Below, piece by piece: positions 1-64,000 of a stretch of DNA of 64,000 bases (the stretch's first letter is position 1; every line of letters begins with the position of its first letter). The notes beneath the pieces were generated by a model that ran no database searches, was not told the DNA's origin, and saw only the letters and a program-made list of their open reading frames with translations. A program made the position numbers and the translations under genes. Origin of the DNA: Methanobacteriota archaeon (GTDB lineage: Archaea > Thermoplasmatota > E2 > DHVEG-1); the NCBI GenBank assembly GCA_963769885.1, contig CAVYNH010000006.1:608001-672000 (forward strand), in the 5' to 3' direction.

Positions 1-328
1 TGAGGTGGCAGTCGAAGTAGAGGTAGTCGCTGATTTCTGGGACGAGGTAGGATTCGGTGGTGTAGACTTTGAAGACGTCGCGTGTTTTGGTGTAGTCGCT
101 GAAGCTGCGGTAGGGTTCGGGGTCGCCGATGTCGGTGATTTTGCTGAGTTTGGGGTGGGTGTCGCGTTGTTGTATCCAGGCTTTGTGGAGGGCGGCGCGG
201 GCGGCTTCGGTTTTGTTGTCTGGGGCGTAGGCGAGGAAGTAGGGGCGGTGGAGGTCGCGGAGTGGTCGGGGTGGCGTGTTCTGGTAGTAGAGGAATTCTG
301 GGGATGCCCCGAGGAGAAGATCTGTCAT
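1..328 (-). CDS. 5' part of a family B DNA polymerase/exonuclease-like protein (runs off the window; not in the ORF track)
   Basis: Manual translation from the ATG at 328 gives MTDLLLGASPEFLYYQNTPPRPLRDLHRPYFLAYAP...RDVFKVYTTESYLVPEISDYLYF. The RPYF and FKVY..(S)..VP motifs resemble the PolB N-terminal domain. An SD-like GGAGGT lies upstream. Confidence 0.5.
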   Translation of the reverse strand, partial: MTDLLLGASPEFLYYQNTPPRPLRDLHRPYFLAYAPDNKTEAARAALHKAWIQQRDTHPKLSKITDIGDPEPYRSFSDYTKTRDVFKVYTTESYLVPEISDYLYFDCHL

Positions 329-442
329 GGTGTCGTTTTTACCTCCCTGAAAGTGGTGTGGGGTAATGTGTTGTATCTACTTAAACCTTCGAAGGGGGGG
401 TTTATTAAGGTGGATGTGGGTCAGTGGTGCGGTGTTGGTTTT

Positions 443-1447
443 ATGGTGACGCAGGTGGCGTTTTCGACGGCGTTTGATGCGCATGATACGGCGGATCATC
501 CGGAGAATGCGGATCGGACGGCGGTGATGATGGATGAGTTGTCGTCGTCGCCGTTGTCCTCGTTTGTTTTGATGGTGGCGCCGGAGATTTTGCCGGAGTG
601 GCTGTTGTATGAGGTGCATTCCGCGGAGATGGTTGAGCGGGTGAAGGAGGCGAGTGTGGAGGGGAGCTGGATTGATTTGGATACGTATGTGTCGAAGGGG
701 GATGATGTGACGGCCAGGCTTGCGGCTGGGGCGGTCTTAGCCTTGTGTGAAAATGTGGTGGGTGGTCGGGCGTCGAATGGTTATGGGGTGGTGCGGCCGC
801 CGGGGCATCATGCGTCGGGGGAGCGGTCGATGGGGTTCTGTTTGTTCAACAATGCGGCGTTGGCGGCGCATGCGCTGTCAAAGCGGGGGAAGCGGGTGTT
901 GTTGTTTGATCATGATGTGCATCATGGGAATGGAACGGAGTCGATTTTCTACCGCCGCCGTGATGTCATGTATATGTCGTTTCATCTGTCGCCGCATTAT
1001 CCGGGGACGGGGAGCGTGCAGGAGGTCGGGGAGGGGGCGGGCTGTGGGTATACGGTGAATGCGCCGTTGGGGTTCGGGATGGGGGACGAGGCTGTGCGGC
1101 GGTTGTTCGACGAGGTGTTCATCCCGGTGGCGCGGCAGTTCAAGCCGGACCTGATCATCGTGTCCGCTGGGTATGATTCGCATCACACGGATCCGCTGGG
1201 GGGTCTGCGGTTGACCGCGGGCTTCTTTGGGGAGATGATCCGGCGGTTGATGGAGGTGCAGCCGCGTCTGGTCTGCACGTTGGAAGGAGGGTATAACTTG
1301 GCGTGGATCGGGCGGTGTTTCCTGTCGCAGCTCGGGGTGCTGACGGGTCGTCCTCAGGTGTTTGAAGACGAGGCTGTTGGCACGGGTAACGTGAAGCCTT
1401 TGATCAGGGATATAAAAAATGCGTTGTCGCCGTATTGGCGGGTTTAG
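443..1447 (+). CDS. Histone deacetylase (HDAC/AcuC/AphA) family protein
   Basis: Motifs HPE, RPPGHHA, GFCLFNN, DHDVHHGNGT, SAGYDSH, LEGGY. True start MVTQVAF at 443. Confidence 0.95.
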   Translation: MVTQVAFSTAFDAHDTADHPENADRTAVMMDELSSSPLSSFVLMVAPEILPEWLLYEVHSAEMVERVKEASVEGSWIDLDTYVSKGDDVTARLAAGAVLALCENVVGGRASNGYGVVRPPGHHASGERSMGFCLFNNAALAAHALSKRGKRVLLFDHDVHHGNGTESIFYRRRDVMYMSFHLSPHYPGTGSVQEVGEGAGCGYTVNAPLGFGMGDEAVRRLFDEVFIPVARQFKPDLIIVSAGYDSHHTDPLGGLRLTAGFFGEMIRRLMEVQPRLVCTLEGGYNLAWIGRCFLSQLGVLTGRPQVFEDEAVGTGNVKPLIRDIKNALSPYWRV

Positions 1448-1743
1448 TCAAAGATCATGCCCATACCGGTGGCGGCTTCGTTTTCTTCCTGCTTGATTTT
1501 ATCGTTGATTTCTTTTGCTTTTTTTTCAGGGACAGTGGCGAAGCCGAGTTCTTTGGCGACTGCTTCTGCGTGTTTGACGCCTTCGGGGCTTCCTTCGATT
1601 TGAACGTATGTAACGTCTTCTTTGATGCCGAGTGCTTTGGCGTCGCGGATCACGATGCTTTGGCGGCTAGTCATGTCGTCTTTGAGCAGGTCCTGGATTT
1701 TCGCGGTATCCGGGGTTTTGACTTCGAAGATGACGAACGGCAT
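1444..1743 (-). CDS. Hypothetical protein (99 aa)
   Basis: Clean ORF with natural composition, co-oriented downstream of coaD. Confidence 0.75.
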   Translation of the reverse strand: MPFVIFEVKTPDTAKIQDLLKDDMTSRQSIVIRDAKALGIKEDVTYVQIEGSPEGVKHAEAVAKELGFATVPEKKAKEINDKIKQEENEAATGMGMIFD

Positions 1744-1786
1744 GGTGTCTCACTGTCCTGTGGGCATACCGTTCCGATATTTAAAA

Positions 1787-2248
1787 TTACCCATGACGGG
1801 CAGGGGTTCCGTCGGGATGGATTTCGTGATGTCGGATCCGGGTGGAGCTGATCGGCCGGCCGTCCGCGGCGAGGACGAAAGGGATTTCAACGATTCGGAG
1901 GGGTGGTTTTCCGTGCTGCTGCCGAAGCCTGTTGATGTGCTCCGCCGTGGTGCGGGTGTCCGGGGAGACGACGATGGCGTCGAGGTCTGCATCGACAGCA
2001 GGACCATACGCGTCAGTCAGAGGGACCATAGTCACTGAGACGTCGGTCCCCTGCTCCTCGATGAACGCGGTGAGCCGGGCGACCCGCTCATGGTAGGGGG
2101 CAGGCGTGCCTTTGCCCGCGATGAACTCGTCCGTCGTGACGCCGATGAGGAGGCTCCCGGCGGAGCCGGCTAGCTGCAGCGCGGTGCGAAGCAGCCGCTG
2201 ATGACCCGCATGGAAGAAGTCAAAGGTGCCCCCGAGGCAGACGCGCAT
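1787..2248 (-). CDS. coaD: Phosphopantetheine adenylyltransferase (archaeal type)
   Basis: GGTFDFFHAGH (HxGH), IVVSPDT, ISSTRIR motifs. Confidence 0.92.
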   Translation of the reverse strand: MRVCLGGTFDFFHAGHQRLLRTALQLAGSAGSLLIGVTTDEFIAGKGTPAPYHERVARLTAFIEEQGTDVSVTMVPLTDAYGPAVDADLDAIVVSPDTRTTAEHINRLRQQHGKPPLRIVEIPFVLAADGRPISSTRIRHHEIHPDGTPARHG

Positions 2249-2335
2249 CGAAATTCTCCTCCGGCATTCACCAGCCTGCTAATAAGGTTGGCGCCGCCCC
2301 CCTGTTTGGTCTGAAGAAAACTATTTAATTCGACT

Positions 2336-4465
2336 ATGGGATATCAGCCTTGGATGGGACCTATGCACACACAACGCTTCGTTATCGTTTTACTCCTGGG
2401 GCTATTGCTCGTACAAAGCATCGCCACGCTCGTCCAGGAACCTCTCCGGGCCGCCAGCCGAGAGATCTATGTGGATGACACGTTACACTTGGACCAGGAC
2501 GGGACCGCCGAGCATCCCTACCGCTTCATCAGAGACGCCATCGCGGCTGCCAACGACGGGGACACGATCTACCTCTTCGGCGGCGTCTACAACGAAAGCA
2601 TCACCGTCACCAAACACGTCTCCCTCATCGGCAGTATCGACGAAGGCATTACAATCATCGACTACACCTACCCCCACGACTACACCGTCAGCATCGAGAC
2701 CAACTTCGCAAGCCTGGAGAACATCACGGTCAGAGACAGCCTCAACTACCTCACCAACCCCAACGACGCCCTGATCCGCGTCGCCGCCCACAGCGTCATC
2801 CTCCAGAAAAACACCTGCAACCAGTCCACCTGCTGGGGCATCCTCCTGGACCACGCCGGCGACAACACCATCGTCGGCAACACCGTCAACATCACCAAAG
2901 GCATCTCCGTCCAATACTCAGACAACAACGTCTTCTCCGACAACATCCTCCTCAACGCGACCAATACCGGCATCACAATCCTCAACTCAAACCACAACAT
3001 CCTCTTCAACAACCGGTTCGAGAACTGCAGCTACGGCATCTACACCCGCACCACCCAATACTCGAACATCAGCAACAACACCCTGATAAACATCAGCCTC
3101 GACGGCATCTACCTCAACCAAGACCAGGGGTCCCTCCTGAAGAACAACACGATTATGCACACCACCATTGGAATGCGACTCACCTCGACGGGCGCCACTA
3201 TCAAATGGAACACCCTTGACAAAAACCAGATGGGCATGTCCCTGACCCTCACCGACAGCCTCGTCATCGGCAACCGAGTCAAGAACTCCAGCTCCACCGG
3301 CATGGCGGTCGACGTCTGGAGCCACGGCAACCTCTTCACCGAGAACCACCTCAACAACAACACCCCCAACGCCCGAGACGATGGAGGCAACGCCTGGAAC
3401 AACGACAGCCACGGCAACTACTGGGGTGACTACAACAACATCGACCTCAACCACGACACCATCGGCGACGTCCCCTACCGTTTCACCACTGGCCGAGATG
3501 AGTTCCCGCTCGGCGACTTCCTCAAAGCCCCACAGAAACCCTGCCGCCCCTCCCCCGCGGACGACAAAGAAAACATCGGCCTGAAAGTCACCCTCTACGT
3601 CCACGTCAACGACACCGACAGCCCCTTCCTCACCGTCAGCTTCTTTAACGCGGCGAACGACCAGAAACTCGGAACCGCCCGCTACGTGAGGAACAATACC
3701 AACGCCTCCTGCTTATACATCCTACCATTCGACACCACCTTTGCCTGGTACGCAATCTCCAACGACTCCATGCAAGAAAACCGGTCGAACATCTGGTTCT
3801 TTACGACCCGCCAGCGCCCGCCATTGAACAAAAAACCGATCGCCGACCCCGGCGGACCGTACCGGGTGCGAAGGGACCAGCTCTTTGCCTTTGACGGGTC
3901 GGGCAGCTACGACCCCGATTCGAACGCGTCGCTCCTGTTCTATCGGTGGAACTTTGGGGACGGCACCAGCGAGATTCTCGCGAAAAACCCTGTGCATAAT
4001 TACACCAAAACCGGACTCTACACCGTGACCTTGACCGTCGTTGATGTGGACGGCCGTAGCAACTTCTCTACGACAACGGTGACCGTAGCCGGCAACCTGT
4101 CTGAAAACCTGCCACCAGTTGCGGTCATCGCAGCGGTCCCTCACTTCTTGACGAACCAACTGGTGCTGTTCAACGCCTCCGGCAGCTACGACACTGATGG
4201 GACGGTTGTCGCCTACCACTGGGATTTCAATGGGGACGGCGTCTATGAGACTGACTGGAACTCTGCTCCCTACGGGTCGTATGTGTTTTCGAAAGCCGGC
4301 AGCTATACTGTCGTCCTTCAGGTCAAAGATGACACGGGGACGGTGACGACGGCGAACGCAGCGGCGGTAGTCGCGGCGCCGCCGAAGAAGACCCCGGGAT
4401 TTGAGGTCGCGGGGGTGCTAGCGGCGACCGCGGTTGCCTTGGTGTTGCTTCGAAAAAGGAAATAG
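2336..4465 (+). CDS. Cell-surface protein: NosD/parallel beta-helix + PKD domains + PGF-CTERM
   Basis: Signal peptide, IYVDD...HPY, Asn-rich beta-helix, GNYWGDY, two PKD-like repeats (FDGSGSYDPD, WNFGDG) and C-terminal TPGFE-TM-RKRK. The start may be 2354 or 2363. Confidence 0.9.
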   Translation: MGYQPWMGPMHTQRFVIVLLLGLLLVQSIATLVQEPLRAASREIYVDDTLHLDQDGTAEHPYRFIRDAIAAANDGDTIYLFGGVYNESITVTKHVSLIGSIDEGITIIDYTYPHDYTVSIETNFASLENITVRDSLNYLTNPNDALIRVAAHSVILQKNTCNQSTCWGILLDHAGDNTIVGNTVNITKGISVQYSDNNVFSDNILLNATNTGITILNSNHNILFNNRFENCSYGIYTRTTQYSNISNNTLINISLDGIYLNQDQGSLLKNNTIMHTTIGMRLTSTGATIKWNTLDKNQMGMSLTLTDSLVIGNRVKNSSSTGMAVDVWSHGNLFTENHLNNNTPNARDDGGNAWNNDSHGNYWGDYNNIDLNHDTIGDVPYRFTTGRDEFPLGDFLKAPQKPCRPSPADDKENIGLKVTLYVHVNDTDSPFLTVSFFNAANDQKLGTARYVRNNTNASCLYILPFDTTFAWYAISNDSMQENRSNIWFFTTRQRPPLNKKPIADPGGPYRVRRDQLFAFDGSGSYDPDSNASLLFYRWNFGDGTSEILAKNPVHNYTKTGLYTVTLTVVDVDGRSNFSTTTVTVAGNLSENLPPVAVIAAVPHFLTNQLVLFNASGSYDTDGTVVAYHWDFNGDGVYETDWNSAPYGSYVFSKAGSYTVVLQVKDDTGTVTTANAAAVVAAPPKKTPGFEVAGVLAATAVALVLLRKRK

Positions 4466-4517
4466 GCGTCGAATAAGGTATTTATAGGTCGGAGGTCAGC
4501 CTCTCGTGTAGAGATAC

Positions 4518-5135
4518 ATGAGAGATCGTGTGCTGTCCTCTGTCCTGCTCCTTGCTGGCGTGGCCGGGGTCCTCGTTCCTGTGACGTTGTTCCTCGGCGT
4601 CGTGTTCGCGCTGCAGGCTGCCCCGTGGTTTTCGTGGACGGTGAACGCGATCAGCGATCTGGGTATCGCCCCTGGCTCCTGCCTGCTTTTTAACGGGACG
4701 ATGGTCTGTACCGGTGTGCTTCTGTTCCTGTTTTCCATAGGTATCCGATTGCGGGTTTCTCGGATTGGGGGGATGATATTGGGTCTTGCCGCCGTCCTGC
4801 TTGTTGGGGTCGGGTTCGTTCCTGAGTCGATCTATTGGGTTCACTGGCTGATTTCAGTGTCGTTCTTCCTTCTGCTCGTTGGTGTTTTTCTTTTCCTCTG
4901 GTTCCATCCCTCCGTCGGAGATCAGGTGTTCGTGAAAAGCTCGCGGGGGGTGTCCTGTATCGCCCTGGTCGCGACCGGGTGGTTCTGGTTGTTCCCTGGC
5001 GCCGCCATCCCCGAGATCTGCGTGTTAGCCCCTGCCTTCCTCTGGTGCGCGGGCGTTGGTGCCAAGACCTTTATCTTGCCGGCCCTGTCTGAGAAGAGGA
5101 CCCGTAGGCACAAAACGCCGGCTGTCAGCGGCTGA
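4518..5135 (+). CDS. DUF998-like membrane protein
   Basis: PWFSWTVNAISDLG and GFVPE..HW motifs, multiple TM helices. Confidence 0.75.
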   Translation: MRDRVLSSVLLLAGVAGVLVPVTLFLGVVFALQAAPWFSWTVNAISDLGIAPGSCLLFNGTMVCTGVLLFLFSIGIRLRVSRIGGMILGLAAVLLVGVGFVPESIYWVHWLISVSFFLLLVGVFLFLWFHPSVGDQVFVKSSRGVSCIALVATGWFWLFPGAAIPEICVLAPAFLWCAGVGAKTFILPALSEKRTRRHKTPAVSG

Positions 5136-5301
5136 ACAATCAACCGCAGGCTTGACTGGTTTTCGGGTGGTCGGGAACGTTGCAATGCAATCGATTCCGA
5201 CCAGGAAGCTAGGATAGAATGAAGTTAATCAAGCATAACTCCCAGGACAATGGGTAGGGATGACCTGCATTCTACCCTTCTCTTTTTACCTGCTTCTGTA
5301 G

Positions 5302-6063
5302 CTAGAAGAGGACCCGCAGGCACAGCACGCCCGCAATCACCGGCTGGTGAATAAGATAAATCGAGAGGGTATGCCGTCCGCACCAGGAGCAGAACTTCGC
5401 AGGACTGGAGCCTGACAGCTCCGGGATTCTGAACTGCCTGGTATTGTTCTTATACAGCAGACTGCCGATAGCGACGCCCAGCATCGTGACCCCAAACCAG
5501 GGGAGCAGTGGGAAGTAGTCAATGGTATGTCTCATGACGTCCGCTTGGTGCAGGCCGACCATCAATTGAAGGTAGTTCGGTGCCAGGACGGTGATGTTTC
5601 CCAGAACGATGCCCGCGGCGATGCAGGGCAGCGCCACGAGGATCGCCTTCTCCCGCAGCCACAGCAGCGGGATGCTCAGCAGGATGGAGCAGCCGATGCA
5701 GTGCAGCACGCCGAAGAAGATCGGCCGGTCCGGCATGACCACGAGGGTCGCCAGGGAGAGGGCCATCCCCAAGCCAAGGATGTACAACCCGCGGGTCGCC
5801 ATCTTCCAGGTCTTCTTCCGACGCTGTTCGGCCGTGAGATCCCCGGTGTTGGCCTTCAGCGACTGGCAGACGCCGACGATGGAGAAGAAGAGGACTTGGA
5901 CGATTACGTTGGACTGGTAGAATCCGGTATTGAGCTTCAGGATGCCGAAATAATCCAGGTCCCACATGAGATGCAACAGGATCATGAACATGAGGGCGAA
6001 CCCTCGGAGGACGTCAAGCTCGATGAAGCGGGTTGACGACGGCTTCGTGATCTTCCAGGGCAC
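5302..6063 (-). CDS. DUF1624 / heparan-alpha-glucosaminide N-acetyltransferase-like membrane protein
   Basis: RFIELDVLRGFALMFMILLH, IFFGVLHCIG, DYFPLLPWFG, GRHTLSIYLIHQP motifs. Confidence 0.88.
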   Translation of the reverse strand: MPWKITKPSSTRFIELDVLRGFALMFMILLHLMWDLDYFGILKLNTGFYQSNVIVQVLFFSIVGVCQSLKANTGDLTAEQRRKKTWKMATRGLYILGLGMALSLATLVVMPDRPIFFGVLHCIGCSILLSIPLLWLREKAILVALPCIAAGIVLGNITVLAPNYLQLMVGLHQADVMRHTIDYFPLLPWFGVTMLGVAIGSLLYKNNTRQFRIPELSGSSPAKFCSWCGRHTLSIYLIHQPVIAGVLCLRVLF

Positions 6064-6230
6064 GGTGCTCTTCTCACCTCTCCAAAGGCTGTTGCCTGTT
6101 AACTTGTGTCATTGAGGGTATTTAAGCATGCCCTGACAGAATCACAGAACGACCACAACACCGTCCTCTAGCACTTACTCAAAAAACAGAGAATAGATCC
6201 TTAGATACCAGGGAAGAAAAAAAGGATGAG

Positions 6231-6620
6231 TTAGGGATGAGGCGTCCGGGGCTTCTCCTCAAGCGTCCGCAGCGTCTCGTCAATCTCCAGATGGAGCTCC
6301 TCGTCGCACAACGCCTTCCCGAGGGTCGTCATCGGCTCTTCCATCTCGGGTGCCGGCTGGGGAGGATCAGCAAGACTGCAGTCCGAGGGCAGCCCGGAGA
6401 CGTGGAGCGCCGCGGCCTTCCACTCGGCCGCCTCCTTCTTCAGATGCTCGATGTACTCCTGCAGGTACGGTTGGTTCGCGGTGCCGGACGACAGCATCTG
6501 CCGCTGCAGAGCGTCCTGCACGGCCTTGGTGATGTACTCCGTTCGATTATCACAGACTGAATCCACCTGTTGCATCAACGGTATCGGTAACCGAAAATTA
6601 TACAACTTCTTTGTTGTCAT
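6231..6620 (-). CDS. Ribbon-helix-helix (CopG-like) DNA-binding protein with C-terminal extension
   Basis: MTTKKLYNFRLPIPLMQQVDSVCDNRTEYITKAVQDAL fits the RHH beta-alpha-alpha pattern. Confidence 0.7.
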   Translation of the reverse strand: MTTKKLYNFRLPIPLMQQVDSVCDNRTEYITKAVQDALQRQMLSSGTANQPYLQEYIEHLKKEAAEWKAAALHVSGLPSDCSLADPPQPAPEMEEPMTTLGKALCDEELHLEIDETLRTLEEKPRTPHP

Positions 6621-6896
6621 CCAGCATCCCAATCCGAGCCAACGGAATCCCCTCAAACCTTATAAAGACATCGGTGAACTACGCCCGCTCCCTCCCCCCG
6701 CATAAAGGAAGAATATCCTCTTGTGCGGGAACCGGGAGTAAAGCTGTTTTCGCACCAAAACCCTAAATATCAATCAACAGGAATATTTAAATAAAAATTC
6801 AAGCATTCTTACTATAGAAGGGAAGGTTTTCTCCAAGTGACGTCGACACAACACCGTCGACTCTCAGCAACATCCCTTACCGGAGGTACCACCAAC

Positions 6897-8675
6897 ATGA
6901 AGAAAATACTAGGAATTTGTATCGTAGGCCTATTCATCCTAGGCGCGGTCGTCGTACCAGCTAATGGACCTACCACGCCGACAGCCAACCAATCACAACA
7001 AAATCGGGTATTCACCCACAAGGTTCTCGTAGAAGACGGAACCAGAGTATCATGCCCCTACTGCCCCTACGCCCGTCAAGCCCTCAGCTGGCTCTACAAC
7101 AACGGGAACTACCCCTTCTACTACATCTGCCTCGTCTTCTCGTATGGAAGCCCCCCCGTGGGCAATACTCATGCGTCGCAACGCTGCAGCGAATACAATC
7201 TCTATGGAGCTCCCACCGCCTATTTCGATGGAGGATACAAAGTCTCCGTCGGAGCAGGCTCGGAGCCCTCTGCTGAATCAGGATACCGCACCTACCTCAA
7301 CCAAAGCGGCGCCAGGGTTCCCGCCAACGTCGACATCCAACTCACCGTTAACTGGCTGGGTTCTGCGACTATGGACATCACCGCAAAAGTCTGGAACAAC
7401 GACACCACCCCCTACACGGGGCACATCCGCGTCTACGTCTGCGAAGATCTGTCCACTCTCGGCTGGGTCGACACCCAAAGCCACCCCTTCACCATGGCCT
7501 TCCTCGACTACGCCCAAAACCAGGACCTCAACATCCCAGTCAGCGGCACCTGGACGAACACCAACACGTGGATCGGCGCGAACCACAACGACGGCAACGG
7601 CCATACCTTTGGGTCCATCCAGAGCGGCAACATCATGGTCATCGGCGCCCTCTTCAATCCTGAACAACACACGGGCTACTCCTACCCACCCAGCGGATAC
7701 CCCTTCAACGCCTACTACGTCGATGACGCCACCGCCGTCCAAGTCGGCACTTATGTCAACACCCCCCCAGGCACCCCCAGCAACCCGAATCCAGCCAACG
7801 GCTCCACCAATGTCCTGATTAACACACAACTTAGCTGCACCTGCACGAACACCGACCACGACTTCACGAAATACAATATCTACTTCGGAACCACCAACCC
7901 ACCACCATTCAAGGCACAGCAAACCACACTGACCTACAGCCCAGGGACCTTGCTACACAACACCACCTATTATTGGAAAGTCGCCGCAACCGACGAATGG
8001 GGAGCGACCACTGCGGGCCCCGTCTGGTCCTTCACGACGATACCCAACCGCCCACCCAACGCCCCCTCCAGTCCCAACCCCGCGAACGGCGCTACCAATG
8101 TCCCCATCAACAAAGACCTCAGCTGGACCTGCAGCGACCCTGACGGCGAGACACTCTACTACGACGTCTACTTCGGAACCACCAATCCACCGCCGCGCCG
8201 CTCCACACATCAAACTACCACCACCTGGGATACCGGCAACATGGACTTCGAAACCACCTACTACTGGAAGATCGTCGCCTCGGATAACGACTTGAACACC
8301 TCAAGTCCCGTCTGGTCGTTTACCACCGGCGCCATCCCCGATACGACTCCACCGACAGTGAGAATCCTAAAGCCACTCAACGGCTACCTCTACTTTAACG
8401 ACAACGACGGCTTCTCACGCATCCTCTTTACTACCACACTTATCATCAAGAAAATTACGATCACTGTCAACGCCACCGATTACGGCAGCGGTATCGGGAA
8501 GATCCAGTTCTTCATCGACGATAAGATTGTAGGCAATGCGACCAGCGAACCTTACCAATATGTCTGGGACATAAGCGGAGGATTCCTACCCAAGCCGCAC
8601 GTCATCAAAGTCACCGCCTATGACCAGGCCAGCAACCTAGCTAATGCGACGATCTCCGTGAAGAAGATGCTCTAA
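6897..8675 (+). CDS. Secreted protein with Omp28/thioredoxin-like CxxC domain, Fn3-like repeats and Ig-like C-terminus
   Basis: SD GGAGGT then MKKILGICIV signal peptide; VLVEDGTRVSCPYCP; two repeats of PSNPNPANG..YFGTTNPPP..TTYYWKV. Confidence 0.85.
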   Translation: MKKILGICIVGLFILGAVVVPANGPTTPTANQSQQNRVFTHKVLVEDGTRVSCPYCPYARQALSWLYNNGNYPFYYICLVFSYGSPPVGNTHASQRCSEYNLYGAPTAYFDGGYKVSVGAGSEPSAESGYRTYLNQSGARVPANVDIQLTVNWLGSATMDITAKVWNNDTTPYTGHIRVYVCEDLSTLGWVDTQSHPFTMAFLDYAQNQDLNIPVSGTWTNTNTWIGANHNDGNGHTFGSIQSGNIMVIGALFNPEQHTGYSYPPSGYPFNAYYVDDATAVQVGTYVNTPPGTPSNPNPANGSTNVLINTQLSCTCTNTDHDFTKYNIYFGTTNPPPFKAQQTTLTYSPGTLLHNTTYYWKVAATDEWGATTAGPVWSFTTIPNRPPNAPSSPNPANGATNVPINKDLSWTCSDPDGETLYYDVYFGTTNPPPRRSTHQTTTTWDTGNMDFETTYYWKIVASDNDLNTSSPVWSFTTGAIPDTTPPTVRILKPLNGYLYFNDNDGFSRILFTTTLIIKKITITVNATDYGSGIGKIQFFIDDKIVGNATSEPYQYVWDISGGFLPKPHVIKVTAYDQASNLANATISVKKML

Positions 8676-8688
8676 GTAGGCCTCCATC

Positions 8689-8728
8689 GGGGCATCCAGG
8701 ATGCCCCCCCCCTTCTATTTTTTTTATT
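8689..8728 (+). terminator. Inverted repeat plus T-tract, putative terminator
   Basis: GGGGCATCC-A-GGATGCCCC followed by a long T run just after the stop codon at 8675. Confidence 0.65.
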
Positions 8729-8886
8729 AAAAAGAAATTATCTTAATATGCCCATGCCATCCCTTGCTCGTATTTTCATACAATTTCTTTCCCTGTTCCG
8801 GTTTTTTTTGCTGTTTGAATATTTTCTGTAATAAAGAAGAGTCGAGATTGGATTCCGAGCCTTACTAAAGCATCACAGATGATGAA

Positions 8887-9006
8887 TCATAGGCCTCCTT
8901 CTTCGTAGTAGGATGTTGAACCGCAAGAGGTTCGATTTTTCCTTGCGTCCACCTGCTGCATCAGGGGTATCGGGAACCAAAAAATATATGGCTTCTCTGC
9001 CGTCAT
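8887..9006 (-). pseudogene. Truncated duplicate of the RHH gene 5' end
   Basis: MTAEKPYIFWFPIPLMQQVDARKNRT versus MTTKKLYNFRLPIPLMQQVDSVCDNRT; the upstream DNA (catcccaatcc on the + strand) is also shared. Confidence 0.7.
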
Positions 9007-9109
9007 CCCACATCCCAATCCAATCATCCGCAATCCAGCGATACTTAATAAAAAACCTCGTTGACGCCAATAATCTACGGAAGAAAAACAAGCGAGGGGG
9101 GACTCGTGG

Positions 9110-9712
9110 TCACGCCTTGGGTTTTTGCACCCACCAATCCCATTCTTGACTATGGAAATCCCAGCCGAAACGCTCAACCACCGCTCGGATGATGCCCGGG
9201 CATCCGGCAGTGAAGTCATGGCCTGCCAAGACACCGCCGGGAGCCACCTTCGGCCACCATAAGTCAATGTCTTCTAAGACATACTCATATTCATGATTTC
9301 CGTCAAGGTAGACAAAGTCTAATGGCTCCTGGATGACGGCGGCTGCTTCTTTGCTCGTCTGACGGAGGAACACGACCGACCTATGCTTCCGCTCCAGCTT
9401 CTTCAACTTGTTGACGCACCCTGAGAAATCCGATGGCTTCCCTTCCTGATCGACGTATGGCGTCAGCGGATCGACGAGGTAGTACTTCCCGAGGTTCAAC
9501 AATTTCAGGTTCGCCTGAGCGTTGAACCCGCCAGCCACGCCAACCTCCACCGCCGTCAAAGGATGATCTATCTTCAGATTTTTGACGAAGAGCGTGGCGG
9601 GGCGTGGGTCAAGGACGATAGGGGAGAACGAGCTCTGGTATTTGTGATATCCCATCAGCAGCTTTATCCCGATATCGATGGCCTGCAGAGGCTTCTTCTT
9701 TAAGGGAAGCAC
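9110..9712 (-). CDS. Class I SAM-dependent methyltransferase (Methyltransf_24-like)
   Basis: VEVGVAGG, DFVYLDGNHEYEYVLEDI..WWPKVAPGGVLAGHDF motifs. Confidence 0.88.
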   Translation of the reverse strand: MLPLKKKPLQAIDIGIKLLMGYHKYQSSFSPIVLDPRPATLFVKNLKIDHPLTAVEVGVAGGFNAQANLKLLNLGKYYLVDPLTPYVDQEGKPSDFSGCVNKLKKLERKHRSVVFLRQTSKEAAAVIQEPLDFVYLDGNHEYEYVLEDIDLWWPKVAPGGVLAGHDFTAGCPGIIRAVVERFGWDFHSQEWDWWVQKPKA

Positions 9713-9823
9713 GGAGCCGTACTCCTCGGATCAACTTTCTTCACAGTCTCTTGAAGGCACCTGCCCGGATTATGGATTTTCATCACTACGGAAATTCAGT
9801 GAGGGATTTTAACCTTACTTGTA

Positions 9824-9897
9824 AGCCGCTGGAGGGATTTGGACCCCCGGCCTGCTGATTACAAATCAGCCGCTCTTCCGGGCTAAGCTACAGCGGC
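9824..9897 (-). tRNA. tRNA-Thr(TGT)
   Basis: GCCGCTGTAGCTTAGCCCGGAAGAGCGGCTGATTTGTAATCAGCAGGCCGGGGGTCCAAATCCCTCCAGCGGCT forms a cloverleaf with anticodon TGT. Confidence 0.93.
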
Positions 9898-10929
9898 AGG
9901 CTCTTTCGTAGCGGTAATGTCCATTCCTATATAAAATTCTCTAGCCGAATAGGATTTGAGCCGACGCGCCCGGTCCCGTTCGATGCGAAACCCCGTGCCG
10001 GCAGCGGTCGTCGTCAACGCACGCCATCGTGCCTCGATCGCCTCCTCCGCGAGGATATCATAATAATGAAGAATACACTCATCCGCCGCGACCGACAGCG
10101 CCGCTCCCAGGAAGGCATGCGCGGAGAACGGCAGGTTCATGATGATCCGATCGACCTTCCCTGGGACGAGCCGCGCCACATCCCGCGCGTCGCCCTGGAT
10201 GACCTCTACGCGGTCTCCCACCTGGTTCAAGACGACGTTTCGCCGCGCGAACTCAACAGCCCTCTCGTTCTTATCGATCGCATACACCACCACCGGATGC
10301 GCGTATTTCGCGATCATGATGCTGAACGGGGCGACCCCCGCAAAAAGATCCACGATTCGTTCCCCATCCGCTACGCAGCCAGCGACGCGCCGCCGCTCAT
10401 TCGACAACCGAGGGGAGAAGTAGATGGACCCGACGTCGACCATGAACCGCACCCCGTACTCAAGATGCGTCGTCACCGTGTCCTGGGCGCCGGCGATGAC
10501 CCGGCATCCGCGGACCCGCAGCTCCCCGGTGACTGGCTCGACCTGGCAGACGCTCCTCAGATGAGGGTTTGTCTTCAACATGGCCTCTCCGACCCTTAAG
10601 GCATAGCGGTCCAGTTCCTCGGGGAGCTTCACCAGGGCGATCGCGCCCACAATATCATAGGAGGTGGGGAGGAGGCCTTTCAAGGCGGCAGGGATGGCCG
10701 CAGCATCCTGGTACGACGGGGTCCTTTCCTGTCGCGGCTCGAAGGCATGCTCGATGATCTCCCCAAAAGGAGCCGGCGATGGCCGACGGGAGATGGGGAA
10801 GAAGATGTGATGCTTGGATGTAATCAGGCGGAGGTCGTGGCGGAGCAACCCTTGGCTCTGGAGCAGCCGGCGCGCCTCCTCCGCTTGCAGGAGGGGGACG
10901 CGGAGCCCAACGCTTCGTACCTTCGCCAT
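9883..10929 (-). CDS. trm5: tRNA (guanine37-N1) methyltransferase Trm5/Taw22 family
   Basis: SYDIVGAI, YFSPRLSNERRR, DLFAGVAPF, IMNLP motifs and an N-terminal D1-like domain. Confidence 0.85.
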   Translation of the reverse strand: MAKVRSVGLRVPLLQAEEARRLLQSQGLLRHDLRLITSKHHIFFPISRRPSPAPFGEIIEHAFEPRQERTPSYQDAAAIPAALKGLLPTSYDIVGAIALVKLPEELDRYALRVGEAMLKTNPHLRSVCQVEPVTGELRVRGCRVIAGAQDTVTTHLEYGVRFMVDVGSIYFSPRLSNERRRVAGCVADGERIVDLFAGVAPFSIMIAKYAHPVVVYAIDKNERAVEFARRNVVLNQVGDRVEVIQGDARDVARLVPGKVDRIIMNLPFSAHAFLGAALSVAADECILHYYDILAEEAIEARWRALTTTAAGTGFRIERDRARRLKSYSAREFYIGMDITATKEPAAVA

Positions 10930-10985
10930 CACCCCGGGTAATCTCCCCGGGGTATTTCAAATGAACCACCGTGAAAAAGAGGGAG

Positions 10986-11075
10986 TCCCGCCTCCCGGAT
11001 TTGAACCGGGGACCTGCCGGTCACGGCCGATAGGGTCTACAGCCGGCCGCTCCAGCCAGACTGAGCTAAGGCGGG
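10986..11075 (-). tRNA. tRNA-Tyr(GTA) with a ~15-nt intron at 37/38
   Basis: CCCGCCTTAGCTCAG...GCCGG-CTGTAG-[ACCCTATCGGCCGTG]-A-CCGGC...GGTTCAAATCC...GGCGGGA. Confidence 0.93.
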
Positions 11076-11362
11076 GGGATAGCACCGAGAATACAATAGA
11101 TGTATTTATTCATTTCAGGTCTTGTACGGTGCACCGGCTCTGGCATGAACGCGGTCAATCAAAACGCTGTACCATAAAGGATTAAGTATCGTCCAAGCCT
11201 CGTTCCAGAACTCCTTAATAGAAACGGAGTGATTGCTGTGCCCATGGCTGCACGCGAGGTGGCGCACAATGTTTTGATAACAACCCAAAATCAACGCAGG
11301 CCAGTCTATAATAATCTAAATTTTGTACCAATAACGGTTTATAAGATAAGGAAAAGCGCAAC

Positions 11363-11529
11363 CTATATAAGGAGGGTTGTGAATAACCTCCGGTGAGGTC
11401 CGGTGAGACTATAGATATAAGTTGACGTGGTTACAGTAGGTCAACTTATCTTGGTTCACGGTGTGAACCGTTTTGCCGGCGCTCAACTGGAAAAGTATGA
11501 AAACCAACAGATTTAGGAGGAAACAAAAG
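11363..11529 (+). promoter_or_regulatory. TATA box and long structured 5' leader of the S-layer-like gene
   Basis: CTATATAA at 11363; stems AGATATAAGTTGAC/GTCAACTTATCT and GGTTCAC/GTGAACC; SD AGGAGG at 11515. Confidence 0.55.
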
Positions 11530-14500
11530 ATGAAAGCAAACAAAATGATGGCTATGATTGTCGTCAGCCTTATGCTGTTCTCGACCTTCATAGTTTTAAA
11601 TAGTCATAACGTACGGGCTGCCCCAGTGCTCACACCTGGTGTGAATATCTACGGTAACGCCACGACCGACATTGTCTACGGACAATCCTACGCAAGCGGT
11701 GCCATTAAAATCAACTCATCACAGTTCACGGACACAGCGGGCGGGAACCCGTACGGTGCACACACCTACCGTCTCTTCTACCCCGTATACCAAAACTACA
11801 GCAACTCTGCCTATTTTATGACCTGGAAACCCTTCTACATCGGCAACGACCCGGACCAAACCGTCGAGGTCAGCGAGATTAAGAACAGCACCGCCCTAGA
11901 CACCGGCGGCTCAGCCATCACCTTCAACCGTTCCGGTCTCTGGATCTTCGACAACAACGCTATCCACGCATCCGACGACCCCACCTCATTCACGGGATTC
12001 ATCTGGGTCAACACCAGCACCGTCTACTCCATTGAGTCCATCCCTAATATCTACTACGACCAGTCCGGCTCTCTGACCGTCACCGTCGACACCAAAGGGG
12101 ACACCGGCTGCATGGTCTCCATCACAGACCCCGGCAACGCCACCATCTACCACAGCTGGCGGTCCAACGGACAATCCATCGCCCTCGACTACCAGGATTA
12201 CTTTGGCATGGTCGGGACCTACACCGTCAAGGCCTACCGCGACCTCGATACATCCGTCGCCTACCGCTACCCAGACCAGAACGGTGAGAACTACAGCGCC
12301 CAATATGGAAACATCGGGGCACCGGACTTCCCAGCGAACTACACCTACAGCGATATGGGCCCCTGGAACCCCCCTGAGAAGAACGCCAGCCAAGTCACCT
12401 TCGATGTGAAGACCGCGGCCAAAGCGCCCTACCTCAACATCGTGCTCTCCAACACCAGCTTCTACTGGGGATACCCCATCCACATTGACGTCAACGTCAC
12501 GAACCAGACAGGAATAGGGCTAGACCCGGGTATCGGCGCCATTCGCCTCAAGAAAGGCGGTCACCTCTACCTCGACCATACCAGCGGCGCTTTCACCATC
12601 ACGGATGAAACACTCGGCAACTACACCATCACCATGCCCTGGTTCGGCGACAACCCGACCCCCTGGACCAACCTCTACACCATCACGCACGCCGCATCAC
12701 AGACCGTGAATGGATCGTGGAGCGTCGTGTTTGCCGACGGTGACAACTTCAACGGTTCCGCCGGATTCACCATCAGCAGCTCACACCCACCCGTCCAACT
12801 CCTCCTCAACAGCCCCAGCAACAAGAAGATCGACGTCCCCACTTACATACCCGCCTCTGGCCATGCAACAATCACGACCATCGACTTCTCCATCTACGGC
12901 AAGAACAGCGAATGGCCCTACTACGGCTTCAGCGCCAAGGACGATGAGCAGAACATCACCATCAGCGGCGACATCCTCTACCCCGTCGACGCATACCCAG
13001 GCGCAGGCCATGGCGAATGGAAGGCGGATGTCACCCCGACCAAGCCTGGCGGCCATATCACCGTCACCATCGACTGGCCGGACAACGGGACCGCCTCACA
13101 GACCATCAACATCATCAACGGGACGACCGTCACCCCCGCCGCGTCGAAATTCACGGTCGGCAATGACTTCAACCTCACCGTCACCGTCACCGATGTCGAC
13201 GGCGACAACGTGAAAACAGCGCATGTCTACGCAATGTGGGAAAACGATATTCTTGGTGAATTCAATGACACAACTGGCGATAACACAGCTGGAAACGGAA
13301 AGAATGGCGAATACACCTTCTGGATCATCGCTGACGACCAGCCCGACGTAGCCCCGCAGAACATCACCATTGCTGCGATCATGACCACAGGGTATTGGGG
13401 CTACGCAACGGTGCTCATGGACAGGAACCACGACATGACCGTCAACTGCACGCCAACCACCTCCTACGCCGGCAACGCAACCACCTACAACATCACCGTC
13501 GGACGGACCGGTGGCGGACACCCAGCCTCAAGCGGCCTCACCATCGCCCTCTATAACGAGACCGGCGCCCTCGTCACCGGCGACGATGCCTGGGACAACA
13601 CCGGCGACTACAGCCTCACCGACGTGGAGATCCCGCTCTCCGGCGGCGTGTTCCACCTCTTCGCCTACAACGACACCGACGACAGCCAGGACAACAACGC
13701 GACCATCACCGTCACCAAATACAGCGTCGCCAGCTCCCCCAGCGCCCTCGCCTGGCACATCGACAACGACACCAACATCACCTTCCAAGTCACCCCCGCC
13801 TACAGCGGACTGCTGACCCTCAACAACGTCACCAGCGCGCCCAGCGGAGCAGACCCCAACGAGACCAGCCCACTCCAGATCACCATTGAGGATGGTGTCG
13901 GAACCGTCACCGGGTTCAACGCCGACATGCTCGGCAACATCACCTACAGCTTCGAACCCAGCGATGGAGAAGACCGACCCGCCGACGGGCTGACCCGCGT
14001 CACCACCGCCACAGCGACCCCCGTGCCCGCCAACATCTACATCAACGAGGCGATCACCGTCGTGATCACGGTCACCCACCCCGCCACGCACCAGCCGATC
14101 GCCGACGTCTGGGTAAGCCTTGACCGCTACAACAGCACCAACCTCACCAGCGTCCTGGCGAAACTCCCGACCGGCAAGAAGACCGACTCCGCAGGCCAAG
14201 TCAGCTTCGCGGTCAACGCCCTCGCCAGCGGGAACGTCACCATCTTCATCGAGAACGCCTCCGACCCGGACAACCCGTTCTACATCATCGCCGGCGGCCG
14301 CAACCCGATGAGCATCATCCTGACGTCACCCTCAGTCGACGAAGGCAAGCAGATCACCGCTGACATCAAGAGCGGCAGCACCCTCGTCACCGGCGTCAAC
14401 GTCACTATAACCTTCGCCGGGACCACGACCACGACCACGGACGGCCACATCACCCTCACCGCACCCAGCGTCGCCACGAACATCCCCTACACCATCACCG

Positions 14501-14883
14501 CCACCGCCGTCGGCTACGCCGACGCCACCGCCCAAGTGACGGTCTTGAACGTGCCGAAGCTGATCATCGCGGTGCTCACCAGCAACATCAAGGCTGGACA
14601 AGACTTCCAGATCGCCGTCGCTGACGACACCGGCACCGCGATCATCGGTGCCACTGTGACCCTGCAAGGCACGACAGTACACACGGGAGCAGGCGGAGTC
14701 GTCACCATGAAGGCCCCATCGACACAGGGTAACTACACCATCACGGCGACCTTCGGGAACTACGAATCGGCCAGCCAGAGCATCAGCGTCGGACCCGGCG
14801 GAGGCATCCCCGGCTTCGAACTGGTCACCCTGCTCATCGCAGCCGGCATCGCCTTCCTGCTCATCCGCAGGCGGCGCAACTAG
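11530..14883 (+). CDS. Large PGF-CTERM cell-surface glycoprotein, probable S-layer protein
   Basis: About 1117 aa, signal peptide, Thr/Asn-rich Ig-like repeats, many NxT/S sequons, C-terminal IPGFE-TM-RRRRN, strong SD. Confidence 0.85.
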   Translation: MKANKMMAMIVVSLMLFSTFIVLNSHNVRAAPVLTPGVNIYGNATTDIVYGQSYASGAIKINSSQFTDTAGGNPYGAHTYRLFYPVYQNYSNSAYFMTWKPFYIGNDPDQTVEVSEIKNSTALDTGGSAITFNRSGLWIFDNNAIHASDDPTSFTGFIWVNTSTVYSIESIPNIYYDQSGSLTVTVDTKGDTGCMVSITDPGNATIYHSWRSNGQSIALDYQDYFGMVGTYTVKAYRDLDTSVAYRYPDQNGENYSAQYGNIGAPDFPANYTYSDMGPWNPPEKNASQVTFDVKTAAKAPYLNIVLSNTSFYWGYPIHIDVNVTNQTGIGLDPGIGAIRLKKGGHLYLDHTSGAFTITDETLGNYTITMPWFGDNPTPWTNLYTITHAASQTVNGSWSVVFADGDNFNGSAGFTISSSHPPVQLLLNSPSNKKIDVPTYIPASGHATITTIDFSIYGKNSEWPYYGFSAKDDEQNITISGDILYPVDAYPGAGHGEWKADVTPTKPGGHITVTIDWPDNGTASQTINIINGTTVTPAASKFTVGNDFNLTVTVTDVDGDNVKTAHVYAMWENDILGEFNDTTGDNTAGNGKNGEYTFWIIADDQPDVAPQNITIAAIMTTGYWGYATVLMDRNHDMTVNCTPTTSYAGNATTYNITVGRTGGGHPASSGLTIALYNETGALVTGDDAWDNTGDYSLTDVEIPLSGGVFHLFAYNDTDDSQDNNATITVTKYSVASSPSALAWHIDNDTNITFQVTPAYSGLLTLNNVTSAPSGADPNETSPLQITIEDGVGTVTGFNADMLGNITYSFEPSDGEDRPADGLTRVTTATATPVPANIYINEAITVVITVTHPATHQPIADVWVSLDRYNSTNLTSVLAKLPTGKKTDSAGQVSFAVNALASGNVTIFIENASDPDNPFYIIAGGRNPMSIILTSPSVDEGKQITADIKSGSTLVTGVNVTITFAGTTTTTTDGHITLTAPSVATNIPYTITATAVGYADATAQVTVLNVPKLIIAVLTSNIKAGQDFQIAVADDTGTAIIGATVTLQGTTVHTGAGGVVTMKAPSTQGNYTITATFGNYESASQSISVGPGGGIPGFELVTLLIAAGIAFLLIRRRRN

Positions 14884-14893
14884 TGCCAACCAC

Positions 14894-14930
14894 TAGGGGG
14901 AACCTCTTCCCCCTTCTCACCCCTTTTTTA
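14894..14930 (+). terminator. Hairpin plus T-tract terminator
   Basis: AGGGGGAA-CCTC-TTCCCCCT followed by TTTTTT. Confidence 0.6.
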
Positions 14931-14995
14931 ACTATTTTTCTCCACGTAACCCTTTTAATCCCTGATTCAATGTAGCCTCCCTGGAGGACCCAAGC

Positions 14996-15697
14996 TTGAA
15001 GATCAGCATCGTCATCCCCGCCCTCAACGAGGAAACCGGCATCGGGAAAACCATCGATGCCATCCAGACCAACGCCCTACAGACCAACGGCTGGGAGCTT
15101 GAGATCCTCGTCGTCGACGGCAACTCGACAGACCGTACCCGCGCCATCGCGGCCGCAAAAGGAGCCCAAGTCATCATCGAGCCGCGCAAAGGCTACGGCC
15201 GCGCCTACAAGACCGGCATCGCCAAGGCCACCGGAGACATCATCGTGACCGGCGACGCGGACGCCACCTACCCCTTCGACCGAATCCACGACTACGTCAC
15301 CCTGCTTCTGGACCAGCACCTCGACTTCATCACCACCGACCGCTTCGCCCACATCAGCCACGGCGCCATGACCCTGAAACACCGATTCGGCAACCTCACC
15401 CTCAACCTCGCCCTAGACGTCCTCTTTCTCACCCACATCCGCGACTCCCAGTCTGGCATGTGGGTCTTCCGCGCCGACGCCCTTAAGAAGATCCCGTCCC
15501 TGGAGACCTTCAACGACGGCATGCCGTTCTCCGAGGAAATCAAGATCAGCATGTTCACCGCCAAAGACGTTAAGGCCAAAGAGATCCCCGCCACCCTCTA
15601 CACGCGCGAAGGACAGGTGAAGCTCGAAAGCTTCAAGGACGGCCTTAAGAACCTACGGTTCCTCTTCATCAAACGCGTCAACCCACACAATAAATAA
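14996..15697 (+). CDS. GT2 glycosyltransferase (dolichol-phosphate glycosyltransferase-like)
   Basis: SIVIPALNEE, VVDGNSTDRT, GYGRAY, GDADATY, DSQSGM motifs; adjacent to the S-layer-like gene. Confidence 0.92.
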   Translation: MKISIVIPALNEETGIGKTIDAIQTNALQTNGWELEILVVDGNSTDRTRAIAAAKGAQVIIEPRKGYGRAYKTGIAKATGDIIVTGDADATYPFDRIHDYVTLLLDQHLDFITTDRFAHISHGAMTLKHRFGNLTLNLALDVLFLTHIRDSQSGMWVFRADALKKIPSLETFNDGMPFSEEIKISMFTAKDVKAKEIPATLYTREGQVKLESFKDGLKNLRFLFIKRVNPHNK

Positions 15698-15736
15698 CTC
15701 ACTTTTTACTCAACAGGCCCTTCGATTGATCAAGAC

Positions 15737-15796
15737 AAATATATCATATTTGGTATAAACGACGAGAATCGAAAATATATCATATTTGATATAAAC
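15737..15796. repeat. Two 24-bp direct repeats, each a 7-4-7 palindrome
   Basis: AAATATATCATATTTGGTATAAAC (15737-15760) and AAATATATCATATTTGATATAAAC (15773-15796). Confidence 0.85.
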
Positions 15797-15809
15797 AGGG
15801 TCCTGCCGC

Positions 15810-16961
15810 CTACCCGACGACGGAGAGCTCTCTGTCCATGGAGCCCCCTTTGAATCGGTCAAGCCGCAGGCTTTCTAGAACTTCAGGGGTCTTCCCATCC
15901 ACGATATGCTCAGTCAACAGCTTCGTCACCATCGGCGAGATCATGAACCCATGGCCGCTGAACCCATTGCACTGCACGAACCCCTTCACCGACGGAACCT
16001 CACCCAGGATCGGCCGCGCATCCGGCGTCACATCATAGAAACTCGTCCAATGCCGCAGCATATTCACGTGCCGCAGCACTGGCGCATACCGCGTCAACGT
16101 CCTCGACATATGCTGCAAAAACGCAAACGTCGGCATCGTCCGAAACCCGCTGTGCTCCTCCGGAATCGGGATCCCGCCGACGATCTGCCCCTCCTTCTGC
16201 TGACTAAAATAAATACCATCCTTAAACGAAATCACCATCGCTTCAAACAACGGCTCCAGCCGCTCCGTCGCCATAATCTCCTTCCGAAACGGCGTCAACG
16301 GCAACGACACACCCACCAGCTCCGCAATCTCCTTCGACGCAACCCCCGCCGCATTCACCACGACCGGAGCACCTATCTCCCCCTTTTCCGTCGTCACAGA
16401 CGCAATCGCCTTCTTCCGCACCGTCAGCTTCGTCACCGCCGTATGGGTCAGGAACGTCGCCCCATGCCGCTTCGCCGCGTTCGCATACGCAAACGTCGTC
16501 AGAAACGGATTCGCATGCCCATCCGTCGGACAAAACGTCGCCGCCACCACCCGCATCCCCTCCACATCCAGCAACGGCGCAATCCGCGGGATTTCCCCCG
16601 GAGACAACACGTTGACCTTCAACCCCAGTGACCGCTGCATTTCCACATTCCGCTCCGCCTGCACAAGCTCCTTCTCGTCATGCACCGCTATCAAATACCC
16701 ACCCTGACGGAACTCGATGTCCTCCCCCAATTCTTTACTCAACCCCTCAAAAATCTTTACACTCTGAATCGCAAGCAACGCATTCTCCCGCGTCGACCAC
16801 TGCTGACGGATCCCCGCCCCACACGCCCCCGTCGCCCCAGAACTCAAATACCCCTTCTCCACCACCACGACATCCAGCTTCCGCTTCGCCAGCTGATACG
16901 CCAGAGAACAGCCGTTCACCCCCCCACCGATAATCACAACGTCAGCCTTGCTTTTCATCAT
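15810..16961 (-). CDS. FAD-dependent oxidoreductase, proline dehydrogenase/sarcosine oxidase beta subunit
   Basis: VVIIGGGVNG, GATGACGAGIRQQW, YDVTPDARPILG, GFSGHGFM motifs. Confidence 0.92.
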   Translation of the reverse strand: MMKSKADVVIIGGGVNGCSLAYQLAKRKLDVVVVEKGYLSSGATGACGAGIRQQWSTRENALLAIQSVKIFEGLSKELGEDIEFRQGGYLIAVHDEKELVQAERNVEMQRSLGLKVNVLSPGEIPRIAPLLDVEGMRVVAATFCPTDGHANPFLTTFAYANAAKRHGATFLTHTAVTKLTVRKKAIASVTTEKGEIGAPVVVNAAGVASKEIAELVGVSLPLTPFRKEIMATERLEPLFEAMVISFKDGIYFSQQKEGQIVGGIPIPEEHSGFRTMPTFAFLQHMSRTLTRYAPVLRHVNMLRHWTSFYDVTPDARPILGEVPSVKGFVQCNGFSGHGFMISPMVTKLLTEHIVDGKTPEVLESLRLDRFKGGSMDRELSVVG

Positions 16962-17220
16962 CCTCACACGCCAAAGTACCAAGTGAAACCGGAACAAGCG
17001 GCGACCGCACCGTCGGCATCCGCATTTGACCAACCGGGAACCCTGTCTCCCTTTCAAGGATCTTCGCCACGAGCTGCACACACACCCGGCCCTGGCACGG
17101 CCCCATCCCAATCCGCAGCTTCTTGCGCAGCTCCTCGATATCAGTATATCCGCTGCGAATCGCTTTCAATACATCCTCCTCACTGATATCCTCGCAGCGG
17201 CACACAATACAGCGTTTCAT
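16942..17220 (-). CDS. BFD-like [2Fe-2S] subunit of the proline dehydrogenase-type complex
   Basis: CRCEDI...RIGMGPCQGRVC...TVRSPLVPV motifs. Confidence 0.88.
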   Translation of the reverse strand: MKRCIVCRCEDISEEDVLKAIRSGYTDIEELRKKLRIGMGPCQGRVCVQLVAKILERETGFPVGQMRMPTVRSPLVPVSLGTLACEDDEKQG

Positions 17221-17687
17221 ACCCGCACCCGAATATTCCGCACATCCATTACAAGAGATGGATCAACCTCGACCGTAATCAGTATCGTCTTCTTCGCCTT
17301 CACTACACGAGTCACGACAGCAAAACCGCGTGACGCTCCTTCACGGTCCAATGCCTCGACACGATCGCCGACCGCAGGAACCGGGAGAAACTCAGAAGGA
17401 ACCGTGACCCACCCCTTCCCATCCTTCACCTTCACCAAGAAGATCGCCAGGCCAGGGCAGACACCGAGACATTTTAAACAACTCGTGCATCGATCAAAAT
17501 CAACATATGGCGGCGCATTGATATCCTTCATGCTAATCGCATGTACCGGACAGGCATCCACACACGGATTACACGGGATTTCCTGCACACACTCGATGAA
17601 AGCAACACCCTTCTCCAGCTGCTTCGCGCTTGGAATCTGCAAGAGATCTTCTTTCAAAAGGACACCGGTGCGAGTATACTCAGGCAT
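17217..17687 (-). CDS. 4Fe-4S ferredoxin subunit of the proline dehydrogenase-type complex
   Basis: ECVQEIPCNPCVDACP and CTSCLKCLGVCPGLAI motifs. Confidence 0.9.
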   Translation of the reverse strand: MPEYTRTGVLLKEDLLQIPSAKQLEKGVAFIECVQEIPCNPCVDACPVHAISMKDINAPPYVDFDRCTSCLKCLGVCPGLAIFLVKVKDGKGWVTVPSEFLPVPAVGDRVEALDREGASRGFAVVTRVVKAKKTILITVEVDPSLVMDVRNIRVRV

Positions 17688-19140
17688 GCTGCTCCCTCAT
17701 CAACGCCTCGATACGAGCCTTCGCCCGACGAGGCTTCTCACCGAAAGGTCCGGCACGCAACCGGTCAACTTCCTCCTGAAAACGTGCCAGGACCCCCGCA
17801 TCAACTGAATATCCCAAGGCGTTCGCAGCGTCGCATCCCGCGATCTTCCCCTCAACCATCGCGGTTGACGCCTCCTCAATCCCCGAAGCATCCCCCGCAA
17901 CATAGATACGTGGCTTATGGGTCTGCAATGCATCGTCATGGAGAGCGACGAATCCACCAGCCTCAGGAACCTGTGTCAGTGACACACCAAGCTGAGACAA
18001 TAGCCGGGTCGACGGCGTCAGCCCAACCGCAAGGCAGATCGTGTCACACGGGACATCCTCTTCGGTCCCAGGAATCGGCTTCCACTTGGAATCAAGCGTG
18101 ACAACGACAGCGCCCTCGACCGAAGAATCCCCGTAGACTTCTTGAATGGAATGCGAGGTATGAATCGGGACCCCGCAGCGGCGAAGTTTAGCCGCATGAA
18201 CATGATACCCGCCGATTGTAGATGCCGCTTCGACAACCCGATCAACCACGATACCCGCCTGGAGAAGCTGGTACGAGACAATGAGACCGACGTTCCCAGC
18301 ACCGACCATAAGCACGCGTTCGCCGGGTTTCACCCCGTAGACATTCATCAATGTCTGAACCGCGCCCGCACCGTAGACACCAGGGAGGTCATTCCCAGGG
18401 AACAATAGCATGTTCTCCATAGCGCCGCATGCAAGAATCGCAGCCCCGCACCGAACATCATAGAGCCGGGAATTATAGTTAATACGCTCAACAACCCCGA
18501 ACCGGTAGCCTTCTGAGGTTTCGTAAGCACCAATCGCTGTGGATTCAGCCATAATCACGAGTTTGCCTTCAGCCTCATATTTACGGGCATCTGCCTCGAG
18601 CTGTGTAGCGATATCGATACCCCGTGTCCCAGCACGCTCCTGCCGAGATCCAAAGAACTTATGAGTCTGTTTTATGAGCTGCCCCCCGAGTCGGGGATTC
18701 TCATCGACAAGGAGGACCTTGGCCCCTTGAGACGCGGCCTGGATCGCTGCACAGAGCCCCGCGGGGCCTGCGCCAACGATGAAGACATCAGTCGTTATCT
18801 TCCGTGTTCCCAGGCCATGGAATGGTGCGGCCGGGGGCGCTGCGCGCTCCTGTTGGCGTTCAACCTCGATGCCTTTTTGCAAAGGCGCAATGCATGTCCG
18901 CACGTTTGGGATTCCGTTAACCCGCATGAGGCAGGAGGAGCATTTGCCGATGCCGCAGAAGAAGCCTCTAGGGCTGTGATACGTCTGGCTGATAGTCAGT
19001 TCTTTGACGCCGGCGGCGTGCAGAGCTGAGGCGATGGTATCACCTTGTTCACCGGTGATTGGTTTATGGTCGAAGGTGAAGGGGAGTGGTTCCCGCGCTG
19101 AAAAATCAAGGATGGGGTGTTGACGGATACGCACAACCAA
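17680..19140 (-). CDS. Sarcosine oxidase/proline dehydrogenase alpha subunit (2Fe-2S + FAD/NAD-binding)
   Basis: RGFFCGIGKCSSCLM, IVGAGPAGL, GGQLIKQTHKFFG, GAGNVGLIVSYQL motifs. Confidence 0.92.
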   Translation of the reverse strand: MVVRIRQHPILDFSAREPLPFTFDHKPITGEQGDTIASALHAAGVKELTISQTYHSPRGFFCGIGKCSSCLMRVNGIPNVRTCIAPLQKGIEVERQQERAAPPAAPFHGLGTRKITTDVFIVGAGPAGLCAAIQAASQGAKVLLVDENPRLGGQLIKQTHKFFGSRQERAGTRGIDIATQLEADARKYEAEGKLVIMAESTAIGAYETSEGYRFGVVERINYNSRLYDVRCGAAILACGAMENMLLFPGNDLPGVYGAGAVQTLMNVYGVKPGERVLMVGAGNVGLIVSYQLLQAGIVVDRVVEAASTIGGYHVHAAKLRRCGVPIHTSHSIQEVYGDSSVEGAVVVTLDSKWKPIPGTEEDVPCDTICLAVGLTPSTRLLSQLGVSLTQVPEAGGFVALHDDALQTHKPRIYVAGDASGIEEASTAMVEGKIAGCDAANALGYSVDAGVLARFQEEVDRLRAGPFGEKPRRAKARIEALMREQHA

Positions 19141-19209
19141 GGCCTCACTTTAACAGGGAATGTTCTTCCCTATAAAAGTATTACCGAGCCCAACAGAGAG
19201 AGGAAGTGG

Positions 19210-19635
19210 CTAGATGACTTGGACGTCGCGTATGGGGTGGTGTCGTTTGGCGATTTTTCGGATCATGTTGATGTTTCGTCCGCCTTTGCCGATGAGTTTG
19301 GATTTGTCTCGGGGGTTGACCTCGATTTTGGCGACGGTGTCGTCGCCTTCTCCTTCGAAGGTGACGTTGGTGATTTGGTATGGTTTGCAGAGGTTTTGGA
19401 CGAAGGCTTTGGGGTCGTCGTTGTATTCGATGAATTTGACTGTTTTTTTGATGAGGTAGCGGAGTTTTTCGAGGTTTTTGGCTTTGGTGCCGATGGCGAT
19501 GCCGAGTTGGCCTTTTTCGACGACGAAAACGATGAGGTCGCTTTCGACGATGCAGTCGCGGATGCCGGCGCCGGTTTGTTTGCTGGCCAGGTTGATGAAT
19601 TGGACGGTGTCGTTACTGAGGGTTATCTCGGTCAT
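19210..19635 (-). CDS. nusA: Archaeal NusA-like KH protein
   Basis: AIGTKAKN and LIGKGGRNI KH motifs; conserved position after rpl30e. Start MTEITL at 19635. Confidence 0.92.
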   Translation of the reverse strand: MTEITLSNDTVQFINLASKQTGAGIRDCIVESDLIVFVVEKGQLGIAIGTKAKNLEKLRYLIKKTVKFIEYNDDPKAFVQNLCKPYQITNVTFEGEGDDTVAKIEVNPRDKSKLIGKGGRNINMIRKIAKRHHPIRDVQVI

Positions 19636-19642
19636 TGTGGTC

Positions 19643-19945
19643 TTATTTCCTGGGTTTGATAAGGGAGAGGATGTTGGATTCTCCTTCGTCGAGGATGGCG
19701 ATGGCGGCGACAGCGTAGTTTTTGCCGCAGCTGTGGCCGAGGTCGACCCCGGAGTTGGGGTAGGTGTAGGTGGGGATGTTCTTTTGGTCGGCGAGGGGGG
19801 CGAGGGTGTCGGCATAGGGGCAGTTTTTGGCGATGATGATGGCTTTGGCCGTGTTTTTTTGGATGGCGGCCTTGGTTTGTTTTTCGCCGATGATGATGGT
19901 GCCTTTTTTTGCGACGTCTTTGAGTGCTTTGTTGATGTCTACCAT
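19643..19945 (-). CDS. rpl30e: 50S ribosomal protein L30e
   Basis: GEKQT, IIAKNCP, DLGHSCGK, GESNIL motifs; operon context. Confidence 0.95.
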   Translation of the reverse strand: MVDINKALKDVAKKGTIIIGEKQTKAAIQKNTAKAIIIAKNCPYADTLAPLADQKNIPTYTYPNSGVDLGHSCGKNYAVAAIAILDEGESNILSLIKPRK

Positions 19946-19946
19946 A

Positions 19947-24039
<4,093 letters not shown>

Positions 24040-24046
24040 AGTCTCC

Positions 24047-27000
24047 TCACACCAGTGATTCTAATTTGATTCGTGGCACGACCACAAGCGAATTGAGCTC
24101 GTCGATGAGCAGCTTGAAGGCGTAGCTCATCTCGACCGGGTGGATGTCCGCCTTGTCCCCGCAGACGGTGCAGTGGAGGCGGCCATGGCGGTCGATCATG
24201 GCGATGTGCCCGCAGTTGTTACAGACGTATTTCATCGTGATGTCGGATTCATCGAGGAGGCGGTCCTTGATGACCATGGAGGCGCCGTGGCCGATGAGGC
24301 AGTCGCGCTCCATCTCCCCGAACCGCAGTCCTCCCTCTCGGGCGCGGCCTTCGGTGGGCTGGCGGGTGAGGATCTGGACGGGGCCGCGGGATCGGGCGTG
24401 GATCTTGCCGGCGACCATGTGGTGGAGTTTCTGGTAGTAGATGCAGCCGACGAAGATGTCAAAATGCAGGGGCTTGCCGGTCATGCCATCGTAGAAGATC
24501 TCCTTGCCGTTGTGTGTGAACCCGTTCTTGATCAATGCGGAGCGGAGGTTGTCCTCGGATTCGCCGCTGAAGGCGGTGCCGTCGACGGTGCGGCCTTCCA
24601 GGGAGCCGACCTTGCCGCCGATCATTTCGAGGACGTGGGCGACGGTCATCCTGGAGGGGATCGCGTGGGGGTTGATGATGAGGTCCGGGCTCATGCCGGA
24701 CTCGGTGAATGGCATGTTCTCGGTGGGGACGATGTAGCCGATGACGCCTTTCTGGCCGTGTTTGCTGGCGAACTTGTCGCCGAGCTCTGGGATGCGCTGT
24801 TCGCGGACCTTGATCTTGACCATGCGGGAGCCGTTGACGGACTCGGAGAGCATGACCTTGTCGACGATGCCGCCCTCGCCGTGCTGGACGGTGACGGAGG
24901 TCTCACGGCGTTTCTGGGGCGTCAGGAAGTCGGTGGGTTCCTCGAGGAACCGGGGCGGTGAGGTCTTGCCGATGAGGACGTCGCCGCCGTTGACCCCGCT
25001 CTCAGGTGAGATGAGGCCGTCTTCGCCGAGGTTGTTGTAGGAGTCTTCGCTGCGGACGCCGCGGCAGTCGGGGTTGGGGATTTCGAAGTGGTCTTCCTGG
25101 CCGCCGGGGTAGCGTTTCTCTTCGCTGCTGTAGGTACGGATGAAGGTGCTGCGGGCTAGCCCGCGTTCGATGGCCGCCTTGCTCATGACGAGGGCGTCTT
25201 CCATGTTGTAGCCCTGGAAGCTGGCGACGGCGACGATGAAGTTCTGGCCGGCGGGTCGCTCGCGGAACTTGATGTAGCGGATGGCATGCGTCTGGACTAA
25301 GGGGACTTGCGGGTAATGAAGAAGATGCCCGCGGGTGTCGGGGCGGATTCGGTAGTTGGAGGCGCCGAAGCCCAGGGACTGTTTGCCCATGCCTGCGCCC
25401 ATGGTGATACGCGGCGAGCTGTTGTGCTCGGGGTAGGGAACGAGGCTGGAGCCGATCCCCAGGATACACATGGGGTCGAGCTCCATATGGGTGTGATCCG
25501 GGGTGAGGTCTTCTTTGGTGAGGGCGATGAGGGCGTTCTCCTCCTCTTCGGCGTCAATGTATTCGACGATGCCGTCGTTGATGAGGTCGGTCCAGCGTTT
25601 CTTGCCGGCGTTGAGTTCCTCGATGTACTTGGGGGAGAGCGTCATCTTGCCGTTCTCGGTGACGAGGAGCGGGCGGCGCAGTCTGCCGCAGTCGCAGTTG
25701 ACGATGACGTCGTTGCCTTCAACGTCGTAGCAGATGTTGATCTCGTTGGAGAGGAGGCCCTTGCGGCGGCGGTCTCGGAGTTTCTTGACGAGGTCTGCGC
25801 CGTTGGGGTGCATGCCGATGAGGTCCCCGTTGAGGTAGACGCGGGCGCCGGTGACGTGCTTGGTGATTTCCTTGATGCCGAACTCGCGTAGGACGGTTTC
25901 GACATCCTTCTCATTGAATCCTTCTGAGATTTCGACGGTGAGGGCGAGGTTCTTGACCAACCCGCAGTTGGGCCCCTCAGGGGTCTCGTTGGGGCAGAGC
26001 CGGCCCCATTGCGTGGAATGTAAGTCTCGTGCTTCGAAGTGTGGTTGGGATCGGGTCAGTGGGGATGTCACGCGGCGTAGGTGACTCAGCACCGCGAGAT
26101 TGCTCGTGCGGTCCAGGAGTTGTGAGACGCCGGCGCGGCCGCCGACCCAGTTGCCGGTGGCGAGCGCGTGATGAATCCGCTGACTGAGCACATCGGAGCG
26201 CAATGAGCTGGAGATTTTGATTTCCTTGCCCTTAGCGTTGATGCGCTCGATCTGGTACTTGAGGTCTTTGCAGAGGGCGGTGAAGGCGACGCGGAACAGA
26301 TCCTCCATGAGGTCGCCGGCGAGCTTGAGCCGCTTGTTGGCGTAGTGGTCCTTGTCATCAGGCTCACGCCTCCCGAGGGCGAGCTCGAGGACGGCCATGC
26401 CCATGCGGGCCATGAAGATAGCCTTCGTGAGCCGGTCATCCGGCTCGTTGCCCAGATGGGCGAGGAGGTGCCGGTCCATGATGGTCTCGACGCGCTTGAT
26501 ACGGTATTCTTTGGCCTGGCCGCCCGCGAACTTCTTTCCGAGGTACGCGATGGCCTCTTCCTTGGTGGTGATGCCGTATTCCTTGGCGCATTCCTCGATG
26601 TTCGCGAACACGTAGGGCTCCATCTTGGGGTCGGAGCAGATGACGTCGACGATCTCCTTGTCGTTCTCCATGCCAAGGGACCGGAGTAAGACGATGAGCG
26701 GGATCTGCCCGTAGGTGGTGGGCAGGCTGACCATGAGCATGCCGTCCTTGCGTTTCTCAACGACGGTCAGCGCGCGGTAGCCTTCGCGCTGGGAGAAGAC
26801 CTTGGCGACTTCGACGTCCGTACCGTAGCGGCTGGACCGCTCGACCAGGACACGGTTCGGCGCGAGGTCTTCGACGGTGATTAAAACACGCTCGGTGCCG
26901 TTGGAGATGAAGTACCCGCCGGGGTCCAGGGGGTCCTCCTGCAGCTGCTGCAGTTCGGCGATATACTCGTTATCCGTGATAGGATGTTCGAGGCGCTCCT

Positions 27001-27412
27001 CAAGGACATGACGGCTGATGTTGCAGCGCATGCTCTTGACCATGATCGGCAGCTCGCCGATCCGGACCATCTCCGGTTCGTACTCGACCTCGTTCTTCAC
27101 GGGGATGAACTCAAGCTCGATAGGCGCTTCATACGTCAAATCACGGAGGCGCGCTTCCATGGGGGTGAGCGGCCGCTCCGTGCCGTCCGCCTCCTTGACC
27201 TGCGGCAGGCCGACCTTGAGCTTGCCGAACTTGATCTTGTAGCCTTCGATTTCGGGGTAAATGTACCCCTTGTCCATCCCCTCTTCCTCCTGGCCGATGA
27301 CGGTGCTGTCGACGATGCGTTGCAGCCGATGGGCCAGGAAGTCGTCGTAGGACGCGATCTGATGGTTGACGATGCTGCGCTCTCGATAAAAAGCATCAAC
27401 TAACTCTCTCAT
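24047..27412 (-). CDS. rpoB: DNA-directed RNA polymerase subunit B (unsplit Rpo2)
   Basis: [43 protein letters not shown] motifs. Confidence 0.99.
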
Positions 27413-27437
27413 ACCCTACCCCTTTTCATTCTCCCTT

Positions 27438-27761
27438 TTACATCTCGTCACTTGACATGGAAAAATCTTCACTTGGCTCGGTGAAGATGGATAATTCGCT
27501 CGCTTCGCTCTCCACGACCAGTCGGTACGCAGTCGTGTACTTGGCAGTAGGACTCTTCCTCTTGACCTTGATGATGTTACCCGGCTTAGCGTCCACCGCC
27601 ACCGCTGCAGGATCATTGGCCAGGATCCGAGGCAGCTGCTCCGCTCGAATCTTGAAGCGCGTCAGGAGATCCTTGCGTTCTTTCTCTGAGAGTATCATAT
27701 GGTCTGGTACAAGTGTGTGTCCAAGGATGTCGTAGTGCTTCTTCGATGGGGTCGCGGCGAT
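27438..27761 (-). CDS. rpoH: DNA-directed RNA polymerase subunit H (Rpo5), probable non-AUG start
   Basis: YDILGHTLVPDHMILS...QLPRILANDPA...KRKSPTA...YRLV. The conserved N-terminal part lies upstream of the first in-frame ATG (27698). Confidence 0.93.
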   Translation of the reverse strand: MAATPSKKHYDILGHTLVPDHMILSEKERKDLLTRFKIRAEQLPRILANDPAAVAVDAKPGNIIKVKRKSPTAKYTTAYRLVVESEASELSIFTEPSEDFSMSSDEM

Positions 27762-27797
27762 TGTTCATTCCTCCCGGGCTTTTTTTGAGGAATTAGG

Positions 27798-27871
27798 CGG
27801 GCCTGAAGGGATTCGAACCCTTGGCCACCTGGTTAAAAGCCAGATGCTCTACCTAACTGAGCTACAGGCCC
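27798..27871 (-). tRNA. tRNA-Lys(TTT)
   Basis: GGGCCTGTAGCTCAGTTAGGTAGAGCATCTGGCTTTTAACCAGGTGGCCAAGGGTTCGAATCCCTTCAGGCCCG. Confidence 0.96.
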
Positions 27872-28049
27872 ATACATATAGGGCCTACTGCCCGATAGAT
27901 TCAATATATATTCTACTCTAATCATAGTAGCGGTCGGACGGCTTACCCGTAATACAATTTCCCCTATAAATACTTTTATTTATTTTTCTCGGGGATAGAC
28001 GGAGTCACCGCTCGCTTTATTACGGAGTCGGCGGATATCACCAGACTAT

Positions 28050-28679
28050 ATGAAGGTTGCGGAGCTGTTCTACTCGCTTCAGGGTGAAGGCTGCCTGAGC
28101 GGCCGGCCCACCGTCTTCATTCGCACCACCGGCTGCAACCTCCGCTGCCGCTACTGCGACACCGCCTACGCCTATGAAGGCGGCACCCCGATGACGCCGG
28201 ATGAGATCCTCCGGGCGCTCGCGCAGTACCCCTGCCGGACCTGCTGCGTCACTGGCGGCGAGCCGCTCCTGCAGCCCGACCTCGAGACCCTCATCTCCGC
28301 CCTGGTCCTCAACCGCTACCAGGTCAGCATCGAAACCAACGGCAGCCGCCCTATTACCCCTTTCATCGAGGATGACCCGGTCATGGTCTCATTGGACATC
28401 AAATGCCCCTCATCGGGGATGCAACAGTACAACGACTACGACAACCTCGCCAGGCTGCGCGACCAGGATCAACTGAAGTTCATCGTCGGCGACCGCGTGG
28501 ACTACGACTTCGCCAAAGAGGTCCTGCGCCGACATCGGCCCCGCGGCACCGTATTTCTTCAGCCGGTCTGGGGCACCGACCCCGCGAAACTGGCGGGCTG
28601 GATACTCGATGACGCACTTGAGGTGCGGCTTGGCATCCAATTGCACAAATGCCTGTGGGGAACAGCGCGAAAAAAATGA
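28050..28679 (+). CDS. queE: 7-carboxy-7-deazaguanine synthase (radical SAM)
   Basis: ELFYSLQGEG, FIRTTGCNLRCRYCDT, TGGEPLLQ, IETNGS, QLHK motifs. Confidence 0.92.
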   Translation: MKVAELFYSLQGEGCLSGRPTVFIRTTGCNLRCRYCDTAYAYEGGTPMTPDEILRALAQYPCRTCCVTGGEPLLQPDLETLISALVLNRYQVSIETNGSRPITPFIEDDPVMVSLDIKCPSSGMQQYNDYDNLARLRDQDQLKFIVGDRVDYDFAKEVLRRHRPRGTVFLQPVWGTDPAKLAGWILDDALEVRLGIQLHKCLWGTARKK

Positions 28680-28809
28680 TTTCCTCCATATAAAAAAAGT
28701 CTTTGTGAACACAAAGTATATACACCAAAAGCGCATTCAGTCTTGAATTCTACCGAGGAAAAAACCCCCCAGGAGTAATTCTCCAGAATATTTGAGGTGA
28801 AGATAGTCT

Positions 28810-29529
28810 ATGCAACCATCCAACATGGCGTATGATAGAGCGATTACCGTGTTCTCCCCCGACGGTCGCCTCTTCCAAGTCGAGTATGCGCGAGAGGCCG
28901 TGAAACGTGGGACGACCACCGTCGGCGTGAAATTCAAGGATGGCGTCATCCTCATCGTGGACAAGCGCATCTCCTCACGCCTCATCGAACCGGACTCCAT
29001 CGAGAAGATCTTCGTGATTGACGATCACATCGGCTGCGCGACCTCTGGGCTCGTCGCCGATGCCCGCGCGCTCATCGACAAGGCGCGGCTCGACGCCCAG
29101 ATCAACGAGATCACCTACAGCGAGAAGATCCCGGTCCAGACCCTCGTCAAACGCATCTGCGACTTCAAACAAACCTACACCCAGTACGGCGGCGTCCGCC
29201 CCTTCGGAACCGCCCTCCTAATCGCTGGCGTGGATGAGACCGGTGCCCGGCTGTTCTCCACCGACCCCTCCGGGGCCCTCATGGAGTACAAGGCGGCCAG
29301 CGAAGGCGCCGGCCGCACCGGAGCCATGTCCTATTTCGAAGAGCAATACAAGGACAACATGAGCATGGATGACGCCATCGACATGGGCATCAAGGCCCTG
29401 CACAAAGGCACCGAAGGCAAACTCAACCCCGACGCCATCGAGATCGGGGCGGTCCGCAAAGGCGTCAAGTTTCACATCCTGTCGCCGAACGAGACCAAGA
29501 CCTACGTTTCTAAAGCTATCGGGAAGTAA
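28810..29529 (+). CDS. psmA: Proteasome subunit alpha
   Basis: [24 protein letters not shown] signature. Confidence 0.99.
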
Positions 29530-29532
29530 GAT

Positions 29533-30228
29533 ATGGTCAGCCTCGAAGACGCCGTCGTCGCCCGCCTGAAGAAAGGCACAGACCATTTTGAGATCCTCGT
29601 CGATCCCTACGAAGCAGAACACATCATCGAAGGAAAGACCGACGCGATCCTGAAAGCCCTGGCCATCGACGCGATCTTCAGCGACTCCCGCAAAGGCACC
29701 CACGCCTCCACCGAGCTCCTCCAGAAACACTTCAACACCACCAGCGTCGAGCCCATCGCCAAGGAGATCATCCTGAAGGGCGAGATCCAGCTCACCACCG
29801 ACCAACGACGAGAACTCCAAGAGCAGAAGCGCAAACGCATCATTGATATGATTGTCAAGAACGCCATGGATCCCCGGACCAAGGCGCCGCACCCTCGGAC
29901 CCGCATCGAACTCGCCATGGACCAGGCCCGCATCCACATCGACCCTTTCAAATCCGTCAACCAACAAATGAAAAGCATCCTCGAAGCGCTCCGACCCCTA
30001 CTGCCCATCTCCATGGAGGCCTCCCGGGTCTCTATCAAGATCCCCGCGCAGTTCGTCGGCCCCGCGTACGGCGCCGTCAGAAGCATCGCCACCATCGAAC
30101 GGGAAGACTGGCAGTCCGACGGCACCTGGATCGGTATCGTCAAACTCCCCGCCGGTCTCCAAAGCGAGCTTTTCGACAAGCTCAACAGTCTCACCAAAGG
30201 CAACGTAGAAACCAGACTACTCAAATAA
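29533..30228 (+). CDS. sdo1: Ribosome maturation factor SBDS/Sdo1
   Basis: VVARL..FEILVDP, KGEIQLT, PHPRTRIELAM, IDPFKS motifs; operon context. Confidence 0.96.
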   Translation: MVSLEDAVVARLKKGTDHFEILVDPYEAEHIIEGKTDAILKALAIDAIFSDSRKGTHASTELLQKHFNTTSVEPIAKEIILKGEIQLTTDQRRELQEQKRKRIIDMIVKNAMDPRTKAPHPRTRIELAMDQARIHIDPFKSVNQQMKSILEALRPLLPISMEASRVSIKIPAQFVGPAYGAVRSIATIEREDWQSDGTWIGIVKLPAGLQSELFDKLNSLTKGNVETRLLK

Positions 30229-30254
30229 ACCCCATAGAAAAGAAGGCAGTTTTT

Positions 30255-30935
30255 ATGGAACAAAAAACCCGCCATGTCGTAATTCCCAGCGAATGCATCG
30301 GCGACGCCACCCGGCTCAAAGCCGGACGCGGCACCTTCGTCGACCACGGGAAGATCTACAGCGAACACCTCGGCATCCTCAACCAGCAGGGCAACGTCCT
30401 GCAGGTCATGCCGCTCAAAGGCCGTTATAACCCCATCCCCGGCGACTTCGTCATCGCCATCGTCCTGGAGGCCATGCAGTCGAGCTGGCTCGTGGACATT
30501 AACGCCCCCTACCCCGCAGTCCTCCACGTCAACGAGGCGCCCTGGGAAGTCGAGTTCGGCGACACCGCCCGGTACCTCAACGCCGGCGACTCGCTCCTTG
30601 CCAAGGTCCTCTCCGTGGACGAATCCAAGAAGCTCCAAGTCACCCTCAAGGACCGCAATCTCTATAAAATCAAGGGCGGTAACATCATCGAAGTGGACCC
30701 CTCCATCGTCCCCCGCATCATCGGCAAGCAGGGCTCGATGATCGCCAACATCAAGAAATACTCCCGCAGCCGCATCTTCGTCGGGCAGAACGGGCGTATC
30801 TGGATTGACGGCCCGGTGGACGGCATCGAACTCGTCCTCCTTGCCATCAACAAGATTGAGAGTGAAGCCATCTCGTATGGGCTTACCGACAGAGTCGAAG
30901 AACTCTTAAGAGAACACGCAAAGGATGTACGATAA
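30255..30935 (+). CDS. rrp4: Exosome RNA-binding protein Rrp4
   Basis: S1 + KH domains: [37 protein letters not shown]. Confidence 0.95.
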
Positions 30936-31662
30936 CATGAAGCCAGAAAAACTCATCGTAGACGGCCGCCGGCTCGATGGCCGCGGCCCCAGCGATCTAC
31001 GGAAGATCAAAATCGAGGCAGGCGTCCTGCATCGAGCAGACGGCTCTGCCTATTTGGAATGGGGCGGCAACAAGGTGTTTGCCGCGGTGTACGGGCCTCG
31101 TGAGGCCGTGCCCCGCCACATCCAGAACCCCCTCAGGGCCATCGTCAACGCCCGGTACAACATGGCGGCGTTCAGCGTTGAGGACCGCAAGCGTCCCGGG
31201 CCGGACCGCCGCAGCGTCGAGATCTCCAAGGTCATCTCCGAGGCGTTGCAACGCTGTATTCTCACCGAGCAGTTCCCCCGCGCGTCCGTGGACGTCAACA
31301 TCGAGGTCCTGGATGCAGAGGCGGGCACCCGGTGCGCCGGGCTGACCGCCGCCGCGGTCGCGCTCGTGGACGCGGGGATTCCCATGCGGGACATCCCGGT
31401 GGCCTGCGCGGCCGGCAAGATCGACGGGCAGGTCGTCGTCGACCTCGGCAAGGAAGAGGACAACTTCGGTCAGGCTGACCTGCCGATGGCGATTGCGCCC
31501 CGGACTGGTGAAGTGCTTCTCCTGCAGATGGATGGGCATCTCACGGTCGAGGAGTTCAACAAGGCCTTTGATATGGCCGTCGAAGGGTGCTGTAAGGTCT
31601 CCGAGATTCAGAAGAAGGCGATTATGCAGCGTTATCACGTGGTCGACGAGGTGATCGAATGA
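30925..31662 (+). CDS. rrp41: Exosome exonuclease Rrp41
   Basis: [44 protein letters not shown] motifs. Confidence 0.97.
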
Positions 31663-32564
31663 CGGTCATTCCGGTGTTGAAGAAGGAGTACGTCACGAAG
31701 CTTGCCGAGGAGGGTAAGCGCGTTGACGGCAGGGCCTTTGGCCACTATCGGCCCATCTCGATTGAGACGAACTGCGTCAACAAGGCTGAGGGTAGTGCCC
31801 GTGTGAAGATCGGGAACACCCAGGTCATCGTCGGCATCAAGATGGATGTTGGTGAGCCATTCCCGGACACGCCTGATTGTGGAGTCTTGAGCACGGCCGC
31901 GGAGCTTATCCCGCTGGCCTCGCCCGATTTCGAGGCTGGGCCGCCGCAGCGTAATGCGATCGAGCTGGCGCGGGTCGTGGACCGAGGCGTCCGCGAATCC
32001 GAGGTCGTCGATATCCATAAGCTTGTCATCAGCCCTGGGGAAAAAGTCTGGATCGTCTTCATCGATATCCATATCCTGGACTACGACGGCAATCTGTTTG
32101 ACGCGGCGTCTCTGGGCGCGCTTGCTGCCCTGTTGACCACGAAGATCCCCATCCTTCGGATGATGGAGTCCGGTGCGTTGGATAAAAAGGATCTCGAGGA
32201 ATGGTACAGTCGGACGAACAACGAAGAGATCCGAGAGCTGTATTCCACCCCGGATTTTGACGAGATCGTCGCCAAGAAGAAGCAGGGCGTATTGTCACGG
32301 ATTGGTCTGCCGATGACCGAGCCGCCGATCTCCTGCACCGCGGTGAAGATCGCGAACTTCGTCCTCTTCGACCCCAGTCTGGACGAGGAGGAGCTCGCGG
32401 ATGCCCGTCTGACCGTCGCGACCGATACGAACGGGGACATCCGGGCGATGCAGAAGGGCCTGGCCGGCAGCTTCACCAAAGAGGAGATCCAAGGCGTCAT
32501 CCAGGGCGCGCTGGAGAACGGCCGGACCGTCCGCGAAAAACTCTCAGAAAGCATCGGCAAATAG
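31659..32564 (+). CDS. rrp42: Exosome protein Rrp42
   Basis: [41 protein letters not shown] motifs. Confidence 0.97.
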
Positions 32565-32668
32565 CGTTCCGTCCCTCTTTTTTTCCTTTTTTTTAATTCC
32601 CTTTGACTTTCCCGGAGGCATGGTTTTAAATATATGATACAGATGTCCTCTGTAAGGGAGAATGAATT

Positions 32669-33097
32669 ATGAAGAAACTAACCGTTATCCTTGGCATAAG
32701 CCTCGTGCTTCTTTCGTTAGCACCCATAACCTCAGCCGCTATCCCCGGCAGGCATCTCCTGCGACACCGCCAGCCGATGCCGACCGATGGCAACTTCACG
32801 GGAGTCATCGCCATTAAAAACGAAACCGGCTACGTCCCCGTCGGTGAATTCAGCGGCACCTACGCGGGCTTCACCTTCGAAGGAACCTGGAGCGAAGGGA
32901 GCGCCACCGGCACCATGATGGGCTGGGCCTGGGGCCACATCTTCATCGGGCAGATGAACGTCACCGGCATGAACCAGAGCACCTGGTTCGGCGGGCTCTT
33001 CCACGTCAACGCCACGGCATCCACCTTCCGCGCCGTGTCCATCATCCTTCTCGGCGAAAACTACACCATCCGCTACGCCCTCGGGGACCTCGAATAA
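32669..33097 (+). CDS. Hypothetical secreted beta-rich protein
   Basis: Signal peptide MKKLTVILG; own TATA (TTTAAATA) upstream. Confidence 0.75.
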   Translation: MKKLTVILGISLVLLSLAPITSAAIPGRHLLRHRQPMPTDGNFTGVIAIKNETGYVPVGEFSGTYAGFTFEGTWSEGSATGTMMGWAWGHIFIGQMNVTGMNQSTWFGGLFHVNATASTFRAVSIILLGENYTIRYALGDLE

Positions 33098-33192
33098 TCG
33101 GGCCTCCCCCATTTCTTCCTTTTTTTCCTCTCTTGTAGGGGAAATGCTATAAATACCTCCCGACATTTCTTCATACCAAAAGGGGGATTCTC

Positions 33193-34783
33193 ATGCCATC
33201 CAGGATACGTTGTCTTGTCGTCTTCATTGTCCTCGTTAGCATCCTCGGCGGCCTCGCCCCCTTCACCCAAGGCATCACACCCCGCTCCCTCCGACCTCTT
33301 AGCATAACCCTCTATGTCGGGGGATCGGGACCGAACAACTACACCCGGATCCAGGACGCCATCGATAACGCCACCGCTGGCGACACCATCTACGTCTACC
33401 CAGGCACCTACGTCGAACGCCTCCTCATCACCAAGACCCTCACCCTCATCGGCGCCTCGGCACCAGAGACGATCATCGACGGCAACGGCAGCGGCAACGT
33501 CGTCAAGATACAAACCGCCGCCGACGTGACCGTGACCGATTTTACCCTGCAGAACGGCGGCATCGGCGCCTACCTCGTCCAAGCAACCAGGGCCCATATC
33601 CACCACACGCTCATCACCGACAACTGGGAAGGCATCGGCCTCCTGAACAGCACCTCCTGCACCCTCCACAACAACCGCATCACCCACAACGGCTTCGAAG
33701 GCATCAACCCCGTCCACACCGTCGGCACCAGCATCACCAATAACCTGATCGTCGACCACCTCGAAGGCATCTACCTCGTCGGGTCCACCAGCAGCATCGT
33801 CACCAACAACACCTTCAAAGCCAACTCCCGCGGCATCGAAGTCCGCGAATCCTCCAACAGCAACCAGTTCTACCACAACAATTTCTACTCAAGCGAAGAA
33901 GACAACGCCTACGATGAATGCACCAACACCTGGGACCACGGCTACCCCAGCGGCGGCAACTACTGGGACGACTACCACGGCCAGGACAACAACCACGACG
34001 GAATCGGCGACACCCCCTATGCCATCCCGGGAGGCAACAACCACAACCGATACCCCCTCATGCTTCCCCGAAACCACGCCCCTGACCAGCCAGCCGCCCC
34101 AAAACCCTCCAACGGCGCGACGAACGTATTTTTAAATCCTGCCCTGTCCGTTTTCGTCTCCGACCCCAATGGGGATGCACTCTCTGTCTCCTTCTACGAC
34201 GCCTCAACCCATCAGCTCATCGGCACCGTCTCCAACGTCCCCAGCCTCACCCGCGCCACCCTCACTTGGCACGCCGTCTCGCCCTACACCCAGTATGAAT
34301 GGTACGTGGTCGCCAGCGACGGCTCGCAGTCCAACCAATCCCAGACCTGGACCTTTACGAACCGGGAACGGGACGAACCTGCCGCCCACAGCCCCCGTCA
34401 TCCATGGCCCTGCCTCCGGGATGGTGGGGCACCCCTGTAACTTCACCTTCCTCTCCACAGACCCTGAAGGCTTCCCAGTCTCATACTACATAACCTGGGG
34501 CGATGGGACGCCCTCAACCTGGATCGGGCCATTTGCCTCCGGTCGGGAGGTCACGATAAACCATACCTGGGAGAAACGAGGATTGTATAGCATTCGAGCC
34601 AAGGCGAGAGACAGCCAGGGCGTCGAGAGCGGCTGGGGGACGTTCTTCGTCATCCGCATACCGATCTCACAGACCCTTCCACCCAGCATCTTGTGGCAAC
34701 GCCTCATCGCGCGATGCCAACAGATTCTCCAATGGCTGCGAGACAACCTGCCGATTCGAGGGCTCCCTTTTCTCCAGGGTTGA
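33193..34783 (+). CDS. NosD/beta-helix + PKD surface protein, interrupted by a +1 frameshift near 34360
   Basis: TLYVGGSGPNNYTRIQDAI...GGNYWDDY...TWTFT continues as TGNGTNLPPTAPVIHGP...WGDGT in another frame (ACC TTT ACG A ACC GGG). Confidence 0.85.
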
Positions 34784-34906
34784 AGGCTGCCTTCCTTGCA
34801 GAAAGATACAAATACTCCTTTTTGTTATGCATGGAGACATAAGATATAAATAACGCAATTCACGTACGCTGTCTCCCCACTCTGTGGGATTCCACGAGGA
34901 TTCATC

Positions 34907-35194
34907 ATGTCACGACGAACCAAGAAAGTCGGCACCTCCGGCCGCTTCCAATCCCGATACGGGGTCAAATCACGGACGATCGTCCGCGAAATCGAATCAC
35001 AACAGCGCCAAAACCACCCATGCCCCAGCTGCGGCGCGCTCAACGTCCACCGCACGAGCACCGGCATCTGGCAGTGCAGGAAATGCGGCTACACCTTCGC
35101 CGGTGGCGCCTACATGCCCACCACACCCTCCGGGACTAGCGCGGATCGCATCCTTCGTGGCCTCGCGGTCGAACCCGCCGCAAAAGAGGAGTAA
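34907..35194 (+). CDS. rpl37ae: 50S ribosomal protein L37Ae
   Basis: RTKKVGTSGRFQSRYG, CPSC...GIWQCRKC..FAGGAY motifs. Confidence 0.97.
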   Translation: MSRRTKKVGTSGRFQSRYGVKSRTIVREIESQQRQNHPCPSCGALNVHRTSTGIWQCRKCGYTFAGGAYMPTTPSGTSADRILRGLAVEPAAKEE

Positions 35195-35200
35195 CCAACT

Positions 35201-35341
35201 ATGACACGGTATAAGTGCGGTCTATGCAAGAAATCCGTGCAGTTCGACGTCAAAAACATCGGGATGCAATGCCCGTACTGCGGCAGCAAGGTCTTCTACA
35301 AGGAACGCCCCACGGTGGCCAAACGCATCAAATCCGCATGA
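35201..35341 (+). CDS. rpoP: DNA-directed RNA polymerase subunit P (Rpo12; 46 aa, not in the ORF track)
   Basis: MTRYKCGLCKKSVQFDVKNIGMQCPYCGSKVFYKERPTVAKRIKSA; conserved position after rpl37ae. Confidence 0.93.
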   Translation: MTRYKCGLCKKSVQFDVKNIGMQCPYCGSKVFYKERPTVAKRIKSA

Positions 35342-35577
35342 CCCATCACGTCATTTTTTCATTTCCCTTTGCCACCCCGCGCGACGCAGAGATCATCGCC
35401 CAGACCTTATCCCCCGAGATTACTCAACACATCCCAAAATCCACAACCAGCCTCCACATCACCGGCACAACCCTGACCCTGACGATCACCGCTGAGGAAC
35501 TCTCCAGCCTGCGAGCAGCCTGCAACTCCTACCTGCGCTGGATCCAGACGGCGATCAGTGTCAAAGACCTCGTCTAA
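35338..35577 (+). CDS. pcc1: KEOPS complex subunit Pcc1
   Basis: ITAEELSSLRAACNSYLRWI motif; ATGA overlap with rpoP. Confidence 0.9.
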   Translation: MTHHVIFSFPFATPRDAEIIAQTLSPEITQHIPKSTTSLHITGTTLTLTITAEELSSLRAACNSYLRWIQTAISVKDLV

Positions 35578-37019
35578 CTCCTTTTGTGAAAGAAGTCGAA
35601 GTCAAGACCGCCCCAGTCGTCATGGTCCAAGAACCCATGGCTCCCATCCGAATAATCAAGATATTTGTACACGTACCGGTAGTTCATGCAGCTGCGGTAA
35701 TTCACGAAGAGCCTGTAGGCCAAGCTGCCGGGTTTAGCCGTCAGAAACAGGTCACAGCCGAGAGGGAAGAGCAAATCGAGGCCGAACGTGTGACCGAGCT
35801 CATGCATCATCGCACTGGCATACGTGAAATTCGCGACCTCAGACGACTGATTCTCGAACTTCTTCGATATCTGGACAGATGAAAGCTCAAAGGAGTTTAT
35901 CCCCTGCTTATGCCAGGTGTTGAAGAACGCTCGCTCCCCAACAAAAGCCATCCCGGTCGCGGGATGATAATGAAGACTGGCACACCACCGGAACACGTCC
36001 CGTCGCCAGGTCGCTGGATTCTCATGCAGGAAGAACCGCTGATATAGCGCCTTCAGCTCCAAAGGAGAGACTTCGTCATCATAGGGGAGGATCTCGCCTC
36101 CGCCGCCCATGGCTCCGTCGTCGACATGGACGACGATGTCATGGACCGCGAACGGATCCCTGAGCCGCTCGAAGGCGCCGTGCGGAATCACATTCGACTC
36201 CCCTCCAGGCCCGCCCTGCATCACGTCCACCTCGAGGAAGACATCCCGCCTGAAAGGATCCGAGGCCCACGCTGACAGGCGCTGCTCTAAGAGGTTAGCC
36301 ACCCCATCATCATCCGGGTCCAGCTTCTGATGATCATCGGCAGCGAAGGGGTCGTAGCCCCAACGATACTCCCAGCCGGTCGATGCGCCGTCACCATCTG
36401 GGTCCGTCCCCGAGTCGTTTTGCAGTGGGTCAGTATGGAGCAAGGTCGTCTCCGCCCAGTATGGGATGCCGTCCCCGTCGACGTCGGTCTGCCGCACCTG
36501 GAACCAAAGCTCGCAGTCCCGTTCCGAGGCGCCGTCACCCTGATCGTCTGCCCCATTCGCCCGTCCGTATCCACTGGGGTCCCAAATCGCATCACCACCA
36601 TCCCAGCGGCCGGTCCGGACATCGTACACCAGATTGAGACCATAGCCTTCCGGCGAGGACCCACTGCGGCTACAGATATCGCAGAGCCGGTCCCCGCCAG
36701 GGCCCGCATCATAGAGGGAGAGGGAAATAGCAACCATCGCCTGATCATCGGGGACGTTCAGGCTTGCGTTCCACCTGCTCTGCACGTCCGTTGTGTTCAC
36801 CCAGACGGAGCTCTGAAACTCATCGGAGTTGATCCGTACCCGAACGAAGAAATCAGGCGCAGAGTCACTATCGATGATTGCAAGCGCCCGGATTTCAGAA
36901 ACCTCCACCGTGACAACGATGTCTGTCAAGGGATCATAATCCTCCAGTATCCCCGCAGAGATCCCTGTAGGGATGAGGCAGAGAGCCGCCATGATCAGAC
37001 TCCCCCATAATCTGCGCAT
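35574..37019 (-). CDS. Secreted zinc metallopeptidase-like protein with Ca-binding DxDGDG repeats
   Basis: Signal peptide, DVDGDG/DPDGDG/DPDDDG repeats, MHELGHTFGL and a downstream SCMNY Met-turn-like motif. Confidence 0.78.
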   Translation of the reverse strand: MRRLWGSLIMAALCLIPTGISAGILEDYDPLTDIVVTVEVSEIRALAIIDSDSAPDFFVRVRINSDEFQSSVWVNTTDVQSRWNASLNVPDDQAMVAISLSLYDAGPGGDRLCDICSRSGSSPEGYGLNLVYDVRTGRWDGGDAIWDPSGYGRANGADDQGDGASERDCELWFQVRQTDVDGDGIPYWAETTLLHTDPLQNDSGTDPDGDGASTGWEYRWGYDPFAADDHQKLDPDDDGVANLLEQRLSAWASDPFRRDVFLEVDVMQGGPGGESNVIPHGAFERLRDPFAVHDIVVHVDDGAMGGGGEILPYDDEVSPLELKALYQRFFLHENPATWRRDVFRWCASLHYHPATGMAFVGERAFFNTWHKQGINSFELSSVQISKKFENQSSEVANFTYASAMMHELGHTFGLDLLFPLGCDLFLTAKPGSLAYRLFVNYRSCMNYRYVYKYLDYSDGSHGFLDHDDWGGLDFDFFHKRS

Positions 37020-37099
37020 ACCACCTTAAAAAAACGCCTCTAGTAATTATATGAGTTTCGCCTCGTCCCGCCTCGGGGTATAAAAGGACAACGCCGCCT

Positions 37100-38365
37100 T
37101 TACCGCTCCAGCGTCTCCTCTCGCCCCGGTCCTATCGACACCAATCCAATGCGGACGCCCGTCTGCTTCTCCACGAACCGCAGGTACGCCTGCGCCGGCT
37201 TCGGCAGCCCCGAGAACTTCTTCGCCGCCGGCGAAAACTCCTCCCACCCGGGGAACGTCTCATACACCGGCTGGCACTCCGCCACATCATCAATACCAGA
37301 CGGGAAGACGTCCGTCTCCTCACCATGCAGCTGGTACACGGTACAAACTTTTACTTCTGGAAGCCCACTCAACACATCCAGCTTCGTGACCGCCAGACTA
37401 TTCACGCCAGACAGCAGGCAGGAATGTCTGACCACGACAAGGTCAAGCCAGCCGCAGCGCCGCGGCCGATTCGTCGTCGTCCCAAACTCATGACCCTTCT
37501 CCTGCAGATGCATCCCGGCTGAATCAGTCAACTCCGTCGGGAACGGCCCACCGCCCACCCGCGTCGTATACGCCTTCATAATCCCAATGATCTTCGAGAT
37601 ATGCTGCGGCCCGATCCCCGCCCCCGTACATGCCCCACCAGCGACTGTGTTCGACGAGGTGGTATACGGGTATGTCCCATAGTCCACATCCAGCATCGTT
37701 CCCTGCGCCCCCTCCAGCAGCACCTGCTTCCCAGCCTGGAGCGCATCATTGAGCTCCACATGCGTCGGCCCAATGTACTCCCGCAGGCGATCACCATACG
37801 AGGCGTACGCGGTTAGGATCCGCCCCAGGTCAAGTCGCTCCTCAATCCCATACAAAGCTAAAAGCTTCTGCTTCAAGGGAAGGATACGCTCCAGTCGCCG
37901 CTTCAGCCGCTGCAGATCTGTCAGATCCCCCGCCCGGATCCCATTCCTCGCGACCTTATCACTGTAACACGGCCCGATTCCCCGGCCCGTCGTCCCAATC
38001 TTCTTATCTTCCAGGATACGCTCCTCGGCGCCATCAAGGATTCTATGATACGGCATTATGATATTTGCCCGGTCACTAATGCGCAGCTGTGGCGTCTTAC
38101 CCCGCTTCCTCAAATCCTCAATTTCACGCAACAATACCTCAGGGTCGATGACGACCCCGTTGCCAATGACGCCGATCTTCCCCTGAATCACCCCGGAGGG
38201 CGTCACATGCAGTTTGAAAACCTCGTCGCCGACCTTAATCGTATGCCCCGCGTTATTCCCGCCCTGGAACCGGACCACATAGTCCGCAGTCTTCGCATAG
38301 TAGTCGACAACCTTGCCTTTCCCCTCATCGCCCCACTGGGTCCCCATCACGAGCGTCGCAGGCAT
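37100..38365 (-). CDS. purA: Adenylosuccinate synthetase
   Basis: QWGDEGKGK, QGGNNAGHT, IGTTGRGIGP, EGAQG, GTTTNRPRRCGWLD motifs. Confidence 0.99.
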   Translation of the reverse strand: MPATLVMGTQWGDEGKGKVVDYYAKTADYVVRFQGGNNAGHTIKVGDEVFKLHVTPSGVIQGKIGVIGNGVVIDPEVLLREIEDLRKRGKTPQLRISDRANIIMPYHRILDGAEERILEDKKIGTTGRGIGPCYSDKVARNGIRAGDLTDLQRLKRRLERILPLKQKLLALYGIEERLDLGRILTAYASYGDRLREYIGPTHVELNDALQAGKQVLLEGAQGTMLDVDYGTYPYTTSSNTVAGGACTGAGIGPQHISKIIGIMKAYTTRVGGGPFPTELTDSAGMHLQEKGHEFGTTTNRPRRCGWLDLVVVRHSCLLSGVNSLAVTKLDVLSGLPEVKVCTVYQLHGEETDVFPSGIDDVAECQPVYETFPGWEEFSPAAKKFSGLPKPAQAYLRFVEKQTGVRIGLVSIGPGREETLER

Positions 38366-38388
38366 ACTCCCTCAGACCTCACATTCTT

Positions 38389-38784
38389 TTACTCAGATTT
38401 CACGACATTGATCGAGAACTTCGGCGGATGATCCAGATGCTTCTTCACCAGGCAGGACTCCGCCGCCCGGATGACCCCCGCCCGGTACTTCTCCGGGAAC
38501 TCCCTGGGGACACGAAGCATGAGGATGATTTCCTCCACCAGATGGCTGCGCGGGTCCTTCTCTGCATGTAGCGTCACTCTGACCTTGTCCGCGGGGATAT
38601 CGCGCTGTCGGCAGAAGTAGAGGACAAAATAGCCCATGCAGGTCCCAATCGAAGCGAGAAACAACTGGAATGGCGTCGGTGCCGCATTCTCCCCCTCAGG
38701 AGCAGGTTGGTCAGTCAACACCTCGAACCCATCAAAGCTCGCCAGCACCTGACTGCCCTTTGGAAACGTCACCTTCATCTCCAC
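38389..38784 (-). CDS. OsmC/Ohr family protein
   Basis: TDQP..GENAAPTPFQLFLASIGTC...AESCLVKK. Start is GTG at 38784 or ATG at 38778. Confidence 0.9.
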   Translation of the reverse strand: MEMKVTFPKGSQVLASFDGFEVLTDQPAPEGENAAPTPFQLFLASIGTCMGYFVLYFCRQRDIPADKVRVTLHAEKDPRSHLVEEIILMLRVPREFPEKYRAGVIRAAESCLVKKHLDHPPKFSINVVKSE

Positions 38785-38908
38785 AAGGATCAATCCTCCC
38801 CGTACTGGTACGGGATGCCAGGGGAATCGCACCCGAGGTTATCAACGTTACCACAGAAAAAATAAAAAAAAAGAAAAAAAGACGCCGTTTCAGCGGACTG
38901 ATTCGTTC

Positions 38909-40117
38909 TTACAGCTGGTACTTGAAGATCCATTCGGTGAAGTTCATCCCATCCGGGATAATGACGTTTCCGCAGTTGATCTCGTTCTTGCCGTCGTTGT
39001 CGCAGTCGCCGATGGCGACGACCGCCACCTGGCCGAACGTCGGCAGCGTGGCCTCCTCGACGTAGGTGGTCCCGTTCCACTGCAGGACATGGGTCACGCC
39101 CGCACCCACGCAGACCTCGGGCATGCCGTCGCCGTCGGTGTCGCCGGCATCGATGCCCTCGATGACCGGTTCCCCGCCAGGCCAGGTCATATCGAATTGC
39201 GTGGCATAGCCGGTCCCGTTCCATTTGAAGATGGTGATTCGGGGGGCGTAGAAGCTGACGAGCAGCTCGGCCTTCTCGTCGCCGTCGCAGTCCTTGCAGA
39301 CGCAGGCGAAGGGCTGCATGTCGTGTTGGTAGTACTGCTGTACCACGGTGGGGATGAATGCCTTTGTTTGCGCGTCCCACTTCAGGACTAGGACCCTTCC
39401 TGAGCAGGCACACGCGATTTCATTTTTCCCATCATTGTCGAGGTCGCCGAGCCCCGCCATGTACACGTATCCATCCTGGGAGTCATTCCATTTGGCGACG
39501 CGTTTAAGGGCGAAGCCGTTCCAGCGCAGCACCTCTATTTCACTTACAGCACCAGTGCCGCCCCAGAGGTTGCCTCCGCTGACAATCAGCTCGTTTTTCC
39601 CGTCATTGTCACAGTCGCCGATGAGGCAGTCTCCGCTCCCTCCATGGTGCCGGTAGATCCATGCGTTCAGTCCGATCATCCAGTATTTCCCGAGCGCGTA
39701 GTGATAGATGGCATCGTACCAGGTAGCGGCGACCTCGTTCTTGCCGTCGTTGGTGACGTCCCCGATTGCCATGCCGCCCGCATCGCACCTGGTAAGGGGA
39801 TAGAGGGGCGGGTGCAGGGCGCGCGCCTGCGTGTAGTTCTGCTTGGTGTCGTCCCATTTCATGACGCGGATGGTGCAGTCTCGTCCGCTGATGAGCAGTT
39901 CGTTTTTGCCGTCGTTGTCCGCGTCGCCGATGGGCTGGGGTCCTTCGTAGCGGGCGCCGGTGCGAGGGTCGCTGCCGTACTCCGCTTTCCATTGCTGGAT
40001 GTAGCCGCTGGTGGATGTCAGAGTGTTCTCGGTCTTGATTTGGGCGAGGACGCTGGCGCCGAGGACGGCATTGAGTGATAGCACGGTTGCTAGGATGAAT
40101 GTCAGGAGTGTCTTCAT
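38909..40117 (-). CDS. Secreted FG-GAP/VCBS-repeat beta-propeller protein
   Basis: About seven repeats of the GD(A/C/V/L)DNDGKNE type; signal peptide. Confidence 0.88.
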   Translation of the reverse strand: MKTLLTFILATVLSLNAVLGASVLAQIKTENTLTSTSGYIQQWKAEYGSDPRTGARYEGPQPIGDADNDGKNELLISGRDCTIRVMKWDDTKQNYTQARALHPPLYPLTRCDAGGMAIGDVTNDGKNEVAATWYDAIYHYALGKYWMIGLNAWIYRHHGGSGDCLIGDCDNDGKNELIVSGGNLWGGTGAVSEIEVLRWNGFALKRVAKWNDSQDGYVYMAGLGDLDNDGKNEIACACSGRVLVLKWDAQTKAFIPTVVQQYYQHDMQPFACVCKDCDGDEKAELLVSFYAPRITIFKWNGTGYATQFDMTWPGGEPVIEGIDAGDTDGDGMPEVCVGAGVTHVLQWNGTTYVEEATLPTFGQVAVVAIGDCDNDGKNEINCGNVIIPDGMNFTEWIFKYQL

Positions 40118-40172
40118 ATTCGTGTTCCCTCTGGCTTATATTATAGTCTGGCGATATTTAAATGCTGTGTGG

Positions 40173-41693
40173 TTAGGGGTGAGGGTGCCATTCCATTTCT
40201 ACTTGGAAGCGGGTGAGGTCGATGTGGCTCCAGTCGTCGTAGTCGTTCTTGCCGTGGCGGCCGTTGGAGTAGCCGATCATGGTGTACATGTAGCCGTAGT
40301 TCATGACGCTGACGTAGGGGCGGTATTTCCAGTAGTCTTTCTGCCAGGGCATGCCGGAGTTCTGATTGTCGATGCCGAGGAATTCGTTGAGGCCGATGTT
40401 GTGGCCGAGCTCGTGCATGTAGGCGCTGCCGTAGACGAGGACGGCCTTGTGGTGGGTCTTGGGGATGATCTTGGAGTTCATCTTGTGGCTGGAGACGCAG
40501 AAGCTGTCGAAGTAGGGGACGTTGCCGTTGAAGAAGTTGAAGCCGCCGACCCAGGCGTCGTATACCATGACGCCCCAGTGGAAGATGCCGCGGCGCCAGT
40601 TGGTGAGGTTGTCGTGGAGGAAGTAGTGGAGGTAGTCGTCGCGAAGGTCATATTGGCTGGTGTTTTCTTGGAAGGGGATGATGTCGGAGCCGCCCATGGG
40701 GCCGTCGTCGAGGTGGAAGTCGATGTTGTGTTGGGCGAAGCAGGTGCGGATGAGTTCTTTAGGTTCGTCGGGGAGGATGGTCTGTTCGCCGCTGGGGCTG
40801 TCTGCCATGCGGTCGAGTTCGACGTAGAGGTCTTTTTTGTAGGGGTCTGAGCCGTATTGGGCGACGCGGTATTCTTTGGTGTTGTTGAGGCCGTCGTTGT
40901 CCGGGTCGAGGGCGGCGTGGCCGTCAGCGGCGAAGGGGTCGTAGCCCCATTGCCAGTCCCAGGTGAGGGGGAGGCCGTCGCCGTTGGGGTCGTAGCCGGT
41001 GTAGTCGGTGGTGGCGTTGAGGTGGTAGATCTGGGTTTTGAGCCAGTAGGGGATGCCGTCGGGGGCGGGGGTGTCCTGGGTGATGGTGAAGTAGAGTTCG
41101 GCGTCGCGGTCGAATTGGTTGATGCTGCCGTCGTCGCAGCCGTTGAGGCGTCCGTAGCCGCTGGGGTCGGAGCCGCCCCACCAGTTTTCGATGCGGTATT
41201 CGGTGCCGTTTTCGCCTTCGTCCCACCAGAAGGCCCAGTCGTCGCCGACCCAGTGGCCGGTTTTGAGGTTGTAGTAGATGTTGGCGGCGGTGTCGTTGTA
41301 TTTGGTGCTTTGTTCGTGGCAGGGGCTGATGTCGCAGAGTCTGCCGGTGTTGTTGTCCGTGAGGGCGATGGTGAGGTTGACCCATTCGTTGTCGGTGGGG
41401 ACGGTGAGGGTGAGGGTCCAGGGGGTGTAGACGTAGGGCTGGTGGTCGTAGACGGGGCTTTTGTGGTGTTCGCCGTTGTAGATGACATCGGCTTGGAAGT
41501 TGGGGTTTTTGGGGATCTTATCCAGGCTGCGGATCTGGGTGACGGTGAGGGTGATGTTGGTTTCGTTGGCGAGGGGGTTGTAGTGGTGGATGGGTGGGGT
41601 GGCGGGCGGGGTAGCGAGGACGGGGGCTGCCGGCAGGCAGAAGAGTAGGGTGATGAGCAGGCCTGCGAGTTTGGTGTGGGTGAGATGCTTCAT
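40173..41693 (-). CDS. Secreted zinc metallopeptidase-like protein (paralog of 35574-37019)
   Basis: DPSGYGRLNG, WGYDPFAADGH..LDPDNDG, MHELGHNIGL, SVMNY motifs. Confidence 0.78.
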   Translation of the reverse strand: MKHLTHTKLAGLLITLLFCLPAAPVLATPPATPPIHHYNPLANETNITLTVTQIRSLDKIPKNPNFQADVIYNGEHHKSPVYDHQPYVYTPWTLTLTVPTDNEWVNLTIALTDNNTGRLCDISPCHEQSTKYNDTAANIYYNLKTGHWVGDDWAFWWDEGENGTEYRIENWWGGSDPSGYGRLNGCDDGSINQFDRDAELYFTITQDTPAPDGIPYWLKTQIYHLNATTDYTGYDPNGDGLPLTWDWQWGYDPFAADGHAALDPDNDGLNNTKEYRVAQYGSDPYKKDLYVELDRMADSPSGEQTILPDEPKELIRTCFAQHNIDFHLDDGPMGGSDIIPFQENTSQYDLRDDYLHYFLHDNLTNWRRGIFHWGVMVYDAWVGGFNFFNGNVPYFDSFCVSSHKMNSKIIPKTHHKAVLVYGSAYMHELGHNIGLNEFLGIDNQNSGMPWQKDYWKYRPYVSVMNYGYMYTMIGYSNGRHGKNDYDDWSHIDLTRFQVEMEWHPHP

Positions 41694-41966
41694 AAGGTTG
41701 GGGACCTCCTAAGGTGTCCAGTGGTAAAATCATAGCGGTTCTAATATAAATATCTTCGGGCAGAGGACGCCGGTGATTTGGGATATTCCGTGCCTGATCC
41801 GACGCTGAATAGGGGGTATTCTGACTGTTTTTCGTTATTTTTTTCTGCGAAAACTGGGGGATGAAGCGGGCCCTGAGGGGTTTTATATGCGGTTTCGTGG
41901 TGGGTTAGCTGGGGTACAGGCTTCCGGTGGCCTTCTGGGGTGTGGTCTCTTCTGGATGGGACCTTA

Positions 41967-43985
41967 CTAAGGGGAGGCGGCTCGAGTCTTGCCAGGCCTG
42001 GGTGCGGCGTCGGTGGTGATTTCGTGAATCATCGCCAGGATTTGCGTGTCTTTGAAGCCCCGCTGTTGCATGGCGCCGGACGGGCACGCGCTCACGCAGG
42101 TCCCGCAGCCCTGGCAGAGGCCTTCGTTGACCTTCACCGTGATAACGGTCTTTCCATCTACGGTCTCCTCTACGGTTTCGATCGCGGAGTACGGGCACGT
42201 CGGGATGCACACCTTGCAGCCGCTGCAGAGCTCCTTGGTCACGACCGCGGTGTTCGGCTCCGCCAATAAGGTCGGCTGCGCGAGAATTGCTGCCGCTCGT
42301 GCGGCGGCGCCGCTGGCATGGGCTACGGTATCCTGGATGTCTTTGGGGCCTTGACAGCATCCGGCGAAAAAGATGCCGTTGACGAAGGCGTCCATAGGGC
42401 GGAGCTTGGGGTGGGCTTCGAGGAAGAAGCCGTCAGCGCTTCGGCTGAGTCTGAGCAGGCGTGCGATGTCCACGGTGTCGTGGCGTGGGACCATGGCTGG
42501 GACCAAAACGACGAGGTCGGTTTTAATCTCGAAGAGTTTATTTGTGGTGGTGTCGTAAATATCGATTTTCTGTTGGTTTCCTTGTTGGCGGACTTCGCTG
42601 GGTCGGCCACGGAAGAGGTTGGTGTGCTGGCCGCGGATTTTACGGTAGAATTCCTCATAGCCTTTACCGTAGGACCGTACGTCCTGGTAGCAGAGGTTGA
42701 TTTCTGCGTCCGGGAGTTTTTCTTGGATGAGGTAGATTTGTTTGAGGGCGGTCATGCAGCCGATGCGGCAGCACCAGGTGCATTGGGTCTCGTCGCGACT
42801 GCCGACGCAGAGGATGAAGGTGACGCTGTGCGGTGGTTGGTGGTTGGAGGGCCGTAATATTTCGCCGTTGGTGGGTCCTGAGCTGTTAATGAGTCGTTCG
42901 AGTTCGAGGGTGGTGATGACATCGGGTGAGGTGGCGTAGCCGAGCTCGTAGAGTGCGGTGGGGTCGAGGAGGTCGTAACCGGTGGCGACGATGATCGCGC
43001 CGGCTGTTTTCTCGATGAGTTTTTCTTTTTGGGTGAAGTCGATGGCGCCTGGGACGCAGGCTTTCTCGCAGAGGGAGTGGTCGCCGCATTTGCCTCGGGT
43101 GAGGTACAGGCATTTGGCTGGGTCGATGGTGTAGTTGAGAGGGATGGCTTGGGGGAAGGGCATGTAGACGGCGCCACGTTTGCCGAGGCCTTGGTTGAAC
43201 TCGCTGGGGATATGGTCTTTCAGGCGGCAGGCGGTGGCGCAGTCGCCGCAGCCTGTGCATTTGGTTGTGTCGACGTACCTGGGTTTTTGTTTGATTTTGA
43301 TGGTGTAGTTGCCGATGCTCCCCTCGATGCTGTGGATGGTGCAGTAGGTGAGGAGGTCGATGTTCTTGTGGTGGGCGACTTCCATCATTTTTGGTGTGAG
43401 GATGCAGCCGGAGCAGTCGAGGGTGGGGAAGGTTTTGTCGAGTTGGGCCATGTGGCCGCCGATGCTGGGGTCGCGTTCTACGAGGGTGACTTTATAGCCG
43501 TTGTTGGCGAGGTCGAGGCTGGCTTGGATGCCGGCGATGCCGCCGCCGATGACGAGGGCCTCGGGGGTGACGGTGATGGTGGCAGGGGTGAGCGGTTCTT
43601 GGAGGCCGGCGTTGGCAACGGCGCAGCGGACGAGGGCTTTGGCTTTTTCTGTTGCGGTGGTCTTGTCTTGGTGGACCCAGCTGCATTGTTCGCGGATGTT
43701 GGCGATTTCGACGCAGTAGGCGTTGAGGCCGGCGTCTGTCGCGACTTGGCGGAAGGTGTGCTCGTGCATGCGTGGGCTGCAACAGGCGACGACGATGGCG
43801 TCGAGGTGGTGGGTGTGGATGGCTTTTTTAATTTTGGTGGCGCCGACGTCGCTGCACATGTATTTGTAGTGGTCCGCGATGGCGACGTTGGGCAGCGTGC
43901 TGGCGTACTGGGTGAGTGCTTCGACGTCGACGGTTTGGGCGATGTTGATGCCGCAGTGGCAGACGAAGACGCCGATCTTCCTCAT
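41967..43985 (-). CDS. hdrA: Heterodisulfide reductase subunit A
   Basis: IGVFVCHCGINI, ACCSPRMHE, IREQCSWVH, GGGIAG, LDKTFPTLDC, EAHPKLRP, QGPKDI and C-terminal 4Fe-4S motifs. Confidence 0.96.
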   Translation of the reverse strand: MRKIGVFVCHCGINIAQTVDVEALTQYASTLPNVAIADHYKYMCSDVGATKIKKAIHTHHLDAIVVACCSPRMHEHTFRQVATDAGLNAYCVEIANIREQCSWVHQDKTTATEKAKALVRCAVANAGLQEPLTPATITVTPEALVIGGGIAGIQASLDLANNGYKVTLVERDPSIGGHMAQLDKTFPTLDCSGCILTPKMMEVAHHKNIDLLTYCTIHSIEGSIGNYTIKIKQKPRYVDTTKCTGCGDCATACRLKDHIPSEFNQGLGKRGAVYMPFPQAIPLNYTIDPAKCLYLTRGKCGDHSLCEKACVPGAIDFTQKEKLIEKTAGAIIVATGYDLLDPTALYELGYATSPDVITTLELERLINSSGPTNGEILRPSNHQPPHSVTFILCVGSRDETQCTWCCRIGCMTALKQIYLIQEKLPDAEINLCYQDVRSYGKGYEEFYRKIRGQHTNLFRGRPSEVRQQGNQQKIDIYDTTTNKLFEIKTDLVVLVPAMVPRHDTVDIARLLRLSRSADGFFLEAHPKLRPMDAFVNGIFFAGCCQGPKDIQDTVAHASGAAARAAAILAQPTLLAEPNTAVVTKELCSGCKVCIPTCPYSAIETVEETVDGKTVITVKVNEGLCQGCGTCVSACPSGAMQQRGFKDTQILAMIHEITTDAAPRPGKTRAASP

Positions 43986-44870
43986 TGTTTGCCTCCGGTG
44001 AGGTTGAGTTTGTGGACGGGGCTGAGGTTGAGGTCGAAGCCGAGTTTGGCGGGGTCGAGTCCGAGGGCGACGCCGAGGAGTTGGGTGAGGTAGACGACGG
44101 GGAGGTCGAGTTTGGCGGCGACGGTCTCGCCGGCCTTGGCCTGGCGGCTGTCGAGCATCTTGTGGCACCAGGGGCAGACGTCGACGACTCCGGAGACGTT
44201 TAGTTCTTGGATGGCTTGGAGTTTCTGTCCTGTTTTGGTGAGCGAGGTCTCGGGTTTGTTGGGGAGGAGTGGGGCGCCGCAGCAGTCGAGTTTCTGGGGG
44301 TAGTGGGTGAGGGGTTCGGCGCCGAGGGTTTTGAGGATGTTTTCGACTTTTTGTGGGTTTTCGCTGTCGTCGGGGCGGCCGAGTTCTTTGGGGCGGATGG
44401 CGTGGCAGCCGTAGTGGACGGCGAGTTTGAGGCCGGTGAGCGGGTGTTTCACGTTCTTCTTGATTTTTTCAAGGCCGATGATGTCGTGGAGGAGGTCGAT
44501 GGTGTGGACGATGGTGGTGGTGCCGGTGTAGTGGAGGCCTTCGGCCTTGAGCATCTCGTTGACTCTCGCGTGCATCTCTTGGTTCTTCTGCAGGATGAGG
44601 TTGGTCTCGTGGAGCGCGAGGGCGCAGAGGGCGCATGGCGCGTAGAAGGGGAGGTGCTGCTGTTCCGCGAGGGCGAGGTTCCTGGTGGAGAGGTAGAGGG
44701 TGAGGGTTTGGTTCACGCTTTTCATCGGCTCGCCGCAGCAGGAGAGTCCGGGGAGGTCGACGAGGTCGATGCCCAGAATAGGGAGGCTGGCTCGCAGGGA
44801 GAGTTCGTAGGCGGTACTGTTCCGTGGGCATGAGGCAGCCGGGGAACAGGGCGTACCGTTGATGAGTCAT
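43982..44870 (-). CDS. hdrB: Heterodisulfide reductase subunit B, interrupted by a +1 frameshift near 44813
   Basis: YALFPGCLMP...[extra C]...SCCGEP, PCALC, VHYGCH, CCG, CPWC (CCG domains). Confidence 0.9.
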
Positions 44871-44882
44871 GGAATCGACAAC

Positions 44883-45410
44883 TCAGGGTTTTTGCATGGC
44901 GATCGCCATGATGCTAGCCTGGAATTTGGAGAGGTCGGAGGGAGTCGATAAGGGTGGGAGGCCGAGTTGGTCCCGGGTGATGCTCGCGTTCGCGGCGGTG
45001 TTGACGGTCTGCGCTTCCTGGAGTAGTCCGGTGCCGAGGATCGACTGCAGCATGGCCGTGTATTTGCCGGGGAGTTCTTTGCCGCTCTGGACCGCGAGGT
45101 TCTTGGCCGCGAAGAGGATTTCGATGGGGGCGACTTGTTGGGGGCAGCGTTCCCTGCATTTCATGCAGGTCATGCAGGTCCAGATGACGTCGCTGTTGGT
45201 GAGTTCGGTGATGAGGCCTCTTTTGAGAAGTGCGACGATCTTGTGTGGCTCGAGTTCGAGGAGCTTGTGGGCCTCGCAGCCGCTGGTGCATTTGGCGCAC
45301 TGGTAGCAGTAGTCGCTGGCGTGCTGCTGGAGGCGTTTGAGGCGGTCGTTGATCTCCGCGCGGACGTCGGACTGCGGCTCCCCCATCGAGGTCAGGTCAG
45401 TAATGGTCAT
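44883..45410 (-). CDS. hdrC: Heterodisulfide reductase subunit C
   Basis: CYQCAKCTSGC and IWTCMTCMKCRERCPQ motifs. Confidence 0.93.
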   Translation of the reverse strand: MTITDLTSMGEPQSDVRAEINDRLKRLQQHASDYCYQCAKCTSGCEAHKLLELEPHKIVALLKRGLITELTNSDVIWTCMTCMKCRERCPQQVAPIEILFAAKNLAVQSGKELPGKYTAMLQSILGTGLLQEAQTVNTAANASITRDQLGLPPLSTPSDLSKFQASIMAIAMQKP

Positions 45411-45597
45411 AGGTGTTGTTTTTCCCCCACATGCCTGATATTAACGATTGTTAATATATATAGCTTGTGTGCCCTCGCTTTGTGGTGTTTATCCCGAGTG
45501 CGTATTTAAAACTATCAATGGAGTACGAGAGGGGATTCCTCACGTTAGACGAGGCGTCGGATACCGGCTTTGTACTGACATGTCCGTACCTGTATGG

Positions 45598-46488
45598 TCA
45601 CGACGCGGTCATATTGACTGTGAAGCCGGCTGCAATGGCGGAGCCGAGGTAGCATTTCTCGCCGCCGTCCTCGCTCATCCAGATCTTGATGCCGCTGAAC
45701 TCATACAAGGCTGGACAGGCGAAGTAGGTCTCGTCGAAGCGGACTTTTCCTGGCAGGCTCCCGCGTAGCTCGCCGTTCCTGATCCTGGGGCCGAGCAGGC
45801 CAAGCGTCGTCGCCCAGCCATCGGCATAGACATAATCGGTACGAAACCAATTATACAGCCCGACGCTGAAGAAATCCGCGACCGCAACAGGATTGATATC
45901 CACCCGGTAGACGAGGGCCTCCCCGAAGCCTTCGATTGCACCGCCGATTGCCATAAGGATTGATCCGATGATGCCAGGATAGGGATGGGCGGTTAAGAGG
46001 ACACTGATGAGGAAGATGGCGATGCCGGTCATGATGATGATGAAGGGCAGCGGCCGGCCGGTGTACGTCAACGTGGTATGCCCGGCGACGAGGCAGAAGA
46101 GGTTCAAGTCCACAAGCCCTGCCGCCTGCGGGTTTCTCTGCCCCGAAGGCTCCTCTCGGTACCACCGTGTGACGAGCCCCTGCGCCTGCGCAAGCGAGAG
46201 GCCGCCGAACACCCCGTACGGGTACAGTCGGGCCACGGCCGAGGTGTAGGCCTGATAGCGTTCCGCGGTCGTTGTGGCAGTGCCGGCGTCTCGGTTGACG
46301 TCATCAATAATTTCACGGATCTCTTGAACGGCCGCCTCGGAGAGGGTCACGCGGGACTGCTGGGGGCCTGTTGCGCCGGTCAACTCAACAGTAATCTGAC
46401 GTTGGGTATCTGCGGCGGTGAGCGAGGGCCCGAGCGTCGCACACAGCATGATGCCTGCAAGGATGCTGCCGATCAGTCGTCTCATCAT
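45598..46488 (-). CDS. Hypothetical secreted/membrane protein
   Basis: Signal peptide and two internal TM segments; tightly coupled to the upstream NosD gene. Confidence 0.72.
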   Translation of the reverse strand: MMRRLIGSILAGIMLCATLGPSLTAADTQRQITVELTGATGPQQSRVTLSEAAVQEIREIIDDVNRDAGTATTTAERYQAYTSAVARLYPYGVFGGLSLAQAQGLVTRWYREEPSGQRNPQAAGLVDLNLFCLVAGHTTLTYTGRPLPFIIIMTGIAIFLISVLLTAHPYPGIIGSILMAIGGAIEGFGEALVYRVDINPVAVADFFSVGLYNWFRTDYVYADGWATTLGLLGPRIRNGELRGSLPGKVRFDETYFACPALYEFSGIKIWMSEDGGEKCYLGSAIAAGFTVNMTAS

Positions 46489-46489
46489 T

Positions 46490-47593
46490 CTATCTTCCTC
46501 CCAAAGCATCGTCAGGGTAGGGGCTCTGGGCTGGCGAGAAATCATGCATCGTCCACGACACCCCCGGGGCTCCGAACCACGACAACAGTTCACTGAGAAT
46601 CATCGTTCCATAGATCGCCTTCTTGCCGGAGACGGGCTGCTCCCAGTAGTTCCCGTCCCATTTCACCAGCTGCAAAGAGACGATGAAGGGAACCTTGACC
46701 CGGTCCCATAGTGAAAACGAGAACACCGCATCTTCGTTGTCCTGGATGAACGTGTTCTCCTTGACCTCGCAGAGGATCGCATGGTCGATGTTCACCCCGA
46801 TGCGGTTCCCCGTAATGTTATTCCTCAGGAGGAGATGGTCGTCGCCGGTGATCATGACGCCGGTGTCTGAGCCGGCGATGTAGTTTCCTTCGGCATCGCC
46901 ATGATCGAACCAGCCGAGGGCGACCTGCGGGTTATCTATGAAGCGGTTCTGCCGCAGCATCGAGTCGCCTCCCCTGTACCCATACCCTGTATTACCACTG
47001 ATCGTGTTGTTCGTGATGAGGCCGCCGGATCCTTCATCGTCGATCCCCAGCCCAGTGTTGTTCCGGATGAGGTTATGGTCGATCGTGTTTTCGTGTGAGA
47101 CCCAGATCCTGATGCCATCTTGATTGCATTCGATGATGTTATCGCAAATGACGTTCCGATTCGAATTGTGCAGATACACCCCGTATTGATAGTACCCGGT
47201 GCTGTTCCGGATGGTGAAGCCCGACACCTGGCTGGCGCCCCCGGAGAGCAGGACGCCATGCCCCGCCGCCATCGCATCAATGACCGTCGTACTCTTGTTT
47301 TCCCCCATCAAAATCACGCTGTGGCTCACCACAACGCGCTCACGGTAGAGCCCGGAGAACACATACACGGTGTCATTCGCATTGGTATGGTTGACGCCGT
47401 CCATGATGTGCTGGAACGGATGCTCCAGCGTCCCTTCCCATGGCCCCTGCGTGTTGTCATCGTCGACATAGATCGTCTGCGAACCCGCAGGACTCACAGC
47501 CTTTACAGGATTCACAGCGACCACCGCGAAGGCGGACTCAAGGCAGACAAAACCGACGACGAAGACTGCGACAAGGCCACGGAAAGCAACCAT
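46490..47593 (-). CDS. NosD/parallel beta-helix secreted protein
   Basis: TIYVDDDNTQGPWEGTLEHPFQHI, beta-helix repeats, WDGNYW. Confidence 0.88.
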   Translation of the reverse strand: MVAFRGLVAVFVVGFVCLESAFAVVAVNPVKAVSPAGSQTIYVDDDNTQGPWEGTLEHPFQHIMDGVNHTNANDTVYVFSGLYRERVVVSHSVILMGENKSTTVIDAMAAGHGVLLSGGASQVSGFTIRNSTGYYQYGVYLHNSNRNVICDNIIECNQDGIRIWVSHENTIDHNLIRNNTGLGIDDEGSGGLITNNTISGNTGYGYRGGDSMLRQNRFIDNPQVALGWFDHGDAEGNYIAGSDTGVMITGDDHLLLRNNITGNRIGVNIDHAILCEVKENTFIQDNEDAVFSFSLWDRVKVPFIVSLQLVKWDGNYWEQPVSGKKAIYGTMILSELLSWFGAPGVSWTMHDFSPAQSPYPDDALGGR

Positions 47594-47773
47594 CAGCTAT
47601 CCTCCCTACTCACAAACACAAGCGCCTTTGCCGTATTTAAATGATACCACCTCATTATTTAAACACCACATACGAAAAGAAAACGAACACACCGACCTCC
47701 ACTATCACCGACGAAAATCGGAACCCTTATAAGCCAACAGAATTTCAACTACACTTCGGGGAGACGACAAGAG

Positions 47774-49687
47774 ATGGCAACCACTCATGATGCTGACACC
47801 CTTTTGCGTTCACGACTCCCACCCATCCAGTACCACAAACTCACGGCGATCGCCAACCCCGCCGTCCACGACTTCATCGCCACCACCATCCACCACTGCA
47901 ACCCCGCCACCGTGTTCGTCAGCACCGACTCACCCCACAACCTCGCCGCCATCCGCCAGGCCGCCATCGACACCCACGAAGAACACCCCCTCAAGACCCC
48001 CGGCCACACCATCCACTTCGACGGCCCCCACGACCAAGGCCGCGACAAAGACCACACCAAATTCCTGCTTCCACAAGGAGTCGACCTCGGCCCCGAAATC
48101 AACGCCCTCGACCGACAAACCGGCCTCCAAGAACTCCACACACTCCTAGAAAACATCATGGCCGGCCACACCCTCTACATCAAATTCTACTGCCTCGGCC
48201 CCGCTAACTCCCCCTTCACCATCCCCTGCCTCCAGCTCACCGACTCCGCCTACGTCGCCCACAGCGAAGACCTCCTCTACCGCCAAGGCTACCCCCACTT
48301 CATCCACCACCCCAACGCCCCCGTCTTCAAGTTCCTCCACTCCCAAGGCCAACTCCAACCCGCCGGCCTCGGCCTCATGGTCAGCAAGAACATCGACCAA
48401 CGCCGCGTCTACATCGACCTCCAAGACGAAACCATCTACAGCATCAACACCCAATACGGCGGCAACAGCATCGGCCTCAAAAAACTCGCCATGCGCCTCG
48501 GCATCCACCGCGGCAGCCAGGAAGGCTGGCTCACCGAACACATGCTGCTCATGGGCATCCGCGGCCCCAACAACCGCCTGACCTACCTCGCCGGCGCCTT
48601 CCCCAGCATATGCGGCAAAACCTCCACCGCCATGATGAACGGCGAGACCATCGTCGGCGACGACATCGCGTTCCTGCGCAACATCGGCGGCGTCTGCCGC
48701 GCCGTCAACGTCGAGGCCGGCATGTTCGGCATCATCGAAGGTATCAACCACACCGTCGACCCCCTCCAATGGGATGCCCTCACCAAGCCCGCCGAGATTA
48801 TCTTCTCCAACCAGCTCGTCACCACAGACAACGACGTCTACTGGAACGGGCGAGACAAACACCCGCCGGCTGCGGGCGTGAACTTCACCGGCGACTGGCA
48901 CCACGGCAAAACCGAAGCCAACGGCAAAATCATCCCTCCGTCGCACAAGAACGCCCGGTTCACGTTCAACCTGGCCATCCTCCCCAACGTCGACCCTGCC
49001 TTGCACGCCCCCAACGGCGTTGAGGTCCAGGCGATTGTCTACGGCGGCCGGGACTCGGACACCTCAGTGCCAATCGAGGAAAGCTTCGACTGGACCCACG
49101 GGCTCATCACGAAGGGCGCCTTCCTGGAGTCGGAGACGACCGCGGCCACGCTGGGCGCCGAGGGCGTCCGCGCCTTCAACCCTATGTCCAACCTCGACTT
49201 CCTCTCCATCCCGATCGAGCGGTACATCGAGGACAACCTGCGGTTCGGCGCAGGCCTCCGCAAGCCGCCGCGGATCTTCGGCGTCAACTACTTCCTCAAG
49301 GACAAGGACGGCGCATGGCTCTCCGAGAAGAACGACAAGGCGGTCTGGCTGAAATGGATCGACCGCCGCGTCCACAGGGAGGTCGAGGCGATCACCACGC
49401 CGACCGGGATGATCCCCCGGCATGGCACGCTCGAGAAGCTCTTCGCCGAAGTCCTACAGAAGCAGTATCCGCTGGAGACGTACCGTCGGCAGTTCACAGT
49501 CCGGGTCAGGGAGAACCTCGCCAAGATTGACCGGATGACGACGATCTACAAAACCCGCGTGATGCACACGCCGGCGGTCCTCTTCTCTATCTTGGAGGAG
49601 CAGCAGCGGCGCCTCCATGAGGCCCAGGCCACGTACGGTGATTACATCGCTCCCGAGCAGCTATGCCGTCGTGAGCGGAGCGGTTAG
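47774..49687 (+). CDS. pckG: Phosphoenolpyruvate carboxykinase (GTP)
   Basis: QLTDSAYV, YGGNSIGLKKLAMR, WLTEHM, GAFPSICGKTSTAM, VGDDIA, HKNARF, VNYF motifs. Confidence 0.96.
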   Translation: MATTHDADTLLRSRLPPIQYHKLTAIANPAVHDFIATTIHHCNPATVFVSTDSPHNLAAIRQAAIDTHEEHPLKTPGHTIHFDGPHDQGRDKDHTKFLLPQGVDLGPEINALDRQTGLQELHTLLENIMAGHTLYIKFYCLGPANSPFTIPCLQLTDSAYVAHSEDLLYRQGYPHFIHHPNAPVFKFLHSQGQLQPAGLGLMVSKNIDQRRVYIDLQDETIYSINTQYGGNSIGLKKLAMRLGIHRGSQEGWLTEHMLLMGIRGPNNRLTYLAGAFPSICGKTSTAMMNGETIVGDDIAFLRNIGGVCRAVNVEAGMFGIIEGINHTVDPLQWDALTKPAEIIFSNQLVTTDNDVYWNGRDKHPPAAGVNFTGDWHHGKTEANGKIIPPSHKNARFTFNLAILPNVDPALHAPNGVEVQAIVYGGRDSDTSVPIEESFDWTHGLITKGAFLESETTAATLGAEGVRAFNPMSNLDFLSIPIERYIEDNLRFGAGLRKPPRIFGVNYFLKDKDGAWLSEKNDKAVWLKWIDRRVHREVEAITTPTGMIPRHGTLEKLFAEVLQKQYPLETYRRQFTVRVRENLAKIDRMTTIYKTRVMHTPAVLFSILEEQQRRLHEAQATYGDYIAPEQLCRRERSG

Positions 49688-49877
49688 CTACCCACTCCGC
49701 CCACAAAAATAACGCATTTCGGACGCAATGAATAACTATTTAAGAGGCCCACCTCCTCTCCCTATCTTGTAAGAAGAGAGAAGTAAGAATTTCGTGCCCA
49801 GTCTTTTCCGCCGGGGTTTTTATTTTTTTTGACTTGCACGCCTTCAGACCACCCAGCGGCTGAGGAGGTGACCGACC

Positions 49878-49952
49878 ACGGTAACCGACAAGAGACGACA
49901 CGACCAAAAACAGCGCAAGAACAAGATTCAACGGAAGAGCGCGAAGTTCTAA
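49878..49952 (+). CDS. Candidate 24-aa Lys/Arg-rich micropeptide with ACG start
   Basis: SD GGAGGTGA, then ACG GTA ACC GAC AAG AGA...TAA = (M)VTDKRRHDQKQRKNKIQRKSAKF, followed by a T-rich terminator. Confidence 0.35.
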   Translation, partial: TVTDKRRHDQKQRKNKIQRKSAKF

Positions 49953-50067
49953 GCAACCACCCCTCTTTTTTTCTTCTCTTTCATAACCATCTCAGAAGTA
50001 TGCTGGAAAAAATAAAAAAAAGAAAGAAAAGATCTTAGCAAAAAAACGAGTAACTCGGATTTTTCGA

Positions 50068-50208
50068 CTAGTATCTTTTTGGTCTATGATTCTGGAAGCA
50101 CTCCCGGCAATAGACCGGTCGGCTGCCATCCGGCTTGAAGGGAACTTGCGCTTCCTTGCCGCAGTCTGCACACGTCACGGTATGCATTTCTCGATTTTCG
50201 TTATACAT
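50068..50208 (-). CDS. CxxC-x17-CxxC zinc-finger small protein (46 aa, not in the ORF track)
   Basis: MYNENREMHTVTCADCGKEAQVPFKPDGSRPVYCRECFQNHRPKRY. Confidence 0.92.
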   Translation of the reverse strand: MYNENREMHTVTCADCGKEAQVPFKPDGSRPVYCRECFQNHRPKRY

Positions 50209-50360
50209 GTTTTTTCCTATGACGTACCGAAATACGTCCTGCCACTACTACGCAGAGGTGGTATTAATAGCTATGGGGTCTGAGATCACGGTTGGTCATG
50301 GTATACCCGGATACGCGGATGACAATCAGGGTCTTTTTTTTTAAGAAAAAATATGGGGGG

Positions 50361-50382
50361 ATCAGGCAGCGTTCTGCCTGAT
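50361..50382 (-). terminator. Hairpin downstream of the NosD gene
   Basis: ATCAGGCAG-CGTT-CTGCCTGAT, with an A/T tract downstream on the minus strand. Confidence 0.5.
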
Positions 50383-50425
50383 TATCATCCAACGTACTTG
50401 TTGGTTGGTTTTCTGAGCCCAGGCA

Positions 50426-51616
50426 TCATATCTTAAAGGGGTTCATCAACGGGTACATGTCTTGATTCAGCCCTCCAGGAATCCTGTAAGGGGTGTCTCC
50501 GATGCCGTCATGGTTCAGGTCAACGCCGGTGTAATCGTCCCAGTAGTTCCCTTGTTTCAAGGCGATGCTGTCCCATATATCGATGGAGTCATCCCAGGCG
50601 TTATACCGTGCATTGTGTCTGAAATTATTGTGGTAGAAGGTGTTGTTGTCAGAAGTATAGATGCTGACTCCATGGTAGGGTGCGTTGCCGGTGATATTGT
50701 TCGTGGTGATGGTATTGTCTCGGCTATGAGCCTGGAGGCTGATTCCTCGCCAGTTATTGAGGATTTGATTCCGATCGATAACACTCCGTGCGCTTGAATA
50801 GAGGAGGATGCCGTAACTATTACAGTTCGTGATCGTATTGCGGATGATCTGGTTGCCTATACAGCCGTTGCAGGTGATGCCGGCGCGATCATCGGCAGCA
50901 AAGGAGATGGTGTTTCCATAGATGATATTGTAGTTCGACCCACTGAGGACGATGACATCCCAGTAGGTAAAGGCGAGGACATTTCCGCGGATAGAGTTGA
51001 AGTTACTCGAATCCTGAAGGAAGATGCACCAGTTCTGACCTCGGTCTGCAATCACGTTATCGCTTAAGGCGTTGTTGCTTGAACGCACTAGCAACAAACA
51101 CGCTGAGCCAAAGGAGATCCTATTTCCGTAGATATTATTTGAGTTTGATTCTAGCCTAATCCCGTTCCCAGTTCCTGCATTGACGATGGTGCATCCTTTG
51201 ACGACATTGAAGTTCGCCTGTATTCGTACGGCGTTCCCCTGAGAGCCTTGGTGGCGGATGTAAAAGGTAGAGATATTGACTAACTGGACTACCGACACGA
51301 CGCAATCCCCGATGCCGCCGCCGTCGATGATCGTGTTGATCCTATCTTGACCGATCAGGTTGATTTGTTTGTTGACGATGACGTTTTCATAGTAGAGTCC
51401 ATTGAAGACATAGACCGTATCACCTTTCTGGGCGTTATTGATTCCGTCCTGGATATGCCGGTATGGATGGAGGAGCGTTCCATCCCATGGCCCGTAAATG
51501 TTATCGTCATCGACATAGATCGTCCTGCCCTGCGCTTGACATCGCTCAGCCGAGAGAATGGTTGGAACCATCAGCATGCATACGACTATTGCTATTATCG
51601 TTCTCTTCATCTTCAT
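50426..51616 (-). CDS. NosD/parallel beta-helix secreted protein
   Basis: TIYVDDDNIYGPWDGTLLHPY, beta-helix repeats, GNYWDDYTGVDLNHDGIGDTPY. Confidence 0.9.
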   Translation of the reverse strand: MKMKRTIIAIVVCMLMVPTILSAERCQAQGRTIYVDDDNIYGPWDGTLLHPYRHIQDGINNAQKGDTVYVFNGLYYENVIVNKQINLIGQDRINTIIDGGGIGDCVVSVVQLVNISTFYIRHQGSQGNAVRIQANFNVVKGCTIVNAGTGNGIRLESNSNNIYGNRISFGSACLLLVRSSNNALSDNVIADRGQNWCIFLQDSSNFNSIRGNVLAFTYWDVIVLSGSNYNIIYGNTISFAADDRAGITCNGCIGNQIIRNTITNCNSYGILLYSSARSVIDRNQILNNWRGISLQAHSRDNTITTNNITGNAPYHGVSIYTSDNNTFYHNNFRHNARYNAWDDSIDIWDSIALKQGNYWDDYTGVDLNHDGIGDTPYRIPGGLNQDMYPLMNPFKI

Positions 51617-51787
51617 ACCCCTTTTTTTTATTTGAAATTTCGACTCCTTTTTGAAAAGTATGTTCATTTTATAATGATTTCGATACAAGAAAAGAGACCT
51701 TTTCCCTTCCCCTCACGAATTCTTCAGGGAGGACTTGTGACCTGGACTCTCGCCGCTTCCTATGAGAAACGCTCGATGTATCCTTCT

Positions 51788-53050
51788 CTATCGTGACACC
51801 TCAATCGTCTCGAGCTCCTGCTGCCGCGTCTCGTACGGATGGAACAGCAACACCAGCGGGATCGGGACCCACGCCACGATCCCCGCCGCGACCCAGAACA
51901 GCTGCATCCCCGGCGACACCGTCAACAGCACCGCGGCCAGCACCGGCCCCGCCACGTACGACACCCGCGCGACCGCCGTCGTCCACCCCATGCAGATCCC
52001 CCGCCGCTCTGTCGGGAAAATCTCCGGGATAAACACCAGGATCCACACGTACGCAAACCCGATGAAAAACCCAGACGCGATCATCAACCCCACCGCCGCG
52101 CCCAGCGGGACGAGCCCGATCAGCAGCAGGCACAGTCCCATCCCCACGCTACCCGTCAGCAGGCCCAACTTGCGACCCACCTTGTCCATCATCCAGCCGC
52201 CCGTCAGCGCGCCGCCCATGATCGCCAGCAGCCCGCCCAGCAGCACCAGCGACCACCGATCCAGCGAGAACCCATGAATGTCCCGGAAGAAATGCCCAGC
52301 CCAGACCAGCAGCATCCCGACGATCAGCCCGCACATCCAGACGACCGAGGAGAACGCGATGTACTTCACATCCTGCCGGTTGATCCTCCCCCGGCCGAGC
52401 AGGCCGTGCCGTCGCTTCCCCAGCCGTCGTTCCTCCCTGATGATTTCGTACCGCTTCGTCTCCTTCATGAACACCCACAAAAGGAGCACCGGGATCATGA
52501 ACAGGAACATCACGCCGTACATCCACTTCCAGCTCACCCCCATCCGCTGCAGCAGCGAGGGGATTGCGGCCTGCAGCGGGATCATGCTGGCGAAGTACAC
52601 CACCGAGGCCAGCTTCGCGCGCCGCGCCGCCGGCACCTCCTCGCTCAGCGGGATCGCCCACATGTTCGACACCGTCGCGAACGTGACGACCGTGAAGAAC
52701 AGCATGAACCAGTGGAATGACGGCGTCGCATAGACGATGCCCAGCGACCCGAGGCCGAAGAGCAGGATGAGGAGCAGCAGCGTCCGCTTCCGCCCGATGA
52801 CGTCATTCAGGCCGTTCAGCAGGAATATCAGCAGCGTCGGCAGCAGGTACAGGGCCTTCCACCATGAATACTGCTCGGAACTGACATTATACTCTGCCAG
52901 AATATTCGGGATCGCGGTCGTCTCAATGTAGGAAAGATACTGGTCCATGAGGGCGACCATCGCCAGGAAGACGACGAGAAAGAGGATGTACTGCTGAGAC
53001 CGTTGAGCCACATTCTCAAAGCCTGTCTGGTTTGATTGCGAGCGACGCAT
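51788..53050 (-). CDS. MFS transporter
   Basis: About 12 TM segments; motif A-like LNDVIGRKR and MDKVGRK; PEIFPTERRG. Confidence 0.92.
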   Translation of the reverse strand: MRRSQSNQTGFENVAQRSQQYILFLVVFLAMVALMDQYLSYIETTAIPNILAEYNVSSEQYSWWKALYLLPTLLIFLLNGLNDVIGRKRTLLLLILLFGLGSLGIVYATPSFHWFMLFFTVVTFATVSNMWAIPLSEEVPAARRAKLASVVYFASMIPLQAAIPSLLQRMGVSWKWMYGVMFLFMIPVLLLWVFMKETKRYEIIREERRLGKRRHGLLGRGRINRQDVKYIAFSSVVWMCGLIVGMLLVWAGHFFRDIHGFSLDRWSLVLLGGLLAIMGGALTGGWMMDKVGRKLGLLTGSVGMGLCLLLIGLVPLGAAVGLMIASGFFIGFAYVWILVFIPEIFPTERRGICMGWTTAVARVSYVAGPVLAAVLLTVSPGMQLFWVAAGIVAWVPIPLVLLFHPYETRQQELETIEVSR

Positions 53051-53241
53051 CCGGCGGACAGGATGCTCGCGGAAATTTATAAAGCTACCTTTTGAAGCCG
53101 CACCAGAACAACGCTGTCGTTATCGGTACTTGACGATGTTCGGTGCCCGTGCCGTTTTGCCAGTCGCTGAACCACATTGCCTCGTTGCCCGGAACTCTTA
53201 TGAATTCCTGGCCGTTTATCGTATCCTCTGGTGAGAACGTT

Positions 53242-54060
53242 ATGAATGGGACAATGGTGATTCTTGCTGTCGCCGTCGCATGCCTCGTTGCAGGAGTTTC
53301 TGGGTGCATCATGCCCGGGACGCGATCGATAGAGACTGTGACCCTGCACTATCAGATGACGTCAGGCCAAGAGATCGACGTCATGAACAGCAACGGGAAT
53401 ATCCATATCGTTGCGTACAACGGCAGCAACCTCACTGTTCAGGCGAAGAAGATGACCTACGGCGGGTCTGGGGATCTGAAGAATATCAATGTCAGCATCG
53501 TCGAGGAAAACAACCACGTGCGGATTAGGACCGTGTTCACTGGTTCTTCTATAAGCCCGCAACGGCAGGTCGACTATACAATCTCGGTACCCCGCAACGT
53601 CAGTGTCGGTGCTGTCTCCACGTCGAATAACCAGATCACCGTCTCCGGTGTGAGAGGTGACGTGGTTGCGTCGACGTCGAACGCGCAGATTCTCATAGAG
53701 AATGTCGATGGGTTCGTCTCCGCGTCCACGAGTAACGCGCACATCGGCTTGACCGGGACGTCGGGGATTGCGCATGTTCAGACGTCGAACGCGGCGATCA
53801 ACACGGAGGTCTTCGGCCTTGCCAACTCGACGGTCATCCAGACGAGTAATGCCGCGATTACGATCTCGATTCTGCCGACGTTGAATGCGACGCTTGATTT
53901 GCAGACGTCCGACAGCAGCATTCATACGAGTGGGGTTCCGTTGGTTGTCACGACATCGGAGGGGAACCATCTTGTGGGGACGCTCGGCTCCGGCGGGAAG
54001 CACCTTACGGTTCAGACCTCGAATGCGGAGATTATCGTCAATGCAGTAGGAACCATTTGA
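53242..54060 (+). CDS. DUF4097 beta-strand-repeat (putative adhesin) lipoprotein
   Basis: Lipobox-like VAGVSGC; repeated (S/Q)TSNAxI motifs. Confidence 0.85.
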   Translation: MNGTMVILAVAVACLVAGVSGCIMPGTRSIETVTLHYQMTSGQEIDVMNSNGNIHIVAYNGSNLTVQAKKMTYGGSGDLKNINVSIVEENNHVRIRTVFTGSSISPQRQVDYTISVPRNVSVGAVSTSNNQITVSGVRGDVVASTSNAQILIENVDGFVSASTSNAHIGLTGTSGIAHVQTSNAAINTEVFGLANSTVIQTSNAAITISILPTLNATLDLQTSDSSIHTSGVPLVVTTSEGNHLVGTLGSGGKHLTVQTSNAEIIVNAVGTI

Positions 54061-54111
54061 ATGGGATAGACGTTTTTCTTCTCATCTTCGTTTCCAAAGG
54101 GCTATCATAAA

Positions 54112-54266
54112 GTATCCTAGATGGTCAGAAATAAATGATGTACCCTAGATGGTACATCGATATGAAAACCAGTACTATGGAGGATACACAGTAGAGATTT
54201 TTTATCAGGGACGAAGTATAATGCTCGTGAGGAGCCATGAATCATGCGGCACTTACTACCGGGTCA
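54112..54266 (+). repeat. Cluster of 16-bp quasi-palindromic sites
   Basis: GTATCCTAGATGGTCA (54112), GTACCCTAGATGGTAC (54140), GTACTATGGAGGATAC (54172), ACTTACTACCGGGTCA (54251). Confidence 0.7.
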
Positions 54267-54432
54267 GATTGATGAAAAACCCCCCCCACCACACTCCACC
54301 GTCACCCGTATGAGCCTCACCTCCTACGACGGGCCCGATTTCCTTTACGGTCTCCACTCTGGAAAAACGTGCGCGTCAATATGCGCAGCAGCCGTCAATA
54401 TATCATTATTCCAGGACGCCGTAACGTCCTTT

Positions 54433-56265
54433 TCATGGTGCCTGTTTTGGCGTCCTGTCGATGTTGGTGACAGGGATCTTTATCGTGTGGTAGTTCGGCC
54501 AATCTCCGTACGTAATCCGGATTTCCCCATGGATGATTTTCGGTTGAGATAGAGGTTCGCCCCAGTAATTATGAGACCAATGGTTCCATAAGCAGTTTGT
54601 GAAGGAGGCTGGCTCATCACCGCAATTAACAAACGAGTTGCCTCGCATAATCATCACCCGGCAGGACGTGAGCGTAATGGAACCGTTGCCGTCCGTGACG
54701 GTATTGTCTCGGACAAACCCTAGTTTCACGCGAGTCAAAATGATACCACGGTCACCAGCCGGGGGGTGAATGTCATTCTTGATGATTCGGTTTAGGATGC
54801 CGTATTCCACGGCGATGACTCCTTGCTGGAGCGCATTATTCTCAACGAGGGCATTGTGGCATACGCTTAACCCGATGCCGCCCGATTCAAACACATTGTC
54901 CCGGATGATGACGTGCCGTGAGGAGCTGCAGATGAGCCGGCTATACACATTCGTATAGGTTCCATGGACGATGTTGTTGACGAACTTGACGTTCGTGCTC
55001 CCTCCGATAGCGGCTTCGCCTAGATCACTGGAAAACCCAAGATCGTTGTGCACGATTGTGGTATCGTGGCAGTTTCTGACGTCGAGGAGGTTGAAGAAGA
55101 TCTCCCAGCGGCTGTCACTTATGGTATTATCGCTGATGGTCGTGCCCTTGCAGTTCTCCAGGGTGATGCTGGAGAGGCAGGACGTTAGGTTGTTATTCGT
55201 GATGACGCAGTCGTTGCAGTTCCAGCACTGAACCGCGAGATTCGCATCGGTGAGTACCGAGTCGCGGATGGTGATGGCGGTGCAGTTGATGAGGATGACT
55301 TGGCCCCCGTTCTGGGTGATTGTCTGGTCGGTCTCCCTCTCTAAATAGCGGATGGGGGCGCCGTTGAGGAGGTTTCCTGTCATTGTGTTGCCGTAGCATT
55401 GGTAGACTTCGAGGCCGTCATGGACGAAGACGTTGTCGGTAATCTCGCAGTCGGTACACATACCCATGCCAAGACCGGCGACCGTGTTGTTCTCGCAGAG
55501 GTTCCCGTGTATCTGTGAGGAGTTGGATAACACAAGGCAGATGCCGTATTCATTGCCGATCAGGATGTTGTCCATGATGTGTGTTCGTAGTGAGTCGTTG
55601 GCGTAGATGCTCATTTCGTCTTCATTGGTGACCGTGTTGTTGTCGATGGTGTTGTCTGGGCAGGCGAAGAGTTCGACTTGGAGGTCAAAACTTGAGCTGC
55701 GGATGGAGTTGTGGGTGATGCGGTTGAAGGTCGAGTCGTGTTCCAGCCGGATGCTGATGCCGTTCCACCGGAAGTAGCTCTCGCTGATGAGGCAGTGTGA
55801 GGAGGCGTTGAGGCGGATGCCCAGTTCGCTGGTTTGGATGACGAGGTCGGTGAGGATGACGTTGTTGGCGTGGACGTTGATGCATGCAGGGTACGGCCAC
55901 CATTCGGCGGTGTTCTTTATCAGAAATTCTTTGATGGTGACGCCGTCGGTGGTGACGTGTATTGTGTCGGCGGTGTCGTTGCCGATGATGATTGTCGAGT
56001 TGCGGTCTTCTCCTTGGAGCGTGATGGTTTTTGGAATGGTGAGGTATTCATAGTATGGTGCGGAGTCGTTGAAGACGTAGATGGTGTCGCCATTGTTTGA
56101 GGCGTTTATGGCTTGTTGGATGGTGGTGTAGTTGCCGGGTCCGCTGCCGCCGACGTACAATGTCGCTTCCATGCGTGCATCATCGTGTGGATTGACGCCT
56201 TGGGTTGGTGTGACACAGCTGAGCGTTACCAGTATGCTTGCCACTATGACCATAAATCCTTTCAT
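54433..56265 (-). CDS. NosD/parallel beta-helix secreted protein
   Basis: TLYVGGSGPGNYTTIQQAI, long beta-helix, HNYWGEP. Confidence 0.9.
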   Translation of the reverse strand: MKGFMVIVASILVTLSCVTPTQGVNPHDDARMEATLYVGGSGPGNYTTIQQAINASNNGDTIYVFNDSAPYYEYLTIPKTITLQGEDRNSTIIIGNDTADTIHVTTDGVTIKEFLIKNTAEWWPYPACINVHANNVILTDLVIQTSELGIRLNASSHCLISESYFRWNGISIRLEHDSTFNRITHNSIRSSSFDLQVELFACPDNTIDNNTVTNEDEMSIYANDSLRTHIMDNILIGNEYGICLVLSNSSQIHGNLCENNTVAGLGMGMCTDCEITDNVFVHDGLEVYQCYGNTMTGNLLNGAPIRYLERETDQTITQNGGQVILINCTAITIRDSVLTDANLAVQCWNCNDCVITNNNLTSCLSSITLENCKGTTISDNTISDSRWEIFFNLLDVRNCHDTTIVHNDLGFSSDLGEAAIGGSTNVKFVNNIVHGTYTNVYSRLICSSSRHVIIRDNVFESGGIGLSVCHNALVENNALQQGVIAVEYGILNRIIKNDIHPPAGDRGIILTRVKLGFVRDNTVTDGNGSITLTSCRVMIMRGNSFVNCGDEPASFTNCLWNHWSHNYWGEPLSQPKIIHGEIRITYGDWPNYHTIKIPVTNIDRTPKQAP

Positions 56266-56532
56266 AGTTACGCTTCCTCAGTGTTTTTTTAAAGAATATT
56301 CTCGTATTAATATTTTTTCTTATAAAATAATTCGTCTTTATAAGAAGGGTTGTATGTGATTTCTTCAAACCATCGTGCGTGTTGAAAGGATTCGATATTT
56401 TCAGGAAGCCGCATAGGGTCAAAGGTGCAAAAAGGAGAAGTCGCTTCAGAAAAATCGAGAAATAGAGATTGACCTCATCCCCTGGTGCAGGTACCCCCAG
56501 TCGGAGTACGCTTTCACCTGGTTCGTGTCGTT

Positions 56533-57603
56533 TTAGTATGGCTGGAATGGTGTTTGGGCGGGTCGCCAGTCGAATGCCACTCGGGTCTGGGGCACTACCT
56601 CGGTGATTGCGAAGATGTAGATGCAGAATATAGTAAATCCGAAGATGGGATGCGGAAAGAGGCTGGGTTTTCCCCAGTAGTTATGTCGCCAGTGTGATGC
56701 CTCGATGACTTTGTAGTCCTTGAAATATTGGTTCCAGGATTGGTTGATCATCCCCCGTAGTTTGTAGATTGCTTCGCTTATGGGGCCGTTGATGAACCGG
56801 GCGCCGGTTCCCGCGTCTTTAAAGTTGTTTTCGGTGACGAGGTCTTTGCATAGGATGAGTCCTATGCCGAGCTCTGAGTGGTTCATGGTGTTCCGTTGGA
56901 ATGTGTTGTGATAGCCCCATTCATCAATGATGCAGGTGCCTTCATCGGTGAAGTAGTTCGAGGAGATGTTACTGTCATGCGTATATTCGAGGATAATGCC
57001 TCTGCTGTTTCCTTGGAAGGTGTTGTGTGCGATGGTGGTCTTGCGGACGCCTGAGCATCGTATCCCGTAGCTCACGTCGATGAAAGAGGAGTGGTCGATC
57101 GTGTTCCCTTGGAGGAGCGGTGCGGTCCGGTTGTAGTCACTAATGTAGATGCCATACGCGCCTCTCTCAAAACTCATGTCTGAAATGAGGTTGTTGTTCG
57201 TATAGATCTCCAAGGCAAATCCATTCGAGATGGCGATGAGCGTGATGCCGCTGATGGTGACGTTGTCTGCTAGGATTCTGATGAGAGGACTGTACGGACC
57301 AGGGTATGGGGCTGTTCCATTGAGGATTGTGGTCTGTCGCTGTTCGCCGAGTAGCGTGATGGAGTGGTTGACGAGGACTGGTTCTCGGTACGGCGCGGAG
57401 TCGTCGTAGACGAAGACGGTGTCGCCGTCCGTGGCTGCGTCGACCGCTGCTTGGATTGTGGTGTAGTTGCCTGGGTTGCTGCCTCCGACGTAGAGCCATG
57501 TGGAGAGCGGTGCGTTCTTCGGTGTTGGTGTCATCCCTACGGCGGGGATTGCAAGGCAGACGGTCACCAGCAGTACACAGACGATTTGTTGAAGCTTTGC
57601 CAT
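56533..57603 (-). CDS. NosD/parallel beta-helix secreted protein
   Basis: WLYVGGSNPGNYTTIQAAV, HNYWGKP, FDWRPAQTP. Confidence 0.9.
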   Translation of the reverse strand: MAKLQQIVCVLLVTVCLAIPAVGMTPTPKNAPLSTWLYVGGSNPGNYTTIQAAVDAATDGDTVFVYDDSAPYREPVLVNHSITLLGEQRQTTILNGTAPYPGPYSPLIRILADNVTISGITLIAISNGFALEIYTNNNLISDMSFERGAYGIYISDYNRTAPLLQGNTIDHSSFIDVSYGIRCSGVRKTTIAHNTFQGNSRGIILEYTHDSNISSNYFTDEGTCIIDEWGYHNTFQRNTMNHSELGIGLILCKDLVTENNFKDAGTGARFINGPISEAIYKLRGMINQSWNQYFKDYKVIEASHWRHNYWGKPSLFPHPIFGFTIFCIYIFAITEVVPQTRVAFDWRPAQTPFQPY

Positions 57604-57925
57604 TCTTTCTTCCCTTTTATTATAAATGAAGGGTGGATATTAAAAAGTATGGGTATAAATAAGAAAAGGTGGTTTTAAAAGGTAAATAATAGCCTAGTTT
57701 CTTTCTTGGATGTCTCCCGTGTGCATGTCATGTAATAATGAGAATGTACTTCTTGCTTGCTTCTGGCTTTGGGAGAGTGGGTATTTTGAGACAACGCCGA
57801 ATTCATTCACATAGCCAAAATTAACAGGGTACTCTTCATGGTCAAAGATTCAAGAAAGTGAAGTAACGTAAGAAAAAGAGAATAATATAAATATTAGGAA
57901 AGAATTATTTTAATGAAGATTCCAA

Positions 57926-59234
57926 ATGAAAAAAATGATTATCCGCCAGAGTATTGCGATATTCTTGGTGGCTTTACTCTTCCCTACCGTCTTCGTTCCT
58001 CCGATGTCTCCTCTCGCGGCACGCCACGTTCCTCTAGGAAGCAGTCCCCTCTGCTCAAACGACAGCTGCGAGCTGGATCTGCTCATCGGTGAGATTAATT
58101 TCTCCATTCTTCCACCAACGCCACCGCATCCGTTCAACATCTCATATTCTTTGCCTCCAATCTACAACAACCAGGCGCCCATCCTCGTTTCCATCTTGAA
58201 TGACACCACGGCGGACATCCTCAAGTACGCCATTATCAATGACACTGAGCCGAATGTGCGCATCACCTTCCTGATTTCCTCAAACGCGACGCCAACAGCT
58301 CCGTTCCTCCATTTCATGTTTTGGGTTCTCGGTACAAAACAATGATTTCAGTGGGTTTGTGAACGATTCACGGATTCCGACGCTAGACGAACTGCCCGAG
58401 GAGACCAAGGCATGGCTTGCCGCGACAGAGGCTGTGCAATCCCATAATATTCTGATTCGCATGAAGGCCCACTCGCTCCTCCTTAGAACCGACTGTCTGA
58501 ACGTGCTTGCCGCACGCATTGTGAAATACACCTCGCTGCATGAGATGCGGCTTTGGCTATGGTATTTCTTTAACGCCCTGCCGACGAACACCCGCTCGGG
58601 ATGGGCCAAATACTTGGATGCCGCATCGTCGTTGTTCTTCGGAGGAACGTGCACGGGCAGAGCCAATCTTGGCACCGCGCTCTTCCGGGCGAACGGCGTA
58701 CCCGCCAGAGTCCTTCACGTCATGCCAACATGGTCCAGCGGGTGGTACGATATGCATTACATCAGTGAGTATTACAGTCTAGACAACGGCTGGGTCCTTG
58801 CGGAGACTGTGTTGGGCATCACCCCGTTGGAACAAAAGCAGAATATCATTCTGCGGGTGAACTATCCCGCGGATGAGGATACAGCAGGTAATCGAGGGGA
58901 CTATTACGGCGGATGTGAACCGTGGTTTTGGATGGATGCCAACGTGATGATCTATTGGACTCACCAGGGGTCCGGTGCGCAATCCTGGCTTCATAATGCC
59001 TTGTGGACAGACAACGACACAAGTGCTCAAAGCTTGGCCATCACGAAGATGGTCTATCCGATGTTCATCAAATACGCAGGGGTGGAATTGACTGGGGAGA
59101 ACCAGCACCATTACTCCAATGCGATTCTTGCTGAGGTGAGTGCCATCAACTGCTTCACCCAGTTGGACATCACTGGGTACCTTGCGAACATGACGCTAGC
59201 GTATCAAGAATTTTCTCAGATATCGTACCCGTAA
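57926..59234 (+). CDS. Secreted transglutaminase-like protein, split by a +1 frameshift near 58331
   Basis: The signal-peptide ORF joins the second ORF via TGG GTT CTC G GTA CAA AAC; motifs GTCTGRANLGTALFRANGVPAR, MHYISEYY, GWVLAE. Confidence 0.78.
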
Positions 59235-59290
59235 TTTTTAGTGAACCCCTTATGGTCAACCCTATAGGGATGGTTTTATAATCTATGAAG

Positions 59291-59325
59291 GTTATCATCT
59301 TTGATAACTAACATATATTTATATA
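59291..59325 (+). promoter_or_regulatory. Palindromic operator plus TATA box upstream of the AbiE pair
   Basis: GTTATCA-TCTT-TGATAAC, then TATTTATATA. Confidence 0.6.
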
Positions 59326-59349
59326 CCTTGAATGCCCATACATACGCAT

Positions 59350-59931
59350 ATGCCAATTATGAAGTATCAAGACCAACTTCACACCGTCCTTCAAAAACCA
59401 GTCTTCGGCGTCAGCGATTTCGTCGCAAATGGCATCCCTCGACCTTACGTAAAACAACTCCTTCATCGACTGGAAACCTCGGGTAAAATCACCCGCATCG
59501 AACGCGGCAAGTACACCACCTCAGAAGACCCGATTACCGTCAGCGTCTACCTCACGAGCCCCTGCTACCTTTCCATGTGGACCGCATTGTCCATCCGCAA
59601 ACTCACGACACAGCTACCGTTCTCGGTTGAAATCGTCACGACACGTCAACGATATCGGCGAACAATCACATTCAAAGGAACTCCCATTGTCTTCTATCGT
59701 GTTCGCCCGACGATGCTCTATGGCTACGAGAATATCCTGTGGAAAGACCATCGAGTTCCCGTGGCACGGCCGGAGAAGATTATCGTCGACGCCCTCTACT
59801 TCCACGCTATACCGTTAGGGGAACTCGATGAGGTCTTCGACGCAGCTGAGCATAAGCTCTTGCGGACCTATGCGCAGATGACGGGCGATGCCCGTATCAT
59901 CGCCATCATAAAGGAGCGGCTCGCATGTTGA
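59350..59931 (+). CDS. Type IV toxin-antitoxin AbiEi-family antitoxin
   Basis: wHTH (LLHRLETSGKITRIERGKY), YLSMWTALS, ARPEKIIVDALY motifs. Confidence 0.85.
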   Translation: MPIMKYQDQLHTVLQKPVFGVSDFVANGIPRPYVKQLLHRLETSGKITRIERGKYTTSEDPITVSVYLTSPCYLSMWTALSIRKLTTQLPFSVEIVTTRQRYRRTITFKGTPIVFYRVRPTMLYGYENILWKDHRVPVARPEKIIVDALYFHAIPLGELDEVFDAAEHKLLRTYAQMTGDARIIAIIKERLAC

Positions 59932-60662
59932 CGTCACCAGAGGTTAAACGCTATGCCCATGCCCGCCGTATCACCCTGCTTGACCAGGCATGGAAGGACT
60001 ACCTCCAGGACCTTGTCCTCTCGCTGCTCTACCGTCAGTGGCCCAGTCTCCTGTTCCGCGGTGGAACCTGCATCTGGAAGGTCATGCACGGCGACCGGTT
60101 CTCCGAGGACCTCGACCTATGCCTTGAGACGAAGGCGCCTGGTACGATTGAGGAATACCTCACCAAGGAGCTCTCGTACTATGGGTTTTCCTGCGCAGTC
60201 CGGAGGAAGAAGCAGACGGAAAGCATGCTGTTCCTCGCCTTAGGAATCACCTCGCCTACGCACCCGCGTGAAATCACGTTAGCGGTTGAGATCCTGCGGG
60301 CATCTCCCTGCGCCCGGCGCAAGGAAACCGTGACGATGTACTCGCCCTATCCGGATATCGCGCCTATTGAGATTAATGTCCCTCATCGAGATGAGATCAT
60401 AGCTGACAAGATAGGCGCGGTATGCCAGCGGGACAAGCCGCGCGACATCCACGACCTTTATCTCCTCCTGAAACAAGGTGGGCATGTTGACATGGTATTG
60501 GTCCAAGAAAGGATCCCGCATTTCACTATCGATATGCTTCGGGAAAAACTTCGGGAGAAAAAGAGACTCTGGAAAAGTCTAGGACCCCTTGTCGTGACGA
60601 AGCTGCCATCGTTCGATGAGGAGGTCGCTTACATCACATCTTTTTTCGCATGTGGCTGTTAA
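59925..60662 (+). CDS. AbiEii-family nucleotidyltransferase toxin
   Basis: KDYLQ, FRGGTCI, RFSEDLD, ADKIGA..RDKPRDIHD motifs. Confidence 0.9.
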   Translation: MLTSPEVKRYAHARRITLLDQAWKDYLQDLVLSLLYRQWPSLLFRGGTCIWKVMHGDRFSEDLDLCLETKAPGTIEEYLTKELSYYGFSCAVRRKKQTESMLFLALGITSPTHPREITLAVEILRASPCARRKETVTMYSPYPDIAPIEINVPHRDEIIADKIGAVCQRDKPRDIHDLYLLLKQGGHVDMVLVQERIPHFTIDMLREKLREKKRLWKSLGPLVVTKLPSFDEEVAYITSFFACGC

Positions 60663-60856
60663 TTCCTATAAAATTCTGCCCTTTTTCATATAAACAAATT
60701 CAATGTATCCTGGAGGGTCAGACCTAGAAGAATCATTACATTGACCCCTACATTTTTGTAATAATATGATACTATTCATATTTTGTAGAAGTAATTTTTT
60801 TTTTATGTCGATTGGCTATTTTTCCAGTTGTCTTCACAATAGGGATGAAACAATAA

Positions 60857-60908
60857 ATACCTCTACTTTTTTTTAAAATACAAAAAGTTTATTAATTTGT
60901 AGAGGTAT
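60857..60908. promoter_or_regulatory. Inverted repeat flanking the Fic promoter
   Basis: ATACCTCTAC (60857-60866) ... GTAGAGGTAT (60899-60908) around an AT-rich TATA region. Confidence 0.6.
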
Positions 60909-60918
60909 ATTGATAATC

Positions 60919-61824
60919 ATGGTGTTTGTGAAAAAGAAAGTCGTCCAGGGGAAATCCTACTATTATCTCGAGCACAGCTATCGGAAGGATGGAAAAGTCC
61001 ACAAACTCACAAAATATCTTGGAACGACACTACCCCCCTCTCTCGACCACGAAAAAGAGACGTTCCTGGTCAGTCACTATCAAGAGATCTGGTACCCCCT
61101 TTTCGAGATTATTAAGAAAAACTATACGTCCGAGCAGGTAAAACAACCGCGGGATATTGCGAAAAAAGAAATGGAGCGTTTCACCACCATGTTCACCTAT
61201 ACGACGAACCGTATCGAAGGATCAGCCCTGACCCTGCGCGAAACAGCGGAACTCCTCGAACATGGTTTATCTCCCCGGCATAGGCCACTGAGTGATGTGA
61301 AAGAAGCGGAGGCGCATAAAGCCGTCTTTAACGCGATGCTTACCTATGATCACGAGCTGAGCCTTTCAACGGTTTTGCACTGGCATAAAAACCTTTTTTC
61401 CCAGACCAAAGCTTCCGACGCCGGTCGCATCCGCACGTACCAAGTCGGCATCTCAGGTAGTAGATACGAACCACCTCTCCCGATAGAGCTTGAGTTCCTC
61501 CTCCATGAGTTCTTTCACTGGTACCATAAAAACAAACACACCATGCATCCGGTTCATCTTGCAGCACTCGTTCACTTACGGTTTGTCAGCATCCATCCTT
61601 TTGGAGACGGGAACGGACGCCTGTCTCGACTTCTGATGAACTATGTTTTGCACAAGTATGGATATCCCATGCTCATCATCGATTACAACCAACGGCATAG
61701 CTATTACACAGCGCTTGAACGTAGTCACCTCACGAAGGATGAGAGCATCTTTGTCCAGTGGTTTTTCAAACGCTATTGCAAGGAATACAGAAGGTTTTTA
61801 CAGGAAAAAAGAAAAGTCAAATAA
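60919..61824 (+). CDS. Fic family protein
   Basis: HPFGDGNGRLSR catalytic motif; TNRIEGS inhibitory-helix-like motif. Confidence 0.95.
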   Translation: MVFVKKKVVQGKSYYYLEHSYRKDGKVHKLTKYLGTTLPPSLDHEKETFLVSHYQEIWYPLFEIIKKNYTSEQVKQPRDIAKKEMERFTTMFTYTTNRIEGSALTLRETAELLEHGLSPRHRPLSDVKEAEAHKAVFNAMLTYDHELSLSTVLHWHKNLFSQTKASDAGRIRTYQVGISGSRYEPPLPIELEFLLHEFFHWYHKNKHTMHPVHLAALVHLRFVSIHPFGDGNGRLSRLLMNYVLHKYGYPMLIIDYNQRHSYYTALERSHLTKDESIFVQWFFKRYCKEYRRFLQEKRKVK

Positions 61825-61901
61825 CTGCTGCCTATGCGGTACCAGAGATGGCCACACTTACGGGGTACTTGAGATAGCGAAATCGACTGGCAGAACAACT
61901 T

Positions 61902-63098
61902 TCAGCGTAAAAAAATGGGGAAAACGAAGCATAGAAAAACGCACGCCTTCCCAGTAATTGTTTCATTCGCAGCGGTCACGGTAAGTCTGGTCAGGCCAAA
62001 CCCAACAACCTTGTCGTTCACCTGGACATCGCCCCATGCCGGAATCGTCTCATGAAACGGTTTTTCCTTGGGGAACACAAAGCCAGTCACTGTCATCGTT
62101 CCGTTGATATTAATTGGCATTCCACCGTTGTTATGGATGGTTGCGGTGATGCCAAGGCCTCCCTCGATGCTGATCGTGATATTGTACGGGATGGCGAAGG
62201 ACCGGTAGTGTGGTACTTCGCGGTTCCCGGCGTTGTCGACAGAGTAAAACATGAGATGATGATCGCCGGGTTCACTGACTTGGAAAGGATGGGTATAGTT
62301 GGTCACCGGGCCGCCGTCCAATGAGTAGACGGTGTAGGCTACTCCGGAATAATTATCGAATGCGGTGAGGATGACTGTTATGGTATTGGTCCCGTGCAGT
62401 TGGCACGTCGTGACTGGGGGTACGGTGTCGTTTTCTGTGATATGGACTTCAAGATTCCAGTTGCCCCAAATCCCCTGCGCCAGAAGCTCAGTCCAGTAGG
62501 TCAGCCAGGCCAAGTCGCCCTTCGTGGGGGTGCACGTATTTTCATCGTAGCCGCCGGGGTAGGTGCCGACCGGTGCGTCCCAGCCGACACCGACCCAGAC
62601 CGTATCATTCTCCGTGAAAGGATAAGGGTCTGTCAGGTTGAAGTAGAAATAGTCATTGATGACATCGCAGAAGCCGGAGGCGACCATCGTCGTGTTCTCT
62701 GTAGGGCTGGGCGGGTGATCGACGCCGGTGTACATCCAGGCGGTATAGTTTTCCTCGACGCAATATTCATCGGGTTGGGTCGGGCAGCCGTGCATGATTT
62801 TAATCTTGTCAAAAGCTCCGTGTAAACCTGCAAGTTCGGTTGGCGTGAATTTGATGATTTCATATAACGGTATTTCAAAACCTTTTGCCCATCCAATCGC
62901 GTTCTCACAGGTGCCGTCATCATAATGCAGGTAATAATCAGTTGAGGATGGCGCTGCAGTACCTGCATGGAGCCAGACGCCGGTTTCGTATGGTTCTGCC
63001 ACAGTGCAGAGAGTGTTGTTGGAGTTGATTGCCACAGCTGCTGGGATTGTCGCGAAAAGTAAAAGAACGATGACGGTACCAGCTGTTTCCTTTTTCAT
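61902..63098 (-). CDS. Secreted protein with Ig-like/OmpL47-type domain
   Basis: Signal peptide, LHYDDG..ENAIG, DTVPPVTT...YSLDGG...FYSVDNAGNRE. Confidence 0.8.
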   Translation of the reverse strand: MKKETAGTVIVLLLFATIPAAVAINSNNTLCTVAEPYETGVWLHAGTAAPSSTDYYLHYDDGTCENAIGWAKGFEIPLYEIIKFTPTELAGLHGAFDKIKIMHGCPTQPDEYCVEENYTAWMYTGVDHPPSPTENTTMVASGFCDVINDYFYFNLTDPYPFTENDTVWVGVGWDAPVGTYPGGYDENTCTPTKGDLAWLTYWTELLAQGIWGNWNLEVHITENDTVPPVTTCQLHGTNTITVILTAFDNYSGVAYTVYSLDGGPVTNYTHPFQVSEPGDHHLMFYSVDNAGNREVPHYRSFAIPYNITISIEGGLGITATIHNNGGMPININGTMTVTGFVFPKEKPFHETIPAWGDVQVNDKVVGFGLTRLTVTAANETITGKACVFLCFVFPIFLR

Positions 63099-63337
63099 TG
63101 AACTCCCTCTTTTCCCAACAAAATCATCGTCGAGACGTGATATAAATATTTCTATTGTCAAAGAAGGTTATGTGGGATTTTTTTAGATATTATTTTCCTT
63201 TAGGGAAAAATAAAGTAATTCTCTGATTTTCCCGAATCTAAAAAAGGTTTACAATCAATTTTTTTTTAACTACTAACCAGAGGGCAGCCTACACGGTCAA
63301 GATAAGATGGAAATGAGCAGTTTTCGTAATCGTGCAT

Positions 63338-64000
63338 CTAGTTCAAATCAATCTTATATGGCTTCATCAATGGAAACCGGTCTGAGCCAATTATTGCGTT
63401 CGATATCTTGAAGGGTAAGAATCCAATCCCGTCATGGTTGTAATCCACGATCTGTGGATGTTTTAATCCGGGATAGTCATCCCAATAGTTTCCAATGCAG
63501 TGCCCAAGTGAGAATTTCCACCAAAAATTACAACATTCATCGTATGCATTGTCAGCGTTTCCTATGAAATTATTGCAATAGAAAAGATTGTAATTTGAGG
63601 GAGTTTGGTATACCAATGAGATAAAGAGATACACACCCCAGTACGAATTGTTAGTGATATTATTGCAACAGATCGTATTCTCATTGGACTGGTAAAACCA
63701 TAAGCCTACTTGGTTATTCGTTATTTCATTATTTCTAATGATGTTGTGGTAGTCACCAGCATAAAATTCAATGCCCGCACTTTGATTTGAGATATGATTT
63801 TTGCCTATGAGGTTGTTGTCGGCACCACGGAGCAGCAGTACTCCTTCACCAGCATCTTTGAAAATATTCCCTGTGATTGTATTATGGTCTACCCTTCCGA
63901 TGACAATGCAGACTCCATCCTGAATCCCCCCTGCCCTGAATGTATTATTTATGACGAAAGTGAACGATGCTTGAATATAAATTCCGCATCCATCGTAAAT
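63338..64000 (-). CDS. 3' part of a NosD/parallel beta-helix secreted protein (starts beyond the window)
   Basis: NNFIGNADNAYDE...GNYWDDY...DYNHDGIG..DRFPLMKP. Confidence 0.82.
   Translation of the reverse strand: MYDGCGIYIQASFTFVINNTFRAGGIQDGVCIVIGRVDHNTITGNIFKDAGEGVLLLRGADNNLIGKNHISNQSAGIEFYAGDYHNIIRNNEITNNQVGLWFYQSNENTICCNNITNNSYWGVYLFISLVYQTPSNYNLFYCNNFIGNADNAYDECCNFWWKFSLGHCIGNYWDDYPGLKHPQIVDYNHDGIGFLPFKISNAIIGSDRFPLMKPYKIDLN

Follow-up and report, generated by a model that had tools for sequence, protein, structure and literature searches.

To our knowledge, integrons are the only well-understood system in which single genes are captured and stockpiled by site-specific recombination. 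A single enzyme family, IntI, underlies them, its members carrying an extra domain around patch III. The attC sites of integrons are folded: they are imperfect inverted repeats of 57-141 nt that form single-stranded hairpins with the R''/R' cores RYYYAAC / GTTRRRY. Tyrosine recombinases normally need matching overlap regions. The archaeal XerA site consists of two 11-nt inverted repeats and a 6-nt spacer, and tandem integration is documented for archaeal mobile elements (PMC8371274).

The window (the whole stretch of DNA analysed, 64,000 nt) is part of contig C6 of genome G000, and the original prediction had placed in it an array of accessory gene modules delimited by a 16-bp quasi-palindromic site. 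A XerA-like tyrosine recombinase is encoded at C6:676524-677504, and these 16-bp sites are probably its left-hand (L-type) recombination sites, with the modules gained and lost as units. It was literally true, as predicted, that no recombinase lies in the window; the search of the flanks and the genome that had been suggested found this one, intact, 4.5 kb past the window end, and its close homologues co-occur with the motifs in independent loci. The proposal that the system acts in trans was not borne out, as this cognate recombinase is encoded in cis, at a distance of 3.3 kb from the last L site and with its 5' end towards the L array, and close homologues carry the same sites. The protein matches PF00589 (4e-34), its best NCBIfam match is XerA_Arch (about 135-136 bits), and among solved structures the nearest are XerA 5hxy and 4a8e. 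Its catalytic residues are intact: alignment with its homologues showed that the R, H-x-x-R, H and Y residues are invariant. An exact-protein look-up of the C6 recombinase returned no record.

The recombinase gene lies in the middle of a low-GC island of ~21 kb, which extends from 54.1 kb of the window to ~C6:683.5 kb. About 10 L-type sites are found to its left and 4-5 R-type sites (CTAGCAATWCYAMT) to its right, where the R-type motif is present in every gap. Each L and R site is on the same strand as the recombinase, and the intergenic gaps contain one or two apiece. The continuation of the L array past the window end (C6:672547 and C6:673133) and the second array, with a different motif, across the recombinase go beyond the original prediction. 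The 3.3 kb that separate the recombinase from the last L site contain five or six genes and no site, and their counterpart in locus L019 is 9.3 kb long; given such long site-free stretches beside the recombinase, not every unit is therefore a one-gene cassette. The sites do not belong to any known RNA family, as an Rfam search of the island gave no match.

The locus resembles integrons, including the archaeal integrons of Ghaly et al. 2022 (PMC9668308), in having a tyrosine recombinase at the array end with its 5' end facing the array, same-orientation sites (nine strong L sites here) between one- or two-gene modules that are rich in toxin-antitoxin, defence and surface genes and mostly 1.1-1.5 kb in size, and a resident recombinase with cargo that varies between relatives. 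Unlike IntI, however, the C6 recombinase is without the IntI-specific additional domain: TIGR02249 gave 69.4 bits (cut-off 265), with a match in two parts that leaves out the insert region, and PRK15417 gave 31.6 bits (cut-off 435). The sites, which are 16-45 bp long, also differ from attC. Single-stranded folding of eight site-centred windows of 76-86 nt showed no significant hairpins overall, with z of -1.2 to +1.3 in seven and -2.7 in one, and a search of the sites and their flanks found no GTTRRRY (or RYYYAAC) core. Further differences are the presence of arrays with two motifs on both sides of the recombinase and of genes in either direction. The C6 system is not a canonical integron, and the prediction that its sites are neither canonical attC nor dif held, the sites not being 11-6-11 either.

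Table. Sites and modules of the C6 array in window coordinates; ranks are those given by the position weight matrix (PWM) trained on sites outside the window.
Feature	Position	Strand	Remarks
L-type site GTATCCTAGATGGTCA	54112..54127	+	Outermost (left-boundary) copy; convergent gap; rank 5
L-type site GTACCCTAGATGGTAC	54140..54155	+	Rank 18
Module 1: NosD/beta-helix surface protein, 610 aa	54433..56265	-	Pfam PF05048 1.3e-31, PF13229
Degenerate weak L-type site AAGCCGCATAGGGTCA	56406..56421	+	~11 bits even with this copy in the PWM
Module 2: NosD-like protein, 356 aa	56533..57603	-	Pfam PF05048 8.5e-15
L-type site GTACTCTTCATGGTCA	57829..57844	+	Divergent gap; rank 15
Module 3: 139-aa ORF and 291-aa transglutaminase-like ORF	57926..59234	+	Pfam PF01841
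L-type site GAACCCCTTATGGTCA	59243..59258	+	9 nt past the stop of the preceding gene; rank 9 (22-nt PWM)
Module 4: AbiEi antitoxin and AbiEii toxin pair	59332..60662	+	Pfam PF13338, PF08843
L-type site GTATCCTGGAGGGTCA, then GACCTAGAAGAAT	60705..60720	+	Rank 4
Module 5: Fic/DOC family protein	60910..61824	+	Pfam PF02661 3.1e-21
L-type site GTACCAGAGATGGCCA	61839..61854	+	Convergent gap; rank 38
Originally listed site CACACTTACGGGGTAC	61853..61868	+	Unsupported; 5.6 bits even when included in the PWM
Module 6: 419-aa protein	61902..63161	-	Without Pfam match
L-type site GCAGCCTACACGGTCA	63284..63299	+	Rank 20
Module 7: NosD-like gene	63338..64000	-	Runs past the window edge to C6:672459; Pfam PF05048 1.9e-19

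All nine of the 16-mers listed originally are present at the positions given, and seven were upheld as sites, the copy at 56406 being weak and that at 61853 noise. L-type sites have the form GTACC-N6-GGTCA (canonical, GTACCC-N5-GGTCAAAGCTA) and are organised as 5-6-5, with 3-5 (once 8) symmetric bases per arm; most copies are symmetric in ACC/GGT only, and the central 6 nt vary among the array sites. Sites 54112 and 54140 form a pair with a spacing of 28 nt. Together with its flanks (54137-54158), site 54140 makes a perfect 8-6-8 palindrome, and it alone among the copies scores on the - strand too. The flanks of site 56406 (..CAGG / AAGG..) are similar to those of the adjacent sites, and the spacer CTACAC is common to site 63284 and the canonical site C6:673133.

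For an independent assessment, a PWM was trained on out-of-window sites only (C6:672547, C6:673133, C4:122742, L018:20 and L019:650), and matches were ranked among the ~4.17 million genome positions on both strands. This PWM placed window sites at ranks 4, 5, 15, 18, 20 and 38, which confirmed the enrichment of the motif. Five of the 17 best non-training matches fell within ~1.56 kb of + strand intergenic DNA (3.7e-4 of all positions), a clustering for which the binomial estimate is P ~1e-13. A chance pattern produced by a hand-picked degenerate consensus was ruled out by this out-of-window test. The strict consensus GTAYCC-N4-DGGTCA occurs three times in the 2.09-Mb genome, twice in the window. 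All nine strong L sites (the seven in the window and the continuation) are intergenic and on the + strand (P ~0.004 if orientation were free), and the modules between sites are on both strands (four - and four +), in agreement with the prediction that the sites face the same way regardless of gene direction. The motif was also absent from the housekeeping gaps, as predicted; the other window matches of at least 15 bits are few, in coding sequence and on either strand.

A paralogous recombinase, 86% identical at the protein level, is encoded on contig C4 of the same genome, and DNA homology between the C6 and C4 loci is confined to the recombinase module. The C4 gene has one canonical L site (C4:122742) 1.2 kb upstream and two R sites downstream. 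With zero mismatches, the 17-base canonical L pattern was found only at C6:673133, C4:122742, L018:20 and L019:650, each of them upstream of a close recombinase homologue and on the same strand. PWMs trained on G000 alone were run on independent metagenome loci. The eight loci with a recombinase at least 79% identical (63.5 kb) yielded two L sites upstream and nine R sites downstream, all on the + strand, plus one stray - strand match inside the recombinase gene, and the same PWMs gave no matches in 190 kb from the 27 loci whose homologues are more distant. These results show that the site sequence co-varies with the recombinase clade. Locus L029, which encodes a 53%-identical homologue, contains an array of its own with four intergenic same-strand sites, GTAAC-N6-GTTAC, which are also 5-6-5. 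Across 596 Gb of genomes the canonical L pattern gave 18 matches, at or below about the chance level, mostly bacterial and none close to this recombinase. Two matches to this pattern on viral contigs are uninformative.

In three comparisons among G000, G001, L018 and L019, R sites mark the points where homology begins or ends. Homology likewise ends 5 nt ahead of the L site of L019, and the stretch homologous to G001, a genome of the same genus, begins 12 nt to the right of window site 61839. The coincidence of these breakpoints with the system's sites supports the prediction that the sites are like recombination sites bounding gene modules. The recombinase and R sites are present in G001, with no recognisable L sites, which counts against the recombination reading; a deleted remnant of module 6 was found there. 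A search of 101 family genomes for the "empty" fused site GGTCAAAGCTAGCAATWC with at most 2 mismatches gave seven matches, which is the chance level, as a reversed control gave a similar result. In other genera (G014 and G005), the homologous Fic and AbiE modules have no adjoining L or R sites. An exact-protein look-up of AbiEii found one other contig with identical gene order, so no polymorphism was seen. The one public DNA run with the locus (share 0.28) yielded, on comparison with the locus, 32 short contigs of low depth, none showing a joint, variant or circle, and is uninformative either way; no RNA runs with the locus were listed.

The modules are about 0.6-2.4 kb in size and contain one or two genes each; the two ORFs of module 3 are a single 435-aa gene on a near-identical public Logan contig (1308 nt, versus 1309 nt here). 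Module GC declines towards the recombinase (0.51, 0.50, 0.50, 0.515, 0.43, 0.49, 0.40, 0.37 and 0.33; genome, 0.54). Insertion at the recombinase-proximal end would give such a fall, which could instead mirror gene origin (NosD paralogues of the host lineage) and not age.

We propose that recombinase dimers would bind the short inverted ACC/GGT arms of the double-stranded sites and that a resident site would recombine with a like site on circular DNA, so that each module would come and go as a whole. Successive insertions close to the recombinase would then build up an integron-like array of sites in the same orientation. Since the central 6 nt differ and a match of the overlap is normally needed, many array copies may be inactive scars. 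For the site-specific gene-capture or shuffling system originally predicted, the sites, the module boundaries and the breakpoints stood and action in trans did not; binding, strand exchange, circular intermediates and proximal-end insertion by the C6 recombinase are what we infer from the sequence.

The sites could instead be attL/attR-type junctions from repeated tandem or nested integration of recombinase-bearing elements at one locus, with the older recombinases and most of the cargo later deleted and the modules being remnants, not singly captured cassettes. Such accretion is documented (PMC8371274) and, as here, places direct att-like repeats around foreign low-GC blocks beside a tyrosine integrase; in L029 and L021, which carry distant homologues, duplicated recombinase 3' ends beside repeated site regions of 120-170 nt are a signature of tandem integration. 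The confinement of L sites to the left side of the recombinase and of R sites to its right side fits nested attL...attR pairs, the degenerate R-like box just upstream of L sites and the degenerate L-like box at one R site are expected of hybrid junctions, and the array sites are degenerate with differing spacers. We nevertheless consider this origin unlikely. The C6 array consists of eight consecutive gene-sized units (0.6-2.3 kb) with one or two intact genes each, which would require remarkably tidy decay, and tblastn of the recombinase against C6:650-690 kb detected the intact gene only, with no remnants even at E = 50. The numbers of L and R sites are unequal (~10 versus 4-5 on C6, 1 versus 2 on C4, and 1 versus 3 in L019), an imbalance not expected from simple nesting, and the recombinase, at a syntenic place in the two species G000 and G001 with differing cargo on both sides, looks resident and not incoming.

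It is very improbable that the sites are non-recombining marks, that is, operators or architectural sites of an island DNA-binding protein (a small HTH protein, an AbrB-like protein, or the recombinase as repressor only) that silences or organises acquired DNA. The quasi-palindrome is sized for a dimeric regulator, each transcription unit has roughly one site, several L copies are directly preceded by AT-rich, TATA-like sequence, HTH genes adjoin the last L site, and a related inverted repeat is present in the conserved 5' region of the recombinase, where autoregulation is plausible. Against this, sites occur in two convergent gaps (54.1 and 61.8 kb), as the original prediction had noted, where no promoter is expected; the sites keep to one strand whatever the gene direction; their distance to the start codon varies from 73 to 240 nt; no protein but the recombinase accompanies the motifs across loci whose cargo is unrelated; and homology breaks at the sites in relatives. 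An ordinary transcription-factor regulon at a fixed distance, named originally as a finding that would refute the system, is contradicted by the same distances and convergent gaps, the sites having neither a fixed promoter position nor an orientation with the regulated gene. Highly improbable, too, is that the recombinase is the chromosome-dimer resolvase of the lineage, with the 12-7-12 inverted repeat just upstream of its gene as dif, as in xerS/difSL or xerH/difH, and with the arrays as IMEX-like elements exploiting dif. XerA is its best family and structure match, no protein in the genome scores better as XerA, and the proximal repeat is kept even in 54-56%-identical homologues and shares CCCYAGATGGT with sites 54112 and 54140. 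Xer/dif systems and their exploiters (IMEX at dif, Acinetobacter plasmid pdif, xerS/difSL) likewise have short double-stranded sites with inverted arms and a 6-nt centre, a conserved palindromic site immediately upstream of the recombinase gene, and module arrays bounded by degenerate copies. However, the L sites are 5-6-5 and the proximal repeat 12-7-12, not 11-6-11, and all L and R copies are direct repeats on the + strand, whereas pdif sites alternate (C/D, then D/C). Because the recombinase has a patchy distribution in relatives (only 9 of 108 family genomes contain a homologue with E of at most 1e-60) and is duplicated, with both copies in low-GC islands, it is probably not the housekeeping resolvase. 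Its score of 136 bits is below the 220-bit cut-off of the XerA equivalog NF040815, a weak point, as none of 26 lineage genomes reaches that cut-off.

With the sites read as L-type recombination sites of the XerA-like recombinase, we tentatively suggest a further possibility, of which we are less than persuaded: that the locus is an independently evolved archaeal gene-capture platform and a functional integron analogue, based on a XerA-like, non-IntI enzyme that would stockpile cassettes of one or two genes, with two arrays flanking its own gene and duplex L and R sites, distinct in chemistry from those of integrons, co-evolving with the recombinase lineage. If true, gene capture would have been solved a second time, independently, in an uncultured Thermoplasmata-like sediment archaeon, by a Xer-like recombinase acting on short duplex sites. 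The compact recombinase-site pair would be directly testable on plasmids, and the recombinase clade with its cognate L and R motifs would provide a simple signature for searching metagenomes. Such a system would also help explain the turnover of defence, toxin-antitoxin and surface-protein genes in archaeal genomes.

All nine 16-bp sites that the original prediction had listed as bounding gene modules between window positions 54112 and 63299 were present in the sequence, but the copy at 56406 scored weakly and that at 61853 only at background level with a position weight matrix (PWM). A PWM trained on the listed sites (L sites, GTACC-N6-GGTCA) detected two further strong copies just beyond the window on the same contig, C6, and a single copy on another contig, C4, of the source genome (2.09 Mb, 54% GC, seven contigs). 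A non-circular PWM was built from five out-of-window sites, these three and two from metagenome contigs, and among ~4.17 million positions it ranked window sites 4, 5, 15, 18, 20 and 38; with a 22-nt out-of-window PWM, site 59243 ranked 9. The ~1.56 kb of intergenic plus-strand DNA held 5 of the 17 best non-training matches (P ~1e-13 by our own simple binomial estimate; gene calls were crude ORF calls).

Beyond the last L site lies a tyrosine recombinase gene, whose strand places its 5' end toward the L array. The best NCBIfam model was archaeal XerA (135 bits; its cut-off of 220 is uninformative for this archaeal lineage), and the nearest solved structures were XerA of Thermoplasma and Pyrococcus. 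Alignment with homologues showed that the catalytic Arg, His-x-x-Arg, His and Tyr are invariant. The conserved stretch 5' of the gene contains GGTCA, then TGACC and then a 12-7-12 inverted repeat, and this region with its repeat is retained even in homologues of 54-56% identity. The sequence CCCYAGATGGT is common to this region and window sites 54112 and 54140. Two hairpins (z = -3.2) were predicted in the same region (C6:676440-676530; L001:4440-4530, L001 being the C6 stretch from the window's end), the second with Shine-Dalgarno-like GGTG bases in its loop and a stem that includes the ATG start codon, which suggests that the recombinase is controlled at the level of translation. Another subfamily of homologues (45-62% identical; loci L030, L035-L037, L041, L043, L044 and others) lacks the conserved upstream palindrome and instead carries a conserved small gene (containing MHDLTGRNVEKRAVMELIIYFE) directly upstream of the recombinase.

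Recombinases, sites and neighboring genes outside the window
Feature	Position	Strand	Basis or remark
L site GTACCTTCTAGGGTCA	C6:672547	+	PWM from listed sites; intergenic
L site GTACCCTACACGGTCA	C6:673133	+	PWM from listed sites; intergenic
L site	C4:122742		PWM from listed sites
Small HTH genes	past last L site
Swt1-like HEPN gene	past last L site
~284-aa convergent gene	past last L site		only weak, below-cut-off DUF7351 match
Tyrosine recombinase	C6:676524-677504	+	PF00589, 4e-34
R sites on C6	678511, 679510, 681029, 683429; 2-mismatch copy at 683469	+	motif scan
Paralogous recombinase	C4:123922-124917		86% identical
R sites on C4	126441, 129189	+	motif scan

Inspection of the gaps on the right-hand side of the recombinase revealed another repeated motif, CTAGCAATWCYAMT (R sites). 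In a genome-wide scan for intergenic copies with at most one mismatch, every copy on C6 and C4 lay downstream of a recombinase, and a lone match on contig C7 is probably due to chance. The island thus reads as ~10 L sites, the recombinase and 4-5 R sites, and its span from window 54.1 kb to ~C6:683.5 kb agrees with the low-GC tract. A degenerate R-like box lies 3 nt upstream of L sites, and a degenerate L-like box follows one R site. The two motifs may thus derive from a single longer ancestral site, each representing one half of it.

The gene content proposed for the array was borne out: its cargo comprised three NosD/beta-helix proteins, one transglutaminase-like protein, an AbiEi/AbiEii pair, one Fic protein and one protein without a family match. 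The modules are regular and gene-sized, five of them measuring 1118-1446 nt. GC content was 0.58-0.60 in the housekeeping part of the window, 0.46-0.52 across the array and 0.30-0.40 just past the window. Module GC dropped steadily toward the recombinase, from 0.51 to 0.33, the trend that entry of new DNA beside it would produce. In the transglutaminase module (window 57926-59234), ORFs of 139 and 291 aa correspond to one gene of 435 aa in a near-identical public contig, where it spans 1308 nt versus 1309 nt here; this 1-nt indel reflects a mistake in assembly or a genuine frameshift. The final small module, which lies between the two L sites past the window (C6:672547-673148; L001:547-1148), encodes on the minus strand a ParE/RelE-like toxin (91 aa) and a DUF7557 partner (61 aa), as called by the gene caller on the near-identical public contig. 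Immediately 3' of the canonical L site that closes this module, an AbrB/SpoVT-like frame (C6:673149-673310; L001:1149-1310; containing GAYRIYIGIPIAKAAHF and VRFDYYPGKKRLVIRK) has no start codon and is closely preceded by in-frame stops, and thus seems to have lost its 5' end at the site; no convincing N-terminal half of it was detected. A similar short remnant follows the L site of locus L018.

Module boundaries were compared with one close relative genome of the same genus (G001) and with loci L018 and L019, which carry recombinase homologues. The G001 recombinase is syntenic, between conserved flanks at window 50014-50277 (left) and from C6:682048 onward (right), with different content in between. 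L019, L018 and G001 have a common left flank, which stops 5 nt short of the L019 L site, and a common right flank, which starts exactly at their first R site, and the DNA on both sides of the recombinase is unrelated among the three. A module between the first and second R sites is common to L019 and G001, with homology stopping at the second R site; likewise, homology of a NosD module common to the source genome and G001 stops at the R site at C6:683429. Within the window, G001 homology begins 12 nt right of site 61839, and no recognizable L sites were present in G001. Breakpoints in relatives thus coincide with sites, as the original prediction had anticipated, most clearly at R sites and at a single L site on a metagenome contig. 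The conserved left flank at window 50014-50277 is a small minus-strand gene for a CxxC zinc-ribbon protein, with matches of 73-86% nucleotide identity in many family genomes and at several places in the source genome. The ~4.5 kb at window 45522-50014 is missing from the syntenic place in G001, which makes it a further insertion or deletion, located upstream of the island. Elsewhere in the window, ARAGORN called a 91-nt tRNA (10985-11075) whose four-base anticodon (gtag) could not be assigned; this is probably an archaeal tRNA with an intron.

DNA homology between the C4 and C6 loci is confined to the recombinase gene and ~130 nt upstream. At the C4 locus, one canonical L site lies 1.2 kb upstream of the recombinase with a TIR-domain gene between, and two R sites lie downstream. 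This second, smaller copy of the system (C4:122742-129202; positions 7742-14202 of stretch L003), in a 30-43% GC tract, also contains a 498-aa gene without known function. Zero-mismatch matches to the canonical L pattern, GTACCC-N5-GGTCAAAGCTA, were found only at C6:673133, C4:122742, L018:20 and L019:650, all upstream of a close recombinase homologue and on its strand. PWMs trained on the source genome alone were then run on 35 independent loci. Eight loci with a recombinase at least 79% identical (63.5 kb) yielded 2 L matches upstream and 9 R matches downstream, all on the plus strand, and 27 loci whose homologues are 45-69% identical (190 kb) yielded no L or R matches. L029, a locus with a 53% identical homologue and long flanks, contained four same-strand intergenic copies of GTAAC-N6-GTTAC, which have the 5-6-5 layout of L sites with other arms. 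Read together, these sequence comparisons indicate that the site sequence follows the recombinase lineage.

The locus is not a canonical integron: the recombinase lacks the IntI domain and falls far below the cut-offs of integron-integrase models, and the L sites neither form attC hairpins nor contain a GTTRRRY core. Unlike dif, with 11-6-11 arms, L sites are 5-6-5, and in contrast to pdif all copies are direct. The word "cassette" does not occur in a review of archaeal tyrosine recombinases from 2021, in which integrons are cited only as examples from bacteria (PMC8371274), and canonical IntI and attC are features of the archaeal integrons reported in 2022 (PMC9668308). A housekeeping Xer/dif role is unlikely, given that the genome has two copies of the recombinase gene, that they lie in low-GC DNA and that the distribution of the gene among relatives is patchy, with 9 of 108 genomes of the family carrying it.

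It is also unlikely that the sites are operators only, since they occur in convergent gaps, stay on one strand whichever way the genes point, vary in their distance to start codons and are associated only with the recombinase. The main rival is that whole elements integrated in tandem or in nested fashion and then decayed, leaving the sites behind. The occurrence of L sites to the left and R sites to the right of the recombinase agrees with nested attL/attR pairs, and remnants of the tandem-integration kind occur in L029 and L021, where duplicated recombinase 3' ends lie beside repeated 120-170-nt site regions (L029:933-1102 and 7954-10089; L021:2140-2243 and 4962-5065). This shows that tandem integration took place in those two lineages of distant homologues. 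The array here holds no recombinase remnants, and this, together with the regular gene-sized units, the resident recombinase with variable cargo and the steady GC gradient, favors the reading that the neighboring recombinase would capture small modules in an integron-like way. The differing spacers suggest that many of the site copies may be fossil. The low-depth contigs of the one public sequencing run that covers the locus showed no products of recombination. We regard it as possible, if rather doubtful, that the locus is a truly independent gene-capture system.
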